Below are positions 1 through 15,002 of a DNA stretch of 15,002 nt, one piece after another. How positions within the stretch are numbered: position 1 is the stretch's first letter; the number at the start of each line of letters is the position of its first letter. The position numbers and the translations under genes were made by a program. Under the pieces are notes generated by a model, which worked only from the letters and a program-made list of their open reading frames with translations, made no database searches and was not told the origin of the DNA. The stretch lies in the IMG/VR virus record IMGVR_UViG_2579779049_000022, one strand, 5' to 3'. This DNA comes from a virus (lineage: Duplodnaviria > Heunggongvirae > Uroviricota > Caudoviricetes).

Positions 1-237
1 TTCACGTTCCAGCTCTTTCAGACGCTGACGTTCAGCGCTGGTGAGCCCACCATCACCGCCCCCGGTATCCCGCTCATGCTGGCGAACCCAGACACGCAGA
101 GTCTCCGGCGTACAGCCAATCTTTGGGGCAATGGAACAAATTGCCGCCCACTGTGAGTCATATTCATCCTGACTTTCCAGAACCATACGAATCGCCCGCT
201 GACGGACTTCGGGGGAAAAACGAGTATTTTTAGTCAT
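1..237 (-). CDS. IS3-family transposase OrfA, N-terminal part (partial, runs off window)
   Basis: ATG at 235-237 (minus) and HTH-type OrfA sequence; same protein as ORF 7828-8103 on the plus strand. Confidence 0.75.
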
Positions 238-291
238 CCTGTTTACCTCTTTCTCAGGGAGTTTAGTCTCCAGGATTTCCGGGGCGGTTCA
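1..291 (-). mobile_element. IS3-family insertion sequence (IS629/IS1203-like), terminal ~290 bp with inverted-repeat end at ~286-291; body continues beyond window start
   Basis: Reverse complement of 1-237 encodes the OrfA N-terminus [30 protein letters not shown]...LKELERE, a recalled IS3-family signature. Bases 1-291 are a near-exact inverted copy of 7774-8064. Shared sequence begins at TGAACCGCCCCGG, a typical IS3-family TG terminus. Confidence 0.75.
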
Positions 292-555
292 GATCCGTCT
301 TCAAATACAGCGTGGCAAATTTTGATAAAGCGCCTGTCGTCGACGATCTTTCTGATTGGTTTTCAAATTGCCAGTTCGCTTGGGATTGTGCTGCTTTCAA
401 CGCCGACTGGGATACTCTTTGACCACGCAGGCTACCAGACAGTTTTCTTCGCAATTTCGGGTATTGTCTGCCTGATGTTGCTATTTGGCATTTTCTTCCT
501 GAGTAAAAAACGCGAGCAAATAGTTATGGAAACGCCTGTACCTTCAGCAATATAG
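292..555 (+). pseudogene. 3' fragment of a membrane (transporter-like) protein gene truncated by the IS insertion
   Basis: The reading frame of ORF 322-555 stays open upstream through the IS junction at 291/292 with no proper start. The product is hydrophobic (LIGFQIASSLGIVLLS...FFAISGIVCLMLLFGIFFLS), typical of a transporter C-terminus. Confidence 0.55.
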
Positions 556-994
556 ACGTAAACTTTTCCGGTTGTTGTCGATATCTCCCTATCCCTCAAC
601 CGGAAAATAATAATACTAAAGTGCTTAGCCTGCTAATAATCACCTAATCCAAACGCCTCATTCATGTTCTGGTACAGTCGCTCAAATGTACTTCAGATGC
701 GCGGTTCGCTGATTTCCAGGACATTGTCGTCATTCAGCGACCTGTCCCGTGTATCACGGTCCTGCGAATTCATCAAGGAATGCATTGCGGAGTGAAGTAT
801 CGAGTCACGCCATATTTCGCTATCAGGATTCTGTGTGATGGTTACATCGCCCGGCCCAGGGCTGTTTAGTCATCAGCGCTTTCTGACAGTGCTGAGATTT
901 CAACCTGTTGCAGTAAAAATGAGTAGATATAAGGCAAGTGTGCTGCCAAACCTATCTTTTACGGGGTGAAGGTAGATTTCGTTTGAAGGGTATC

Positions 995-1069
995 TGGTGT
1001 CCCCTGCAGGAATCGAACCTGCAATTAGCCCTTAGGAGGGGCTCGTTATATCCATTTAACTAAGAGGAC
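995..1069 (-). tRNA. argW: tRNA-Arg (anticodon CCU)
   Basis: Reverse complement of 995-1069 is GTCCTCTTAGTTAAATGGATATAACGAGCCCCTCCTAAGGGCTAATTGCAGGTTCGATTCCTGCAGGGGACACCA: 75 nt with encoded CCA end, T-arm GGTTCGATTCC and anticodon loop CUCCUAAGG. Matches recalled E. coli argW. Confidence 0.92.
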
Positions 1070-1189
1070 GTTGTTGCGTATTGATTTTGGTTGTTCACCA
1101 TATGACTGATAATACCGTCTTTATGGTTTTAAAATCAAGGTGTAAGTTCGTTTTTGTTCATGGTTGATTATCTTCTTTTGCGTTGAAAA

Positions 1190-2434
1190 GTGTTTTGTTC
1201 ACTTGCTAATGCGTACATATTGAGTACAGAATACATTATAAACTTGTGTACAGGATATAAAGCATTGGCACTGAGTGACACCAAACTACGAGGCCTATAC
1301 GGAAAACCCTACTCTGGCCCTGCTGAAATCACCGATGGTGACGGGTTAAGTGTGCGGATTACTCCAGCAGGAACTATCACGTTTCAGTACCGTTATCGCT
1401 GGAATGGTAAGCCAGTACGTCTTACTGTCGGGCGCTATCCGTCCACTTCACTGAAGGACGCACGTGTTATCGTCGGTGAGATGCGCGCATTGTACATGAA
1501 GGGAGTTAACCCTAAAAATTATTTTGCCCCCAGTGATGGCGAATTGACATTAAAAGAATGCTTGGATCAGTGGTGGGATAAGTATGTTAGCGGCCTGAAA
1601 CCCAATACTCAGACGCTTTATAGATCTGTTGTGTACAACACCATGTACACACAGTTTGAAGACTCGCCAGTTGCCGGTATCCCTGTATCGGCCTGGGCTC
1701 GCTTTTTTGACAAACAAGAAAGCCTCAACAAGAAAAAGGCTCGTGTTCTGTTGTTACAACTGCGTTCAGTTATTAACTGGTGTATCAGCCGCCAGTTAAT
1801 CCCATCATGCGAATTACTCAAACTCAGTGTAAAGAATATTGGGAAGAAACCAGATGTGGGGAGTCGCGTACTTACCTATACGGAACTGGCAAAGATCTGG
1901 CTGGCACTGGAGAACTCAAAAGTGGTTACTTCCAACAAGCTGTTACATCAATTGCTATTGCTATGGGGGGCCAGGCTTTCTGAGCTACGTCTCGCTACAG
2001 CCAGTGAGTTCAACATGGAAGATCTGGTCTGGACAACCCCTAAAGAGCATTCAAAGATGGGTAATATTATCCGACGTCCGATATTTACTCAGGTTGAGCC
2101 TTATATTGAGCGATTGCTTAATATCGGATTTGATGTGCTGTTCCCTGGGCAGGAAATAGATAAACCTATTGACCGTTCGTCTGCTAATTTGTACATGAAA
2201 AAACTCAGGGCGAAAATTGATATTCCTGAATGGAGAACGCATGATTTTAGGCGTTCTCTGGTAACGAATTTATCTGGGGAAGGAATTATGCCCCACGTCA
2301 CTGAAAAAATGCTGGGGCATGAACTGGGAGGAGTGATGGCCGTGTATAATAAACACGACTGGTTGTCGGAACAGAAAGATGCGTATGAGTTGTATGCTGA
2401 TAAAATTTTCTGGCACGCTAAACAGCTCGGTTAA
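1190..2434 (+). CDS. Tyrosine-type site-specific integrase (P4-like, N-terminal arm-binding domain)
   Basis: N-terminal LSDTKLRGL...GLSVRITPAGTITFQYRYRWNGKPVRLTVGRYP is integrase arm-binding (DUF4102-like). C-terminal catalytic region has WRTHDFRRS, LGH and AVYNKHDW (R/H-x-x-R/Y motifs). No in-frame ATG near the 5' end, so start is GTG at 1190 or a downstream TTG (~1249/1264). Confidence 0.9.
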   Translation: MFCSLANAYILSTEYIINLCTGYKALALSDTKLRGLYGKPYSGPAEITDGDGLSVRITPAGTITFQYRYRWNGKPVRLTVGRYPSTSLKDARVIVGEMRALYMKGVNPKNYFAPSDGELTLKECLDQWWDKYVSGLKPNTQTLYRSVVYNTMYTQFEDSPVAGIPVSAWARFFDKQESLNKKKARVLLLQLRSVINWCISRQLIPSCELLKLSVKNIGKKPDVGSRVLTYTELAKIWLALENSKVVTSNKLLHQLLLLWGARLSELRLATASEFNMEDLVWTTPKEHSKMGNIIRRPIFTQVEPYIERLLNIGFDVLFPGQEIDKPIDRSSANLYMKKLRAKIDIPEWRTHDFRRSLVTNLSGEGIMPHVTEKMLGHELGGVMAVYNKHDWLSEQKDAYELYADKIFWHAKQLG

Positions 2435-2600
2435 TTCCTCCGGCTTTAAGCCATTGTTCAACGGCCTGACGGCTATATCGCGCCGGATGAGTAAGTACTG
2501 GATCAGGGAATCCGTGTTTTTTTCGCAAATTATACAAAGCTGTGCGCCTTTTTTGTAACAACTCAGAAACTTCTTTTTCGGTCATTAAGTTGATTTCCAT
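2418..2600 (-). CDS. AlpA-family phage transcriptional regulator / excisionase-like small HTH protein
   Basis: 60 aa product MEINLMTEKEVSELLQKRRTALYNLRKKHGFPDPV..., AlpA/excisionase-like HTH. RBS AAGGAG lies 8 nt upstream of the ATG. Convergent with the integrase, with 17 bp 3' overlap. Confidence 0.75.
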   Translation of the reverse strand: MEINLMTEKEVSELLQKRRTALYNLRKKHGFPDPVLTHPARYSRQAVEQWLKAGGINRAV

Positions 2601-2629
2601 AGTATGCTCTCCTTTTCTACATGTTTTTC

Positions 2630-2659
2630 AACAGCATAATAAACCGCCCGAAGGCGGTT
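2630..2659 (-). terminator. Rho-independent terminator candidate for the leftward operon
   Basis: Hairpin AACCGCC-cgaa-GGCGGTT (2642-2659) followed on the minus strand by a U-rich tract (UUUAUUAUG), directly after the stop of ORF 2661-2912. Confidence 0.5.
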
Positions 2660-2660
2660 G

Positions 2661-2912
2661 TTAGTTGATTGATGTACGGCGCATTTTTCGAAGGCTGGCA
2701 ATATGCTTTTCCTTCTCAATTTCCGCTTTAATCATATGCAGTTCGTTGTGCTCTATTCGCTCAAATTCTTCATTAAATGCACCAATTGAAGTGGCTCTGG
2801 TTCTGCCGTCGAGCCTTCGGTAGATCACCTGAGTCAGAGTTACCTTGCATATTTCTACCGGATAGTTGTTGGCATCAACGAAAGACTGCCCGCGCTGGAT
2901 CAGGACGAACAC
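2661..2912 (-). CDS. Hypothetical protein (GTG start)
   Basis: 83-codon ORF in the minus-strand operon, 13 bp overlap with the upstream ORF. No recognisable motif. May be one frameshifted gene together with 2900-3133. Confidence 0.4.
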   Translation of the reverse strand: MFVLIQRGQSFVDANNYPVEICKVTLTQVIYRRLDGRTRATSIGAFNEEFERIEHNELHMIKAEIEKEKHIASLRKMRRTSIN

Positions 2913-3133
2913 TGGTTGTATTCCTTGAGTGCCATATCATAAACACGGCATGCCGAGAGGTGTGTTGTAGTCAACGTCGTTCGTATCCTGAAAAGTCCAT
3001 GTGTTGTGACGGTAACTTCCGGGGCTTTGAGTTTCACTGCATCAACGATATGCTGATGTTTGCGGCTTTCGAATATAGAGCTGGAGATAACCACACTTGC
3101 TGTTAAACCGTAACTTTCAAATGTGATTTTCAT
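2900..3133 (-). CDS. Hypothetical protein (77 aa; start trimmed to MKITFESYG)
   Basis: RBS GAGGA 7 nt upstream of the ATG at 3131-3133. The longer 126 aa ORF in the track has an implausible N-terminal extension through AT-rich promoter-like sequence. Confidence 0.45.
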   Translation of the reverse strand: MKITFESYGLTASVVISSSIFESRKHQHIVDAVKLKAPEVTVTTHGLFRIRTTLTTTHLSACRVYDMALKEYNQCSS

Positions 3134-3276
3134 GTCATTATCCTCGCAGTTATCCGGGCAACAAAAATAAATAATGTTGTTCCTGCGAATAACAGGATAC
3201 CGCCCTTCATTAGAGAAAGGAAAAACAATATTAATGTACGCGGGTTGTTTCTCAAAATATTCTCTCTGTGATTCGC

Positions 3277-3648
3277 TCACTCTGACAATTCGTTGATCAA
3301 GTCACGGTATTTATTCAGTTCTTGCAGCGCCTTACATGCACCCTCCCATCGTTTCTGTTTCCGCCCGGCGCGACGCGCTTCTTTCCGTGATTTACGTAGC
3401 AGGTCACCTATAATGTTGTGCTGCACTGGCTGCACTGGCTGCACTGGCTGCACTGAGGCGATATTTGGTTTTTTGTCCACTTCCCTTGCAACTGCCTGCC
3501 AGATGCCATTTTTTACAGTTACTACCCCCTGGTTTTTTAACTTCCATAGAGTGTCAATAACGTCATTCAAATCAATATTGAGACCTTTAGAAATACTTTC
3601 GGCTGATGCTTTTCCTAATTTGTTCAATTCTGTGAGCACTGCGTTCAT
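3277..3648 (-). CDS. Hypothetical protein with winged-helix-like N-terminus and internal (VQP)n repeat
   Basis: RBS AGGAG 6 nt upstream of the ATG. N-terminal region MNAVLTELNKLGKASAESISKGLNIDLNDVIDTLWKLKNQGVV looks like a DNA-binding wHTH. Basic C-terminus. Contains the 9-bp tandem repeat. Confidence 0.6.
   Translation of the reverse strand: MNAVLTELNKLGKASAESISKGLNIDLNDVIDTLWKLKNQGVVTVKNGIWQAVAREVDKKPNIASVQPVQPVQPVQHNIIGDLLRKSRKEARRAGRKQKRWEGACKALQELNKYRDLINELSE
3421..3456. repeat. Tandem repeat, 9-bp unit CTGCACTGG x4 (last copy CTGCACTGA)
   Basis: Direct reading of 3421-3456. Encodes VQPVQPVQPVQ in the minus-strand ORF 3277-3648. Confidence 0.9.
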
Positions 3649-3683
3649 TTTTTTCTCCTGATATTTTAATGTCGGTGGGGCTG

Positions 3684-3878
3684 TTATACGGTTGGTGAGG
3701 TGTCAGCTTCTTCTACCAGCTTTTCCAGTTCATCCAGCTTTCGGGAAAGAATTTCACCAAACAGATGAAGTTCTGCATCTGCTGTAATCGGGATTGGAAC
3801 AAATCGTATTCCACTTCTGGCAAGTTGATTTGCGATTTCCAGACACTGCCTTAATTCAACTGGTGATGCCTTTGTCAA
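3684..3878 (-). CDS. Hypothetical acidic small protein; start uncertain (TTG 3878, or ATG 3980 with 125 bp overlap of the methyltransferase gene)
   Basis: Protein-like ORF (...VELRQCLEIANQLARSGIRFVPIPITADAELHLFGEILSRKLDELEKLVEEADTSPTV) in a different frame from the MT-A70 3' end. No convincing SD at either candidate start. Confidence 0.35.
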   Translation of the reverse strand: MTKASPVELRQCLEIANQLARSGIRFVPIPITADAELHLFGEILSRKLDELEKLVEEADTSPTV

Positions 3879-4482
3879 CGTCGTTTTTTCGCTTATTGGT
3901 TTTCTCCAGAAATTTAACAATACCCGGAACCATCTCAATGGATGGTGTGCCGCATTGGTTACCCCATACATCAAATCCATGCGAGGTGTGGCGGGCGAAC
4001 AGTTCTATCCGGGGAACATCGCCAAGAAGTTGCACAAGTTTTTCTCGAGCCATATCCGGCTTGCGGGAGTGATCAAGGCGCGGTGCAGTGAATGACTGGA
4101 TTATTCCGGCGTTAATGCGTTCGGGCAGATTTCCTTTCACTGCAAAAAGGCAGTCTTCGCTGTTAGCGCGAGTGGTGCTACCCATACCCATGACCAGCTT
4201 GTCGGTCTGTCTTTTCCCGCATTTGTTCCAGGTTAATCCTTTCATCGTCACCAGACGAAAGCCCCACGCTTCTACAACCTTCAATGCTTCAAGTGGTTGT
4301 GTAGGCACCCACCACATAGACAACAGGCAATTATCGGCTGCCAGTTCCCATACCGGGAGGCGGCAGATATCCAGAAGACTCATGACCGGATATTTAAAAC
4401 TTGCACCGCGTTGACCATCGGTTGCTTTGTCGCGGAATGTCCAGGGGGGATCTGCGTAAATGAGGGTGTATTTTTTCGTCAT
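3856..4482 (-). CDS. MT-A70 family DNA N6-adenine methyltransferase (phage Dam-like)
   Basis: N-terminal LIYADPPW (DPPW catalytic motif) and C-terminal FDVWGNQ, characteristic of the MT-A70 family. ATGA start/stop overlap with the upstream gene at 4479-4482. Confidence 0.85.
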   Translation of the reverse strand: MTKKYTLIYADPPWTFRDKATDGQRGASFKYPVMSLLDICRLPVWELAADNCLLSMWWVPTQPLEALKVVEAWGFRLVTMKGLTWNKCGKRQTDKLVMGMGSTTRANSEDCLFAVKGNLPERINAGIIQSFTAPRLDHSRKPDMAREKLVQLLGDVPRIELFARHTSHGFDVWGNQCGTPSIEMVPGIVKFLEKTNKRKNDVDKGITS

Positions 4483-4910
4483 AGCGCGTTTTCAAACTCA
4501 TCAATGTAAAGTCCTGCTTTAATCAGTCGGCGACGGCGTTCGGCCTTTTGCACGTATTCCTCGCGACAGTTTTTTGCTGCGTGTTCACGGCTTCTGCGAC
4601 TGAATGGAGGAACGGCATTGCGTGAGCGAGGTGTGTCACGACGAGGATTTGATTCGAGGGAGAAAAAGCGATCAACGATTCCGGTGTCTGTGGTGAATGG
4701 TTCTGAAGCCTTTATTTTCACAACCTTACTGCCCTTTGTCAGGCCGCGAGCTACCTTGTTGAACTCGCAAAGTGAAACACCAAATTTCTCTGCTATTTCA
4801 CTGCCAGTAACAGGACGACCACGAGACTGAATCATCCAGGTGACGCGTTCTTTTAACCCACGGAAGGCACCGGGCCTTCCAGAACGCCTGTAGAAAGCGA
4901 TCTGTTTCAA
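4479..4910 (-). CDS. Hypothetical basic protein, possible DNA-binding (TTG start)
   Basis: GGAGA RBS 7 nt upstream of TTG 4910. Segment RPVTGSEIAEKFGVSLCEFNKVARGL is HTH-like. Arg-rich C-terminus. Stop overlaps the methyltransferase start. Confidence 0.5.
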   Translation of the reverse strand: MKQIAFYRRSGRPGAFRGLKERVTWMIQSRGRPVTGSEIAEKFGVSLCEFNKVARGLTKGSKVVKIKASEPFTTDTGIVDRFFSLESNPRRDTPRSRNAVPPFSRRSREHAAKNCREEYVQKAERRRRLIKAGLYIDEFENAL

Positions 4911-4924
4911 ATTTTTGTCTCCAG

Positions 4925-4952
4925 ATATGAAAACCCCGACGGGATGTCGGGG
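4925..4952 (-). terminator. Rho-independent terminator candidate downstream of the antirepressor-like gene
   Basis: Hairpin CCCCGAC-n5-GTCGGGG (4934-4952) followed on the minus strand by UUUUC. Confidence 0.5.
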
Positions 4953-4965
4953 ATGGTAGGGGAAG

Positions 4966-5604
4966 TTACAGGCTTAACGAGAAGCCTTTTCGGGAATTTC
5001 GATCTGACAATCTTGAAATATCCTGTAGCGTGCGGCGCATTTCTTCCGTCAGATGCTTGAAGGCGTTAAATTCAGCGACAGCGGCGTCAACGTTATAGCC
5101 TTTGCTGTGTAGCTCATTGAGGATGCGCATAGTTGGGCTTGGCATGTCGAAGAGCACAGAAACGTCCAGGTTAAGAGTTTTTCGATCAACATAGCTCATC
5201 ATGGAGTAGGGGTGGTGCTCTGAAAACCACGATAGAGGGTAGTTGATGTTCATTGGTGCAGGTAAAAGGCTCTGGCGAAGTTTCTTTTCGCACTCGATGA
5301 AGTATCGGCGGATCTGGCGGCCTTTTTCGTTACGCTCAACCATCGCCAGTTCTTTGGCTGTGTCGAGAGTTAGGTGGTAGTCCTTGCTACGGCGATCACC
5401 TCCTCGCCCTTTGGTTTGCCCATTTTGGCAAATCAAAATATAGTCCTGGCTTTCAACGAATCCATATTCAGCAATGCGTTCTTTAACCCAGTGCGCGAAC
5501 ATTCTGCCCACACCAAGAAAAGAGTGTAGATCACGAGCGTTAACTAGAAGAATTGTTTCGTTGTCGATAGTGCCGTTGAATACGGGGATGAGTTGACTGG
5601 TCAT
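4966..5604 (-). CDS. Phage antirepressor-like protein (AntA/Bro-N-type N-terminal domain)
   Basis: Strong RBS AAGGAGG 5 nt upstream of ATG 5604 (the track ORF starts 10 codons earlier without an RBS). N-terminal NARDLHSFLGVGRMFAHWVKERIAEYGFVESQDY resembles the antirepressor/Bro-N family. Confidence 0.65.
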   Translation of the reverse strand: MTSQLIPVFNGTIDNETILLVNARDLHSFLGVGRMFAHWVKERIAEYGFVESQDYILICQNGQTKGRGGDRRSKDYHLTLDTAKELAMVERNEKGRQIRRYFIECEKKLRQSLLPAPMNINYPLSWFSEHHPYSMMSYVDRKTLNLDVSVLFDMPSPTMRILNELHSKGYNVDAAVAEFNAFKHLTEEMRRTLQDISRLSDRNSRKGFSLSL

Positions 5605-5633
5605 GATGACCTCCTTTGAAGTTTTAGTTAGCA

Positions 5634-5656
5634 ATCACCAGTTAGTGGCTGGTGAT
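5634..5656. promoter_or_regulatory. Palindrome ATCACCAG-N7-CTGGTGAT in the 5' region of the antirepressor-like gene (candidate operator)
   Basis: Perfect 8-bp inverted repeat read directly. It lies between a TTGACA hexamer (minus strand, 5661-5666) and the gene's RBS. Confidence 0.3.
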
Positions 5657-5959
5657 CGGGTGTCAACTAGAGCCTTCAAAGATGCTCCGGGCATATTCCC
5701 CTTGCGGGTATTGTATTACGCCTCTCCACCCGACCTTTGTACGGATGTGACTATGCCAAATTGCAGGCATAAAAAAGCCGCAAAGCTATCGGGTGCGGAT
5801 GACCGCTTTGAAGTTCTAGTGCGGTCAGTATGCGATAGCTCTGGCGGATTTGTCAAATCATGTAGGCCTTATCTTGCTGTAAGCCGCGCCATTCGGGCTT
5901 TTCCCCAGATTTGGGGGAAACTATCTGCGAAGTATTCACCTTTGACGGCAAGTTGCAGG

Positions 5960-6856
5960 TTAGCCACGGTTAACCTCCTGCGGCGGTTCTGGTAGCGGCA
6001 TCCAGTGTGTTACCTGCTCAACACCATTGCCCGGCTTAATCGTTGCTTCTCCTCGCCGAAAGGTGCTTCCGGTATAGCGTGCGGAGCATATTAGCGGCTC
6101 AACCAGATCACTATCGAAATTCACCGAAATAAGTACGTTCTGATTCTTTTTCGGCATTCGCTCACTACAGCTTATCCAACTATCCGGAGTTACCGGATAG
6201 TTGCCCGATAGTGCATTCTGCTCCAGTGATGCTTTTACAAACCACGCTGCCTGAACTATAACGCCATGAATCCAGCGCAAATCAGCATCGCGATCTTTCT
6301 TTTTCATCTTTTCGCCACTTAAGGCCTTGCTTATGTGGCTGCGTACCAGGTCTTCATGTAATTCCTTCGCCTCCTCAATGGTGAAACCACCAGGCAGAAG
6401 AGCCGGAGTTACCGGAGAGCTGGTTGACGCTTCCGGGATTTTTCGAAAATTATTGGTTGACGAATCTTTATTTTCCCGAAAGTTTCCGGACTGAAGCATG
6501 GCTTCGCGGCAATCGTTCCAGCCTGTAGCGTATGCAGCCGCTTTGCTGCTGCCTTCAACTGGCGCATCCTGCCAATACATTTCTTCCGGCACTATCGGCG
6601 CTGGAGGGGCGGCAAATAGATATCCGCCAAAGTCAGGAAGCTCTCTAATGGCCTGTACGAATTTTTGTTTGCCTACGTCAACCCCTAATGGGTAATGAGC
6701 TATAATCTTTGCCACCGGCTCTGCTTCCAGCGATGCCAGCGCAATCCGTGCCAGCTCTTCCGCTTCTTCTGCTGGAAGCACAACGTTGCTACCCGGTCCG
6801 TATGTTTCGCGCCAATGCTGGATTGTCAGCAGTCGCTCTTTGGTAAAAGTGGTCAT
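5960..6856 (-). CDS. DUF551-domain phage protein
   Basis: C-terminal WISCSERMP...HWMPLPEPP matches the recalled DUF551 signature. RBS AAGGTGA upstream of the ATG at 6856. Confidence 0.7.
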   Translation of the reverse strand: MTTFTKERLLTIQHWRETYGPGSNVVLPAEEAEELARIALASLEAEPVAKIIAHYPLGVDVGKQKFVQAIRELPDFGGYLFAAPPAPIVPEEMYWQDAPVEGSSKAAAYATGWNDCREAMLQSGNFRENKDSSTNNFRKIPEASTSSPVTPALLPGGFTIEEAKELHEDLVRSHISKALSGEKMKKKDRDADLRWIHGVIVQAAWFVKASLEQNALSGNYPVTPDSWISCSERMPKKNQNVLISVNFDSDLVEPLICSARYTGSTFRRGEATIKPGNGVEQVTHWMPLPEPPQEVNRG

Positions 6857-6858
6857 AG

Positions 6859-7050
6859 CTATTTCACCTTAATCTCAACATTTCGCAGCTTTAGCTCTAC
6901 TGGCAGGTCTGACTTTCCTGTTAATGCTAATGCGAGATTTTCTGGAGTAGTGAGAACAGTTATTGTTTTCCCCCTCGCCAGACGAATAATCATGTGTATC
7001 TCGCTATCGTCACATGCTCCTGGTCGAACAATTGAGATTTGTCCGTTCAT
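6859..7050 (-). CDS. Small hypothetical protein (63 aa), translationally coupled
   Basis: ATG at 7048-7050 lies 1 nt after the TGA stop of the upstream gene, with AAGGAG 6 nt upstream. The longer track ORF would need a start inside the upstream gene. Confidence 0.5.
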   Translation of the reverse strand: MNGQISIVRPGACDDSEIHMIIRLARGKTITVLTTPENLALALTGKSDLPVELKLRNVEIKVK

Positions 7051-7051
7051 C

Positions 7052-7459
7052 TCACTCTCCTTTGATGCGAATGCCAGTAGCGCGGATTGCATCGATGACT
7101 TCAGAAACTTTGTATGCCATTACCGTTTGGTAATCATCGTGAAAATCTGTTCGATGAAGCATGCTGCTACGTTCCGGGAGCAGTATTTCCCGCGCTTCCA
7201 GTTCTGCAATGCGCTTTTTTGCTGCTTCCAGTTCATCCAGTAATTCCAGCACGGTAGCCGGATTAGCCTTGGCAACAAAATCCCGGACTGGCTTACAATC
7301 AATCTCCGCAATGGGTTGATACGATGTGTAGCCATGCTGTCTTGTATAACTACCGTGACGAATAACGAAAAAATCACCATTTATTTTTTTAGCCTGCCAC
7401 TTATCTTCACCGGCTTTCTCTGCCGCTTCACGCAGTGCCTGATAGTCAATCTTGCTCAC
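7052..7459 (-). CDS. ead/Ea22-like family prophage protein (paralogue 1; GTG start)
   Basis: Coiled-coil motif ANPATVLELLDELEAAKKRIAELEAREILLP and C-terminal AIRATGIRIKGE. AGGAGG 6 nt upstream of GTG 7457-7459, which overlaps the upstream stop (GTGA). Paralogous to 9308-9769. Confidence 0.6.
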   Translation of the reverse strand: MSKIDYQALREAAEKAGEDKWQAKKINGDFFVIRHGSYTRQHGYTSYQPIAEIDCKPVRDFVAKANPATVLELLDELEAAKKRIAELEAREILLPERSSMLHRTDFHDDYQTVMAYKVSEVIDAIRATGIRIKGE

Positions 7460-7773
7460 TGGTTGCCTCCTTTGCGAAGCCGTTCCGCCCATTCTTCAAG
7501 GGATTTCTCTGCATATTCACCGGACAGGCCATCAATCGGATGCGATTCATTAGCTAACTCTTCTTTTGCTGACAGAATCATGCGCGTAACGTCGAAAACT
7601 TCACGTAAAGACTTATTGATAAATCCGTGGTTGAAAGCAGCAGCAAGACGGCTTGCGGTATAGTTAATCCCCTCGTTGCGAGCCTCCGCACGAATTTCAG
7701 CCAGAAAAGCATCGGTGGCTGGAATTTGCGGCATCCCTCCATCTGTTGCGCAGATATACGCATCAGATAGCTC
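7456..7773 (-). pseudogene. 3' portion of a prophage gene whose 5' end was removed by the IS insertion at 7774
   Basis: Frame is open upstream of the first ATG (7734) right up to the IS junction at 7773/7774. The Met at 7734 has an SD too close to be functional. Confidence 0.5.
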
Positions 7774-8103
7774 TGAACCGCCCCGGAAATCCTGGAGACT
7801 AAACTCCCTGAGAAAGAGGTAAACAGGATGACTAAAAATACTCGTTTTTCCCCCGAAGTCCGTCAGCGGGCGATTCGTATGGTTCTGGAAAGTCAGGATG
7901 AATATGACTCACAGTGGGCGGCAATTTGTTCCATTGCCCCAAAGATTGGCTGTACGCCGGAGACTCTGCGTGTCTGGGTTCGCCAGCATGAGCGGGATAC
8001 CGGGGGCGGTGATGGTGGGCTCACCAGCGCTGAACGTCAGCGTCTGAAAGAGCTGGAACGTGAAAATCGTGAACTGCGCCGCAGTAACGATATCCTTCGC
8101 CTT
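7774..8103 (+). mobile_element. Truncated IS3-family (IS629/IS1203-like) element, left end only
   Basis: Left end TGAACCGCCCCGGAAATCCTGGAGACTAAACTCCCTGAGAAAGAGGTAAACAGG plus orfA, identical to the inverted copy at 1-291. OrfA homology ends after ...RRSNDILR at ~8100 and there is no orfB, so the element is internally deleted. Confidence 0.75.
7828..8103 (+). pseudogene. IS3-family transposase OrfA, truncated at the 3' end
   Basis: Product [23 protein letters not shown]...[10 protein letters not shown] then diverges (LPFVHHG) into flanking prophage sequence. Confidence 0.7.
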
Positions 8104-8185
8104 CCATTTGTTCACCACGGGTAAGCCCGTTTTCAAGCGGATTTTTAATGAACAATTCAATACGTTCTTTGGTAATAGTGGTCAT
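8104..8185 (-). pseudogene. 5' fragment (27 codons) of a prophage gene truncated by the IS; N-terminus resembles the DUF551 gene
   Basis: ATG at 8183-8185 with RBS AAGGAG upstream. Encodes [28 protein letters not shown], compare MTTFTKERLL of 5960-6856. The frame runs into the IS remnant. Confidence 0.5.
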
Positions 8186-8195
8186 GTGTTACTCC

Positions 8196-8459
8196 TTAAC
8201 CCGCAGTGCTTTCAACTGATGAGGGGAACAAAATCTTTTCATCAAACCCTGCATTCATATCATGAACAGCAACACACCAATCCATCGACGAACGATTATC
8301 AAGAGCCTCCATGATTTCATCCATGCGGCGTAGGTCATACAGGTAAATGCTTTTATCGCCAATGGTGTAAAAGCCAATTTTTTTCGGTGATGGACAGCGA
8401 TCAAGAACTTCCTGTAATTCGTTCAACCATGCCCGTTCTTTTTTTGTCAAAGTTGCCAT
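8196..8459 (-). CDS. Hypothetical prophage protein (87 aa; start trimmed to MATLTKKERAWLNELQ)
   Basis: RBS AAGGAAA upstream of ATG 8457-8459. The upstream part of the track ORF lacks a start signal. Confidence 0.5.
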   Translation of the reverse strand: MATLTKKERAWLNELQEVLDRCPSPKKIGFYTIGDKSIYLYDLRRMDEIMEALDNRSSMDWCVAVHDMNAGFDEKILFPSSVESTAG

Positions 8460-8460
8460 A

Positions 8461-8598
8461 TCAGTTTTCCTTATACGGATTAATTTTATTGTGCAGTGTG
8501 TTGAATGACGCCCATACCACGTCGTTATACAATTCAATAACTGGCTCAATTATTTTTCCGATTATCCAGACTAGGATTAACGGGGATATCGGTATCAT
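8461..8598 (-). CDS. Possible small hydrophobic protein (45 aa)
   Basis: ORF MIPISPLILVWIIGKIIEPVIELYNDVVWASFNTLHNKINPYKEN, not in the supplied track. Its TGA stop lies 1 nt before the downstream ATG. No clear SD. Confidence 0.3.
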   Translation of the reverse strand: MIPISPLILVWIIGKIIEPVIELYNDVVWASFNTLHNKINPYKEN

Positions 8599-8710
8599 CA
8601 ACACGATAAACAGAATGAGAAACAGAAATTCTGTTGTTCTACTCTTTCGCGGATATTTTTTCTAAATAATGTGACCATTCATTACCGCCCTTTCGGGCGG
8701 CCTCCTGACA

Positions 8711-8923
8711 TTAATCGTTGTGATAACTCATAGCTTCATTTGCAGCATCAACTGGATCAACCTCCCTCCAGCAATAATTTGGGTCGGCTCCTTCAGGCGT
8801 CCACGGTTCTAATTCATTTTTTGCCGCATTCTCATCGCCAGTAATTTTAAAAATCTGCTCAGAGAATTTTCTTGCCCACTCGTTATATTTTTCCGCATTA
8901 ATGGCTTTCTGTGTATTTAACAT
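8711..8923 (-). CDS. Hypothetical acidic small protein (70 aa)
   Basis: Strong RBS GGAGGTG 5 nt upstream of the ATG. Followed after the stop by a GC hairpin CCGCCC-tttc-GGGCGG (8685-8700). Confidence 0.55.
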   Translation of the reverse strand: MLNTQKAINAEKYNEWARKFSEQIFKITGDENAAKNELEPWTPEGADPNYCWREVDPVDAANEAMSYHND

Positions 8924-8973
8924 AAATACACCTCCAGTTAAGGATTAGATTTTATTTACAGCGCTAAATTTAT

Positions 8974-9330
8974 TTATTCAGTTCTGGATTTTGTCACCCT
9001 GCGTATCCGCGCTTTCGCGTTACGCTCAATCTGAATTAACTTTTCTATATTTTTCCGCCTTTCCTGTTCCTCCTGGCGCAATAGCTTTACATCATCTGCC
9101 AGCCTAGTTTCTCTTTTCGCCACAGAGAGCATCCAGTCAAATGGCTCCACAACTGCACCGCAGATTTTACAGCGGACCTGACGCTCTTTTTCGTCAACCC
9201 GGACAGAGGCGTGATGACAATATGGTCTTTCCGATGGCTCATAAAGAAAATTAACCTGATTACGAGGGTCATCCTCTTTTACCGGAAATAAAACGATATT
9301 GCTTAACTCATCTTCTGGTTTTATTTCCAT
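8974..9330 (-). CDS. Zinc-ribbon-containing hypothetical protein
   Basis: AAGGAG RBS upstream. Cys/His cluster PYCHHASVRVDEKERQVRCKICGAVVEPFDW, then a basic coiled-coil-like C-terminus. Confidence 0.55.
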   Translation of the reverse strand: MEIKPEDELSNIVLFPVKEDDPRNQVNFLYEPSERPYCHHASVRVDEKERQVRCKICGAVVEPFDWMLSVAKRETRLADDVKLLRQEEQERRKNIEKLIQIERNAKARIRRVTKSRTE

Positions 9331-9769
9331 GCTCCTCTCCTTTGATGCGAATGCCAGCGACGCGTAATGCGTGTTCTAGGTCAATCAGGTAAAGCCAACT
9401 GCCATTTTCTTTAGGTATCATGACATGTCGCTCATCTGCATTTATCGGGTGTCCATATCGAAGGTCGTAGCGAGTCGGTAATTGAACTTCCCGCGCATCC
9501 AGTTCAGCAATACGCTTGCTCCCATCAGAGATAACGCCTTCGTAATACTCACGCTGCTCGTTGAGTTGTGATTTTGCTTCTTCCAGTCCATCCAGCAAAC
9601 CAGCGATAATATCCGCTTCCCGATGACGGATATGACGCTTAAACGCAGCAAGAGCCGCATCACAATCCCGTTCAGCATTTGGGCTGTCCGGGGTAGCCTG
9701 ATACCACGCCAGCGTCGACTGATAGTTTTGTGCTGCCTCACGAAGCGCCTCATAGTTAACCTCTCTCAT
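9308..9769 (-). CDS. ead/Ea22-like family prophage protein (paralogue 2, C-terminally extended by loss of the stop codon)
   Basis: Shares YEALREAA, LLDxLEEAK, RIAELxAREVxLP and AxRxAGIRIKGE with 7052-7459. The junction sequence CTCCTTTGATGCGAATGCCAG repeats at 7055-7075 and 9336-9356. Here the equivalent stop is GAG, so the ORF runs 24 nt into the next gene. Confidence 0.6.
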   Translation of the reverse strand: MREVNYEALREAAQNYQSTLAWYQATPDSPNAERDCDAALAAFKRHIRHREADIIAGLLDGLEEAKSQLNEQREYYEGVISDGSKRIAELDAREVQLPTRYDLRYGHPINADERHVMIPKENGSWLYLIDLEHALRVAGIRIKGEEHGNKTRR

Positions 9770-10062
9770 TGAGCCACCTCCTGATAAATCACCGCATGCC
9801 CCAGTCTCTCCGCCAGTGCCAGCTCTGCCTTAGCGCCCGCTGACCGCTGCCAGCCATTCAGCATGTAAATCGCATCCACACAACGAATCATTGCCATGCA
9901 AATATCCATGTAGTGCGGCTGTGTCAGCCCGTCCGGAAGTACTGCCGGGTTTAAGACGGTATGCCCTTCCCGTTTCAGTTCCTCTTCCACCTTGTGAAAT
10001 GCCTCACGGTTGAAATTTTCATATCCCGTCATTGGACCGGCAATATAAACTCTCACCCTCAC
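9766..10062 (-). CDS. DUF4406-like protein (nucleoside 2-deoxyribosyltransferase-like fold)
   Basis: N-terminal MRVRVYIAGPMTGYENFNREAF (YIAGPM motif) recalled as the DUF4406 signature. GTG start overlaps the upstream stop (GTGA); AGGAGGTGA RBS. ATGA overlap with the downstream gene. Confidence 0.65.
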   Translation of the reverse strand: MRVRVYIAGPMTGYENFNREAFHKVEEELKREGHTVLNPAVLPDGLTQPHYMDICMAMIRCVDAIYMLNGWQRSAGAKAELALAERLGHAVIYQEVAQ

Positions 10063-10481
10063 TCCATCACCTCCTGAAAGTTTCCCCGATAGAACGCCAG
10101 CACACGCTGCATAACTTCGCTCCTCCTGCTCTCACGACAAATTATGTTCTGGTGCCTGTCGTAGCGGCGTATTTCGCCGTCTGGTAACGACCAGATAAGG
10201 TCCGGATCAACCACTGCAGGTTTCTTCAGCTTTGCCCTTGAGAGCTTTTTACGGGTATTTTGCCAGTCCTTACGCGCCTGTTCAGACGGGAATAACCCGT
10301 AACCAGAGTTGTATACATCGCCACTGGCAACCAGCTCTCTGGCCAGAACGCTCATCAGATATCTTGTTGCCCCAGTTTTAGCTTCCAGTTGTCGTAACGT
10401 CTCGCGCCCACTCTGGCGTACGAGTTCAAGAACCTGCCCTTTAATTTTTTCCCGCTCTTCTTGTGTAAAAACTTTTGCCAC
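10059..10481 (-). CDS. Hypothetical protein directly downstream of the replication gene (possible replication accessory/DNA-binding protein)
   Basis: GTG start with AGGAGGG RBS. N-terminal region LELVRQSGRETLRQLEAKTGATRYLMSVLARELVASG is wHTH-like. Function not recognised. Confidence 0.5.
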   Translation of the reverse strand: MAKVFTQEEREKIKGQVLELVRQSGRETLRQLEAKTGATRYLMSVLARELVASGDVYNSGYGLFPSEQARKDWQNTRKKLSRAKLKKPAVVDPDLIWSLPDGEIRRYDRHQNIICRESRRSEVMQRVLAFYRGNFQEVME

Positions 10482-10521
10482 AAGCCCTCCTGAAAATTAC
10501 CTCATGACCAGAAATTAACAC

Positions 10522-11592
10522 TTACCCCCTGAAGCCCGGCGGAATTTCGTTATCCGGTTCAGAAATATGATTCACACAACGCTGGTTGTTCGTGCCGCTT
10601 ACCGGGAGCAACCAGGGGTTCTCAAAATTCCGGTCCGGTCCAAAAAACGTCGTCGCTCGCTGAACAAATTCCGTTCCCGTTTTCCCGGTAGCCGCCAAGT
10701 ATCTTGCGTAACGCCTCACGCCATCCAGCATGGCCTCTGGTGGCACCCCCTCGCGTAATCTGGCCTTCCAGGCACTGAAAGCGGATTTCTTCGGGTTTGC
10801 CCCAGCACGCAACGGGTACTCCCGCCAGACCTGTTCGAACACATCCGGATAATCCACTCGTCCCACAGACTGACCGGTGTTTTCCGGGACTACCCGATCG
10901 GCTTCCCGCTGAATGGCGGAATCGGCTTCAGGCTGCTGCAGTTGGTGTGATTGCTCCGGCCTTGCGGTCATCACCTGCTGCACAGCGCCCGAATCGGCTT
11001 TCAGCGCATACGCTGAATCGGCTTCCGGTGTCGTGCCTGCTGGCTGACCAGGATTGACGGTCTGAACATCCCCTGCCTGGTTCGTGGCGTTTTTTACGCC
11101 ATGGACCATAGTGTTTTGATCTTCTTGATCTGTATCTTTATCTGTATCTTTATCTGTCGTGACTCGTCGTGACATGTGCGTGACATTTCGTGACGCGCCG
11201 TGACAATCGCCATTTTGTTCCCGCTTTCTTTCCCTCTCTCGCTGCGCCCTCTTGCGCTCTGCAGGAGATTTTGCGGTTTGCGAAATATTGCCGTTGTCCT
11301 CTTTAAGCACCTGGCGTTTTTCCCATCCAGTGATTAAATCACCATCAAGTACCCGCCCCTGCATCGTCTGCAAAATTGAATCAATTACCTCTTCTGTCAC
11401 GTCGAGCGCACTTGCCAAATCTTCTGTCGTGACATCAATGTGACCTCGCGTGACATTTCGTGACGCGCTCACCAGGAGGTGGATATACACTGCCATCACT
11501 GTTGCAATTGGCTGCCCTGACACCCTGGCAATTGTTCGCCACTTAGGGTCATTTGGCATGTCATGCCATAATCTGAGCCAGGCGTTAGCCAT
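10522..11592 (-). CDS. Phage replication initiator / replisome-organiser-like protein with internal origin-like iterons
   Basis: Position immediately after the Cro-like and YdaT-like genes. Architecture is N-domain, low-complexity linker (DKDTDKDTD, Q/P/T-rich), C-domain (DYPDVFEQVWREYPLRAGANPKKSAFSAWKARL...TFFGPDRNFENPW). Iteron-like CGTGAC repeats and an AT-rich tandem repeat lie inside the coding sequence, as in the lambda O gene. Confidence 0.65.
   Translation of the reverse strand: MANAWLRLWHDMPNDPKWRTIARVSGQPIATVMAVYIHLLVSASRNVTRGHIDVTTEDLASALDVTEEVIDSILQTMQGRVLDGDLITGWEKRQVLKEDNGNISQTAKSPAERKRAQRERERKREQNGDCHGASRNVTHMSRRVTTDKDTDKDTDQEDQNTMVHGVKNATNQAGDVQTVNPGQPAGTTPEADSAYALKADSGAVQQVMTARPEQSHQLQQPEADSAIQREADRVVPENTGQSVGRVDYPDVFEQVWREYPLRAGANPKKSAFSAWKARLREGVPPEAMLDGVRRYARYLAATGKTGTEFVQRATTFFGPDRNFENPWLLPVSGTNNQRCVNHISEPDNEIPPGFRG
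11128..11157. repeat. 12-bp tandem repeat (TGTATCTTTATC x ~2.5), AT-rich, adjacent to iterons
   Basis: Direct reading. Encodes DKDTDKDTD in the minus-strand replication gene. Confidence 0.85.
11158..11204. repeat. Iteron-like array A: five CGTGAC hexamers at 10-11 bp spacing
   Basis: CGTGAC starts at 11158, 11168, 11179, 11189 and 11199, a helical-turn periodicity. Overlaps the 21-bp direct repeat GCGTGACATTTCGTGACGCGC (11178-11198). Confidence 0.7.
11396..11468. repeat. Iteron-like array B: inverted GTCACG (11396) then CGTGAC/TGTGAC hexamers at 11428, 11439, 11449, 11459
   Basis: Contains a second exact copy of GCGTGACATTTCGTGACGCGC (11448-11468), 270 bp from the first. Confidence 0.65.
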
Positions 11593-11663
11593 ACTCACCT
11601 CTTCTGATACCGAATCTTTTTACTCACGAGTTGCCGGAAGCGATTCGATACGGCTATTGTCAG

Positions 11664-12089
11664 TCAATGTACTGCCACAGCATTTCCTGCCGGGCCACCA
11701 CGGTTCATCTGATTGAAACCGGCGATTGCCACTGCGACAAAATCATCAGCGTCTCTCACCAGTCGCTCCCGCGTCTCCACCAGCTCCCGAAAATAAGCTG
11801 AACTGTGGCTGCGCATTCTGGCCACCAGCAAAGGTGGCATTGCCTTTTCGATCGCTGGTAACAACGCCTGAATTTTTTCAACTGCATCAGGGGTGTCTTT
11901 CTCTACCCAGCGGAAAATTTTCTGGGTATTGCGAGCCAGGGCTTCCGGATGGCTGTCGTCATACAGTTCAGGAAACGTCATACCCAACTCAAAATAAGCC
12001 TGGGTTATTCCAGCTGCTGGAACTTTTTCGCCATCAGGACGCGCCCAGGCATTCATCGCCATGCGGATGTGTTCATGCTTGATTTTCAT
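11664..12089 (-). CDS. ydaT: YdaT-like prophage protein (CII-position regulator)
   Basis: N-terminal MKIKHEHI... matches recalled Rac YdaT. Sits directly downstream of the Cro-like gene with 17 bp overlap; AGGAG RBS 8 nt upstream of the ATG. Confidence 0.6.
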   Translation of the reverse strand: MKIKHEHIRMAMNAWARPDGEKVPAAGITQAYFELGMTFPELYDDSHPEALARNTQKIFRWVEKDTPDAVEKIQALLPAIEKAMPPLLVARMRSHSSAYFRELVETRERLVRDADDFVAVAIAGFNQMNRGGPAGNAVAVH

Positions 12090-12354
12090 GAATCAAGCTC
12101 CTAGTAAGTGGTTGTGTTAACGTTTTGGTATCTTCCAGCTCGGGCCAAATATTCATCCAATCAAAAGGCCTTAGTTGCTGACGTGTAACTTCACCATTAC
12201 TGGCTCGCTCAATAAGGACACATAACGATGCCCCTAACATTTGACCTTTACTCAATGCCTTTCTTAGATAACCGATGCTAGTACCACACTCACATGCAAA
12301 CATACGCTGTTCATCTGACGAAAGAGAATTGAGAAATATTCTTAATTCTTCCAT
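12073..12354 (-). CDS. ydaS: YdaS-like Cro-type HTH regulator (first gene of the rightward-equivalent early operon)
   Basis: Strong RBS AAGGAG 5 nt upstream of the ATG. Motif ...CGTSIGYLRKAL...NGEVTRQQLRP resembles the YdaS/Cro-like HTH family. Divergent from the repressor gene. Confidence 0.65.
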   Translation of the reverse strand: MEELRIFLNSLSSDEQRMFACECGTSIGYLRKALSKGQMLGASLCVLIERASNGEVTRQQLRPFDWMNIWPELEDTKTLTQPLTRSLIHENQA

Positions 12355-12453
12355 AGCTACTCCTTAGTAAACACAGCAAGAATACCCACAGGTAAACAAA
12401 AGTCAATACCCTTGGGTTGTTTACCTTGCGGTAATCGCATCTATTATTTACCT
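12355..12453. promoter_or_regulatory. Immunity-switch intergenic region: divergent promoters with operator-like inverted repeats
   Basis: 15-bp inverted repeat CCCACAGGTAAACAA (12385-12399) / TTGTTTACCTTGCGG (12417-12431), 13/15 matches. Central near-palindrome ACCCTTGGGT (12406-12415). Minus-strand promoter candidate TTGACT(12401-12406)-16 bp-TATTCT(12379-12384). TATTAT hexamer at 12442-12447, 6 bp upstream of the repressor ATG. Confidence 0.6.
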
Positions 12454-12873
12454 ATGGACAAATATGAATTTAGACGACAACAACTCATCAAAATTCGTGA
12501 TGAGAAATGCGATGGTAAAGCGGTTAACGTGGCCAGAAAGATCGGTCGCGAGCCTTCTTATGTATCAAGAATGTTGTACCCAGAGGGGAAAAAAGGAAAA
12601 AAACGGATCGCTGATGATATGGTGGAGATTATAGAAGAGTCCTTTGGGTTACCCCGGGGATGGATGGATGGTATCGTTTCATCATCAACGAACACAGCCT
12701 CCAATTATGAAACAAGGGTTCTAACGCCACGACAACGTATTTTTTTAGATCTCTTAGACGAACTGCCAGAAAGTGAAGCGGATAACTTATTAAAAACTCT
12801 TGAAGAGAAAAAACAGTATTACAATATGATCTACGAAGAAATCCGTAAAAAGAAAGCACAAAACGCATCATAA
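12454..12873 (+). CDS. Prophage repressor, DicA/RacR-like HTH protein (no S24 peptidase domain)
   Basis: HTH segment AVNVARKIGREPSYVSRML. C-terminal ...ELPESEADNLLKTLEEKK resembles recalled DicA ...ALPESEQDTQLAEM. Divergent from the Cro-like gene. ATG at 12454 preferred over upstream TTG; no SD, so possibly leaderless. Confidence 0.65.
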   Translation: MDKYEFRRQQLIKIRDEKCDGKAVNVARKIGREPSYVSRMLYPEGKKGKKRIADDMVEIIEESFGLPRGWMDGIVSSSTNTASNYETRVLTPRQRIFLDLLDELPESEADNLLKTLEEKKQYYNMIYEEIRKKKAQNAS

Positions 12874-12911
12874 CTCACCAAACAACCAGTCACCAGTTAA
12901 GACACATCAAA

Positions 12912-12956
12912 AAATTACCCATGGGTATTTACTTTTTAAATACCCATGGGTATCCT
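12912..12956. promoter_or_regulatory. Twin perfect palindromes TACCCATGGGTA (12916-12927, 12941-12952) forming one extended inverted repeat; candidate OL-type operators and/or terminator hairpin
   Basis: Read directly. The sites are separated by TTTACTTTTTAAA and followed by T-rich TCCTTCCTTTC. A TTTACT...TATCCT promoter-like pair overlaps them. A related half-site lies in the 12355-12453 switch region. Confidence 0.55.
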
Positions 12957-13138
12957 TCCTTTCATACCAACCCACCCCGTCCCACAGAACGCAGGGCAAT
13001 ACTTCGAGTTACCAGGCAGTGGTCAGGGGGTAAGTAGCCAGCCCGAGGCGTAAGAACATGACGGCAGGGTTCAACTTTAATAACTATGCAGCAGGTTTTT
13101 GTTCCGCTACCCCGGCGTTAAGGGGAAATGAGGTCAGC

Positions 13139-13291
13139 ATGGATACTATCGATCTTGGCAACAGCGAATCTCTGGTATGCGGCGTGTTTCCCAACCAGGA
13201 CGGTACGTTTACCGCGATGACGTATACCAAAAGTAAAACGTTTAAAACCGAAGCTGGCGCGCATCGCTGGTTAGCAAGAAACTCCGACTGA
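13139..13291 (+). CDS. YdfA/YdaF-like small prophage protein (50 aa)
   Basis: RBS GAGGT 4 nt upstream of ATG 13139 (the track ORF begins earlier without signals). Product MDTIDLGNSESLVCGVFPNQDGTFTAMTYTKSKTFKTEAGAHRWLARNSD. First gene after the repressor, as ydfA is after dicA in Qin. Confidence 0.55.
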   Translation: MDTIDLGNSESLVCGVFPNQDGTFTAMTYTKSKTFKTEAGAHRWLARNSD

Positions 13292-13302
13292 TGAGGTTGA
13301 CG

Positions 13303-13941
13303 ATGGAATTTAAAGATTTACCTCCTTCAATCCAGGAGATTGCAGCACACACACTTCGTCATCGTCTGAACGAACTTGAATTGGAATCGGTAACGAAAAA
13401 AGACACTGATAATATGGCTCGTAATGTGCGCGATGCGTTTACCGGATTGTATTTCTGTGCGTCTATAAATAAACACGACTCAGAGAGTGTGGCAAATAAA
13501 ATTGCAGAAACGACAGCGCAAAACATCAATACGAAACCAACGGAAGAAGAAATTGATCAGTTTGCTCATGATGCTGGTTTAAAAAACAAGAAAGAAAAAT
13601 CGCCATATGCGGGGAACATGTTTGTTTATGACAATCTCATCAGAATTCGTGGCGAAATTCCGGCGGAATACCTGGCAAGAGTCCATCAGGCATTGCTTAA
13701 AAATTTGGAAACAGAATTATTTGATGGCAACACTAACGGTTTCTTCATGGTATCAGGCCTTGATAAAGACTGGGATGCAGAAAAACGCTGGAATGTTGCT
13801 ACATGGTTATTCAGTAACAGAGCCGCTGCACTGGAAGCTTCGGCATGTATTTGCGGCCTGTTCTTAACAGACCACAAATATAATCTGGATGTGTACAGTT
13901 ATATTTACGCTGAACACGGTCCACTCTGGATTGACTGGTAA
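13303..13941 (+). CDS. Hypothetical protein (212 aa), AT-rich cargo gene in the repressor-side operon
   Basis: RBS GAGGT 5 nt upstream of ATG 13303. Codons are A/T-rich compared with neighbours. No recognisable motif. Confidence 0.55.
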   Translation: MEFKDLPPSIQEIAAHTLRHRLNELELESVTKKDTDNMARNVRDAFTGLYFCASINKHDSESVANKIAETTAQNINTKPTEEEIDQFAHDAGLKNKKEKSPYAGNMFVYDNLIRIRGEIPAEYLARVHQALLKNLETELFDGNTNGFFMVSGLDKDWDAEKRWNVATWLFSNRAAALEASACICGLFLTDHKYNLDVYSYIYAEHGPLWIDW

Positions 13942-14151
13942 TTATAAGGAAACACCAGCAGGGCCGCGGCGACCAACAGAACGATTAAAATCAATAATGC
14001 CATTATAAAGGACATTATTTAATTTATCGTCGAATGCTGATTCTGTGAGCCTCAACTCTGAATGAGTTTTTAATAACCCTGATTGCCTGAGTTGATTTAC
14101 CAGGCATTCAATCTGTTTTTCAATAAGCGGATTTCTTTTTTTGTTTGGCAT
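13942..14151 (-). CDS. Hypothetical small protein (69 aa), convergent partner of 13303-13941
   Basis: Strong RBS GGAGGA 4-5 nt upstream of ATG 14149-14151. Lys-rich N-terminus MPNKKRNPLIEKQIECLVNQLRQSG. Its stop abuts the stop of the plus-strand gene. Confidence 0.45.
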   Translation of the reverse strand: MPNKKRNPLIEKQIECLVNQLRQSGLLKTHSELRLTESAFDDKLNNVLYNGIIDFNRSVGRRGPAGVSL

Positions 14152-14488
14152 TTTATCCTCCATTGAGGTTCTGGGTTAAAAATGGAGACCAACACGCTGT
14201 CACGTGTGGTCGTGCGCCGGACACGGATAAGAATCCGGTACTGACAGTTTACTGAAAGGATATTTCCCTGAAAAGTCAGGGCATAACGCGAAAGCGTACG
14301 GCGAAGCTCTTTCCCTTAGAAGGCTTGTCGTTAGATTTCTTCGAACGTGCGCTTCCGGTTGTGGCACTCCGCGAAATGGCGCGGCGGTAAGTATGGCGGG
14401 GTTATTCCTTCCCCGTTGAGGACACCGGGTTGTCAGGTTGACCATACGCTTAAGTGACAACCCCGCTGCAACGCCCTCTGTTATCAAT

Positions 14489-14541
14489 TTTCTGGTGACG
14501 TTTGGCGGTATCAGTTTTACTCCGTGGCTGCTCTGCCGCCC
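14489..14541 (+). ncRNA. dicF: DicF small regulatory RNA (ftsZ-targeting sRNA of Qin-type prophages) with intrinsic terminator
   Basis: TTTCTGGTGACGTTTGGCGGTATCAGTTTTACTCCGTGGCTGCTCTGCCGCCC followed by TTTTT matches recalled E. coli DicF (53 nt) with about one substitution. Lies upstream of dicB as in Qin. Confidence 0.8.
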
Positions 14542-14721
14542 TTTTTAAAGTGAATTTTGTGATGCGGTGAATGCGGCTAAGCGCACGCGGAACAGTTAAA
14601 ACAAGCGGTCTTTTACGGGCGTAACGGGAATGCTCTGTATCCGGCGTTAATTGTTAACTGGTTAACGTCACCTGGAGGCACCAGGCACTGCATCACAAAA
14701 TTCATTGTTGAGGACGCGATA

Positions 14722-14910
14722 ATGGAAACGTTATTACCAAACGTTAATACGTCTGAAGGTTGTTTTGAAATTGGTGTCACTATCAGTAACCCTGTATTTA
14801 CTGAAGATGCCATTAACAAGAGAAAACACGAACGGGAGCTATTAAATAAAATATGCATTCTTTCAATGCTGGCCCGTTTACGTCCGATACAAAAAGGATG
14901 CTGGCAATGA
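14722..14910 (+). CDS. dicB: Cell-division inhibitor DicB
   Basis: 62 aa product METLLPNVNTSEGCFEIGVTISNPVFTEDAINKRKHERELLNKICILSMLARLRPIQKGCWQ closely matches recalled DicB. RBS GAGGA 7 nt upstream. Confidence 0.85.
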   Translation: METLLPNVNTSEGCFEIGVTISNPVFTEDAINKRKHERELLNKICILSMLARLRPIQKGCWQ

Positions 14911-15002
14911 ATACAGCATTTGCACTTGTTCTGACAGTTTTTCTTGTTTCCGGAGAGCCAGTTGATATTGCAGTCAGTGTTCACAGGACAATGCAGGAGT
15001 GT
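14907..15002 (+). CDS. ydfD: YdfD-like small membrane/lysis protein, N-terminal part (runs off window)
   Basis: ATG overlaps the dicB stop (ATGA). Encodes MNTAFALVLTVFLVSGEPVDIAVSVHRTMQEC, matching the recalled YdfD N-terminus with a hydrophobic segment. Confidence 0.6.
   Translation, partial: MNTAFALVLTVFLVSGEPVDIAVSVHRTMQEC

Follow-up and report, generated by a model that had tools for sequence, protein, structure and literature searches.

Integration systems described near argW

The Int and Xis proteins, the att sites and the promoter of phage Phi24B have been tested experimentally (PMC3064807, PMC7581858), including the function of Xis (PMC3064807). In this phage int is inverted relative to lambda, has its own promoter and is met at its 3' end by a convergent xis gene (PMC3064807); as also published for Phi24B, expression of int lies outside CI control and the leftward early operon has xis as its final gene. 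By 5'-RACE, transcription of int starts 46 bp downstream of an older GTG start, and the 1245-bp open reading frame predicted in silico from this GTG has been discredited, the working start being a TTG codon (PMC3064807). The crossover site was published as a 24 bp sequence (PMC7581858), and the primary chromosomal site has been described as lying about 250 bp upstream of intS (PMC5247750). The site descriptions in the Phi24B papers (PMC7581858, PMC3064807, PMC5247750) are given relative to intS and include no tRNA gene. Tables in STEC genome papers give the order “yfdC - Stx2a prophage - argW”; from such papers it is also known that argW may be occupied on both sides at once, with Sp16 opposite the Stx2a prophage, and that sbcB is listed as the site of the Stx2c prophage in O157. 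Integration at the 5'-distal part of a tRNA gene forms a considerably less frequent class, but a known one, according to PMC6563490, where Zhao & Williams 2002 and archaeal cases are cited.

The stretch of DNA analysed here (hereafter the window) is the whole of the 15,002-bp contig AVDU01000088.1, part of an Illumina GAII draft of Escherichia coli O111:H- strain 95NR1 (PMC6602927), and was compared with 95JB1, a clonal sibling whose genome is closed. Its integration system is already known, being that of the Phi24B integrase and of the argW-inserting Stx phages. The explanation as a whole, i.e. a Phi24B-type Stx2a prophage inserted at the 5' end of argW, an element-borne promoter for the tRNA gene, and a draft contig that runs through three prophages, is in our assessment very probably correct.

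The int-xis module

The integration module comprises the following features:

1265-2434, plus strand: int, Phi24B-type tyrosine integrase of 389 aa with a TTG start (Pfam Arm-DNA-bind_3 and Phage_integrase; Phi24B annotation; validated start)
2418-2600, minus strand: xis, HTH_17 (AlpA/TorI-like) excisionase of 60 aa, convergent with int (Pfam HTH_17; Phi24B xis annotation)
1203-1236, plus strand: pInt region, the integrase's own promoter (published transcription start at about 1236; block strongly conserved across loci)

The DNA of this int-xis module is 99.5% identical to that of vB_EcoP_24B (Phi24B, HM208303) over 1531 bp, and the annotated coordinates of int relative to the attachment core match those of Phi24B. 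More broadly, positions 1070-2600 show 95-99.8% DNA identity to the genome ends of 113 phage records, almost all of them Stx-converting, and positions 600-2600 adjoin argW in 220 of 5,426 complete E. coli genomes, with O111:H- 95JB1 as the best match (100%). The two genes are convergent, int on the plus and xis on the minus strand, and inverted relative to lambda, as in Phi24B; the integration module of the window is of the Phi24B Stx-phage type.

Homologues of Int were gathered, 21 of them were aligned, and one genome per species was scanned. Int is a tyrosine recombinase of the Phage_integrase superfamily, its catalytic domain (PF00589, 64 bits against a cut-off of 27) carrying the conserved Arg, His, Arg and Tyr. 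Residues R237, K264, H326, R329, H352 and Y361 are among the invariant or nearly invariant columns of the 21 aligned homologues and, judged from this alignment, are the putative catalytic residues. The arm-binding domain of the protein is of the CP4/P4 type. A first-pass annotation, made from the sequence alone, had placed the start of int 120 bp from argW; this start, the GTG at 1190, is the discredited one, and the true start is the TTG at 1265 (PMC3064807), on which the RefSeq and GenBank annotations agree. The spacer between the tRNA gene and int therefore measures 195 bp. TGTAC repeats at about 1203-1236 form the second conserved block of this spacer and coincide with the published pInt region, the 5'-RACE start of Phi24B corresponding to position 1236 or thereabouts (PMC3064807); the assignment of hexamers within this region is putative. 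In line with Phi24B, int is transcribed divergently from argW from its own promoter, with a start near 1236 ahead of the TTG at 1265, and xis ends the leftward early operon.

The attachment site lies in the 5' part of argW

Features at and beyond the tRNA gene are as follows:

995-1069, minus strand: argW, tRNA-Arg(CCU), complete (ARAGORN; Rfam tRNA, 63.4 bits)
1046-1069, minus strand: attachment core GTCCTCTTAGTTAAATGGATATAA, 24 bp, equal to argW nt 1-24 (5' acceptor strand and D arm), at the argW-side prophage junction (four-way att comparison)
322-555, plus strand: 3' fragment of cscB, a LacY-family sucrose permease gene of the csc island (Pfam LacY_symp, profile positions 343-412 of 413)
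1-300, minus strand: end of an IS1203 element (IS3 family) that interrupts cscB (HTH_Tnp_1 domain; IS1203 annotation in 95JB1)

The argW gene of K-12 is identical in sequence to the tRNA gene at 995-1069. ARAGORN, Rfam and the Pfam domains uphold the first-pass description of an intact argW with a divergent integrase on its 5' side, and the truncated host-like gene and IS element noted on the 3' side can now be named as the cscB fragment, which represents the final 77 codons of the gene, and IS1203. In the 95JB1 annotation, IS1203 splits cscB, and the region 3' of argW, occupied in K-12 by CPS-53, holds the csc island and dsdXA. The start of the contig falls within this IS1203 copy.

A 24-bp core is common to the K-12 attB, the Phi24B attP, the junction in the window and the yfdC-side junction of 95JB1, and the four sequences differ in their flanks as expected for site-specific recombination:

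K-12 empty site (attB): left flank ...ccgcatt, right flank CGAGCC
Phi24B attP: left flank ...gcaacaac, right flank TGAATAC
Window junction, argW side: left flank ...gcaacaac, right flank CGAGCC
95JB1 junction, yfdC side: left flank ...ccgcatt, right flank TGAATAT

The length of this core agrees with the published Phi24B crossover site (PMC7581858), and the position described for the primary Phi24B site fits the K-12 coordinates (PMC5247750). The comparison with an empty argW locus that had been suggested as a check thus supports insertion at the 5' end of the gene, the K-12 sequence reading ...ccgcatt, core, CGAGCC. Within the 15,002-nt window the core is single-copy, with 0 chance matches expected, and the argW 3' end likewise has no duplicate there. 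In 95JB1 a full Stx2a prophage with both att junctions intact occupies the interval from yfdC to the 5' side of argW, and the core is duplicated at its far, yfdC-side end. The far-end duplicate of a tRNA segment that the first-pass annotation named as a refuting observation does exist, then, but in mirrored form, the segment being 5' and not 3'. Integration elsewhere than at the argW 3' end, one of the three options raised there, is what is found: the element uses the opposite, 5' end of argW, and its 24-bp att repeats are intact.

This arrangement is not that of a canonical tRNA 3'-end integrator: the core equals nt 1-24, the element lies 5' of argW and there is no duplicate of the argW 3' end. 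It is that of a 5'-distal integrator, with nt 1-24 held in attP, the complete argW on the int side and a 24-nt stub on the yfdC side. On this explanation, the integrase recombines the 24-bp core equal to argW nt 1-24. Crossover at this place, early in the tRNA gene, puts the prophage on the 5' flank of argW, with yfdC beyond it; and as the phage carries its own copy of nt 1-24, a complete argW is rebuilt beside int. The native argW promoter and the 24-nt stub stay at the far, yfdC end, and positions 1070-7764 of the window are the int-proximal end of a Phi24B-type Stx2a prophage.

Composition of the contig

Comparison with 95JB1 divides the window into three segments, with these features:

1-8101: 95JB1 argW locus, at about 2.95 Mb; no mismatch save a 36-bp difference at 3420-3455 (four 9-bp repeat units)
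2661-7734, minus strand: leftward early (“exo-xis region”) genes of the argW Stx2a prophage, encoding DUF4222, DUF1627, DUF1382, MT-A70 methylase, AntA, DUF551 and Ead/Ea22-like proteins (Pfam)
7765-8101, plus strand: first 337 bp of an IS1203 copy inside an ea22-like gene, stopping abruptly at 8101, the first switch
8102-10938, minus strand: nin and replication region of the 95JB1 yccA-site lambdoid prophage, at about 1.12 Mb; 100% identical, no mismatch
10874-15002: immunity region of the 95JB1 serU-site prophage, at about 2.44 Mb; 100% identical, no mismatch
11664-12089, minus strand: ydaT
12073-12354, minus strand: ydaS/cro-like gene
12454-12873, plus strand: repressor-like gene
13058-13291, plus strand: DUF1391
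14490-14541, plus strand: DicF (Rfam, 75 bits)
14722-14910, plus strand: dicB

The window is not covered by a single lambdoid prophage; its three segments correspond to three 95JB1 prophages. Identity to the 95JB1 argW locus stops at 8101, inside an IS that is full-length there, and positions 1-300 and 7765-8064 form a 300-nt inverted repeat. The second segment holds genes for DUF4014, Ea22/RseB-like, DUF4406 and DUF977 proteins and part of a replication gene, the remainder of which opens the third. The second switch falls within 10874-10938, 65 bp over which the two prophages do not differ at all, their identity across about 1.5 kb being 99%. A shared k-mer was looked for at the 8101/8102 join and none was found, which is unusual for an artefact of de Bruijn assembly. 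An inversion between the argW and yccA prophages was considered and rejected, both parts matching 95JB1 and strain 8B on the same strand, so that the join is of the deletion type.

The sequence runs from the argW prophage through the yccA-site prophage to the serU-site prophage, and the right half of the window is foreign to the argW prophage; the composite contig is most likely an assembly chimera. Alternatively, the order argW prophage, IS1203 fragment, yccA-type and serU-type sequence could be a real rearrangement of 95NR1, either mediated by IS1203 or located inside its prophages Phi14 or Phi15. As the 8101/8102 join offers no shared sequence to mislead a k-mer assembler, a real junction, for example within one of these two prophages, is possible; 95NR1 has two extra Stx2 prophages, absent from 95JB1 and beyond the resolution of short reads, and Phi15 was flagged as questionable or incomplete by PHAST. 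Against this, for every segment there is a separate 95JB1 locus of 100% identity, and the second switch occurs inside a 99% repeat, at a point where 65 bp are identical. The first join would connect about 2.95 Mb to about 1.12 Mb of 95JB1 on the same strand, amounting to a deletion of some 1.8 Mb that is probably not viable. The closed genomes of 95NR1 and 95JB1 are reported to differ only in two additional prophages, a single IS and a small number of SNPs, and are collinear: up to 3.8 Mb, the offset between their SNP coordinates is only some 350 bp (PMC6602927). Neither join occurs in any of 5,426 complete E. coli genomes, and the protein encoded across the first one (7828-8124) is found only on AVDU01000088.1. 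The replication protein across the second switch is common at the protein level (629 blocks), which is uninformative on the join, and its neighbourhoods confirm the standard dic-to-int layout. On balance, a genuine rearrangement appears unlikely to us, and an assembly chimera is retained as the preferred reading.

This reading also bears on the orientation of the regulatory genes. The first-pass annotation correctly described the contig in stating that the Cro side runs into the integrase and the dic operon away from it: the YdaS/Cro-like, YdaT and replication genes lie on the minus strand, toward int, and the repressor-like gene, DUF1391, DicF and dicB on the plus strand. DUF1391, DicF and dicB are, however, followed by an exonuclease gene, xis and their own integrase gene in 95JB1, in strain 8E and in 8/8 other genomes examined, and the 95JB1 dic operon runs to its own xis and int adjoining tRNA-Ser. 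Since the dic operon ends in its own int in all genomes examined, the operon seen here points to an int beyond the end of the contig, and the reversed dic/Cro orientation is not a property of the argW prophage. The earlier proposal of a mosaic or rearranged element accordingly holds for the right half of the window only, as a matter of a draft contig built of three segments; the int end is not rearranged. Because the contig joins three prophages, its right half is unsuited to inferring prophage architecture.

A conserved geometry and a candidate replacement promoter

The arrangement found at the int end recurs across species. In 26/26 species-representative loci with an Int of at least 66% identity, a tRNA-Arg(CCU) gene lies on the opposite strand, its 5' end 173-196 bp upstream of int. 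These loci come from Erwinia, Enterobacter, Pantoea, Phytobacter, Brenneria, Xenorhabdus, Providencia, Proteus, Morganella, Salmonella, Tatumella, Rosenbergiella, Rouxiella and other genera. Two more contigs terminate within the 5' part of the tRNA gene, and an Erwinia typographi contig shows the attP form, in which identity stops at nt 23. The divergent int/argW geometry is thus the conserved norm of the Phi24B-type integrase family and not an accident. Its designation as non-canonical in the first-pass annotation remains apt with regard to the general rule for tRNA genes, and fails with regard to its own family. Stx phages that insert at argW are clinically important carriers of Stx2a, and a “wrong-side” int is their usual hallmark, not a sign of rearrangement.

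After integration the native argW promoter sits at the yfdC side, as seen at the 95JB1 junction. A promoter scan combined with conservation revealed a candidate substitute in the spacer:

1109-1138, minus strand: candidate element-borne sigma-70 promoter reading into argW (TTGATT, 18-nt spacer, TATTAT)

The candidate -10 hexamer (TATTAT) ends 39 nt ahead of the tRNA +1. Across 27 argW-linked loci (the window and the 26 species-representative genomes), TTGnnn-18-TAnnAT is present in all 27 and stands 39 nt from the tRNA +1 in 26. By column, the TTG, the exact 18-nt spacing and T1, A2 and T6 of the -10 are kept in 27/27 loci and A5 in 26/27, while the element-derived spacer is otherwise poorly conserved (mean column identity 0.60 over the 27 aligned loci). 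The positions that vary within this pattern are those that matter least for sigma-70 promoters. The tRNA is intact in every aligned locus, and the phage copy begins exactly at +1. Judging from this pattern of conservation, TTGATT-18-TATTAT is probably a replacement promoter carried by the element. Arm-site binding by Int or other att functions could account for some of this conservation. We suggest that the phage-arm promoter (1138-1109, minus strand) would transcribe argW from a start near 1102, and that the resulting leader of about 33 nt would be removed from the transcript by RNase P; the predicted argW precursor retains the cloverleaf, with the leader largely unpaired.

A different outcome would be that integration silences argW, with no working promoter on the phage arm, and that the cell relies on argU and on phage-borne tRNA-Arg genes upstream of stx. 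The codon AGG can also be read by argU, one tRNA-Ile and two tRNA-Arg genes stand upstream of stx2 in the prophages, and the native promoter is left behind on the yfdC side. A silenced gene is nevertheless difficult to reconcile with the near-invariance, among drifting neighbours, of the promoter-like columns, their 18-nt spacing and their 39-nt distance from the tRNA gene, or with a phage tRNA copy that starts at +1 and completes an intact tRNA in every locus, which points to selection for expression. Silencing is therefore quite improbable in our view, and transcription of argW from the element is preferred. The least plausible alternative, which we consider highly improbable, is the earlier suggestion that int and xis are a P4-like island remnant captured at argW and unrelated to the adjacent lambdoid genes: the CP4/P4-type arm-binding domain of Int and the AlpA/TorI-like (HTH_17) Xis would fit it, but the same module is contiguous with early genes in 113 sequenced phage genomes, including inducible ones such as the experimentally tested Phi24B, for which the functions of both proteins have been shown, and both att junctions of the full-length Stx2a prophage are intact in 95JB1.

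More distant relatives at sbcB

The nearest relatives found outside the argW-linked group, with 37-64% identity to the Int of the window, are linked to a different gene. Among these more distant relatives, all 36 whose upstream sequence is long enough have a divergent, full-length sbcB (exonuclease I) gene, its start codon 99-248 bp upstream of int. The sources include Enterobacterales, Orbales, Vibrio, Shewanella, Colwellia, Psychromonas, Alteromonas and others. One E. coli sequence begins to match K-12 sbcB only at about codon 12, the element providing the upstream region and approximately the first 11 codons. A search with Rfam found no RNA gene upstream of int in 16 sister-clade loci, where the target is sbcB. 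As these relatives show the same 5'-end geometry, 5'-end targeting seems to be a trait of the whole Phi24B/sbcB integrase lineage.

The sublocations of integration within tRNA genes were reportedly divided by Williams in 2002 into anticodon-loop, T-loop and 3'-end classes. It is tempting to speculate that the Phi24B and sbcB-type integrases form a lineage of tyrosine recombinases that systematically targets gene 5' ends and supplies a replacement promoter (at sbcB also replacement start codons), and that the tRNA D-arm, with a crossover near argW nt 17-24, represents a sublocation additional to those classes, but we offer this only as a tentative idea that may well not hold. In the searchable literature, no statement of lineage-wide 5'-end targeting with a replacement promoter was found for the Phi24B/sbcB integrases.

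What is added here to a known system are modest extensions, namely the identification of the core as argW nt 1-24 with a conserved promoter-like element and the parallel with sbcB; neither was found stated in the searchable literature. Taken together, the core position, the promoter-like element and the sbcB parallel offer a simple explanation of how an element can enter a gene at its 5' end without silencing it, and suggest that lysogeny rewires the transcription of argW, which is testable.

Comparison with known systems

The IntS protein of CPS-53/KplE1 and the integrase of phage Kapi1 share with the window the argW target and are likewise tyrosine integrases with an N-terminal arm-binding domain. 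Unlike the system described here, they use the last 15-17 nt of argW and sit on its 3' side, the att of Kapi1 being 17 bp and the CPS-53 site being taken from the K-12 annotation; IntS and the Int of the window show 29% identity, over 93 N-terminal residues only. Prophages that insert at sbcB likewise have an int that is divergent from, and upstream of, a full-length target gene, but their target is protein-coding and not a tRNA gene, and the cores, compared by eye only, are without obvious similarity. The 5'-distal tRNA integrators, as described in PMC6563490, resemble the present element in that it is the 5' and not the 3' part of the target gene that is replaced. The closest counterpart is the integration system of Phi24B, which agrees with that of the window in the int-xis DNA, the 24-bp core and the chromosomal site, as well as in having an inverted int under a promoter of its own and a convergent xis, and differs from it in nothing essential.

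Composite structure of the window

The argW-locus segment of the window (1-8101) is distinguished from the closed sibling genome 95JB1 solely by a 36-bp copy-number change at 3420-3455, where the DUF1627 gene carries four copies, all perfect, of the 9-bp unit GCTGCACTG. A match to sRNA-Xcc1 (RF02221; 5646-5735, minus strand; 65.4 bits, above the Rfam gathering score) is located in the prophage early region, just upstream of an AntA-family gene. The segment ends within a copy of IS1203 (7765-8101), which breaks off at IS position 337, with yccA-type prophage sequence adjoining it from 8102. The window reads CTTCGCC|TTCCATTTG at this join, the intact IS CTTCGCCAGGCTTCC and the prophage GTGCCAGTTCCATTTG; IS1203 and the yccA-type sequence share no homology there, and the join is absent from all 5,426 complete E. 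coli genomes.

Within the replication gene, a 21-nt exact direct repeat, GCGTGACATTTCGTGACGCGC, is present in two copies 270 bp apart (11178-11198 and 11448-11468), which may represent origin iterons. At higher window coordinates lie two features of the dic region:

14490-14541, plus strand, DicF sRNA (Rfam, 75 bits)
14722-14910, plus strand, dicB

Both are part of the serU-type prophage segment and not of the argW prophage. The argW Stx2a prophage of 95JB1 has three tRNA genes of its own, for tRNA-Ile, tRNA-Arg and tRNA-Arg, located just upstream of stx2 (L004, its argW locus, 40775-41026); this is the same prophage that we infer to rewire argW, itself a tRNA-Arg(CCU) gene.

Attachment sites of Int homologues

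Loci encoding homologues of the Phi24B-type integrase Int include the following:

L012 (Erwinia typographi contig NZ_JRUQ01000067.1), 2783-2806, int-side core GTCTCCTTAGTTAAATGGATATAG
L031, L033 and L035-L074, sbcB-type loci, int at 3001, divergent ORF starting at about 2750-2900

In E. typographi, the match to the tRNA ends at nt 23 and non-tRNA sequence follows the core, a context that looks like the attP form, unintegrated or episomal, of an argW-type element. Full-length, divergent sbcB (exonuclease I) lies 99-248 bp upstream of int in 36/36 relatives, counting only those with 37-64% Int identity and enough upstream sequence. In the E. coli locus L036, the sbcB upstream region and approximately the first 11 codons are replaced by the element. 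These sbcB-linked relatives occur in Enterobacterales and as far afield as Vibrio, Shewanella, Colwellia and Psychromonas.

Follow-up and report, generated by a model that had tools for sequence, protein, structure and literature searches.

The prophage locus and its minus-strand genes

The window analysed here, meaning the whole stretch of 15,002 nucleotides, is part of an Escherichia coli prophage, and its top genome matches are O121/O111 STEC chromosomes with 99.6% identity. It carries a gene for tRNA-Arg(CCT) at 995-1069 and an integrase gene at 1190-2434. On the minus strand, a promoter-like site near 12406-12379 lies at the start of a long operon, whose first three genes encode a Cro/YdaS-like protein (12073-12354), a CII/YdaT-like protein (11664-12089), and a replication initiator or replisome organiser of 358 aa (10522-11598). 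[quoted passage not shown] The next gene, Ead/Ea22-like and 153 aa long (9308-9769; PF13935, E 6.2e-11), is the downstream partner of these two in a conserved block. Downstream of the Ea22-like gene, a zinc-ribbon gene and further accessory genes are arranged down to the integrase. Neither promoter-like nor terminator-like sites were found on the minus strand from 12354 to 8600, which is consistent with a single operon.

The DUF4406 gene is tightly interlocked with both of its neighbors. The 140-aa reading frame ends in ...ATGGAGTGA, and the GTG start of the 98-aa reading frame lies inside that stop, so that a GTGA stop/start overlap can be read directly from the sequence at 10059-10062 (minus strand), with AGGAGG located 7 nt 5' of the GTG. 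At its other end, the 98-aa frame closes with ...CAATGA, in which the ATG of the Ea22-like frame overlaps the stop as an ATGA at 9766-9769, also on the minus strand. These overlaps on the two sides, already described in the first-pass annotation, are confirmed by the sequence and are conserved in related loci. Among the 80 closest IMG/VR loci, the 5' GTGA is kept in all 80, whichever gene lies upstream (DUF977 in 65, DUF1627 in 14), and the 3' ATGA in 66; the Ea22-like gene follows DUF4406 in most of them. The third codon of the gene is GTC instead of GTG in 29 of these 80 loci, and therefore the first GTG is the start of DUF4406. Copies of the DUF4406 gene show a median dN/dS of 0.078 (404 pairs) and are under strong purifying selection. 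From the Pfam matches, this dN/dS value and the conserved overlaps, it is clear that the 98-aa and 140-aa frames are real genes, not chance reading frames. They are also common and already annotated prophage genes: of 5426 complete genomes of E. coli, 1207 (22%) contain close copies, defined by at least 80% DNA identity, and the PGAP names 'DUF4406 domain-containing protein' and 'DUF977 family protein' are in use. Functional studies of DUF4406, DUF977 or LygF were not found in the searchable literature.

How close is the relation between the DUF4406 gene and the replication genes preceding it? The product of 10522-11598, named 'phage replisome organizer' by PGAP, matches phrog_3729 (E 5.6e-258); its residues 124-358 match phrog_1701, 'DnaD-like helicase loader', and there is a match to the C-terminal tail of DnaT with an E of 7e-4, which is below the family cut-off. 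This initiator is unrelated to that of Rac-SA53, where the order is initiator (DUF1376+DnaT), lambda-P-like, DUF1627, DUF977, DUF4406 and Ead. Since the DUF977-DUF4406-Ea22 block is found after at least two unrelated replication modules, the link of DUF4406 to replication is one of position only in a mosaic genome, and the initiator is not part of the mosaic block. The gene had been regarded as coupled to the replication module. As far as translational coupling to the upstream gene is concerned, be it DUF977 or DUF1627, this description stands; it does not stand for the module itself, as the block follows unrelated initiators and the gene has no fixed neighbor in 75 species-level genomes. In 75-80 species-level bacterial genomes, upstream neighbors include replication proteins (13/75), DNA methylases, Lar, dUTPase and dCTP-deaminase-like proteins, and downstream neighbors include holins, methylases, VRR-NUC and NinX. 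With neighbors varying in this way, DUF4406 belongs to the mosaic accessory genes of the region between replication and lysis and has no obligatory partner.

The 140-aa DUF977 protein

In bacteriophage lambda, Ren has a role in escaping Rex exclusion. The 140-aa protein encoded upstream of DUF4406 is a relative of Ren. DUF977 is its sole Pfam family (PF06163, E 3.1e-29), and phrog_142, 'Ren-like exclusion protein', is matched by both this protein (E 1.3e-45) and lambda Ren (E 1.6e-41). When the DUF977 profile is aligned with the Ren profile by hhalign, the probability is 94% (E 1.2e-7) with a shared C-terminal motif, N-I-x-x-E-(C/S)-R-x-S-x-x-M-x-R-V-L-A-x-Y, in which the copy of the window has Ser for the conserved Cys; the N-terminal halves (wHTH) align as well. 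Thus, the two proteins have in common the PHROG, the C-terminal motif, the N-terminal wHTH and the place in the pR operon, downstream of the replication genes (PMC3640518). They differ in size (140 aa for DUF977, which carries about 45 inserted residues, versus 96 aa for Ren) and give no tblastn match to each other.

The first-pass annotation had put this gene in the place where a helicase loader would be expected, and had remarked that its product does not resemble one. The remark was right. Searches of Pfam, PDB sequences and Foldseek revealed no similarity of the 140-aa protein to a helicase loader of the lambda P, DnaC/IstB or DnaD/DnaI type, so that it is not a loader fragment in terms of either fold or sequence. 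Its AlphaFold (AF2) model forms a winged helix at residues 10-85 with a pLDDT of about 90, for which Foldseek returns only winged-helix domains of GntR, MarR, IclR and DtxR type, weakly (E >= 8.5e-3). The assignment to the loader place, on the other hand, has to be given up. A lambda-P-like gene is present upstream of DUF977 in 38 of the 80 related loci; since DUF977 is downstream of a P-like gene in related prophages, just as ren is in the lambda order cro-cII-O-P-ren (PMC3640518), the 140-aa protein is a lambda Ren relative in the ren slot, not in the P slot.

Might DUF977 nevertheless replace the missing loader of this particular replication module? The window has no gene of lambda-P or DnaC type, and DUF977 directly follows the initiator here, as it does in 7 of the 80 related loci and in phages Evi and Tritos. 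We consider such a replacement highly improbable, because a Ren relative with a winged-helix domain is encoded there, because P-like genes accompany DUF977 in the 38 loci just mentioned, and because DUF977 is itself missing in 14 of the 80. Moreover, the C-terminal half of the initiator, being DnaD-like or primosomal, could recruit host factors; together with the DnaT-like tail, it may explain the lack of a separate loader in the module. In any case, the function of 10059-10481 is separate from that of 9766-10062.

Fold and predicted active site of the DUF4406 protein

The 98-aa protein matches Pfam DUF4406 (PF14359) with 126.5 bits, to be compared with a gathering threshold of 22 bits, and with an E of 5.4e-37 over profile positions 2-91 of 91. 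Its AF2 model (pLDDT 90.7) consists of four strands and four helices. When this model is compared with PDB entries by Foldseek, T. brucei NDT (TbNDT) comes first (E 3e-5, TM 0.75), and CtNDT, DNPH1, MilB and BcmB are among the further top matches. By sequence, a profile built from 66 diverse DUF4406 members also reaches TbNDT (E 1.4e-4); PDB sequence searches with a single sequence or a close-family profile gave no match for either of the two proteins, and the NCBIfam search gave none for them. Judging from the predicted model, the 98-aa protein falls in the NDT superfamily with its flavodoxin-like alpha/beta fold. The deoxyribosyltransferase-like fold proposed at first for 9766-10062 is therefore borne out by AlphaFold and Foldseek, which place the protein inside, not outside, this superfamily. 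The family is large, with 11,796 representatives at 50% identity (E <= 1e-3), and matches are found in 627 phage records with Arthrobacter, Vibrio, Gordonia, Mycobacterium, Pseudomonas and other hosts. Representatives of 200-358 aa, which look like fusions, have no second Pfam domain and are probably over-extended gene calls from metagenomes.

Residue conservation was scored in 150 DUF4406 representatives clustered at 50% identity. S74, G9 and F22 are found in 100% of them, E80, G76 and P39 in 99%, N18 in 94% and W71 in 93%; at position 6, Y accounts for 86% and F for 13%, and at position 55, C accounts for 70% and D for 13%. The residues predicted to form the active site of the 98-aa protein are Y6, G9, M11-T12-G13, C55, S74, G76 and E80. 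They were aligned by hhalign with rat Rcl, also called DNPH1, whose sequence was confirmed against PDB 2khz: Y6 corresponds to Y13, G9 to G16, M11-T12-G13 to I18-R19-G20, C55 to D69, S74 to S87, G76 to G89, and E80 to E93. As the score of this alignment is weak by itself (probability 1.3%, E 0.041), the residue mapping rests on the independent fold match. In further alignments, the catalytic Glu residues of TbNDT and BcmB and E103 of the phage enzyme DmtZ are the counterparts of E80, and the Tyr of TbNDT is that of Y6; in the diverse-profile alignment, S74 aligns with a Ser of BcmB, whereas nucleoside-specific NDTs have an Asp at that position. Active-site residues expected from the fold are kept in the family, namely Tyr/Phe6, Ser74, Gly76 and Glu80, and in the clade of the 98-aa protein the general-acid Asp is changed to Cys55.

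What do the known enzymes tell us about the corresponding residues? The phosphate ligands of rat DNPH1 are Ser87, Ser117' and the backbone at residues 18-20 and at residue 89, and its ribose ligands are Gly16, Gly89 and Glu93 (PMC3834327). In the human enzyme, Y24/D80/E104 make up the triad, and both S98 and S128' contact the phosphate (PMC10603095). MilB binds the phosphate through Ser97 and Gly99 and cannot do without E103 (PMC4081090). It is to be noted that the sites of DNPH1 and NDTs are completed by the neighboring subunit, which supplies Ser117'/Ser128' or Asn123' by means of its C-terminal extension and fifth strand. By the alignments, E80 of the 98-aa protein corresponds to the catalytic Glu that starts the helix after the G-x-x-x-E loop in NDTs, Y6 to the Tyr/Phe at the end of beta1 that orients this Glu, and C55 to the general-acid Asp on the helix before beta4. 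The Ser six residues and the Gly four residues before the Glu, which mark dNMP/NMP N-glycosidases, are there as S74 and G76. A phosphate ligand from the C-terminal helix of the partner subunit is lacking; with its last residue, number 98, directly following beta4, the protein has neither the C-terminal extension nor the fifth strand. Since the F17Y mutation of MilB switches its substrate from CMP to dCMP (PMC4081090), Tyr6 points to a 2'-deoxy substrate. Going by the aligned residues, DUF4406 carries the signature of the branch acting on 5'-phosphorylated substrates plus a Tyr linked to 2'-deoxy ones.

The difference at Cys55 is softened by several observations. TbPDT and phage DmtZ have Asn as the central member of the triad, and the N77D mutant of DmtZ is still active with altered efficiency (PMC12884076). 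TbNDT has an Asn at the position aligned with C55, and actinophage DUF4406 members have Asp at position 55, which gives some members the full Tyr-Asp-Glu triad.

These residues also bear on two other readings of the protein. A true nucleoside 2-deoxyribosyltransferase, which swaps bases between deoxynucleosides, is what phrog_355 and many GenBank records suggest by labeling homologues 'nucleoside 2-deoxyribosyltransferase'. NDTs are indeed the best Foldseek matches, Tyr6 and Glu80 are common to them, and a phage NDT of PF05014 with a preference for dA has been characterized (bioRxiv 10.1101/2025.10.22.683976). We regard this reading as unlikely, since an invariant Ser occupies position 74, as it does in hydrolases binding a 5'-phosphate (PMC3834327, PMC4081090), since NDTs bind the 5'-OH with an Asp there, and since the C-terminal part completing the NDT site is missing; in addition, the MazG-like partners found in other phages (see below) work on phosphorylated nucleotides. 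Or, the protein may have no catalytic activity at all; it may assist replication by binding nucleotides or proteins, or be the remnant of a domain in decay. The domain is shorter than every characterized enzyme of the superfamily, its general acid is replaced by Cys, and in 13 of the 75 species-level loci the gene comes directly after those for replication. Such a loss of catalysis is quite improbable in our view, as Ser74 and Glu80 are near-invariant in a family of about 11,800 clusters (150 representatives scored), purifying selection on the gene is strong, and the full triad exists in some members; an accessory of replication would hardly be expected in a block that occurs after unrelated replication modules.

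Possible reaction, partners and known systems

The neighborhoods of distant DUF4406 members in other phages give a further hint. In Mycobacterium phage Dove, gp151 is a fusion of DUF4406 with a domain of the MazG/PRA-PH type, and in phage Nebkiss and Vibrio phage 1.087.A, the next and overlapping gene after DUF4406 is MazG-like; the C-terminal domain of Dove gp151 is homologous to the MazG-like neighbor in Vibrio phage 1.087.A. This arrangement, by analogy, parallels the phage pair of DutZ, a dATP pyrophosphatase, and DmtZ, an NDT-like dAMP N-glycosidase/transferase, which are adjacent in Ghobes and fused in Wayne (PMC12884076). The window has neither a MazG nor a dUTPase partner, and MazG does not appear among the listed neighbor families of DUF4406 across the 75 species-level genomes. 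Some labels in this field are misleading: that of 'MazG-like pyrophosphatase' on gp4 of Dinoroseobacter phage R7L is an artefact of PHROG naming (gp4 consists of DUF4406 alone, and gp5 does not belong to MazG), and no deaminase domain is behind the label 'deoxycytidylate deaminase' on several homologues, such as Nebkiss gp126 and LESphi3 gp11.

An anti-defence function, also raised in the first-pass annotation, was considered in the form of a protein with a TIR/SLOG-like fold that would use it to hydrolyse or sequester an NAD-related molecule or an immune signal derived from a nucleotide. PADLOC gave no match for the 98-aa or 140-aa protein, and no consistent linkage of DUF4406 to known anti-defence or defence genes was seen in 75 species-level genomes, in which its neighbors are phage replication, methylase, nin-type and lysis genes. 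The conserved motifs are those of the NDT/NMP-glycosidase branch, not of TIR, and the MazG pairing points to ordinary nucleotide metabolism. An anti-defence role of the gene has thus no support so far, and we think such a factor improbable.

From the aligned residues and the predicted fold, the reading that we prefer is that the 98-aa protein is a Glu80-dependent N-glycosidase on a deoxynucleoside 5'-monophosphate, to which we would give about an even chance. As for catalysis, substrate class and biological role, we infer the following scheme. The gene would be expressed from the early rightward operon in translational coupling with the preceding gene. The protein would act as a retaining N-glycosidase on a 2'-deoxynucleoside 5'-monophosphate, whose 5'-phosphate would be held by Ser74 and Gly76 and by backbone contacts from M11-T12-G13 in the beta1 loop. 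Tyr6 would position Glu80 and exclude a 2'-OH, Glu80 would attack C1' to form a covalent deoxyribosyl-5-phosphate-enzyme intermediate, and Cys55 would take the place of the general-acid Asp. The outcome might be free base and deoxyribose 5-phosphate, or transfer onto another base, and the role might be editing or sanitising of the nucleotide pool during phage DNA replication. In phage lineages that pair DUF4406 with a MazG-type pyrophosphatase, the route might run from NTP to NMP and then to base and sugar phosphate. A role like that of SAH nucleosidase, which came to mind because DNA methyltransferases are frequent neighbors, was dropped, as the phosphate-binding motif disfavors a non-phosphorylated substrate.

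It is tempting to extend this N-glycosidase reading to the family, although the extension is tentative and rather doubtful as a whole. DUF4406 might be a large class of minimal phage enzymes, either dNMP N-glycosidases or dR5P transferases, that do without the C-terminal subunit-swap element and include a gamma-proteobacterial clade with Cys for the general-acid Asp. Alone or with MazG-type pyrophosphatases, these enzymes would remove one particular nucleotide from the pool during phage replication. This nucleotide may be a dNMP that DNA degradation has set free and that carries a methyl group or damage, or it may be made by a host defence system. If true, a function would be assigned to a small gene that is very common in phages, namely the selective destruction of a dNMP or the exchange of its base, and the assignment would extend to the DUF4406 homologues in hundreds of phages that infect Actinobacteria, Vibrio, Pseudomonas and others. 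It would also be the smallest working active site of the NDT/DNPH1 kind, of interest for biocatalysis and for nucleotide sanitation of the DNPH1 type. For the window itself, the gain is mainly a tidier annotation, with a Ren relative instead of a loader and DUF4406 as a mosaic accessory gene, while the DUF4406 family as a whole is a worthwhile biochemical target.

Among known systems, DUF1937 (PDB 1t1j, Pseudomonas PA1492) is one of the closest, and it adds no mechanism. DNPH1/Rcl, MilB, BcmB and BlsM have the flavodoxin-like NDT fold in common with DUF4406. In the DNPH1/Rcl and MilB group, the Y-x-x-G-x-x-x-G of beta1 and the S-x-G-x-x-x-E align residue for residue with DUF4406 (PMC3834327, PMC10603095, PMC4081090), and DUF4406 has Tyr at the 2'-discriminating position as in deoxy-specific enzymes. 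The differences are also clear. DUF4406 has about 95 aa while members of this group have 130-170 aa; lacking the fifth strand and the C-terminal helix, it has no equivalent of Ser117'/Ser128' of DNPH1; and Cys55 stands in contrast to the general-acid Asp of DNPH1. There is no significant pairwise sequence similarity to the DNPH1/MilB group, and N18-R19, the P39/P43-G45 loop and W71 are conserved features of DUF4406 on its own.

The other instructive case is DmtZ of the PurZ0 phages, located as gp53 of Gordonia phage Ghobes and present as an NDT-Dut fusion in Wayne, which is a phage enzyme of the NDT superfamily acting on a dNMP, dAMP (PMC12884076). Its triad, Y6-N77-E103, has a middle residue other than Asp like that of the 98-aa protein, and hhalign maps C55 to N77; the 'PDG' loop and the x-G-x-x-x-E motif of the two align, and DmtZ is adjacent or fused to an NTP pyrophosphatase, as in the DUF4406-MazG pairs. 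DmtZ has 161 aa with a C-terminal part that DUF4406 does not have, and it belongs to the dZ-genome pathway, which is absent from the prophage of the window. As a candidate member of DUF4406 it was rejected, with no match to PF14359, an E of 0.0026 to PF05014, and an hhalign E of 0.12 against DUF4406. DmtZ is therefore best regarded as a functional analogue of DUF4406 within the superfamily, not as a relative in the family.

Replication initiator and the genes beside it

Throughout the window, no gene for a loader of the lambda P or DnaC type is found beside the replication initiator (10522-11598, minus strand). It is to be noted that the C-terminal half of this initiator matches PHROGs of DnaD-like loaders and of primosomal proteins. 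The initiator's final 24 residues are similar to the C-terminal end of DnaT from E. coli, with an E value (7e-4) that does not reach the family cut-off. A P-like gene is present in related prophages whose initiator differs from that of the window. Between the P-like gene and DUF977, related prophages carry a full-length DUF1627 gene. A 123-aa ORF of the window (3277-3648, minus strand) matches the C-terminal end of DUF1627 only (profile positions 111-153); it may be a displaced fragment. As for DUF977 itself (10059-10481), residue 118, which falls in an E-C-R-x-S motif common to DUF977 and lambda Ren, is Ser in the window copy and its nearest relatives, while Cys is found there in most other DUF977 proteins and in almost all the aligned lambda Ren relatives.

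Neighbours and names of DUF4406 genes

An MT-A70-type DNA methyltransferase (3856-4482, minus strand) shares the operon with the DUF4406 gene. In both Vibrio phage 1.087.A and Pseudomonas phage LESphi3, the gene immediately before DUF4406 likewise encodes a DNA methyltransferase, and in phiKO2 one lies close to DUF4406; in other species, such enzymes account for 5 of the 145 neighbour genes of DUF4406 as a raw count. The names 'MazG-like pyrophosphatase' and 'deoxycytidylate deaminase', put on the DUF4406 homologues gp4 of Dinoroseobacter phage R7L (phage locus L172:1459-1827), gp126 of Nebkiss (L086:1510-1797) and gp11 of LESphi3 (L088:2501-3037), are not backed by any matching domain, and these public names appear to be inherited from mixed clusters.

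The PGAP name 'RseB domain-containing' for the Ead/Ea22-like gene at 9308-9769 (minus strand) looks like a spurious weak Pfam match. This gene has a paralogue in the same operon (7052-7492, minus strand), and their C-terminal ends are alike (...AGIRIKGE). Within this minus-strand operon, a 98-aa HTH_Tnp_1 transposase fragment of the orfA type (7828-8124) lies on the plus strand and is probably an insertion-sequence remnant.

Prophage end and operon direction

The prophage end can be recognised by tRNA-Arg(CCT) (995-1069, minus strand) and the tyrosine integrase beside it (1190-2434, plus strand). On the Cro side, the early operon, replication genes included, points toward this integrase, a layout opposite to that of lambda.

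Follow-up and report, generated by a model that had tools for sequence, protein, structure and literature searches.

The segment at positions 11078-11464 of the DNA analyzed here is, with a probability of roughly 80%, the replication origin of a lambdoid prophage of Escherichia coli, located within the prophage's own initiator gene. The window, i.e. the whole stretch of 15,002 nucleotides that was analyzed, carries in this segment two arrays of the hexamer GTCACG, which are putative initiator-binding sites, and an AT-rich tandem repeat that directly adjoins one of them; the fragment as a whole is a candidate replicator. The initial annotation had proposed that iterons and an AT-rich unwinding tract lie inside an initiator gene and are recognized by the N-terminal domain of its product, and this proposal is strongly supported by comparison with homologous genes. 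Features generic to iteron origins are present, with at least three phased direct repeats that are conserved at the DNA level and specific to the initiator variant, and with an adjacent region of low stability. An origin inside an initiator gene is an element type that is already known, as in the phages lambda and SPP1. A description of the origin of this particular initiator family was not found in the literature searched. Literature on the Eru classification of the non-lambda replication regions of Stx phages contained nothing on origins or iterons, and full-text searches for GTCACG together with the word iteron and for GATAAAGATAAAGAT yielded nothing relevant.

The initiator gene and its neighborhood

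The replication initiator gene occupies positions 10522-11592 on the minus strand and, according to the list of open reading frames and its translation, encodes a protein of 356 amino acids with the ATG at 11592. The protein matches phrog_3729, annotated as 'replication initiation protein', over its full length (E 5.6e-258), and is labeled in RefSeq as 'phage replisome organizer' or 'hypothetical protein'. The gene is found at the position of lambda O, after cI-like, cro-like, and cII/YdaT-like genes, and is followed by a Ren-like/DUF977 gene (10059-10481). A P-type gene for helicase recruitment is absent directly downstream of the initiator gene and from the entire window. The window also encodes no helicase loader, and the SPP1-style pair of loader and helicase is missing as well. 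Given the lack of a helicase-loader gene, the prophage itself might be replication-defective. Identity with oriJ of the K-12 Rac prophage was ruled out because the N-terminal domain of Rac YdaU is of a different type (DUF1376).

The N-terminal winged-helix domain of the initiator (aa 1-97; 11302-11592, minus strand) is presumed to bind the iterons. Its fold is a winged helix of the 'replisome organizer' type resembling the N-terminal domain of DnaD, which is also its best structural match. Against iteron binding by this domain, the N-terminal winged helix of DnaD itself is known for oligomerization rather than DNA binding. The initiator is no homologue of lambda O: a Pfam scan of the 356 residues gave no significant match, with only a sub-threshold HTH_Crp_2 hit and no Phage_rep_O N-terminal domain. 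The TIGR01714 model (phage_rep_org_N) aligns with aa 5-125 at E 0.016 and 15.4 bits, below its cut-off of 49.8.

This domain is followed by a predicted disordered linker (aa 131-245; 10858-11202, minus strand), in whose coding sequence array B, the AT tract, a palindrome, and GAAGCCGATTC repeats are found. The full-length AlphaFold2 model gives a pLDDT of 53 for aa 131-140 and of less than 50 for the greater part of aa 146-243, and both length and sequence of the linker vary among homologues. The C-terminal part (10525-10857, minus strand) comprises a helical domain (aa 246-330) and a DnaT-like tail (aa 333-356) with pLDDT values above 90, and corresponds to phrog_1701, 'DnaD-like helicase loader'. 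The tail resembles the C-terminal tail of DnaT (NF002770, E 7e-4; PDB entries 6aep, 2ru8, and 9zbt). Domain and tail are presumed to form a module for the recruitment of a helicase or loader.

Iteron arrays and the AT-rich tract

Array B consists of five direct GTCACG units at 11158-11204 on the minus strand (gene nucleotides 389, 399, 409, 420, and 430; aa 130-145). On the plus strand, CGTGAC begins at 11158, 11168, 11179, 11189, and 11199, which agrees with the five hexamers at 10-11 bp spacing noted in the initial annotation, the successive distances being 10, 11, 10, and 10 bp. Tandem Repeats Finder detects the array as a period-10 repeat at 11156-11205. It encodes the start of the disordered linker, and its units are read in all three frames.

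Array A is located upstream in the gene, at 11428-11464 on the minus strand, and has four direct units, namely GTCACG, GTCACG, GTCACA, and GTCACG at gene nucleotides 129, 139, 149, and 160. These appear on the plus strand as CGTGAC at 11428, 11449, and 11459 and as TGTGAC, with one mismatch, at 11439. The array encodes aa 43-55 (ASRNVTRGHIDVT), i.e. the end of the helix at aa 29-45 and the loop at aa 46-55. A single inverted unit, which reads GTCACG on the plus strand (11396-11401), lies 31 bp downstream of array A and encodes D-V-T (aa 64-66); it is also found in Pseudomonas phage 5371. A second array had been placed 270 bp away from the first. The array exists, but this value describes the start-to-start distance (260-270 bp), and the gap between the arrays is about 224-229 bp.

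The 21-mer GCGTGACATTTCGTGACGCGC occurs at both 11178-11198 and 11448-11468 and had no match in any shuffle, so that the reported exact direct repeat common to both arrays stands, and the repeated peptides ASRNVT (twice) and DKDTDKDTD can be read in the translation. In the window, 14 CGTGAC sites face 5.4 expected ones, a count reached in none of 200 shuffles. Nine of these sites fall within 341 bp, where about 0.12 would be expected (Poisson estimate about 1e-14). A chance origin of the repeats is excluded.

The AT-rich tract, which is purine-rich on the coding strand, extends over 11114-11157 (minus strand) and consists of 2.9 copies of ACAGATAAAGAT followed by CAAGAAGATC. It is presumed to be the DNA unwinding element. 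Tandem Repeats Finder places the tandem repeat at 11123-11157 with a period of 12, 2.9 copies, and 95% matches, and thereby bears out the AT-rich 12-bp repeat described as adjoining the hexamers. Its GC content is 0.29 compared to 0.54 for the whole gene, and the tract contains the least stable 40-mer of the gene (rank 1 of 1031), which is in the top 0.17% of the window. Tracts of (GATAAA)n or GATACA follow array B throughout the family, even in genes with 60-68% GC.

Just beyond the AT tract, an imperfect palindrome with 13-bp arms and a 5-nt spacer (TGGTTCGTGGCGT / ACGCCATGGACCA) is located at 11078-11108 and is possibly a third origin element. In its homologue in PhiR5_2, both sides of the innermost pair are changed, from T-A to A-T. 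A short GC-rich inverted repeat past the AT tract recurs in the family, with a best stem of 5.85 compared to 4.74 in control windows (Wilcoxon p 6e-7).

Other signals in the region were rejected. A sigma-70-like match within array B (GTGACA...GACAAT, 9/12) is at chance level, with 3 sites compared to 2.2 expected. A DnaA-box-like sequence at about 11480 (ATATCCACC) contains two mismatches and lacks conservation in the homologue from Pseudomonas. Rfam detected no RNA family in the origin region, all three matches in the window being located elsewhere.

Binding of the initiator to the arrays might instead serve regulation, i.e. autorepression or a transcription roadblock, titration or handcuffing, or a fork barrier, with the true origin elsewhere; in a weaker version, this would apply to array A only, and array B with the AT tract would be the origin. 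A pair of separate arrays with one and the same iteron is reminiscent of the incA and incC control arrays of iteron plasmids such as P1. No AT tract adjoins array A, and the family members L121, L136, and L140 do without it. For SPP1, oriR, a second site bound by G38P, is proposed to stall forks (PMC3485210), and cloned origins of lactococcal phages inhibit phage in trans by titration, known as the PER phenotype (PMC8965321). However, the least stable DNA of the gene always directly follows array B, which is the same anatomy as in the proven SPP1 oriL, and a purely regulatory site would need no conserved AT-rich tandem repeat in GC-rich hosts. In addition, there is no further GTCACG cluster elsewhere in the 15-kb window. 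A regulatory function of this kind is considered improbable.

Selection on the repeat DNA

Some properties of the repeats would fit by-products of slippage in low-complexity DNA coding for a disordered linker, or selected peptide repeats, without any function of the DNA. The segment encoded by array B and the AT tract is indeed predicted to be disordered. The tandem repeat has a unit length of 12 bp, which is divisible by three, and varies between 1 and 5 copies across 80 near-identical contigs; the exact 21-bp repeat in both arrays suggests recent gene conversion. Nevertheless, the comparative evidence indicates that selection acts on the repeat DNA rather than on the protein. The hexamers of array B follow helical and not codon spacing and, at distances of 10 or 11 bp, occupy frames 2, 3, 1, 3, and 1. 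When synonymous codon use was tested in the GTCACG class (21 species; 70% mean nucleotide identity), the normalized codon entropy was 0.048 at 8 iteron codons compared to 0.80 at 40 conserved codons elsewhere (Mann-Whitney p 9e-6). The frozen codons include the rare TCA and ACG as well as codons of array A, which is encoded within the folded domain and outside the linker. The codon for Val65 in the inverted unit is GTG in 100% of these species, so that the CGTGAC of this unit stays intact. Among homologues from E. coli, E. albertii, and Pseudomonas, the hexamers are invariant and the spacers vary, including compensating +1/-1 indels, so that the intervening peptides are altered by compensating frameshifts and the hexamers remain fixed. 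The AT tract, finally, keeps GAT and AAA codons in GC-rich hosts. Slippage or peptide selection is largely refuted by the frozen synonymous codons and by hexamers that stay fixed between changing spacers, and is barely credible as an explanation.

Conservation of the repeats across homologues had been set beforehand as the refuting test, and the repeats were found to be retained in close and distant homologues. Many proteobacterial prophages share the element, their repeats changing in concert. Among 55 homologous genes, each from a different species, the layout with two arrays and an AT tract is kept in most. An array is found at the position of array B in most family members, and the positions of array A are likewise occupied in homologues. 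The hexamer changes with the subfamily of the N-terminal domain and is GTCACG, CGAACG, GTAACG, or, in Ralstonia phage Hennie, GCAACG. When the best periodic hexamer was sought independently in each zone, it was identical in zones A and B in 38 of the 47 genes having both. In the GTAACG class, the frame that would produce a TAA stop codon from the hexamer is avoided. Array A is longer by two units in E. albertii and some E. coli, owing to a 21-bp indel.

Deviations from this layout also occur. The layout differs from the family norm in L130 and L138, and the distant homologues L131 and L132 have no recognizable array or AT tract. Array A is missing in L121, L136, and L140, which makes its role in the origin uncertain. 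A fixed loop geometry between the arrays was dropped as an idea; the gap ranges from 195 to 238 bp across homologues, and helical phasing between the arrays is thus not conserved.

Modularity and distribution

Array B and the AT tract correspond to aa 130-157, between the folded N-terminal domain and the disordered linker, and a mosaic junction is located where the AT tract ends. In the sibling initiator L146, protein homology stops right after the AT tract, and the breakpoint of the DNA alignment is identical. The C-terminal half of the initiator (aa 158-356) is 65% identical to its counterparts in PhiR5_2 and the 75/02 Stx phage, whose N-terminal parts do not match. At least three different C-terminal or partner modules are found combined with the module of N-terminal domain and origin, and sibling modules carry a lambda-P-like gene (PF06992) or a DnaC-like gene. 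The repeats mark the recombination boundary of the module of N-terminal domain and origin.

The coincidence of the junction with the AT tract could suggest that the arrays are bound not by the surrounding initiator but by another phage or host factor for packaging, recombination and module exchange, or transcription control. In line with this, the canonical recognition helix of the N-terminal domain (aa 67-77) is acidic and does not track the iteron class. A junction at the origin is, however, also seen in modular initiators of the lambda type. The iteron class switches with the subfamily of the N-terminal domain and travels with it across phage backgrounds, hosts, and downstream partners, whereas neighboring genes differ between loci and no second DNA-binding gene is consistently linked. 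Binding by such a separate factor is highly improbable.

Of 5426 complete E. coli genomes, 2209 carry this module, among them O157:H7 and O103 strains. A search of the plasmid collection gave 11 matches, the majority in entries that are 150 kb or longer or as large as a chromosome. The module is also carried by two P. aeruginosa entries of 50.9 kb, which may represent episomal phages. No small plasmid using the module was found in this collection, so that plasmids provide no independent proof of autonomous replication.

Array A as a possible specificity code

Array A might additionally encode the loop (aa 43-56, between the helices at aa 29-45 and aa 56-63) that determines which iteron the initiator recognizes. 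This is rather unlikely; if true, the same DNA would serve as the binding target and also encode the element that reads it, and gene conversion of an iteron between the arrays would change the specificity loop simultaneously. Apart from the loop, N-terminal domains from different classes of iteron share up to 84% identity, and nearly all alignment columns with the best separation of the GTCACG and CGAACG classes are encoded by iterons (aa 45-56 and 65-66). The failure of the acidic recognition helix to separate the classes is also in favor of a role of the loop. Against it, L121, L136, and L140 have CGAACG arrays without array A and have different loops. Moreover, as the iterons themselves code for the loop, the correlation between loop and class is in part inevitable. 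The basic helix region (aa 98-125) contains a class-specific indel that is an equally good candidate for the specificity determinant.

Proposed mechanism

Initiation would begin with derepression, followed by transcription and translation of the initiator gene. The N-terminal winged helix would then bind the GTCACG units head-to-tail; as these are one helical turn apart, they face the same side of the helix. Array B would contribute five units directly beside the AT tract, and array A with its four direct units and one inverted unit, about 230 bp upstream, would be an auxiliary cluster. The resulting nucleoprotein complex would destabilize the adjacent AT-rich, purine-skewed tandem repeat, whose low stability was computed. 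Finally, the C-terminal domain, tethered by the disordered linker of about 115 residues, would bring in the replicative helicase. This would presumably be host DnaB-DnaC, since the window lacks the DnaC-like gene that, in another strain, comes after an initiator with 98% identity.

Comparison with known origins

In iteron plasmids such as P1 (incC/incA) and R6K, monomers of a winged-helix Rep protein bind direct repeats next to an AT-rich unwinding element, and a distant second cluster is present. There, the arrays are located on either side of the rep gene, and copy number is controlled through the second one. In contrast, the arrays in the window are inside the gene, and why the origin of a lytic phage would require such control is not apparent.

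Since the iterons are short direct hexamers one turn apart and not 18-bp palindromes, the closest anatomy is that of oriL inside gene 38 of the Bacillus subtilis phage SPP1, which encodes the replisome organizer G38P. In SPP1 oriL, the iterons are the binding sites of the initiator and unwinding takes place at the AT tract; in vitro, a fragment of 356 bp suffices (PMC5737612, PMC6316719). As in the window, the origin is in the initiator gene just past the N-terminal domain. Gene 38 contains five short direct repeats (GAAACGACA and GAAAAAGACAC) at 11-bp spacing at about nucleotides 360-410, similar to array B, and these are directly followed by 3.5 copies of a 9-bp AT-rich tandem repeat (AACAATGAT), as the iterons in the window are followed by the AT tract. 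The SPP1 repeats share an AACG-type core with the CGAACG subfamily, and the NCBI family name of the window protein is 'phage replisome organizer'. However, the N-terminal domain has no detectable sequence similarity to G38P (probability 0.1 with hhalign for the domain profile; TIGR01714 below cut-off). SPP1 also lacks an equivalent of array A in the region coding for the N-terminal domain and has the distant second site oriR instead, and it encodes its own loader and helicase (G39P and G40P), neither of which is encoded in the window.

The parallel to lambda drawn in the initial annotation holds in part. The gene has the same genomic position, after cro and cII, as in lambda, 933W, and P27, and ori-lambda is also located mid-gene, in the linker-coding part between the DNA-binding N-terminal domain and the partner-binding C-terminal domain, as are array B and the AT tract. 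In ori-lambda, an AT-rich tract follows the iterons (PMC7466680, PMC6022878). Extra lambda iterons add residues to the protein (PMC7466680), as does the 21-bp indel of the window family, and the lambda AT tract tolerates in-frame length changes (PMC6022878), comparable to the varying copy number of the 12-mer. In lambda, however, there are four to six iterons, which are inverted repeats of 18 bp with one O dimer bound to each (PMC6022878), whereas the units in the window are direct repeats of 6-7 bp at 10-11 bp spacing. The parallel further fails in that the protein is not an O homologue, no P gene accompanies it, and array A, within the sequence coding for the N-terminal domain, has no counterpart in lambda.

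Replisome organizers of the lactococcal P335-type phages TP901-1 (ORF13) and Tuc2009 (Rep2009) are described in PMC8965321 (citing Ostergaard 2001 and McGrath 1999) as binding direct repeats in their own genes that constitute the origin. These phages have Gram-positive hosts, and the likeness is drawn from this description.

Significance

The findings leave the current understanding of how such origins work unchanged. The placed origin is a target for studying prophage induction and phage-derived vectors, as well as incompatibility or exclusion between prophages that share iterons. Within the family, iteron sequence, copy number, and overlapping coding sequence shift together and form a natural series, with four hexamer classes and 21-bp indels of two iterons each. 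The family is thus a convenient system for studying the evolution of initiator-origin specificity under dual coding constraints.

Repeat arrays within the replication initiator gene

The repeat-containing region of the initiator gene is predicted, with a probability of about 0.8, to be the replication origin, with the repeats serving as binding sites of the encoded initiator. The arrays, the AT-rich tandem repeat, and the shared 21-mer that had been listed in the initial annotation are all present in the sequence. On the minus strand, array B consists of five GTCACG units starting at 11199, 11189, 11179, 11168, and 11158 (gene nt 389, 399, 409, 420, and 430) and is directly followed by 2.9 copies of the 12-bp tandem repeat ACAGATAAAGAT (11157-11123). 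Array A, on the same strand, comprises units at gene nt 129, 139, 149 (GTCACA), and 160 (11464-11428), and a single inverted unit is located 31 bp beyond it (11396-11401). Both arrays contain an exact common 21-mer. The plus-strand form CGTGAC occurs at 14 sites in the window compared to 5.4 expected, a number reached by none of 200 shuffles, and nine of these sites fall within 341 bp, where about 0.12 would be expected.

The window represents the region for immunity and replication in an E. coli lambdoid prophage, in reversed order compared to the usual lambda map. A cI-like repressor gene (12412-12873, plus strand) is followed by a cro/YdaS-like gene (12073-12354, minus strand), a cII/YdaT-like gene (11664-12089, minus strand), and the initiator gene (10522-11592, minus strand), whose 356-aa product has a full-length match to phrog_3729 'replication initiation protein' (E 5.6e-258). 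A Ren-like/DUF977 gene (10059-10481) lies directly 3′ of the initiator gene. The same 1.3-kb segment is found in seven sequenced Escherichia phages with 97-99% identity, and a 541-nt piece comprising the N-terminal winged-helix domain (N-domain) and the repeats is matched in 2209 of 5426 complete E. coli genomes. Elsewhere in the window, Rfam matches above the gathering threshold were obtained for the antisense sRNA DicF (14490-14541, plus strand, 75 bits), sRNA-Xcc1 (5646-5735, minus strand, 65 bits), and a tRNA (998-1069, minus strand); the DicF match suggests a Qin/dicB-type module on the far side of the immunity region.

Selection acting on DNA

Several observations indicate that the signal resides in the DNA and not in the protein. 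With their 10/11-bp spacing, the five array B units fall in frames 2, 3, 1, 3, and 1, encoding CH, SR, VT, SR, and VT, a pattern that is impossible for a peptide repeat. In an alignment of five E. coli variants including the window, E. albertii, and Pseudomonas phage 5371, the hexamers form invariant columns separated by variable spacers, and a compensating +1/-1 indel pair converts the 10/11 spacing into 11/10 while rewriting the intervening peptide. Synonymous codons were compared at conserved residues of 21 species with the GTCACG hexamer, whose N-domains have a mean nucleotide identity of 70%. The eight codons overlapped by array A had a normalised codon entropy of 0.048, compared with 0.80 for 40 further conserved codons (Mann-Whitney p 9e-6). 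Ser44 is encoded by TCA in 95% of these species, and Val47 (GTC), Thr48 (ACG), Gly50 (GGT), His51 (CAC), Val54 (GTC), and Thr55 (ACG) by a single codon in 100%. Val65 is likewise encoded by GTG in 100%, which keeps the inverted unit intact. Copy number varies by whole units: array A gains two units by a 21-bp indel in some E. coli and in E. albertii, and among 80 near-identical viral contigs the number of full ACAGATAAAGAT units ranges from 1 to 5, with iteron counts of 4 and 5 in nearly all of them. At the level of sequence comparison, these patterns demonstrate DNA-level selection on the repeats.

Co-variation of both arrays across the family

Repeat conservation among homologous prophages, a check proposed by the initial annotation, was followed in a one-genome-per-species scan yielding 58 loci from Gamma-, Beta-, and Alphaproteobacteria and a few Acidobacteria metagenome-assembled genomes. 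Most of these loci keep the layout: array A lies around gene nt 129-165 and array B around 345-490, each with units 10-11 bp apart, and array B is followed by an AT-rich purine stretch, (GATAAA)n or (GATACA)n. The hexamer switches by subfamily between GTCACG, CGAACG/GAACGC, GTAACG, and GCAACG. Pseudomonas phage 5371 has both GTCACG arrays, the inverted unit, and the AT-rich tract at matching places, and Ralstonia phage Hennie, with an N-domain of 38% identity, has a matching layout built from GCAACG. When the best periodic hexamer was picked independently in zones A and B, it was identical in 38 of the 47 genes having one in both zones; several of the other nine mismatch solely because the AT repeat outscores the iteron. 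The AT tract reaches 10-30% GC in 30-base windows even where the gene has a GC content of 60-68%. In the GTAACG subfamily, units never occur in the frame reading TAA, which forces alternating 10/11 spacing and directly reflects the dual coding constraint.

Some loci deviate from this layout. Array B is present and array A absent in L121, L136, and L140, just two or three degenerate AACG units precede the AT tract in L110, L112, and L127, L130 and L138 have another repeat (ACTACG) and lack the AT tract, and a search for arrays and AT tract found nothing recognisable in L131 and L132. The common core is therefore array B plus the AT tract, with array A as a frequent, dispensable addition. In the distant homologues L130 (Serratia MAG) and L138 (Pantoea sp.), ACTACGTA-type repeats at gene nt about 320-470 replace the usual iterons and AT tract, and the protein has an additional segment (…ISRNPWARCKDLK…); this region is suggestive of another origin design or of a domain insertion. 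Homologues with 73% N-domain identity are also encoded on two non-mobilizable 50.9-kb P. aeruginosa 'plasmids' (CP137943.1 and CP124671.1), which may be circular replicating phage genomes caught in assemblies.

Initiator protein and proposed mechanism

A Pfam search with the initiator gave no match, and TIGR01714 (phage_rep_org_N) aligned to aa 5-125 with a score well under the cut-off. The AlphaFold2 model shows a confident N-domain (aa 4-97) of winged-helix topology followed by a basic helix (110-130), a low-confidence segment (131-245; pLDDT <50 over most of 146-243) that is presumably disordered, and a confident helical C-domain (246-330) with a low-confidence tail. The last 24 residues (10522-10596) are similar to the tail at the C-terminus of E. 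coli DnaT (NF002770, E 7e-4; PDB 6aep, 2ru8, 9zbt). The coding part of the presumed linker holds array B, the AT tract, and a palindrome. Several metagenomic N-domain homologues of about 180-190 aa (P0042, P0060, P0061, P0073, P0099, P0101, P0109) carry HNH endonuclease Pfam domains (PF01844, PF14279), which may reflect the fusion of an HNH gene to the origin region or its insertion there. Databases list many 'partial' entries of the initiator that end near aa 150-220, probably due to assembly breaks at the shared repeat or the mosaic junction.

In the proposed mechanism, the N-domain would bind head-to-tail to the phased GTCACG units along one helical face. At array B, the resulting complex, probably reinforced by array A about 230 bp away, would strain and open the adjoining AT tract, and the C-terminal domain on its long flexible linker would recruit the helicase, presumably host DnaB-DnaC. 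Any particular role for array A is far less certain than the assignment as origin. Array A encodes the end of helix 29-45 and loop 46-55, the most variable part of the N-domain across the family. The encoded loop might set iteron specificity. Outside the loop, N-domains of different hexamer classes reach identities of up to 84%, and almost all class-discriminating alignment columns are iteron-encoded, which favors this idea. It is nevertheless improbable, since the correlation is partly forced by translation, counter-examples exist, and specificity might instead lie in a class-specific indel at aa 98-125.

By nearest-neighbour free energy, the 40-mer from 11114 has the lowest stability of all 40-mers in the gene (rank 1 of 1031), and it falls within the least stable 0.17% of the 15-kb window. 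Just past the AT tract, an imperfect palindrome with 13-bp arms and a 5-nt loop (11078-11108) has a counterpart in PhiR5_2, in which the innermost pair is changed on both sides from T-A to A-T. Short GC-rich inverted repeats after the AT tract are significantly enriched in the family relative to control windows (mean best stem 5.85 vs 4.74, p 6e-7); lambda likewise has a palindrome past its AT-rich region. The 11078-11108 palindrome also scores as intrinsic-terminator-like on the plus strand, antisense to the initiator gene, with 13 pairs, a 5-nt loop, and a T-rich tail provided by the AT tract; it could be a stop for antisense transcription at the origin or part of the origin. A second repeat family in the linker-coding part (10895-11025, minus strand) comprises four GAAGCCGATTC copies with 0-2 mismatches, starting at 10895, 10919, 10991, and 11015 (spacing 24/72/24 bp) and encoding in frame PEADSA, KADSG, PEADSA, and READR. 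The second pair flanks a perfect palindrome with 7-bp arms (TTCAGCG cata CGCTGAA). This repeat family, which may be a DNA site or a peptide repeat, also occurs in PhiR5_2 (L003 2600-2713), whose N-domain differs.

Mosaicism and partner modules

By sequence comparison, the initiator is a mosaic protein. Over residues 1-138 it shares 69.5% identity with a protein of Pseudomonas phages phi1 and 5371, and over residues 158-356 it shares 65% identity with the C-terminal half of the PhiR5_2 and 75/02 Stx initiators; a match to the N-terminal part of the window protein was not obtained in PhiR5_2 and 75/02 Stx. Three partner types were found in E. coli. In the first, N-domain and origin are combined with the C-domain of the window without a loader gene; in the second, a 98%-identical initiator is followed by a DnaC-like ATPase gene (L144, E. 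coli O103:H2 PV16-126); in the third (L146, L147), the C-terminal half has a genuine DnaT DNA-binding domain (PF17948, E 1e-17) and a lambda-P-like gene follows. Protein homology to L146 runs up to ...TTDKDTDK, where the AT tract ends, and the DNA alignment breaks at the same point. The partner in phages of Pseudomonas and Ralstonia is a large gene with the annotation 'replication protein P' or a DnaB helicase. This pattern would be expected if N-domain and cognate origin move together and the C-domain fits the partner that recruits the helicase, as is also the case for lambdoid O and P. No helicase-loader gene follows the initiator gene in the window (junction 10481-10522), and the prophage may depend on host DnaC or be replication-defective.

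The PhiR5_2 initiator (L003) combines a C-domain like that of the window with another N-terminal half, probably of the DUF1376 type based on its resemblance to Rac YdaU. It has repeats of its own at comparable places. Its N-terminal coding part contains GGGGCTTC twice, 11 bp apart (L003 2186-2214), followed about 250 bp on by inverted GAAGCCCC / GAGCCCC and a (GAACAG)n tract (L003 2440-2500). These repeats point to a recurrence of the two-site layout in an initiator family that is unrelated.

Comparison with known origins

The parallel to lambda drawn in the initial annotation applies to the general design, in which iterons and an AT tract lie midway within the initiator gene (PMC7466680, PMC6022878). 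It does not extend to the protein, which is unrelated to O, or to the iterons, which are short direct repeats instead of the 18-bp palindromes of lambda. Judged by its layout, the closest anatomy is that of oriL of SPP1. Gene 38 of SPP1, encoding the replisome organizer G38P, contains five GAAACGACA/GAAAAAGACAC units spaced 11 bp apart, after which comes an AT-rich tandem repeat of 9 bp. These elements are as far from the start codon as array B is in the window gene. The oriL region is bound by G38P, and a 356-bp fragment suffices for in vitro replication (PMC5737612, PMC6316719). The same arrangement is known from TP901-1 and Tuc2009, two lactococcal phages (PMC8965321). As sequence comparisons did not establish membership in the G38P family, the window element is likened to the origin of that family only in its probable mode of working.

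In the searchable literature, no published description of an origin of this family was found, and the consulted classifications of non-lambda replication regions in Stx phages do not mention origins. The putative origin belongs to a well-known kind. Two features go beyond the textbook picture, namely a second, conserved array within the part of the gene that codes for the DNA-binding domain, and a hexamer that switches cleanly across the family.

Follow-up and report, generated by a model that had tools for sequence, protein, structure and literature searches.

In phage lambda the operators are 17 bp long, OR1 and OR2 lie 24–25 bp apart, OL comprises three sites 2.4 kb from OR, and the cI mRNA is leaderless. 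Several other prophages and phages have switches that resemble the one described here. In prophage CP-933P of Escherichia coli O157:H7 (PMC8630535, PMC9986795), which has the repressor PaaR2 and a YdaS protein, the repressor mRNA was found to be leaderless by 5′ RACE, and OR and OL/PL were defined by footprints and reporters (PMC8630535). In the Qin prophage of E. coli K-12, with DicA, DicC and dicBp (PMC10448788), a repressor of 135 aa is followed directly by the ydfA-dicF-dicB operon under a PL-like promoter. Phage mEp043 (PV340537.1 / NC_019706) has a cI protein of 228 aa with an S24-type C-terminal domain, and its PL drives N; a literature search found no paper that describes its operators. 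The Rep protein of Salmonella phage SPC32H (PDB 5d50) is a small HTH repressor controlled by an antirepressor, not by autocleavage.

The locus analysed here lies in a 15,002-nt stretch of viral DNA (hereafter, the window) that belongs to a prophage of the lambda type in pathogenic E. coli. The region is very probably the immunity (lysis/lysogeny) switch of a lambdoid prophage, with a 139-aa repressor and five predicted sites for it that share a single operator motif, TACC-N4-GGTA. The five copies flank the repressor gene on both sides in a lambda-style arrangement. Thus the switch is of an ordinary kind, and the understanding of such switches is unchanged by the present findings. The original prediction placed two operator clusters, one OR-like and one OL-like, to the two sides of the repressor gene of an immunity switch, and this reading is supported. 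Its assignments of the repressor and Cro genes were correct, and every sequence element it described is present at the position given, far beyond chance. Feature coordinates are in Table 1.

Table 1. Features of the switch region and early-left operon, in window coordinates; operators and promoters are predicted.
Feature	Position	Strand	Details
Immunity cassette (cro-like gene, OR, repressor gene, OL/PL)	12102–12969		Segment differing from phage Tritos between two mosaic joints
Cro-like gene, 93 aa	12073–12354	−	Putative YdaS-family HTH; SD AAGGAG at 12365–12360
PR-like promoter, cro-like operon	12379–12406	−	−35 TTGACT (12406–12401), 16-nt spacer, −10 TATTCT (12384–12379)
Operator A (OR1-like)	12383–12394		TACCCACAGGTA; overlaps PR spacer and first 2 nt of −10
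Operator B (OR2-like)	12407–12418		TACCCTTGGGTT; abuts PR −35
PRM-like promoter	12420–12447	+	−35 TTTACC (12420–12425), 16-nt spacer, −10 TATTAT (12442–12447); promoter scan
Operator C (OR3-like)	12422–12433		TACCTTGCGGTA; inside PRM, over −35 and spacer
Repressor gene, 139 aa	12454–12873	+	HTH N-terminal domain 1–72, flexible linker ~73–90, DicA-type helical C-terminal domain ~91–139
A6 tract directly 5′ of operator D	12909–12914		On the minus strand, U-tract after hairpin
Operator D (OL2-like)	12916–12927		TACCCATGGGTA; abuts PL-like −35
Hairpin from D, E and symmetric spacer	12916–12952	+	Perfect 16-bp stem, 5-nt loop; terminator-like also on minus strand
PL-like promoter (dicBp analogue)	12928–12956	+	−35 TTTACT (12928–12933), 17-nt spacer, −10 TATCCT (12951–12956); read from sequence
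Operator E (OL1-like)	12941–12952		TACCCATGGGTA; overlaps PL spacer and first 2 nt of −10
ydfA-like DUF1391 gene, first of early-left operon	13058–13291	+	Pfam DUF1391; RefSeq start 13139
DicF	14490–14541		Rfam
dicB	14722–14910		RefSeq annotation of identical O111 locus

The likeness to lambda extends to several features of layout. The repressor and cro genes are divergent and ~100 bp apart, with three OR dyads, two over PR and the third within PRM, and the middle operator is centred at about −42 of PRM. A second operator cluster covers the early-left promoter, beyond the repressor gene and in the same orientation. The PRM −10 directly precedes the ATG, with no SD, and the A–B and D–E spacings of 24–25 bp equal that of OR1 and OR2. 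The differences are that the operators are 12–14 bp (TACC-N4-GGTA) rather than 17 bp, with a B–C spacing of 15 bp; that OL and OR are only ~0.53 kb apart as opposed to 2.4 kb; that the repressor has no S24 autocleavage domain; that rexAB and a separate terminator between the repressor gene and OL are absent; and that Cro is YdaS-like and the CII analogue is YdaT. There are also two OL sites instead of three, which counts against the switch model proposed here.

With CP-933P the locus shares a small non-cleavable repressor, a YdaT CII analogue, the gene order around the switch and probably a YdaS-type Cro. However the operator consensus of CP-933P consists of 18-bp repeats of the GTTTAGTAA type, and the paaA2-parE2 toxin-antitoxin genes that follow its repressor gene are absent here. 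With Qin it shares a short repressor (139 aa here) with a homologous C-terminal domain and no RecA-cleavage motif, and the position and gene content of the dic operon; DNA identity to Qin is 91–92% over 13101–13284 and 14211–15002. The N-terminal DNA-binding domain of DicA, in contrast, does not align with the repressor, and the Qin operators are TGTTAG-type repeats. A tblastn search of the Qin locus with the Cro-like protein gave no match at E < 1e-3, so that the protein is not DicC-like at that threshold. In mEp043 the TACC-N4-GGTA sites are laid out exactly as here, with three between cI and cro, including a GGTT middle site, and two sites 25 bp apart upstream of N. Besides its longer cI, mEp043 differs in having an extra ORF and a canonical terminator between cI and OL.

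The operator motif is a 12-bp dyad, in its extended form tTTACC-YRYR-GGTAAa. Copies A, B and C lie in the 99 bp between the divergent Cro-like and repressor genes, and copies D and E are 3′ of the repressor gene. With up to one mismatch allowed, the motif occurs 10 times in the window, compared with 3.04 ± 1.65 times in shuffled sequences; five of the 10 matches fall within the two intergenic regions, which make up 283 bp (Poisson P = 6e-8), and none of 100,000 shuffles had five or more intergenic sites. When all 4-mer dyads with gaps of 0–10 were enumerated without bias, TACC-N4-GGTA ranked first (4 intergenic copies vs 1 elsewhere in the window), and ACCC-N2-GGGT, which is nested within it, second (3 vs 0). 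An exact site at 7121–7132 is within coding sequence and was taken as a chance occurrence, since ~0.2 such sites are expected per 15 kb. A candidate fourth site over the start codon (TACCTATGGACA, 12450–12461), with 2 mismatches, is not conserved in relatives and was dropped. The literature searched by operator sequence held no description of this recognition sequence, the matches being unrelated papers on LAMP assays and Candida. The half-site centres are 8–9 bp apart, which is compact for an HTH dimer and counts against the model.

About 20 loci from other genera with the same repressor DNA-binding domain carry the motif at the same positions, with 25/15/25-bp spacings and the same promoter overlaps. 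These related loci are from Yersinia, Edwardsiella, Klebsiella, Pantoea, Brenneria, Aeromonas, Ferrovum and phage mEp043. A total of 86 exact sites are found in 25 related loci (127 kb), where 1.9 are expected. Seventy-six of the 86 are at the predicted places: 44 are within −80 to −25 relative to the repressor ATG, and 32 belong to downstream pairs 24–27 bp apart. The upstream sites cluster near −72, −47 and −32, and the downstream pairs are mostly 25–26 bp apart. The positions of the sites are conserved with respect to both the start codon and the promoter hexamers. Conservation in relatives has the form of a footprint, whereby the half-sites, TCAA, ATTTACC and TAnnnT are kept and the centres and spacers vary.

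At OR, related loci have a counterpart of site A at −71 to −75 from the repressor ATG and one of site C at −32 to −35, the central 4 bp of site C being unconstrained. The centre of site B is at −41.5 from the repressor ATG and predicted PRM start; its PRM-proximal half-site is degenerate, and this degeneracy (GGTT/GGCC) is kept across genera. The TCAA beside site B, i.e., the TTGA of the PR −35, is invariant in 20 loci, as is the PRM −35 context ATTTACC in related loci. The promoter scan gave the PR-like promoter 9 of 12 matches, but promoter-like sites in the region are no commoner than in shuffles (2 vs 2.0), which counts against the model.

The original prediction also held that the repressor ATG is preceded by TATTAT without an SD and that this suggests a nearly leaderless mRNA. 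The hexamer does occur 12 to 7 nt before the ATG at 12454, with no purine-rich SD between them, and related loci show a TAnnnT hexamer at −12 to −7 or −13 to −8, likewise without an SD. Since the PRM −10 ends 6 nt before the ATG and no SD is found, the predicted PRM start is at or beside the A of the ATG and the repressor mRNA is probably leaderless or nearly so. The conserved position of the −10 and the characterised analogues, lambda cI and PaaR2 (PMC8630535), give this proposal good, if indirect, support. A TTG start at 12412 was rejected, since all homologues begin at the ATG, with MDKYE, and differ by 1–3 nt in the upstream distance.

In the switch as we infer it, a repressor dimer would bind all five sites. 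Sites A and B, 24 bp apart, cover the −10 and spacer and flank the −35 of the leftward PR, which would drive the Cro-like gene, ydaT and the replication genes. Site B, at −41.5 of PRM, has the position from which lambda CI at OR2 activates PRM, and a repressor bound there may act likewise. Site C, between the −35 and −10 of PRM, would shut PRM at high repressor concentration or upon binding of Cro. Sites B and C may or may not be occupied together, because their centres are only 15 bp apart; any cooperativity between repressor dimers is likewise conjectural. The same sites, with the opposite preference, are the expected targets of the Cro-like protein, which is inherited together with the motif.

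The repressor is a chimera in which an HTH domain of the mEp043-cI type is joined to a C-terminal domain of the DicA type. Residues 1–86 are 65% identical to mEp043 cI (tblastn), and the N-terminal domain has homologues among phage proteins that are annotated as cI and carry S24 domains. In the family alignment the recognition helix (residues 33–40, EPSYVSRM) is invariant or nearly so. An AlphaFold model (pLDDT 86) has helices at 23–30 and 34–40, the predicted HTH. Foldseek matches of the model are XRE-type repressors and are weak (best E = 1e-3). The top match is SPC32H Rep of the Rep-Ant complex, 5d50 (E ~1e-3, TM 0.46–0.48, 16–22% identity); a relationship to Rep was not detected at the sequence level, and a PDB sequence search returned only insignificant matches (E ≥ 0.075). 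The C-terminal part matches the NCBIfam DicA model NF007257 at residues 84–136 (E 2.5e-5, below the whole-protein cut-off), and in BLASTP residues 89–134 align with residues 84–129 of K-12 DicA at 33% identity (E 1e-7). The protein belongs to PHROG 5736 "transcriptional regulator" and has no Pfam match; like the weakness of the Foldseek matches, this counts against the model. The S24/LexA-type autocleavage domain (PF00717), present in relatives of 221–242 aa, is absent from the 139-aa protein. The RefSeq label is still "hypothetical protein". By analogy with DicA, an antirepressor probably controls those repressors that have a DicA-type domain. The window, which contains an AntA-type gene (4966–5634), has no match to the Rem antirepressor and differs from Qin in this respect. 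LexA-box-like matches are no commoner than chance, and none adjoins the AntA-like gene.

The Cro-like protein is 73% identical to mEp043 Cro and belongs to PHROG 35. It matches Pfam YdaS_toxin at E 8.9e-6, with a score of 25.9 that is below the curated cut-off of 30; the YdaT-family CII analogue passes its cut-off (39.6 vs 21). In some genomes the RefSeq name of the Cro-like protein is YdaS family HTH protein.

The motif-bearing segment corresponds exactly to a mosaic cassette. In blastn comparisons with phage Tritos, the window is 96% identical over 10084–12101 and 93% identical over 12970–13284. Between these two joints only the part encoding the repressor C-terminal domain aligns (12757–12873, 76%), and matches to a phage collection restart at ~12963–12965. 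The CI protein of Tritos has the same C-terminal domain and a different N-terminal domain, and the Tritos switch does not have the motif. The motif is co-inherited with the N-terminal domain of the repressor and with Cro, and operator specificity appears to track the N-terminal domain.

Site D is 43 bp from the repressor stop codon. The hexamers of the PL-like promoter are weak (8 of 12 matches, below the promoter-scan threshold). In 21 related loci a −35 (TTGACn, TAGACA or TTTAnn) comes right after site D, and the −10 is formed by the last TA of site E and NNNT. PR and PL have a common design: operator, −35, 6–7 nt, and an operator that overlaps the −10 by 2 nt. Of the 8 bases directly 5′ of site D, at least five are A, both in the window, where they include the A6 tract, and in 15 of the 21 related loci that have a D/E pair. 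Sites D and E, 25 bp apart, would bracket a PL-type promoter as B and A bracket PR, and repressor bound there would repress the ydfA-dicF-dicB early-left operon.

The original prediction had two classes of palindrome, namely a 15-bp inverted repeat pair, CCCACAGGTAAACAA (12385–12399) and TTGTTTACCTTGCGG (12418–12432), around a central near-palindrome, ACCCTTGGGT, and palindromes with an ACCC-N2-GGGT core, which would imply two recognition modes or regulators. The near-palindrome is present at 12409–12418. The repeat is also present, with 12 of 15 positions complementary, and a repeat search extends it to imperfect 20-nt arms (12380–12399 and 12417–12436, 80% complementary); the three copies of ACCC-N2-GGGT are all intergenic. 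However each 15-bp arm holds one complete TACC-N4-GGTA dyad, A in one and C in the other, and the inner C/G of the ACCC/GGGT core vary in relatives (TACCTGTAGGTA, TACCTATAGGTA and others), whereas TACC/GGTA is invariant. A single motif accounts for all five sites and their promoter overlaps, so that there is really one class of palindrome, and two classes are extremely improbable. The dyads within the repeat arms went unnoticed in the original prediction. A different question is which protein reads the sites. They might be read only by the Cro-like YdaS-family protein or another factor, with the 139-aa protein acting elsewhere or through other sequences. A divergent Cro homologue is found ~100 bp upstream of the repressor gene in every locus with a three-site OR (18 of 18), and the 139-aa protein, hypothetical in RefSeq, has no Pfam HTH match. 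Yet five Klebsiella loci devoid of a Cro homologue keep the repressor N-terminal domain together with motif sites at −73, downstream and, in three of the five, at −33. The homology of that domain to S24-bearing phage cI, a predicted HTH with an invariant recognition helix and site positions fixed relative to the repressor ATG also argue for the 139-aa protein, and exclusive reading by Cro or another factor is very unlikely.

Downstream of the repressor gene, the two perfect palindromes with centres 25 bp apart were confirmed, as was the long inverted repeat that they were predicted to form, which is followed by TCCTTCCTTT. As RNA the hairpin has an MFE of −25.7 kcal/mol (z = −6.4) with 6 GC pairs in its stem, and in the family comparison it is the most stable (−23.7 vs −5 to −17 kcal/mol). 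Thus 12916–12952 could be primarily an intrinsic, possibly bidirectional terminator and not an operator/promoter, or, in a softer version, a pair of operators with a second role here in terminating or insulating the repressor transcript. Terminator-like calls on both strands and a good minus-strand U-tract, AUUUUUUGAU, point in this direction. No other terminator occurs between the repressor stop and the dicB operon in the window, whereas a distinct GC-rich terminator lies upstream of the D/E pair in 12 of the 21 relatives that have such a pair. Against this, the plus-strand tail, UCCUUCCUUU, is poor (4 T in 8). Among relatives the distance of the pair from the repressor stop ranges from 43 to 1837 bp, and in every case the pair brackets a −35 and overlaps a −10 of the form TAnnnT. 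OR, which needs no terminator, has three copies of the same dyad. Selection on the RNA structure of the hairpin across the family was rejected, since no covariation is seen between the centres of D and E (47 of 88 pairs vs 46.1 permuted, P = 0.45). A role primarily as a terminator is therefore highly unlikely, and D and E are best read as operators. The hairpin may still terminate the repressor transcript in this prophage, as a function that is not conserved in the family. A more elaborate proposal is that, with identical perfect palindromes and a symmetric spacer, the same 37 bp are promoter/operator at the DNA level and, at the RNA level, the terminator/insulator hairpin of a leaderless repressor transcript, with an antisense terminator on the minus strand, in place of the dedicated GC-rich terminator found in most relatives. 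We regard this proposal as tentative and on balance doubtful. If true, the dual element would shield the cell from read-through into the toxic dicF-dicB operon.

The switch provides a concrete, testable operator code (TACC-N4-GGTA; 3 + 2 sites) for a widespread immunity group: 821 of 5,426 complete E. coli genomes contain at least 80% of the segment, and related modules occur in many Enterobacterales and beyond. It predicts cross-immunity with mEp043-type phages, and it identifies a putative control point of the dicF-dicB cell-division-inhibitor operon in EHEC O111-type prophages. The family is also a clear natural case of domain shuffling, in which one DNA-binding module and its operator set are found with an SOS-cleavable S24 domain in some members and with a DicA-type domain in others.

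All sequence elements of the original prediction are present around the repressor gene at the coordinates given there. These are an imperfect inverted repeat between the Cro-like and repressor genes (12 of 15 positions complementary in the arms first described, 16 of 20 over 12380-12399 / 12417-12436), a central near-palindrome ACCCTTGGGT at 12409-12418, a perfect palindrome occurring twice downstream of the repressor gene, and TATTAT at -12 to -7 of the ATG at 12454. Their division into two palindrome classes, however, is replaced by a single motif, TACC-N4-GGTA, which all five sites fit. Each arm of the long inverted repeat holds one whole small dyad (sites A and C), the near-palindrome lies in site B, and the downstream palindromes are sites D and E. 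The proposed core ACCC-N2-GGGT ranks second in dyad enumeration and is nested within TACC-N4-GGTA, which ranks first when every 4-mer dyad with gaps of 0-10 is enumerated without bias. With at most one mismatch the motif occurs 10 times in the window vs 3.04 +/- 1.65 in shuffles. The two intergenic regions, 283 bp together, contain five of the 10 matches (Poisson P = 6e-8), a number reached by 0 of 100,000 shuffles. The sole exact match beyond the switch, TACCGTTTGGTA at 7121-7132, is in coding sequence and can be put down to chance, about 0.2 such matches being expected in 15 kb.

Features of the switch and of the surrounding prophage (window coordinates)
Feature	Coordinates	Strand	Sequence	Remarks
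Site A (OR-like)	12383-12394		TACCCACAGGTA	TACC-N4-GGTA dyad
Site B (OR-like)	12407-12418		TACCCTTGGGTT	central near-palindrome; fits TACC-N4-GGTA
Site C (OR-like)	12422-12433		TACCTTGCGGTA	TACC-N4-GGTA dyad
Site D (OL-like)	12916-12927		TACCCATGGGTA	fits TACC-N4-GGTA
Site E (OL-like)	12941-12952		TACCCATGGGTA	fits TACC-N4-GGTA
PR (predicted)	12406-12401, 12384-12379	-	TTGACT, TATTCT	promoter scan; 16-nt spacer
PRM (predicted)	12420-12425, 12442-12447	+	TTTACC, TATTAT	promoter scan; 16-nt spacer
PL (predicted)	12928-12933, 12951-12956	+	TTTACT, TATCCT	-35 directly after D; first 2 bases of -10 overlapped by E
DicF sRNA	14490-14541	+		Rfam, 75 bits
AntA/AntB-type antirepressor gene	4966-5634	-		Pfam PF08346, E 7e-28; in PR-side operon
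sRNA-Xcc1 match	5646-5735	-		Rfam, 65 bits; directly upstream of AntA/AntB-type gene
tRNA gene	998-1069	-		prophage cargo
MT-A70-family methyltransferase ORF	3856-4482	-		prophage cargo

A promoter scan calls exactly two promoter-like sites in the region, PR for the Cro-like operon and PRM for the repressor gene; their number is not above chance, and weight is therefore placed on conservation. Site A overlaps the spacer and -10 of PR, site B abuts the PR -35, and site C is located between the PRM hexamers. Relative to the ATG, site B extends from -47 to -36 and its centre is therefore at -41.5, where OR2-bound lambda CI is positioned when it activates PRM. The hexamers of PL, the predicted early-left promoter, are weak (8/12) and under the promoter-scan threshold. 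The PR and PL regions resemble each other over about 50 bp, and each of the 21 relatives that have a D/E pair shows a -35 (TTGACn, TAGACA or TTTAnn) after D and a -10 made up of the last TA of E plus NNNT. An A-tract (12909-12914) lies directly 5′ of D, and the equivalent position was checked in loci L004-L027; the 8 bases 5′ of D are A at 5 or more positions in the window, as they are in 15 of 21 related loci that have the pair. The tract may serve PL as an UP-like element or, on the minus strand, be the U-tract of a terminator.

Residues 1-86 of the repressor show 65% identity to phage mEp043 cI. The DNA is too diverged for a megablast match to mEp043, but the motif is found there at equivalent places: three sites between cI and cro, the middle one again ...GGTT, and two sites 25 bp apart upstream of N. 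A genome-wide scan with the family alignment gave 26 loci, spread over many genera. The 25 distinct loci (127 kb), mEp043 included, contain 86 exact sites vs 1.9 expected, and 76 are at the predicted places, i.e., about -72/-73, -47/-48 and -32/-33 from the repressor ATG and a downstream pair 25-26 bp apart. In 20 distinct OR regions, conservation is found in the half-sites, in TCAA by site B (the TTGA of the PR -35), in ATTTACC, which holds the PRM -35 and shares bases with the left half of site C, and in a TAnnnT hexamer that precedes the ATG by 7-12 nt; centres and spacers are variable. Sites A, B, D and E have YRYR centres, and that of C is unconstrained. The PRM-proximal half of site B is always degenerate, GGTT or GGCC and not GGTA, in genera from Escherichia to Ferrovum and Aeromonas. 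This conserved degeneracy suggests selection for a weak, cooperativity-dependent site. In mEp043 (locus L002, 3553-3576) a wider dyad, TTACCTG-N10-CAGGTAA, is present about 20-40 bp upstream of OL site D, and L014, L016 and L020 have similar GGTAAAC blocks there, as a wider dyad or a lone half-site. These may represent a third, differently spaced OL element, which is absent from the window.

D and E pair into a perfect hairpin with a 16-bp stem (-25.7 kcal/mol, z = -6.4), with TCCTTCCTTT after it. That this hairpin terminates the repressor transcript as a local add-on in the window prophage appears rather unlikely. In its favour, the hairpin is the family's most stable, and after the repressor stop the window offers no other terminator ahead of the toxic dicF-dicB operon; 12 of 21 relatives with the D/E pair have a separate GC-rich terminator. 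Against termination as a conserved function, the plus-strand U-tract is weak, the distance from the repressor stop to the pair ranges from 43 to 1837 bp in relatives, and a permutation test shows no covariation of the D and E centres (47/88 vs 46.1, P = 0.45). Termination is therefore a possible local add-on and not the explanation of the D/E pair.

As to which protein reads these putative operators, the N-terminal domain of the repressor (1-72) is common to a large family of 221-242-aa S24/LexA-type cI proteins. The predicted fold (pLDDT 86) has an HTH formed by helices 23-30 and 34-40, a disordered linker (76-87) and a helical hairpin (92-138). Foldseek matches are to XRE-type repressors only, the top one, a weak match, being the phage Rep of a Rep-antirepressor complex. 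The predicted recognition helix, EPSYVSRM, is invariant or nearly so in the family, which would match the invariant half-sites. The C-terminal domain is of DicA type, with 72% identity to its counterpart in phage Tritos CI. The N-terminal domain of Tritos CI is unrelated, and the motif is absent from the Tritos switch, which has different operators; thus specificity tracks the N-terminal domain. The repressor is a domain chimera (window 12454-12873; L003 2420-2839 and the Qin locus L030 2435-2842 compared), and its mEp043-cI-type HTH domain occurs elsewhere joined to S24 peptidase C-terminal domains of at least two kinds. Thus one operator code is coupled to different induction modules.

The Cro-like protein has 73% identity to mEp043 Cro, and a Cro homologue is found in every locus with a three-site OR. 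Five Klebsiella loci (L007, L009, L011-L013) lack both the Cro homologue and site B, and keep the repressor N-terminal domain, the -73 site, the downstream sites and, in 3 of 5, the -33 site. Judged from sequence, this retention argues that the repressor itself would recognise the motif. These loci, which may be a Cro-less derivative of the switch, have a different conserved upstream block (tttgctatatttt).

The repressor start at 12454 is fixed by an MDKYE N-terminus in all homologues; the PRM -10 ends 6 nt upstream of the ATG and an SD is absent, as originally noted. The -10/ATG arrangement has 0-1 nt slack in 18 of 19 related three-site-OR loci, and 3 nt in L023. For PaaR2 of CP-933P, the PRM start is the start codon by 5′ RACE, with leaderless translation, like lambda cI (PMC8630535). 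We infer that the repressor mRNA here would be leaderless as well.

Homology to Tritos runs to 12101 and restarts at 12970. The divergent 868 bp between are exactly cro, OR, the repressor gene and OL/PL, and end a few bases past the predicted PL start. The left joint (12102) is 29 bp inside the 3′ end of the Cro-like gene, at the ydaT/cro overlap, and beyond the right joint (12969) homology restarts about 13 bp after the PL -10. These joints bound an 868-bp exchangeable immunity cassette, and its content is that expected of an immunity region.

The window is a lambdoid prophage of enterohaemorrhagic-type E. coli. Positions 12073-13060 match E. coli O111:H- 11128 and many further strains at 100% identity, and at least 80% of this segment is found in 821 of 5,426 complete E. 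coli genomes. Annotations in the O111 record are, leftward, 'toxin YdaT family protein' and 'transcriptional regulator' and, rightward, 'hypothetical protein' (139 aa), DUF1391 (ydfA-like) and, further on, dicB. The repressor gene (+) and the early-left operon share orientation; the Cro-like gene (-) is first in an operon with YdaT (CII analogue; Pfam, PHROG 163) and replication genes. This gene order, with DicF, therefore gives the geometry of lambda and of the Qin dicA/dicC region. DicF, the tRNA gene and the methyltransferase ORF are usual lambdoid prophage cargo. The AntA/AntB-type antirepressor may act as the inducer for the non-cleavable repressor; a LexA box was not found adjoining its gene, nor a Rem homologue in the window.

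Functionally the switch is lambda-type. By parts, the closest systems are Qin DicA/DicC/dicBp, with a common repressor C-terminal domain and downstream operon (PMC10448788), and CP-933P PaaR2/YdaS/YdaT (PMC8630535). The switch shares its DNA-binding domain, Cro and operators with the mEp043 immunity group. It differs from classical CI in lacking the S24 domain, and from DicA and PaaR2 in specificity. Literature searches found no published description of TACC-N4-GGTA operators. The switch is not surprising, but it can serve annotation and help to predict immunity and dicB control.

Follow-up and report, generated by a model that had tools for sequence, protein, structure and literature searches.

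A convergent gene pair at a variable locus of DicF/DicB lambdoid prophages is a candidate phage-exclusion gene with a self-protection partner

Introduction

The superinfection-exclusion gene sieB occurs in Rac, lambda and P22 together with its self-immunity product, Esc. In P22 and lambda the prophage expresses sieB, and an escape function is encoded by the phage itself. In the Rac prophage the gene order is racR-ydaG-ydaF, in which ydaF is a DUF1391 gene, with sieB on the opposite strand overlapping the ydaF 3' end and kilS-kilR following. Phage vB_EcoS-666R9 is laid out as Rac is. In phage phi80, the immune gene tai is constitutive and lies on the opposite strand within a lytic operon, which also contains the gene for its cognate inhibitor, ati (PMC11364771). 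Tail assembly is blocked by Tai (26 kDa). The lysogen makes Tai, its partner appears only in the lytic cycle, and the two are inherited together. Other pairs of defence and counter-defence genes in noncontiguous operons are described in the same paper (PMC11364771, citing Rostol et al. 2024).

Accessory cargo is also found at lambdoid immunity regions, where rexAB of lambda and paaR2-paaA2-parE2, a true toxin-antitoxin system in the immunity region of the related prophage CP-933P (PMC8630535), lie between the repressor gene and OL, on the repressor transcript. In Qin, ydfABC-dicF-dicB is transcribed from the PL analogue dicBp, on which DicA exerts a 22-fold repression (10.1101/2023.04.14.536235). 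An initial annotation of the prophage DNA analysed here had noted a convergent gene pair between a ydfA-like gene and dicF, and had suggested that it might be defence or toxin-antitoxin-like cargo expressed with the lysogenic repressor. We compared this pair with the systems above and followed it across prophages, viral records and complete bacterial genomes.

Results

The window, a stretch of 15,002 nucleotides (IMG/VR record IMGVR_UViG_2579779049_000022), comes from a lambda-like prophage of E. coli. It contains a 212-aa gene on the plus strand (13303-13941; phrog_2151), present in both the ORF list and the PGAP annotation, and a 69-aa gene on the minus strand (13942-14151; phrog_4274), which corresponds to ECs2212 of O157:H7 Sakai. 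The genes lie tail to tail, and their stop codons abut with zero gap. The NCBI pipeline called both ORFs identically in a 100%-identical O111 chromosome (WP_000394546, 212 aa; WP_001133037, 69 aa), confirming the initial gene calls, and the ribosome-binding sites are good ones, as had been claimed: GAGG lies 6 nt before the ATG at 13303, and GGAGGA 5 nt before the ATG at 14151. Both are real coding genes under purifying selection: median dN/dS was 0.23 for the 69-aa gene and, within the 212-aa gene, 0.18 for the C-terminal domain and 0.38 for the N-terminus.

The flanks had been identified as ydfA-like and dicF, and Pfam, Rfam and an alignment with K-12 Qin all agree. On the left is a ydfA-like DUF1391 gene (13139-13291, plus strand; Pfam DUF1391 6.5e-28, PGAP), the first gene of the early-left operon, with 91% DNA identity to K-12 ydfA. 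The right-hand flank of the cassette is a conserved, structured non-coding element (14282-14489, plus strand) upstream of the DicF sRNA (14490-14541, plus strand; Rfam RF00039, 75 bits). Further downstream in the same operon is dicB, encoding a cell-division inhibitor (14722-14910, plus strand; ORF list, PGAP; 92% DNA identity to K-12). Our Rfam search matched no family in the pre-dicF element or the cassette. Because only 13101-13284 and 14211-15002 align with K-12 Qin, the segment 13285-14210 stands in place of ydfB-ydfC. Compared with K-12 Qin and Rac, the order of repressor, operators, DUF1391 gene, DicF and DicB on one strand is that of a Qin/Rac-type dicB (kil) early-left operon.

The cassette had also been described as lower in GC than the genes around it. 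This holds for its immediate flanks: the 212-aa gene has a GC content of 41.2% and the 69-aa gene one of 37.1%, against 49.0% for ydfA and 53.0% for the pre-dicF element (window, 46.8%). It does not hold for the repressor, cro-like and dicB genes, which are equally AT-rich (38-40%). The GC content of the cassette is therefore unexceptional in this region.

The DicA/CI-like prophage repressor (139 aa; 12454-12873, plus strand; phrog_5736 'transcriptional regulator', 4.7e-70) has a weak NCBIfam DicA match over its C-terminal half only. A cro-like (YdaS-type) regulator is encoded at 12073-12354 on the minus strand (Pfam YdaS_toxin 8.9e-06; phrog_35 'transcriptional repressor'; PGAP 'transcriptional regulator'). 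The cro-like gene is divergent from the repressor gene. A pattern search located OR-like operator sites, TACCCACAGGTA and TACCCTTGGGTT, between these two genes (12383-12418), and an OL-like pair of perfect operator palindromes, TACCCATGGGTA, between the repressor stop codon and ydfA (12916-12927 and 12941-12952, plus strand). With up to two mismatches, every match to the operator pattern in the 15-kb window adjoins the repressor gene, on one side or the other. The OL-like pair is overlapped by a promoter-like site (-35 TTTACT, 12928-12933; -10 TATCCT, 12951-12956), whose hexamers were assigned by eye at 8 of 12 matches.

We infer that the OL-like pair and the promoter-like site together (12916-12956) are the equivalent of PL/dicBp; the OL-side hairpin may also terminate the repressor transcript. 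Because the 212-aa gene lies behind these OL-like operators, and Qin dicBp is repressed by DicA, it is most probably an early gene expressed on derepression, with no rexAB-like tie to the repressor transcript. Co-transcription of the pair with the lysogenic repressor, as first proposed, is not supported: two perfect palindromes and the promoter-like site separate the repressor gene from ydfA.

The 69-aa gene is preceded by the conserved leader of the opposite-strand slot (14152-14274, minus strand), which contains the GGAGGA ribosome-binding site and a CCGGA..TCCGG hairpin (14217-14238). In alignments read without loci L164 and L190, this leader was common to unrelated cargo genes and to the Salmonella homologues of the 69-aa gene. 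A candidate promoter, with a putative -10 of TAAACT (14251-14246) and -35 of TTTTCA (14274-14269) at 8 of 12 positions, was not flagged by a promoter scan, and no consensus sigma-70 promoter was found for the gene. The sole promoter that the scan predicted near it overlaps the start codon, and cannot serve the gene. For ECs2212, a BPROM prediction places a promoter 213 bp upstream (PMC5597208).

Published strand-specific data from uninduced O157:H7 Sakai cells (PMC5597208) show that the 69-aa gene is transcribed and translated, with an RNA-seq RPKM of 46.2, a ribosome-footprint RPKM of 34.0 and a coverage of 0.71 for ECs2212 in LB (PMC5597208 S2 Table). The corresponding values for dicB (ECs2214), downstream in the operon of the 212-aa gene, were 6.9, 1.5 and 0.07 (PMC5597208); dicB is nearly silent, and the operon thus appears to be off in these cells. 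The Sakai copy lies in Sp11, whose repressor is reported to be disrupted (PMC2669165), and 'uninduced' may here differ from 'repressed'. In line with the earlier suggestion of a pair expressed in lysogeny, the 69-aa gene yields RNA and footprints without induction; the 212-aa gene lies behind operators and apparently off the repressor transcript.

The 212-aa protein consists of an N-terminal helical 'MEFKDLP' domain (codons 1 to ~55), a linker and an alpha/beta C-terminal domain (C-domain) conserved over codons ~98-212 (13594-13938), and the N-domain is shuffled independently of the C-domain. The 69-aa protein is predicted to fold as a hairpin of two helices and has an invariant tail, RRGPAGV-L, at its C-terminus. 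Neither protein had a match in Pfam, NCBIfam, PADLOC or PDB sequences, in accord with the initial finding of no recognisable domains, and the only family matches of the pair were its two PHROGs, both of unknown function. The AlphaFold models had pLDDT values of 64.5 and 76.2, a low to moderate confidence, and their comparison gave no informative fold and no significant fold match. A Prp-like protease reading was rejected, as the Cys and His residues are not kept in the Salmonella homologues. In these sequence and structure searches neither protein resembled a known exclusion, defence, anti-defence or toxin family, so the pair falls outside any described family, as had been supposed. Wider scans of genome contigs for the pair returned no match, and we found no mention of Ybl81 or ECs2211/ECs2212 in the main text of the literature searched.

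Within E. coli, the tight linkage of the two genes could be due to their adjacent positions alone. Among 74 loci of the 69-aa gene in IMG/VR, 71 adjoin a full-length 212-aa gene and the other three a frameshifted copy. A search of 5,426 complete E. coli genomes located C-domain DNA at 751 places in 600 of them and the 69-aa gene at 744 places in 597, which puts the pair in ~11% of these genomes, mostly Shiga-toxin producers. Carriers include O157:H7 Sakai (ECs2211/ECs2212), O111, O121, O145 and O26. A profile search of 1.84 billion proteins identified only two distant full-length relatives of the C-domain, P0177 and P0188; its other matches were fragments or a frameshifted copy of the close E. 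coli family. Facing each of the P0177 and P0188 genes is a homologue (64-69 aa) of the small protein, and three further Salmonella small-protein homologues are likewise encoded opposite large-partner genes.

Thirteen loci of Salmonella type (L277-L288), all with an int/HTH repressor/Cox backbone, show the tail-to-tail pairing; in these the convergent genes lie directly after cox and have abutting or overlapping 3' ends. Homology with the Salmonella pair was confirmed by BLASTP (1e-13 and 4e-15) and by PHROG models, at identities of 44-52% for the small protein and 27-30% for the C-domain. The Salmonella large proteins have a different N-terminal domain from the E. coli family, and P0177 has an HTH_3 insertion beside the C-domain. 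Because the same tail-to-tail pairing recurs in Salmonella prophages with a different switch, we consider the two genes, on comparative grounds, a real module held together on unrelated prophage backbones, and the original treatment of the pair as a unit was well founded. The 69-aa family was never found without a neighbouring C-domain gene in E. coli, IMG/VR or the Salmonella loci. Intact 212-aa genes beside an internally deleted 69-aa gene occur in the P0046 and P0052 clusters and at L075. The carriers examined, a set apart from those with frameshifted 212-aa copies, include a cryptic prophage and the defective Sp11.

The ydfA-dicF interval had at least ten alternative fillings among 80 dicF-anchored viral loci, which upholds the view of the cassette as variable cargo at a fixed site. 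The opposite-strand genes of different fillings are mutually unrelated and share one leader. The locus has two slots that vary independently of each other, and both have a conserved 5' end of their own. In PADLOC-DB v2.0.0, neither the pair nor ten alternative cargo proteins from the slot had a match. By these comparisons, the PL-like early-left operon of DicF/DicB lambdoid prophages contains a hypervariable accessory locus, of which the cassette is one allele.

Discussion

The pair resembles the systems described above in layout. The 69-aa gene has the position and orientation of Rac sieB, directly after the DUF1391 gene and upstream of an sRNA and a division inhibitor (kilS and kilR in Rac, DicF and DicB here). 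However, SieB (~160-190 aa) is located in the membrane, in contrast to the soluble, helical 69-aa protein, whose maximum Kyte-Doolittle hydropathy (19 aa) is 0.22 and which therefore has no transmembrane segment. Neither protein of the pair matched SieB in Pfam, PHROG or NCBIfam, or had any sequence or fold likeness to it. Esc is an internal product of sieB, while the candidate partner here is a separate gene on the other strand. As with Tai/Ati, an opposite-strand gene interrupts the operon that encodes its partner, both here and in the Salmonella loci; the phi80 pair, however, belongs to a Q-dependent late operon and ours to the early-left one, in which it is the small gene that lies on the opposite strand. 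Homology to Tai/Ati was not supported by tblastn against 50,697 phage records, among which phi80 itself may not be present: the 69-aa protein had no match, and the 212-aa protein matched through its N-domain only, in Stx phages.

Like paaR2-paaA2-parE2 and rexAB, the pair is accessory cargo at the immunity region of lambdoid prophages of one group, but it lies beyond the OL-like operators and resembles none of ParE, PaaA2 and Rex. Loci L291-L294 have a PaaA2-type immunity region together with a 212-aa homologue. The ydfB and ydfC genes of K-12 Qin fill the same interval, from ydfA to the pre-dicF element; both are on the sense strand and unrelated in sequence to the pair, and Qin, which still has some of the leader, carries no gene on the opposite strand.

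We consider the pair a good candidate for phage exclusion by one gene and self-protection by the other. The explanation we favour, at a probability of roughly 35%, is that the two genes form a noncontiguous operon of a lysogen-expressed exclusion or defence factor (69 aa) and an early-lytic cognate partner (212 aa). The 69-aa protein would be made in the lysogen and act in superinfection exclusion, defence or another inhibition of phage development. The 212-aa protein would be made only upon derepression, when its C-domain would neutralise or redirect the 69-aa protein so that the resident prophage develops, a form of self-immunity as in SieB/Esc and Tai/Ati. Converging PL transcription would further turn the 69-aa gene down. 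Loss of either partner is compatible with this model of exclusion and self-immunity.

An unlikely alternative is a toxin-antitoxin or abortive-infection module, in which the C-domain of the 212-aa protein would be a growth-arresting effector set free by firing of the early operon and the 69-aa protein its constitutive antidote, or the reverse. Such a module would account for a small and a large partner kept paired across backbones, for the greater conservation of the constitutively expressed small partner (44-52%, against 27-30% for the C-domain), and for neighbours, DicB and DicF, that are themselves toxic; a related prophage does have a true toxin-antitoxin system in its immunity region (PMC8630535). 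However, the genes are convergent, not a co-directional autoregulated bicistron, and no toxin or antitoxin match was obtained in Pfam, NCBIfam or PADLOC. Either gene can also be intact beside a broken partner, and in several lineages the 212-aa gene is still whole although the 69-aa gene has an internal deletion, an arrangement at odds with type II systems. The 69-aa gene is also translated while the operon of the 212-aa gene, judged by dicB, appears off, and the earlier idea of a toxin-antitoxin-like module fits poorly in its classical form.

We give still less weight to a regulatory module, in which antisense transcription of the 69-aa gene or its protein would damp leaky expression of dicF and dicB, and the 212-aa protein would be an early regulator with a C-domain controlled by the 69-aa protein. 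The 69-aa gene does oppose the PL-type transcript upstream of dicF/dicB, a terminator scan found none between the two genes, P0177 has its HTH_3 insertion next to the C-domain, and both genomic contexts place the pair among the first genes past the genetic switch. Most members of the family, including that in the window, nevertheless have no DNA-binding motif, the fold matches were not significant and the model is weak. Similar prophages have any of many unrelated genes in the slot, or none, and the slot is therefore dispensable for the switch. It is similarly improbable that the genes are unrelated neighbours, a 'MEFKDLP' sense early gene and independent sieB-slot cargo with no functional coupling: two independently variable slots with their own 5' ends, the occurrence of the 212-aa gene without the 69-aa gene, and adjacency alone could explain linkage within E. 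coli, but not readily the same tail-to-tail pairing at 27-52% protein identity in Salmonella, with another N-domain and backbone, or a 69-aa family always found beside a C-domain gene.

A broader proposal, which we put forward more tentatively than exclusion and self-protection by the pair itself, is that of a new immunity system, with a 69-aa effector neutralised by the 212-aa C-domain in the lytic cycle of its carrier, within a ydfA-dicF (ydaF-kilS) interval that would be a two-slot defence/counter-defence hotspot for many undescribed gene families. The sense slot, in which the common 'MEFKDLP' N-domain is fused to dozens of different C-termini, would store counter-defence, and the antisense 'sieB slot', with its unrelated small genes behind one leader, would store defence.

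The pair is common, in ~11% of complete E. coli genomes, yet has never been studied. Whatever gene fills the antisense slot, its transcription opposes that of DicF and DicB head-on, which bears on DicF/DicB expression in pathogens. If our explanation is correct, this new protein family pair would join the short list of prophage defences with their own self-immunity. The P2 and P4 hotspots have already been mined for defence genes, and this locus, easily recognised by the DUF1391 gene on one side and the pre-DicF RNA element on the other, would likewise be a place to mine defence and counter-defence in lambdoid prophages.

Organization and composition of the locus

The window represents a lambdoid E. 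coli prophage, and O111 chromosomes match it at 100% identity across 12900-14600. The ORF listing and the RefSeq annotation of one such O111 chromosome gave the same calls for the two genes of the cassette: a plus-strand 212-aa gene (13303-13941), the stop codon of which directly adjoins that of a minus-strand 69-aa gene (13942-14151). The cassette is preceded by a cro-like YdaS-type gene (12073-12354, -), a DicA/CI-like repressor gene (12454-12873, +) and a DUF1391/ydfA-like gene (13139-13291, +), and followed by DicF (14490-14541; Rfam, 75 bits) and dicB. Only 13101-13284 and 14211-15002 aligned with the Qin prophage of K-12, indicating that 13285-14210 replaces ydfB-ydfC. This confirmed the convergent pair between the ydfA-like gene and dicF described in the initial annotation. 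The lower GC content also described there held against the immediate flanks (41% for the 212-aa gene and 37% for the 69-aa gene, versus 49-53%), but the immunity genes and dicB are just as AT-rich. Both genes are under purifying selection (dN/dS 0.18-0.38 for the 212-aa gene, 0.23 for the 69-aa gene).

The identical O111 record has three tRNAs and an IS66 element annotated further upstream, and the window may therefore differ from this record outside 12900-14600. Further Rfam matches at gathering threshold were sRNA-Xcc1 (65 bits; 5646-5735, -) and a tRNA (998-1069, -).

The cassette occupies a hypervariable two-slot interval

Phage-database matches were restricted to the flanks of the cassette, and tblastn of 50,697 phage records found no 69-aa gene in deposited phage genomes. 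We compared the ydfA-to-pre-dicF interval in 80 DicF-anchored viral contigs. It was empty or variously filled, most commonly by 444 bp (ydfB-ydfC), and otherwise by 410, 493, 591, 667, 705, 805, 919 (the present cassette), 1034 or 1077 bp. These alternative fillings bear out the proposal that the cassette is variable cargo between shared flanks, and the comparison shows two slots, one sense and one antisense.

The sense slot encodes proteins with a common helical N-terminus of ~55 aa (MEFKDLP...) followed by many differing C-termini. This N-domain (13303-13467 in the window; MEFKDLP...NVRDAFTGLY) is a separate module, joined to dozens of unrelated C-termini (compared loci L081, 3499-3837, and L165, L167, L180, L188, L190, L208 and L234; homologous proteins P0160-P0203, 42-286 aa), and N-domain types are shuffled relative to the C-domain (codons ~98-212). 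Of 1.84 billion representative proteins searched by profile, only 48 proved related, nearly all of them through N-domain-only matches. The N-domain also matches four additional PHROGs, and Stx phages carry it at ~42% identity.

The antisense slot holds unrelated genes (64-211 aa), all behind one leader and ribosome-binding site, the leader taking one of two conserved forms, in-frame ...MEDKM... or ...PQEGEM.... Their products include a GhoS-like protein (Pfam, 21.2 bits), coiled-coil zinc-ribbon proteins of 143-211 aa and a membrane protein of 106 aa, and PADLOC gave no match to these genes. They were found in the ydfA-dicF region of L164 (on the contig of L081; gene at 3826-4092, -), L233, L234, L190, L167, L188, L172, L075 and L156.

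The 69-aa gene travels with the C-domain

In IMG/VR, the 69-aa gene adjoins a full-length 212-aa gene at 71 of 74 loci and a frameshifted copy at the other three, and the immunity regions around these loci differ. Among 5,426 complete E. coli genomes, 600 carried C-domain DNA (751 places) and 597 carried the 69-aa gene (744 places). Carriers were mostly STEC; the copies in O157:H7 Sakai are ECs2211 and ECs2212 of prophage Sp11. Linkage of neighbours is on its own poor evidence for a module, and Salmonella loci carry more weight. The only distant full-length C-domain relatives are P0177, which has 286 aa and carries an HTH_3 insertion, and the 220-aa P0188. Both show 27-30% identity and are encoded by Salmonella-type prophages whose switch is of the int/HTH repressor/Cox kind. 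At 13/13 loci of this type that were read, a 64-69-aa gene faces the C-domain gene and overlaps its 3' end. The small proteins have 44-52% identity to the 69-aa protein and keep the invariant SGLLK and RRGPAGV-L motifs. Since the N-terminal part differs in the Salmonella proteins, the C-domain is the part that travels with the small protein. Sequence comparison thus indicates that the two genes are one module.

Dependence of the 212-aa gene on the 69-aa gene is not strict. 'WIDWFKG' variants of the former adjoin a 69-aa gene that, after an internal deletion, keeps only its leader, its start codon and a few terminal codons (L289 and L291, both 3137-3300; L075, 4547-4786), past which lie a second leader and another antisense cargo gene.

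Operators and expression

Immediately past the repressor stop codon, a perfect 12-mer, TACCCATGGGTA, occurs at 12916 and 12941. Variants with two mismatches lie between the cro-like and repressor genes, and a pattern search allowing ≤2 mismatches found no further match anywhere in the 15-kb window. Copies and variants are predicted OL- and OR-type operators, and a promoter-like hexamer pair, read by eye, overlaps the OL pair. The equivalent promoter in Qin is dicBp, located between dicA and ydfA and responsible for transcription of ydfABC-dicF-dicB; DicA represses it 22-fold, and it has been called a PL analogue (10.1101/2023.04.14.536235). Because OL-type operators precede the 212-aa gene, as dicBp precedes ydfABC in Qin, this gene would be an early gene shut off by the repressor. 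The suggestion that the pair is cargo co-transcribed with the lysogenic repressor was not upheld, since these operators directly follow the repressor stop codon and the 212-aa gene lies in a dicBp-type early operon. In contrast, rexAB and paaA2-parE2 of CP-933P (PMC8630535) are on the repressor transcript. Some carriers of a 212-aa homolog (L291-L294, 1164-1962) have a paaR2-paaA2-type immunity region with a TA antitoxin family gene after the repressor; cargo of the two kinds, one on the repressor transcript and the other in the PL operon, can therefore coexist in one prophage.

In published strand-specific RNA-seq and ribosome-profiling data from uninduced Sakai, ECs2212 is one of the short genes listed as translated (PMC5597208 S2 Table). 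Its RNA-seq and RIBO-seq RPKM were 46.2 and 34.0 in LB (coverage 0.71) and 23.9 and 24.8 in BHI (coverage 0.73), versus 6.9 and 1.5 (coverage 0.07) for ECs2214 (dicB) in LB (PMC5597208). This suggests that the 69-aa gene is an independent expressed unit within a near-silent sense operon. For the small gene, expression in uninduced cells agrees with the lysogenic expression proposed in the initial annotation, but 'uninduced' is qualified here by the reported disruption of the Sp11 repressor (PMC2669165). A consensus promoter scan for the 69-aa gene gave a sole site, overlapping its start codon. A candidate promoter read by eye, TTTTCA-17-TAAACT (14274-14246), lies just upstream of a conserved hairpin, and Salmonella loci have AT-rich -10-like sequences at this position; BPROM placed the ECs2212 promoter 213 bp upstream (PMC5597208).

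A conserved RNA element precedes DicF

Immediately 5' of DicF is a conserved structured non-coding element of ~200 nt (14282-14489, +), for which Rfam has no family. Its core is almost invariant, its variable hairpins keep pairing by compensatory changes (five pairs changed on both sides), and G-U pairs favour the + strand. It recurs at L277 (6180-6392), L283/L284 and L002 (2374-2583), is conserved at ~80% identity in Cox-type prophages of Salmonella that have no Rfam-detectable DicF, and is partly present in phages P1 and P7, P1 records annotating a 'dicF-like region'. The element may serve in processing or antitermination of the early-left transcript. Between DicF and dicB, 14553-14699 (+) matched the Rfam family STnc100 at 34.5 bits, below its gathering score of 47 (E 1e-5).

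A putative exclusion factor and its partner

In the predicted structure of the 212-aa protein (pLDDT 64.5), the N-terminal half is helical and the C-domain runs beta-beta-alpha-beta-beta-alpha-beta; the 69-aa protein is modelled as a helical hairpin (pLDDT 76). Both proteins lack a membrane segment, fold searches gave no significant match, and comparison of E. coli with Salmonella C-domains revealed no conserved catalytic residues.

In Rac of K-12 (L295, NC_000913.3 1418405-1419311), racR-ydaG-ydaF(DUF1391) is followed by an opposite-strand sieB, which overlaps ydaF at its 3' end, and next by kilS-kilR, an arrangement shared by phage vB_EcoS-666R9. The order ydaF, sieB, kilS (sRNA), kilR (division inhibitor) parallels ydfA, 69-aa gene, DicF, dicB, and the 69-aa gene therefore occupies the sieB slot.

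The pair has the layout of a 'noncontiguous operon', as in phi80 tai/ati; SieB/Esc, at the equivalent position, is an older example. For these reasons we favour, with a probability of roughly one in three, a model in which the 69-aa protein would be made in the lysogen as an exclusion factor and the 212-aa protein would be its early-lytic cognate partner, acting via the C-domain, with head-on PL transcription additionally turning off the 69-aa gene. The phi80 prophage expresses its immune gene, tai, from the opposite strand within the lytic operon encoding the cognate inhibitor, ati; Tai and Ati bind each other and their genes are co-inherited (PMC11364771).

Loss patterns fit this model: the 69-aa gene is found beside a broken 212-aa gene at a few loci, with defective prophages among the carriers examined, and the 212-aa partner, which would be harmless alone, persists. 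It is unlikely that the pair regulates the prophage's own switch, and equally doubtful that the two genes lack functional coupling. The toxin-antitoxin-like module of the initial annotation fits worse than an exclusion factor with its partner, as a classical pair of this type is at odds with convergent genes, with either gene occurring intact without the other, and with a small protein made while the remaining operon around the 212-aa gene is near-silent.

Databases annotate both genes as hypothetical only ('Ybl81' in one source), and we found neither named in the main text of the literature searched. The cassette is of a known kind, accessory cargo in a prophage hotspot, and probably comprises a defence-type gene and its cognate partner; what is new is the two protein families.

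What the first reader, a model, noticed from the sequence alone, without database searches (positions are those of the whole stretch)
14152..14488. ORF-poor, GC-rich, highly structured region immediately upstream of DicF
About 340 bp with no credible ORF on either strand: the minus-strand 95-aa ORF has a Pro/Arg-rich, random-looking product, and the plus strand has only a 20-codon Arg-rich ORF (METNTLSRVVVRRTRIRIRY, 14182-14244). The region contains several nested stem-loops, e.g. CGGGG-n9-CCCCG (14397-14415) and GGTTGTCA...TGACAACC (14428-14461). It could be the processed precursor leader of DicF, a degenerate ydfB/ydfC region, or a separate structured RNA.
Basis: partly seen in the sequence, partly recalled or inferred. 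Interest (0 to 1): 0.5.

Follow-up and report, generated by a model that had tools for sequence, protein, structure and literature searches.

The report
Conserved structured RNA leader before DicF
The stretch upstream of the DicF small RNA is not a broken gene but a non-coding leader whose last ~115 bases form a conserved, pseudoknotted RNA domain that sits just before a transcription terminator in phages lacking the N antiterminator, so it may be a new RNA device that lets polymerase read through that terminator.

Summary
Window 14152-14488 has no conserved ORF, is more GC-rich than its flanks, and contains both named hairpins. Positions 14211-14488 match the untranslated ydfC-dicF spacer of K-12 Qin, so this is not a decayed ydfB/ydfC gene.

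The leader has two separable modules. Module A (14211-14363) has predicted hairpins but no covariation. Module B (14358-14472) recurs without A in other lambdoid phages and in P1/P7, just downstream of the C1-controlled ban promoter. B folds as a junction (P0, P1, P2a-P2, P3) with a loop-loop pseudoknot. Compensatory changes support P2, P2a, P3 and the pseudoknot. No Rfam 15 family matches it.

An intrinsic terminator follows B in 156 of 157 copies, while the seed and hairpin of that DicF-type module vary. B and the N antiterminator did not co-occur: N lay upstream in 0 of 126 B-bearing loci and in 23 of 26 B-less loci.

Best reading, at about 0.4 confidence and unproven: B is a cis-acting RNA that promotes read-through of its terminator, analogous to HK022 put but not homologous. 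RNase E releases DicF from the spacer. The rival readings are an sRNA-precursor domain, a riboswitch-like attenuator, or a trans-acting RNA.

The parts
14152..14210 (.). Lineage-specific junction, not part of the conserved leader. It carries the SD (rc of 14156-14161) for the divergent minus-strand CDS 13942-14151.
   Evidence: Alignment with K-12 loses homology upstream of about 14210. RefSeq annotates the CDS WP_001133034.1 at the equivalent position in O111 strain 11128.
14211..14363 (+). Leader module A, conserved with the K-12 Qin ydfC-dicF spacer. It also occurs without B in N-encoding phages.
   Evidence: 19 variants below 96% identity were aligned (A9).
14216..14239 (+). Module A hairpin a1 (GCCGGA...UCCGGU) with a variable loop.
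   Evidence: RNAalifold consensus. The stem is invariant or wobble only, with no compensatory change.
14266..14281 (+). Module A hairpin a2, CCCUGAAAAGUCAGGG. It looks like boxB, but this is a resemblance only.
   Evidence: RNAalifold consensus. No compensatory change.
14282..14363 (+). Module A long irregular helix (14282-14305 with 14340-14363) with a hypervariable tip. Its 3' strand overlaps the 5' strand of P0 in module B.
   Evidence: 24 predicted pairs, 0 with double changes. The arms are conserved and the tip is variable.
14358..14472 (+). Module B, a conserved ~115-nt structured RNA domain (P0, P1, P2a-P2, P3 and a pseudoknot).
   Evidence: Covariance model R1 scores 146.9 bits here. 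83 distinct copies were aligned (A5). B is found without A in cdtI, 2H10, Ayreon, Stx2c phages, F1055, P1 and P7.
14358..14364 (+). P0 5' strand GUUGUGG. It pairs with 14466-14472.
   Evidence: 86% of cells paired. Many copies have perfect GUUGUGG/CCACAAC, and variation is one-sided (UA/UG, GC/GU). P0 is absent in four variants and unclear in P1.
14466..14472 (+). P0 3' strand CUGCAAC.
   Evidence: present in the minimum-free-energy fold.
14369..14384 (+). P1 hairpin CCGCG-AAAUGG-CGCGG.
   Evidence: 96.6% paired, but no compensatory change.
14386..14388 (+). P2a 5' strand GGU. It pairs with 14424-14426 (ACC).
   Evidence: the pair U14388-A14424 is UA in 76 copies, CG in 5, UG in 1 and unpaired in 1.
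14424..14426 (+). P2a 3' strand ACC.
14391..14396 (+). Pseudoknot 5' strand GUAUGG. It pairs with CCAUAC in the P3 loop.
   Evidence: 99% paired. The pair 14392-14446 is UA in 76 copies, UG in 4 and CG in 3, with no mismatch.
14442..14447 (+). Pseudoknot 3' strand CCAUAC, inside the nearly invariant 19-nt P3 loop (14436-14454).
14397..14415 (+). The loop is U/C-rich.
   Evidence: Three pairs show double changes. At least 10 different stem sequences keep a hairpin at this position.
14427..14463 (+).
   Evidence: Three pairs show double changes, for example U-A to C-G in 8 copies. G.U wobbles fit only the plus strand.
14473..14489 (+). Single-stranded A/U-rich spacer. The DicF 5' end (the reported RNase E-dependent cut) falls at 14489/14490.
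   Evidence: Rfam gives the DicF start. RNase E dependence comes from Faubladier 1990 as cited in PMC5069750 and PMC9438474. It was not tested here.
14490..14541 (+). DicF sRNA.
   Evidence: RF00039, 75 bits, E = 2.4e-15.
14504..14546 (+). DicF intrinsic terminator (GGCGG...CCGCC plus a U run at 14542-14546).
   Evidence: A terminator follows B in 156 of 157 copies.
14553..14699 (+). dicF-dicB spacer with a sub-threshold STnc100 match (context).
   Evidence: 34.5 bits against a gathering score of 47.
14722..14910 (+). dicB, the first protein gene downstream of the terminator (context).
   Evidence: Pfam DicB, 127 bits.

Best explanation
Window 14211-14488 is the non-coding leader of the prophage early-left (dicB-type) operon and is transcribed on the plus strand together with DicF.

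Its 3' part, module B (14358-14472), folds as it is transcribed into a compact domain. This domain has a closing helix P0, a small hairpin P1, a P2a-P2 arm and a P3 arm. A 6-bp pseudoknot joins the internal loop of the P2 arm to the invariant 19-nt loop of P3.

I propose that B acts in cis on the elongating host RNA polymerase, or on a host elongation or termination factor, to suppress termination at the intrinsic terminator that always follows it. B would then set the split between short terminated transcripts (the DicF-type sRNA) and read-through into dicB/kil, exo, xis and int, or into the tRNA-ban operon in P1. In this role it would stand in for the N/nut system in N-less phages, as HK022 put RNA does, without being related to put. 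RNase E cleavage in the A/U-rich spacer at 14489/14490 releases DicF from the leader.

What is shown: the region is non-coding; it is orthologous to the K-12 spacer; it is modular; the helices and pseudoknot have comparative support; B is linked to a terminator; B and N are mutually exclusive.

What is inferred: the antitermination activity and its target.
For: (1) Same element as the K-12 untranslated spacer.

(2) B is a discrete cassette. It is shared by lambdoid phages and P1/P7 whose flanks are unrelated. It is precisely absent in phiSTEC1589 and PhiR5_2.

(3) Structure. 96.1% of cells are paired, 8 pairs show double changes in 33 cells, 0 of 500 shuffles reach the observed pairing or covariation score, and slid controls give 35-50% pairing. 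At least 10 different P2 stems keep the hairpin. Wobble pairs fit only the plus strand. The loops and junctions are more conserved than the stems.

(4) Position. B lies in the early operon leader. In P1 it starts about 40 nt downstream of the C1-controlled Pban. In lambdoid phages it lies downstream of the repressor gene.

(5) A hairpin plus T-run follows B in 156 of 157 copies, although the seed and hairpin vary. It is the only clear intrinsic terminator found in the operon in Tritos and in the P1 ban leader. Everything downstream must therefore pass through it.

(6) B and the terminator fold as independent domains in most variants. Any effect on termination would therefore not come from an alternative hairpin.

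(7) N lies within 5 kb upstream in 0 of 126 B-bearing loci and in 23 of 26 B-less loci that carry the same A and sRNA modules. ORFs between the repressor and B match only PHROGs of unknown function.

(8) Published experiment (PMC5069750). Plac placed upstream of ydfA on the chromosome gives strong DicB toxicity but no detectable DicF. A Plac-dicF plasmid gives abundant DicF; I assume, but have not checked, that this plasmid lacks the leader. In the native context the terminator therefore seems to be mostly read through, and no other phage function had been induced.

(9) Specialists regard early antitermination in N-less lambdoid phages as unresolved and guess at a put-like RNA (PMC12315714).
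Against: No experiment addresses B itself.

B has no sequence or model similarity to put. Model R1 finds nothing in the HK022 put regions at E up to 10.

Only one copy was found per locus (flanks of up to about 10 kb), and none was seen in the cro-side (rightward) operon where that was covered, whereas HK022 has putL and putR.

The 53-nt DicF is reported to arise by termination at this terminator, so read-through is not complete.

The absence of DicF on Northern blots could instead reflect RNase E decay.

The covariation rests on few independent events, mostly in the P1 and P7 lineages and in the P2 variants. P0 and P1 have no compensatory changes.

The close, constant adjacency of B to a DicF-type module would equally suit a role in sRNA biogenesis.

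Phage D6 keeps the P1-type terminator with an unrelated leader.
Confidence: 0.4

Rival explanations
1. B is the 5' domain of a DicF-type sRNA precursor. In this reading it is a folding insulator or processing guide that keeps the seed single-stranded and positions RNase E about 25 nt 3' of P3. It would have no effect on transcription.
For: B is always followed by a seed plus an Hfq-type terminator module, and the seed varies while B stays constant. The DicF 5' end is RNase E-dependent. The spacer is A/U-rich and unpaired in most folds. All DicF-bearing phage records that I cross-checked against the B list also carry B (at least 19 of 22).
Against: The same sRNA and terminator types exist naturally without B in N-encoding phages, so the sRNA module does not require B. 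A 115-nt pseudoknotted junction with invariant loops is far more than known RNase E guide hairpins need. In cdtI-type copies only about 12 nt separate B from the terminator stem. DicF made from a plasmid (which I assume lacks the leader) is abundant.
Confidence: 0.2
2. B is a riboswitch-like or factor-binding sensor (an attenuator). Binding of a metabolite, ion or host protein to the junction would tune termination at the adjacent terminator.
For: The architecture resembles an aptamer: a closing helix, two arms joined by a loop-loop contact, and invariant junction and loop nucleotides. A terminator lies 12-70 nt downstream, and it is the only one found in the leader.
Against: No conserved pairing mutually exclusive with the terminator was found. 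B and the terminator fold independently in most variants. The candidate pairings I examined by eye did not covary (terminators GGUGG/CCACC versus an unchanged B). P0 is absent in some copies. There is no link to metabolic genes. The distribution is narrow, limited to phages of Enterobacterales.
Confidence: 0.12
3. B is a stable RNA that acts in trans, for example as a sponge or decoy for a host protein. It would be released from the leader by RNase E, or in P1 made as a primary transcript of about 190 nt from Pban to the terminator.
For: In P1, promoter, B and terminator together form a complete small transcription unit. The invariant unpaired nucleotides suit binding to a conserved host partner.
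Against: No transcript data are available. The strict placement immediately before a terminator, and the exclusion with N, are not explained. No complementarity to other parts of the window beyond chance was found.
Confidence: 0.12
4. B and A have no specific function. They are GC-rich, structured filler that keeps Rho off a ~570-nt untranslated stretch, and they look conserved because the cassette spread recently by recombination.
For: Most copies are more than 90% identical. Folding energies are not exceptional. Module A shows no compensatory change.
Against: The P1/P7 copies are only 77-82% identical to the window over the roughly 97-nt aligned core of B, yet their changes in stems are compensatory while the 19-nt loop and junction strands stay invariant. 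The P2 stem has been rewritten at least 10 times with the hairpin retained. B is gained or lost as a precise unit.
Confidence: 0.1
5. The interval is a frameshifted ydfB/ydfC remnant, or it encodes the 95-aa minus-strand protein.
For: Several phage records annotate minus-strand hypothetical proteins across B. Long stop-free stretches occur on the minus strand.
Against: K-12 has an intact ydfC upstream of the same non-coding sequence. The product has no Pfam match. Indels of 1 nt and of other lengths not divisible by three in the P2 loop among near-identical copies break the frame. The substitution pattern preserves base pairs, not codons.
Confidence: 0.02

Closest known systems
ydfC-dicF untranslated spacer of the E. 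coli K-12 Qin dicBF operon
   Same: It is the same element. Window 14211-14488 aligns with K-12 1649100-1649381 at about 90-100% identity, with B identical apart from 2 bases. [quoted passage not shown]
   Different: The upstream genes differ. This prophage has a DUF1391 gene, a 216-aa gene and a divergent 69-aa CDS in place of ydfA/B/C. No paper or annotation I could reach assigns a structure or function to the spacer.
The 'dicF-like region' misc_feature of phage P1 (NC_005856, 68791-68892), in the leader of the ban operon
   Same: It overlaps the P1 copy of module B (P3 arm) and its terminator. It occupies the same position, immediately after a repressor-controlled early promoter.
   Different: The P1 similarity is to the sequence upstream of DicF, not to DicF itself. 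The seed and terminator of the P1 module are unrelated to DicF. The annotation carries no structural or functional claim.
HK022 putL/putR polymerase-utilisation RNAs
   Same: They share the proposed logic: a structured RNA in the early-operon leader of an N-less temperate coliphage, upstream of the first terminator, needing no phage protein (PMC9378689).
   Different: There is no sequence or covariance-model similarity. put is about 70 nt with two stem-loops and a triplex, whereas B is about 115 nt with a four-way junction and a loop-loop pseudoknot. HK022 has one put in each early operon, and B was found only in the leftward one. Activity of B is unproven.
EAR (eps-associated RNA) of Bacillus, a processive antiterminator RNA
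   Same: Both are pseudoknotted RNAs of about 120 nt inside an operon. EAR promotes read-through of downstream intrinsic terminators (from my own knowledge of Irnov and Winkler 2010).
   Different: The host clade is different, and no Rfam match of B to any family was found. The EAR mechanism is itself unknown.
Lambda-type N/nut antitermination
   Same: It occupies the same place in the early-left operon and does the same job of passing early terminators. N-encoding relatives carry the same module A and DicF-like terminator but lack B.
   Different: N/nut needs the N protein plus boxA/boxB. No N was found upstream of any of the 126 B copies examined.
Transcriptional riboswitch or attenuator leaders
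   Same: Both have a conserved multi-helix aptamer-like domain closed by a helix, followed within tens of nucleotides by an intrinsic terminator.
   Different: No conserved antiterminator or anti-antiterminator pairing was found, and no ligand or gene-function association is evident.

Membership tests
DicF sRNA (Rfam RF00039) | A match to the 52-nt DicF covariance model. | tested here: not met
   The model matches 14490-14541 only. Nothing in 14152-14488 matches it, even at E up to 10. The interval is adjacent to DicF, not part of the family.
Any curated Rfam 15 family | A covariance-model match at or near the gathering score. | tested here: not met
   In an E-value-mode scan of 13900-14720, the only hits inside the interval were noise: Evf-2_5p at E = 5.7 and mascRNA at E = 8.3.
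HK022 put RNA | Sequence and structure homology to putL/putR (about 70 nt, two stem-loops, conserved CGAACGGC...AGGAUGA...CAAUG motifs). | tested here: not met
   putL and putR were located in HK022. Model R1 for B finds nothing there at E up to 10. The motifs are absent from B. Rfam has no put family, so its silence carries no information here.
HK022 put RNA | Location in an early-operon leader, downstream of a repressor-controlled promoter and upstream of the first terminator, in a phage without N. | tested here: met
   P1: about 40 nt after Pban. Lambdoid phages: downstream of the repressor. Terminator linkage in 156 of 157 copies. No N in 126 loci.
HK022 put RNA | Acts in cis on RNA polymerase (beta' zinc-binding domain) to suppress pausing and termination. 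| not testable with these tools
   This needs transcription assays and rpoC mutants. There is only indirect support: dicB is expressed and DicF is undetectable from the Plac-driven native operon (PMC5069750).
Transcriptional riboswitch / attenuator | A conserved structured sensor domain with covariation. | tested here: met
Transcriptional riboswitch / attenuator | Mutually exclusive terminator and antiterminator pairings that are conserved across members. | tested here: not met
   B and the terminator are independent domains in the minimum-free-energy folds of most variants. The long-range alternative appears only in some classic DicF copies. The candidate pairings I examined by eye do not covary.
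Transcriptional riboswitch / attenuator | A specific ligand or factor. | not testable with these tools
   No candidate emerges from the gene context.
ydfB/ydfC coding remnant | Nucleotide or protein homology to ydfB/ydfC, with decay of a formerly open frame. | tested here: not met
   The K-12 ydfC region (L002:2824-3042) does not align convincingly with the window sequence opposite it. Homology begins about 60 nt after the ydfC stop codon.
Lambda nut site (boxA + boxB with N) | An N protein encoded in the operon, and boxA/boxB elements. | tested here: not met
   No N was found upstream of B. Hairpin a2 in module A (CCCUGAAAAGUCAGGG) only resembles boxB. No conserved boxA was seen on reading the spacer variants.
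Processed (operon- or 3'UTR-derived) sRNA precursor leader | Co-transcribed upstream RNA from which an endonuclease releases the sRNA. | tested here: inconclusive
   Orthology to the K-12 leader was shown, and no promoter-like site lies on the plus strand in 14150-14490. RNase E processing is taken from the literature and was not tested for this copy.

The most novel reading that the evidence does not exclude
Module B is a previously unrecognised class of phage antiterminator RNA. It would be a pseudoknotted leader domain of about 115 nt that, with no phage protein, makes E. coli RNA polymerase read through the DicF-type terminator. It would serve N-less lambdoid phages (Qin-like, cdtI, 2H10 and Stx2c phages) and the P1 ban operon, and so would control the balance between the DicF sRNA and dicB/kil, recombination and integration genes.
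Probability: 0.35. Interest if true: 0.8.

Novelty: new variant of a known kind. Interest (0 to 1): 0.62.

Why it matters
DicF is one of the oldest known bacterial sRNAs and contributes to EHEC virulence control, yet the 280 nt in front of it has been treated as an anonymous untranslated region.

This work shows that the last ~115 nt form a discrete structured RNA domain with covariation support. The domain is present in about 80% of complete E. coli genomes, often in several copies, and in P1-type phage-plasmids. That gives a concrete, mutable target for asking how the dicBF operon chooses between making DicF and expressing DicB.

If the domain is an antiterminator, it would be a third solution to early antitermination in temperate coliphages, alongside N/nut and put. 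It would answer the open question of how N-less lambdoid phages express their delayed-early genes. It would also add a small, protein-independent read-through element to the synthetic-biology toolbox.

Whatever its function, the domain merits an Rfam family and correction of spurious ORF calls in phage records.

Tried and rejected
(1) Rfam. Neither the gathering-score scan nor the E-value scan found a family for the interval.

(2) put homology. HK022 putL and putR were located by aligning putR against the reverse complement of putL, after an inverted-repeat search failed to find them. The shared 9-mer GCGCGGCGG is the only resemblance, and model R1 finds nothing there. Homology rejected.

(3) Long-range helix GCGGCGG/CCGCUGC. 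Rejected because the 3' side varies (CCACCAC, CCGCCAC) while the 5' side is invariant, which breaks the pairs.

(4) Alternative pairing GCGGGGUU/AACCCCGC. It is present in this copy but, from reading the aligned variants, not conserved in P1 or the P2 variants. Rejected.

(5) Antiterminator pairings between B and the terminator strands. These are not conserved (my reading of the variants).

(6) boxA in the spacer. CCUCUGUUAUCAA resembles rrn boxA only in the classic DicF spacer type (my reading of the variants). Rejected.

(7) 5S rRNA or tRNA-like mimicry. No Rfam support.

(8) Own promoter for B. There is no sigma-70-like site on the plus strand in 14150-14490.

(9) Trans complementarity of the B loops to the rest of the window. 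Only chance-level 8-9-mers were found.

(10) Folding-energy z-scores as evidence. They are not significant for A or B alone.

(11) Papers not held. Faubladier and Bouche 1994, Lobocka 2004 and Murashko and Lin-Chao 2017 could not be read.

(12) Search for more divergent relatives. Two further pattern scans returned only near-identical Enterobacterales copies, so the depth of covariation is limited.

(13) Phage D6 leader. This is an unrelated sequence in front of the P1-type terminator. It has no Rfam match and occurs only in D6.
Full report
**Observation.** DicF lies at 14490-14541 on the plus strand (Rfam RF00039, 75 bits) and dicB at 14722-14910 (Pfam DicB). It is richer in GC (0.50-0.57) than its flanks (0.37-0.45). 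Both hairpins are present: 14397-14415 is exact, and the second is really 14427-14435 with 14455-14463. RefSeq annotates nothing between the divergent CDS (13942-14151 in window coordinates) and dicB in an identical copy in E. coli O111 strain 11128. By folding energy the region is only mildly unusual. A+B+DicF gives z = -2.5 on the plus strand against -0.8 on the minus strand, and about -1.4 when either module is folded alone. The claim of structure therefore rests on comparison, not on energy.

**Not a decayed ydfB/ydfC gene.** In K-12 Qin, ydfC ends 340 nt before dicF. Window 14211-14488 aligns with that K-12 spacer, and the last ~130 nt are identical apart from 2 bases. Upstream of about 14210 the two prophages are unrelated. 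Here the upstream genes are a DUF1391 gene, a 216-aa gene (phrog_2151) and a divergent small CDS. [quoted passage not shown] DicF is reported to be released from it by RNase E at its 5' end, and by termination or RNase III at its 3' end (PMC5069750 and PMC9438474). The 95-aa minus-strand ORF has no Pfam match and is broken by 1-nt indels in near-identical copies.

**Distribution and modularity.** The segment 14100-14560 matches 4318 of 5426 complete E. coli genomes, with a median of 2 copies and up to 8. A sensitive search of phage records showed that the leader is made of two separable modules.
- Module A (about 14211-14363) occurs without B in phiSTEC1589-Stx1c and PhiR5_2.
- Module B (about 14358-14472) occurs without A in cdtI, Ayreon, 2H10, Stx2c phages, Salmonella phage F1055 and a phage recorded from Actinobacillus.
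- B also occurs in P1 and P7. There it starts about 40 nt downstream of the C1-controlled Pban promoter and overlaps the 'dicF-like region' feature of the P1 record.
- P1-type plasmids add 607 records.
- Pattern scans found B in Escherichia, Shigella, Citrobacter, Trabulsiella and Erwinia.

**Structure of module B.** I aligned 26 representatives (A4, A8), built a covariance model (R1) and used it to align 83 distinct copies (A5). The supported fold has these elements:
- P0: 14358-14364 with 14466-14472.
- P1: the hairpin 14369-14384.
- P2a: 14386-14388 with 14424-14426.
- P2: the hairpin 14397-14415.
- P3: 14427-14435 with 14455-14463, with a 19-nt loop.
- Pseudoknot: GUAUGG (14391-14396) with CCAUAC (14442-14447), inside the P3 loop.

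On A5, 96.1% of cells pair. Eight pairs show changes on both sides, in 33 cells. No shuffle out of 500 reaches the observed pairing or covariation score, and slid controls give 35-50% pairing. By helix:
- P2 has three covarying pairs, and at least ten different stem sequences keep a hairpin at this position.
- P3 has three covarying pairs, including U-A to C-G in eight copies.
- The pseudoknot pair 14392-14446 is UA in 76 copies, UG in 4 and CG in 3, with no mismatch.
- The P2a pair 14388-14424 is UA in 76 copies, CG in 5 and UG in 1.
- P0 is 86% paired with only one-sided changes, and it is missing in a few variants.
- P1 has no covariation.

The wobble pairs fit only the plus strand. The P3 loop and the junction strands (GGCGCGGCGGUAAG and CACC) are nearly invariant even between P1 and lambdoid copies, which are only 77-82% identical over the aligned core of B. 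No Rfam 15 family matches.

Limits of this evidence: the diversity is shallow, and the compensatory events are few and concentrated in the P1 and P7 lineages and the P2 variants.

**Module A.** RNAalifold on 19 variants predicts two small hairpins (14216-14239 and 14266-14281). It also predicts a long irregular helix (14282-14305 with 14340-14363) with a hypervariable tip, but none of the 34 predicted pairs shows a compensatory change. The 3' strand of this helix overlaps the 5' strand of P0, so the two cannot form together. I treat A as conserved leader sequence with unproven structure.

**Context.** B always lies in the early operon that leaves the repressor gene on the side opposite cro, or just after Pban in P1. 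In 156 of 157 copies with enough downstream sequence, a GC-rich hairpin plus T-run follows. The spacer ('seed') and the hairpin differ among at least seven types, of which classic DicF is one. All DicF-bearing phage records that I cross-checked also carry B (at least 19 of 22). In phage Tritos and in the P1 ban leader this is the only clear intrinsic terminator found in the operon. All downstream genes (dicB/kil, exo, xis and int, or the tRNAs and ban) therefore depend on passing it. Folding B together with its terminator shows two independent domains in most variants, with no conserved antiterminator pairing.

**B and N.** In phiSTEC1589 and PhiR5_2, module A is joined directly (GGTTGTG|AATAACAAC) to a DicF-like seed and terminator. 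This is the same seed type found behind B in F1055 and L040. Both phages encode the antiterminator N upstream. That junction occurs in 38 IMG/VR loci. tblastn with three N proteins found N within 5 kb upstream in 23 of 26 B-less loci and in 0 of 126 B-bearing loci. No arginine-rich N-like ORF cluster lies upstream of B. ORFs between the repressor and B in Tritos, Evi, Ayreon and this window match only PHROGs of unknown function. This result is confounded by lineage and used a limited set of N queries. It still shows two things: the sRNA module does not need B, and B is absent exactly where N is present.

**Published experiments that bear on this.** When Plac replaces the native promoter upstream of ydfA on the K-12 chromosome, induction is highly toxic through DicB, yet DicF is undetectable on Northern blots. 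A Plac-dicF plasmid, by contrast, gives abundant DicF; I assume, but have not checked, that this plasmid lacks the leader (PMC5069750). In the native context the DicF terminator therefore seems to be mostly read through, without any other phage function having been induced. A 2025 survey notes N-less lambdoid phages, naming lambda_2H10 (one of the B carriers) as the closest relative of its subject's Q protein. It guesses at a put-like mechanism for them (PMC12315714). From my own memory, not checked here, P1 bac mutants express ban constitutively in lysogens, which also argues that no lytic phage factor is needed to pass the ban-leader terminator.

**Mechanism.** I commit to B being a cis-acting leader RNA that promotes read-through of the terminator that follows it. 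It would act on RNA polymerase or on a host factor, not through an alternative hairpin, and RNase E would cut at 14489/14490 to release DicF. My confidence is about 0.4. The rivals, with rough weights:
- sRNA-precursor or insulator domain: 0.2.
- Ligand- or factor-sensing attenuator: 0.12.
- Released trans-acting RNA: 0.12.
- Passive Rho-proof filler: 0.1.
- Coding remnant: 0.02.

The points against my reading are these. B has no similarity to put. No second copy was seen in the cro-side operon. The 53-nt DicF is reported to arise by termination, so read-through is incomplete. The adjacency to an sRNA module has other possible explanations. Nothing has been tested directly on B.

**Comparison with known systems.**
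- The element is the same as the K-12 ydfC-dicF spacer and as part of the P1 'dicF-like region'. Neither carries an assigned structure or function in the annotations and papers I could read.
- It would work like HK022 put or Bacillus EAR, but it fails the homology test for put and matches no Rfam family. Rfam itself lacks put.
- It has the build of a riboswitch but lacks a conserved switching platform.

I therefore file it as a new variant of a known kind, namely structured cis-regulatory leader RNAs and possibly antiterminator RNAs, and not as a member of any existing family.

**Verdict.**
- The most interesting product is module B, a widespread and previously unmodelled RNA domain. Its tight coupling to a terminator and its exclusion with N make a specific, testable case for a new protein-independent antitermination element.

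Noticed in passing
window 14553-14699 (+): The dicF-dicB spacer gives a sub-threshold match to Rfam STnc100 (34.5 bits against a gathering score of 47, E = 1e-5). It is conserved with K-12 and also follows the B-less DicF-like terminator in phiSTEC1589. It may be a second structured leader element in front of dicB/kil.
   Followed up: partly
window 5646-5735 (-): A full-length sRNA-Xcc1 (RF02221) match at 65.4 bits, above the gathering score. It lies between an AntA-like antirepressor gene (4966-5634) and a DUF551 gene (5960-6856).
   Followed up: no
window 995-2434 and 2661-12354: tRNA-Arg(CCU) (995-1069, minus strand) lies next to a tyrosine integrase gene (1190-2434, plus strand). The cro-side operon (YdaS, YdaT, a replication-like 358-aa gene, Ead/Ea22, DUF551, AntA, MT-A70) runs on the minus strand towards that integrase. 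This is the reverse of the usual lambdoid layout and suggests a rearranged or composite prophage.
   Followed up: partly
window 12916-12952: A 37-nt inverted repeat (two perfect 16-nt arms, TACCCATGGGTATTTA, around a 5-nt centre) lies right after the repressor-like gene (12412-12873). It was scored as a bidirectional terminator-like site and could instead be an operator.
   Followed up: no
L005:2503-2716, L134:4255-4468, L148:4534-4747 (downstream of B): In Salmonella phage F1055 and in Trabulsiella and Erwinia prophages, the terminator after B is a long hairpin. It encloses a Shine-Dalgarno-like AGGAG and a start codon, so translation of a downstream ORF may be coupled to terminator unfolding.
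   Followed up: no
L004:2545-3000, L005:2284-2856, L006:2498-2704, L150:4045-4239, L169:4045-4239: Several deposited phage genomes annotate minus-strand 'hypothetical proteins' lying across module B. Given the covariation and the frame-breaking indels, these calls are probably spurious.
   Followed up: partly
L170:1180-1500 (plasmid pNCYU-25-82-5; same sequence in phage D6): This P1 relative keeps the ban-leader terminator and the downstream sequence, but it has an unrelated GC-rich leader of about 300 nt in place of module B. That leader has no Rfam match. It may be an alternative leader cassette in the same position.
   Followed up: partly
L018:1540-1753, L063:5129-5342, L137:2555-2768: These are natural deletion variants in which the hairpin region of module A (..GUCAGAGCAUAACGCGAAA) is fused directly to the P1 hairpin of B, removing about 75 nt including the 5' strand of P0. 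The A hairpin ACGCGAAAGCGU and the B hairpin CCGCGAAAUGGCGCGG share the CGCGAAA core. This suggests recombination between them, or an old duplication.
   Followed up: no
L006 (Actinobacillus phage vB_Apl-pPE4, PP818812.1): This phage, recorded from Actinobacillus pleuropneumoniae, carries an E. coli-type DicA/YdaS/YdaT immunity region, module B and a DicF-like terminator at 85% identity. The host assignment or the purity of the sample may deserve a check.
   Followed up: no
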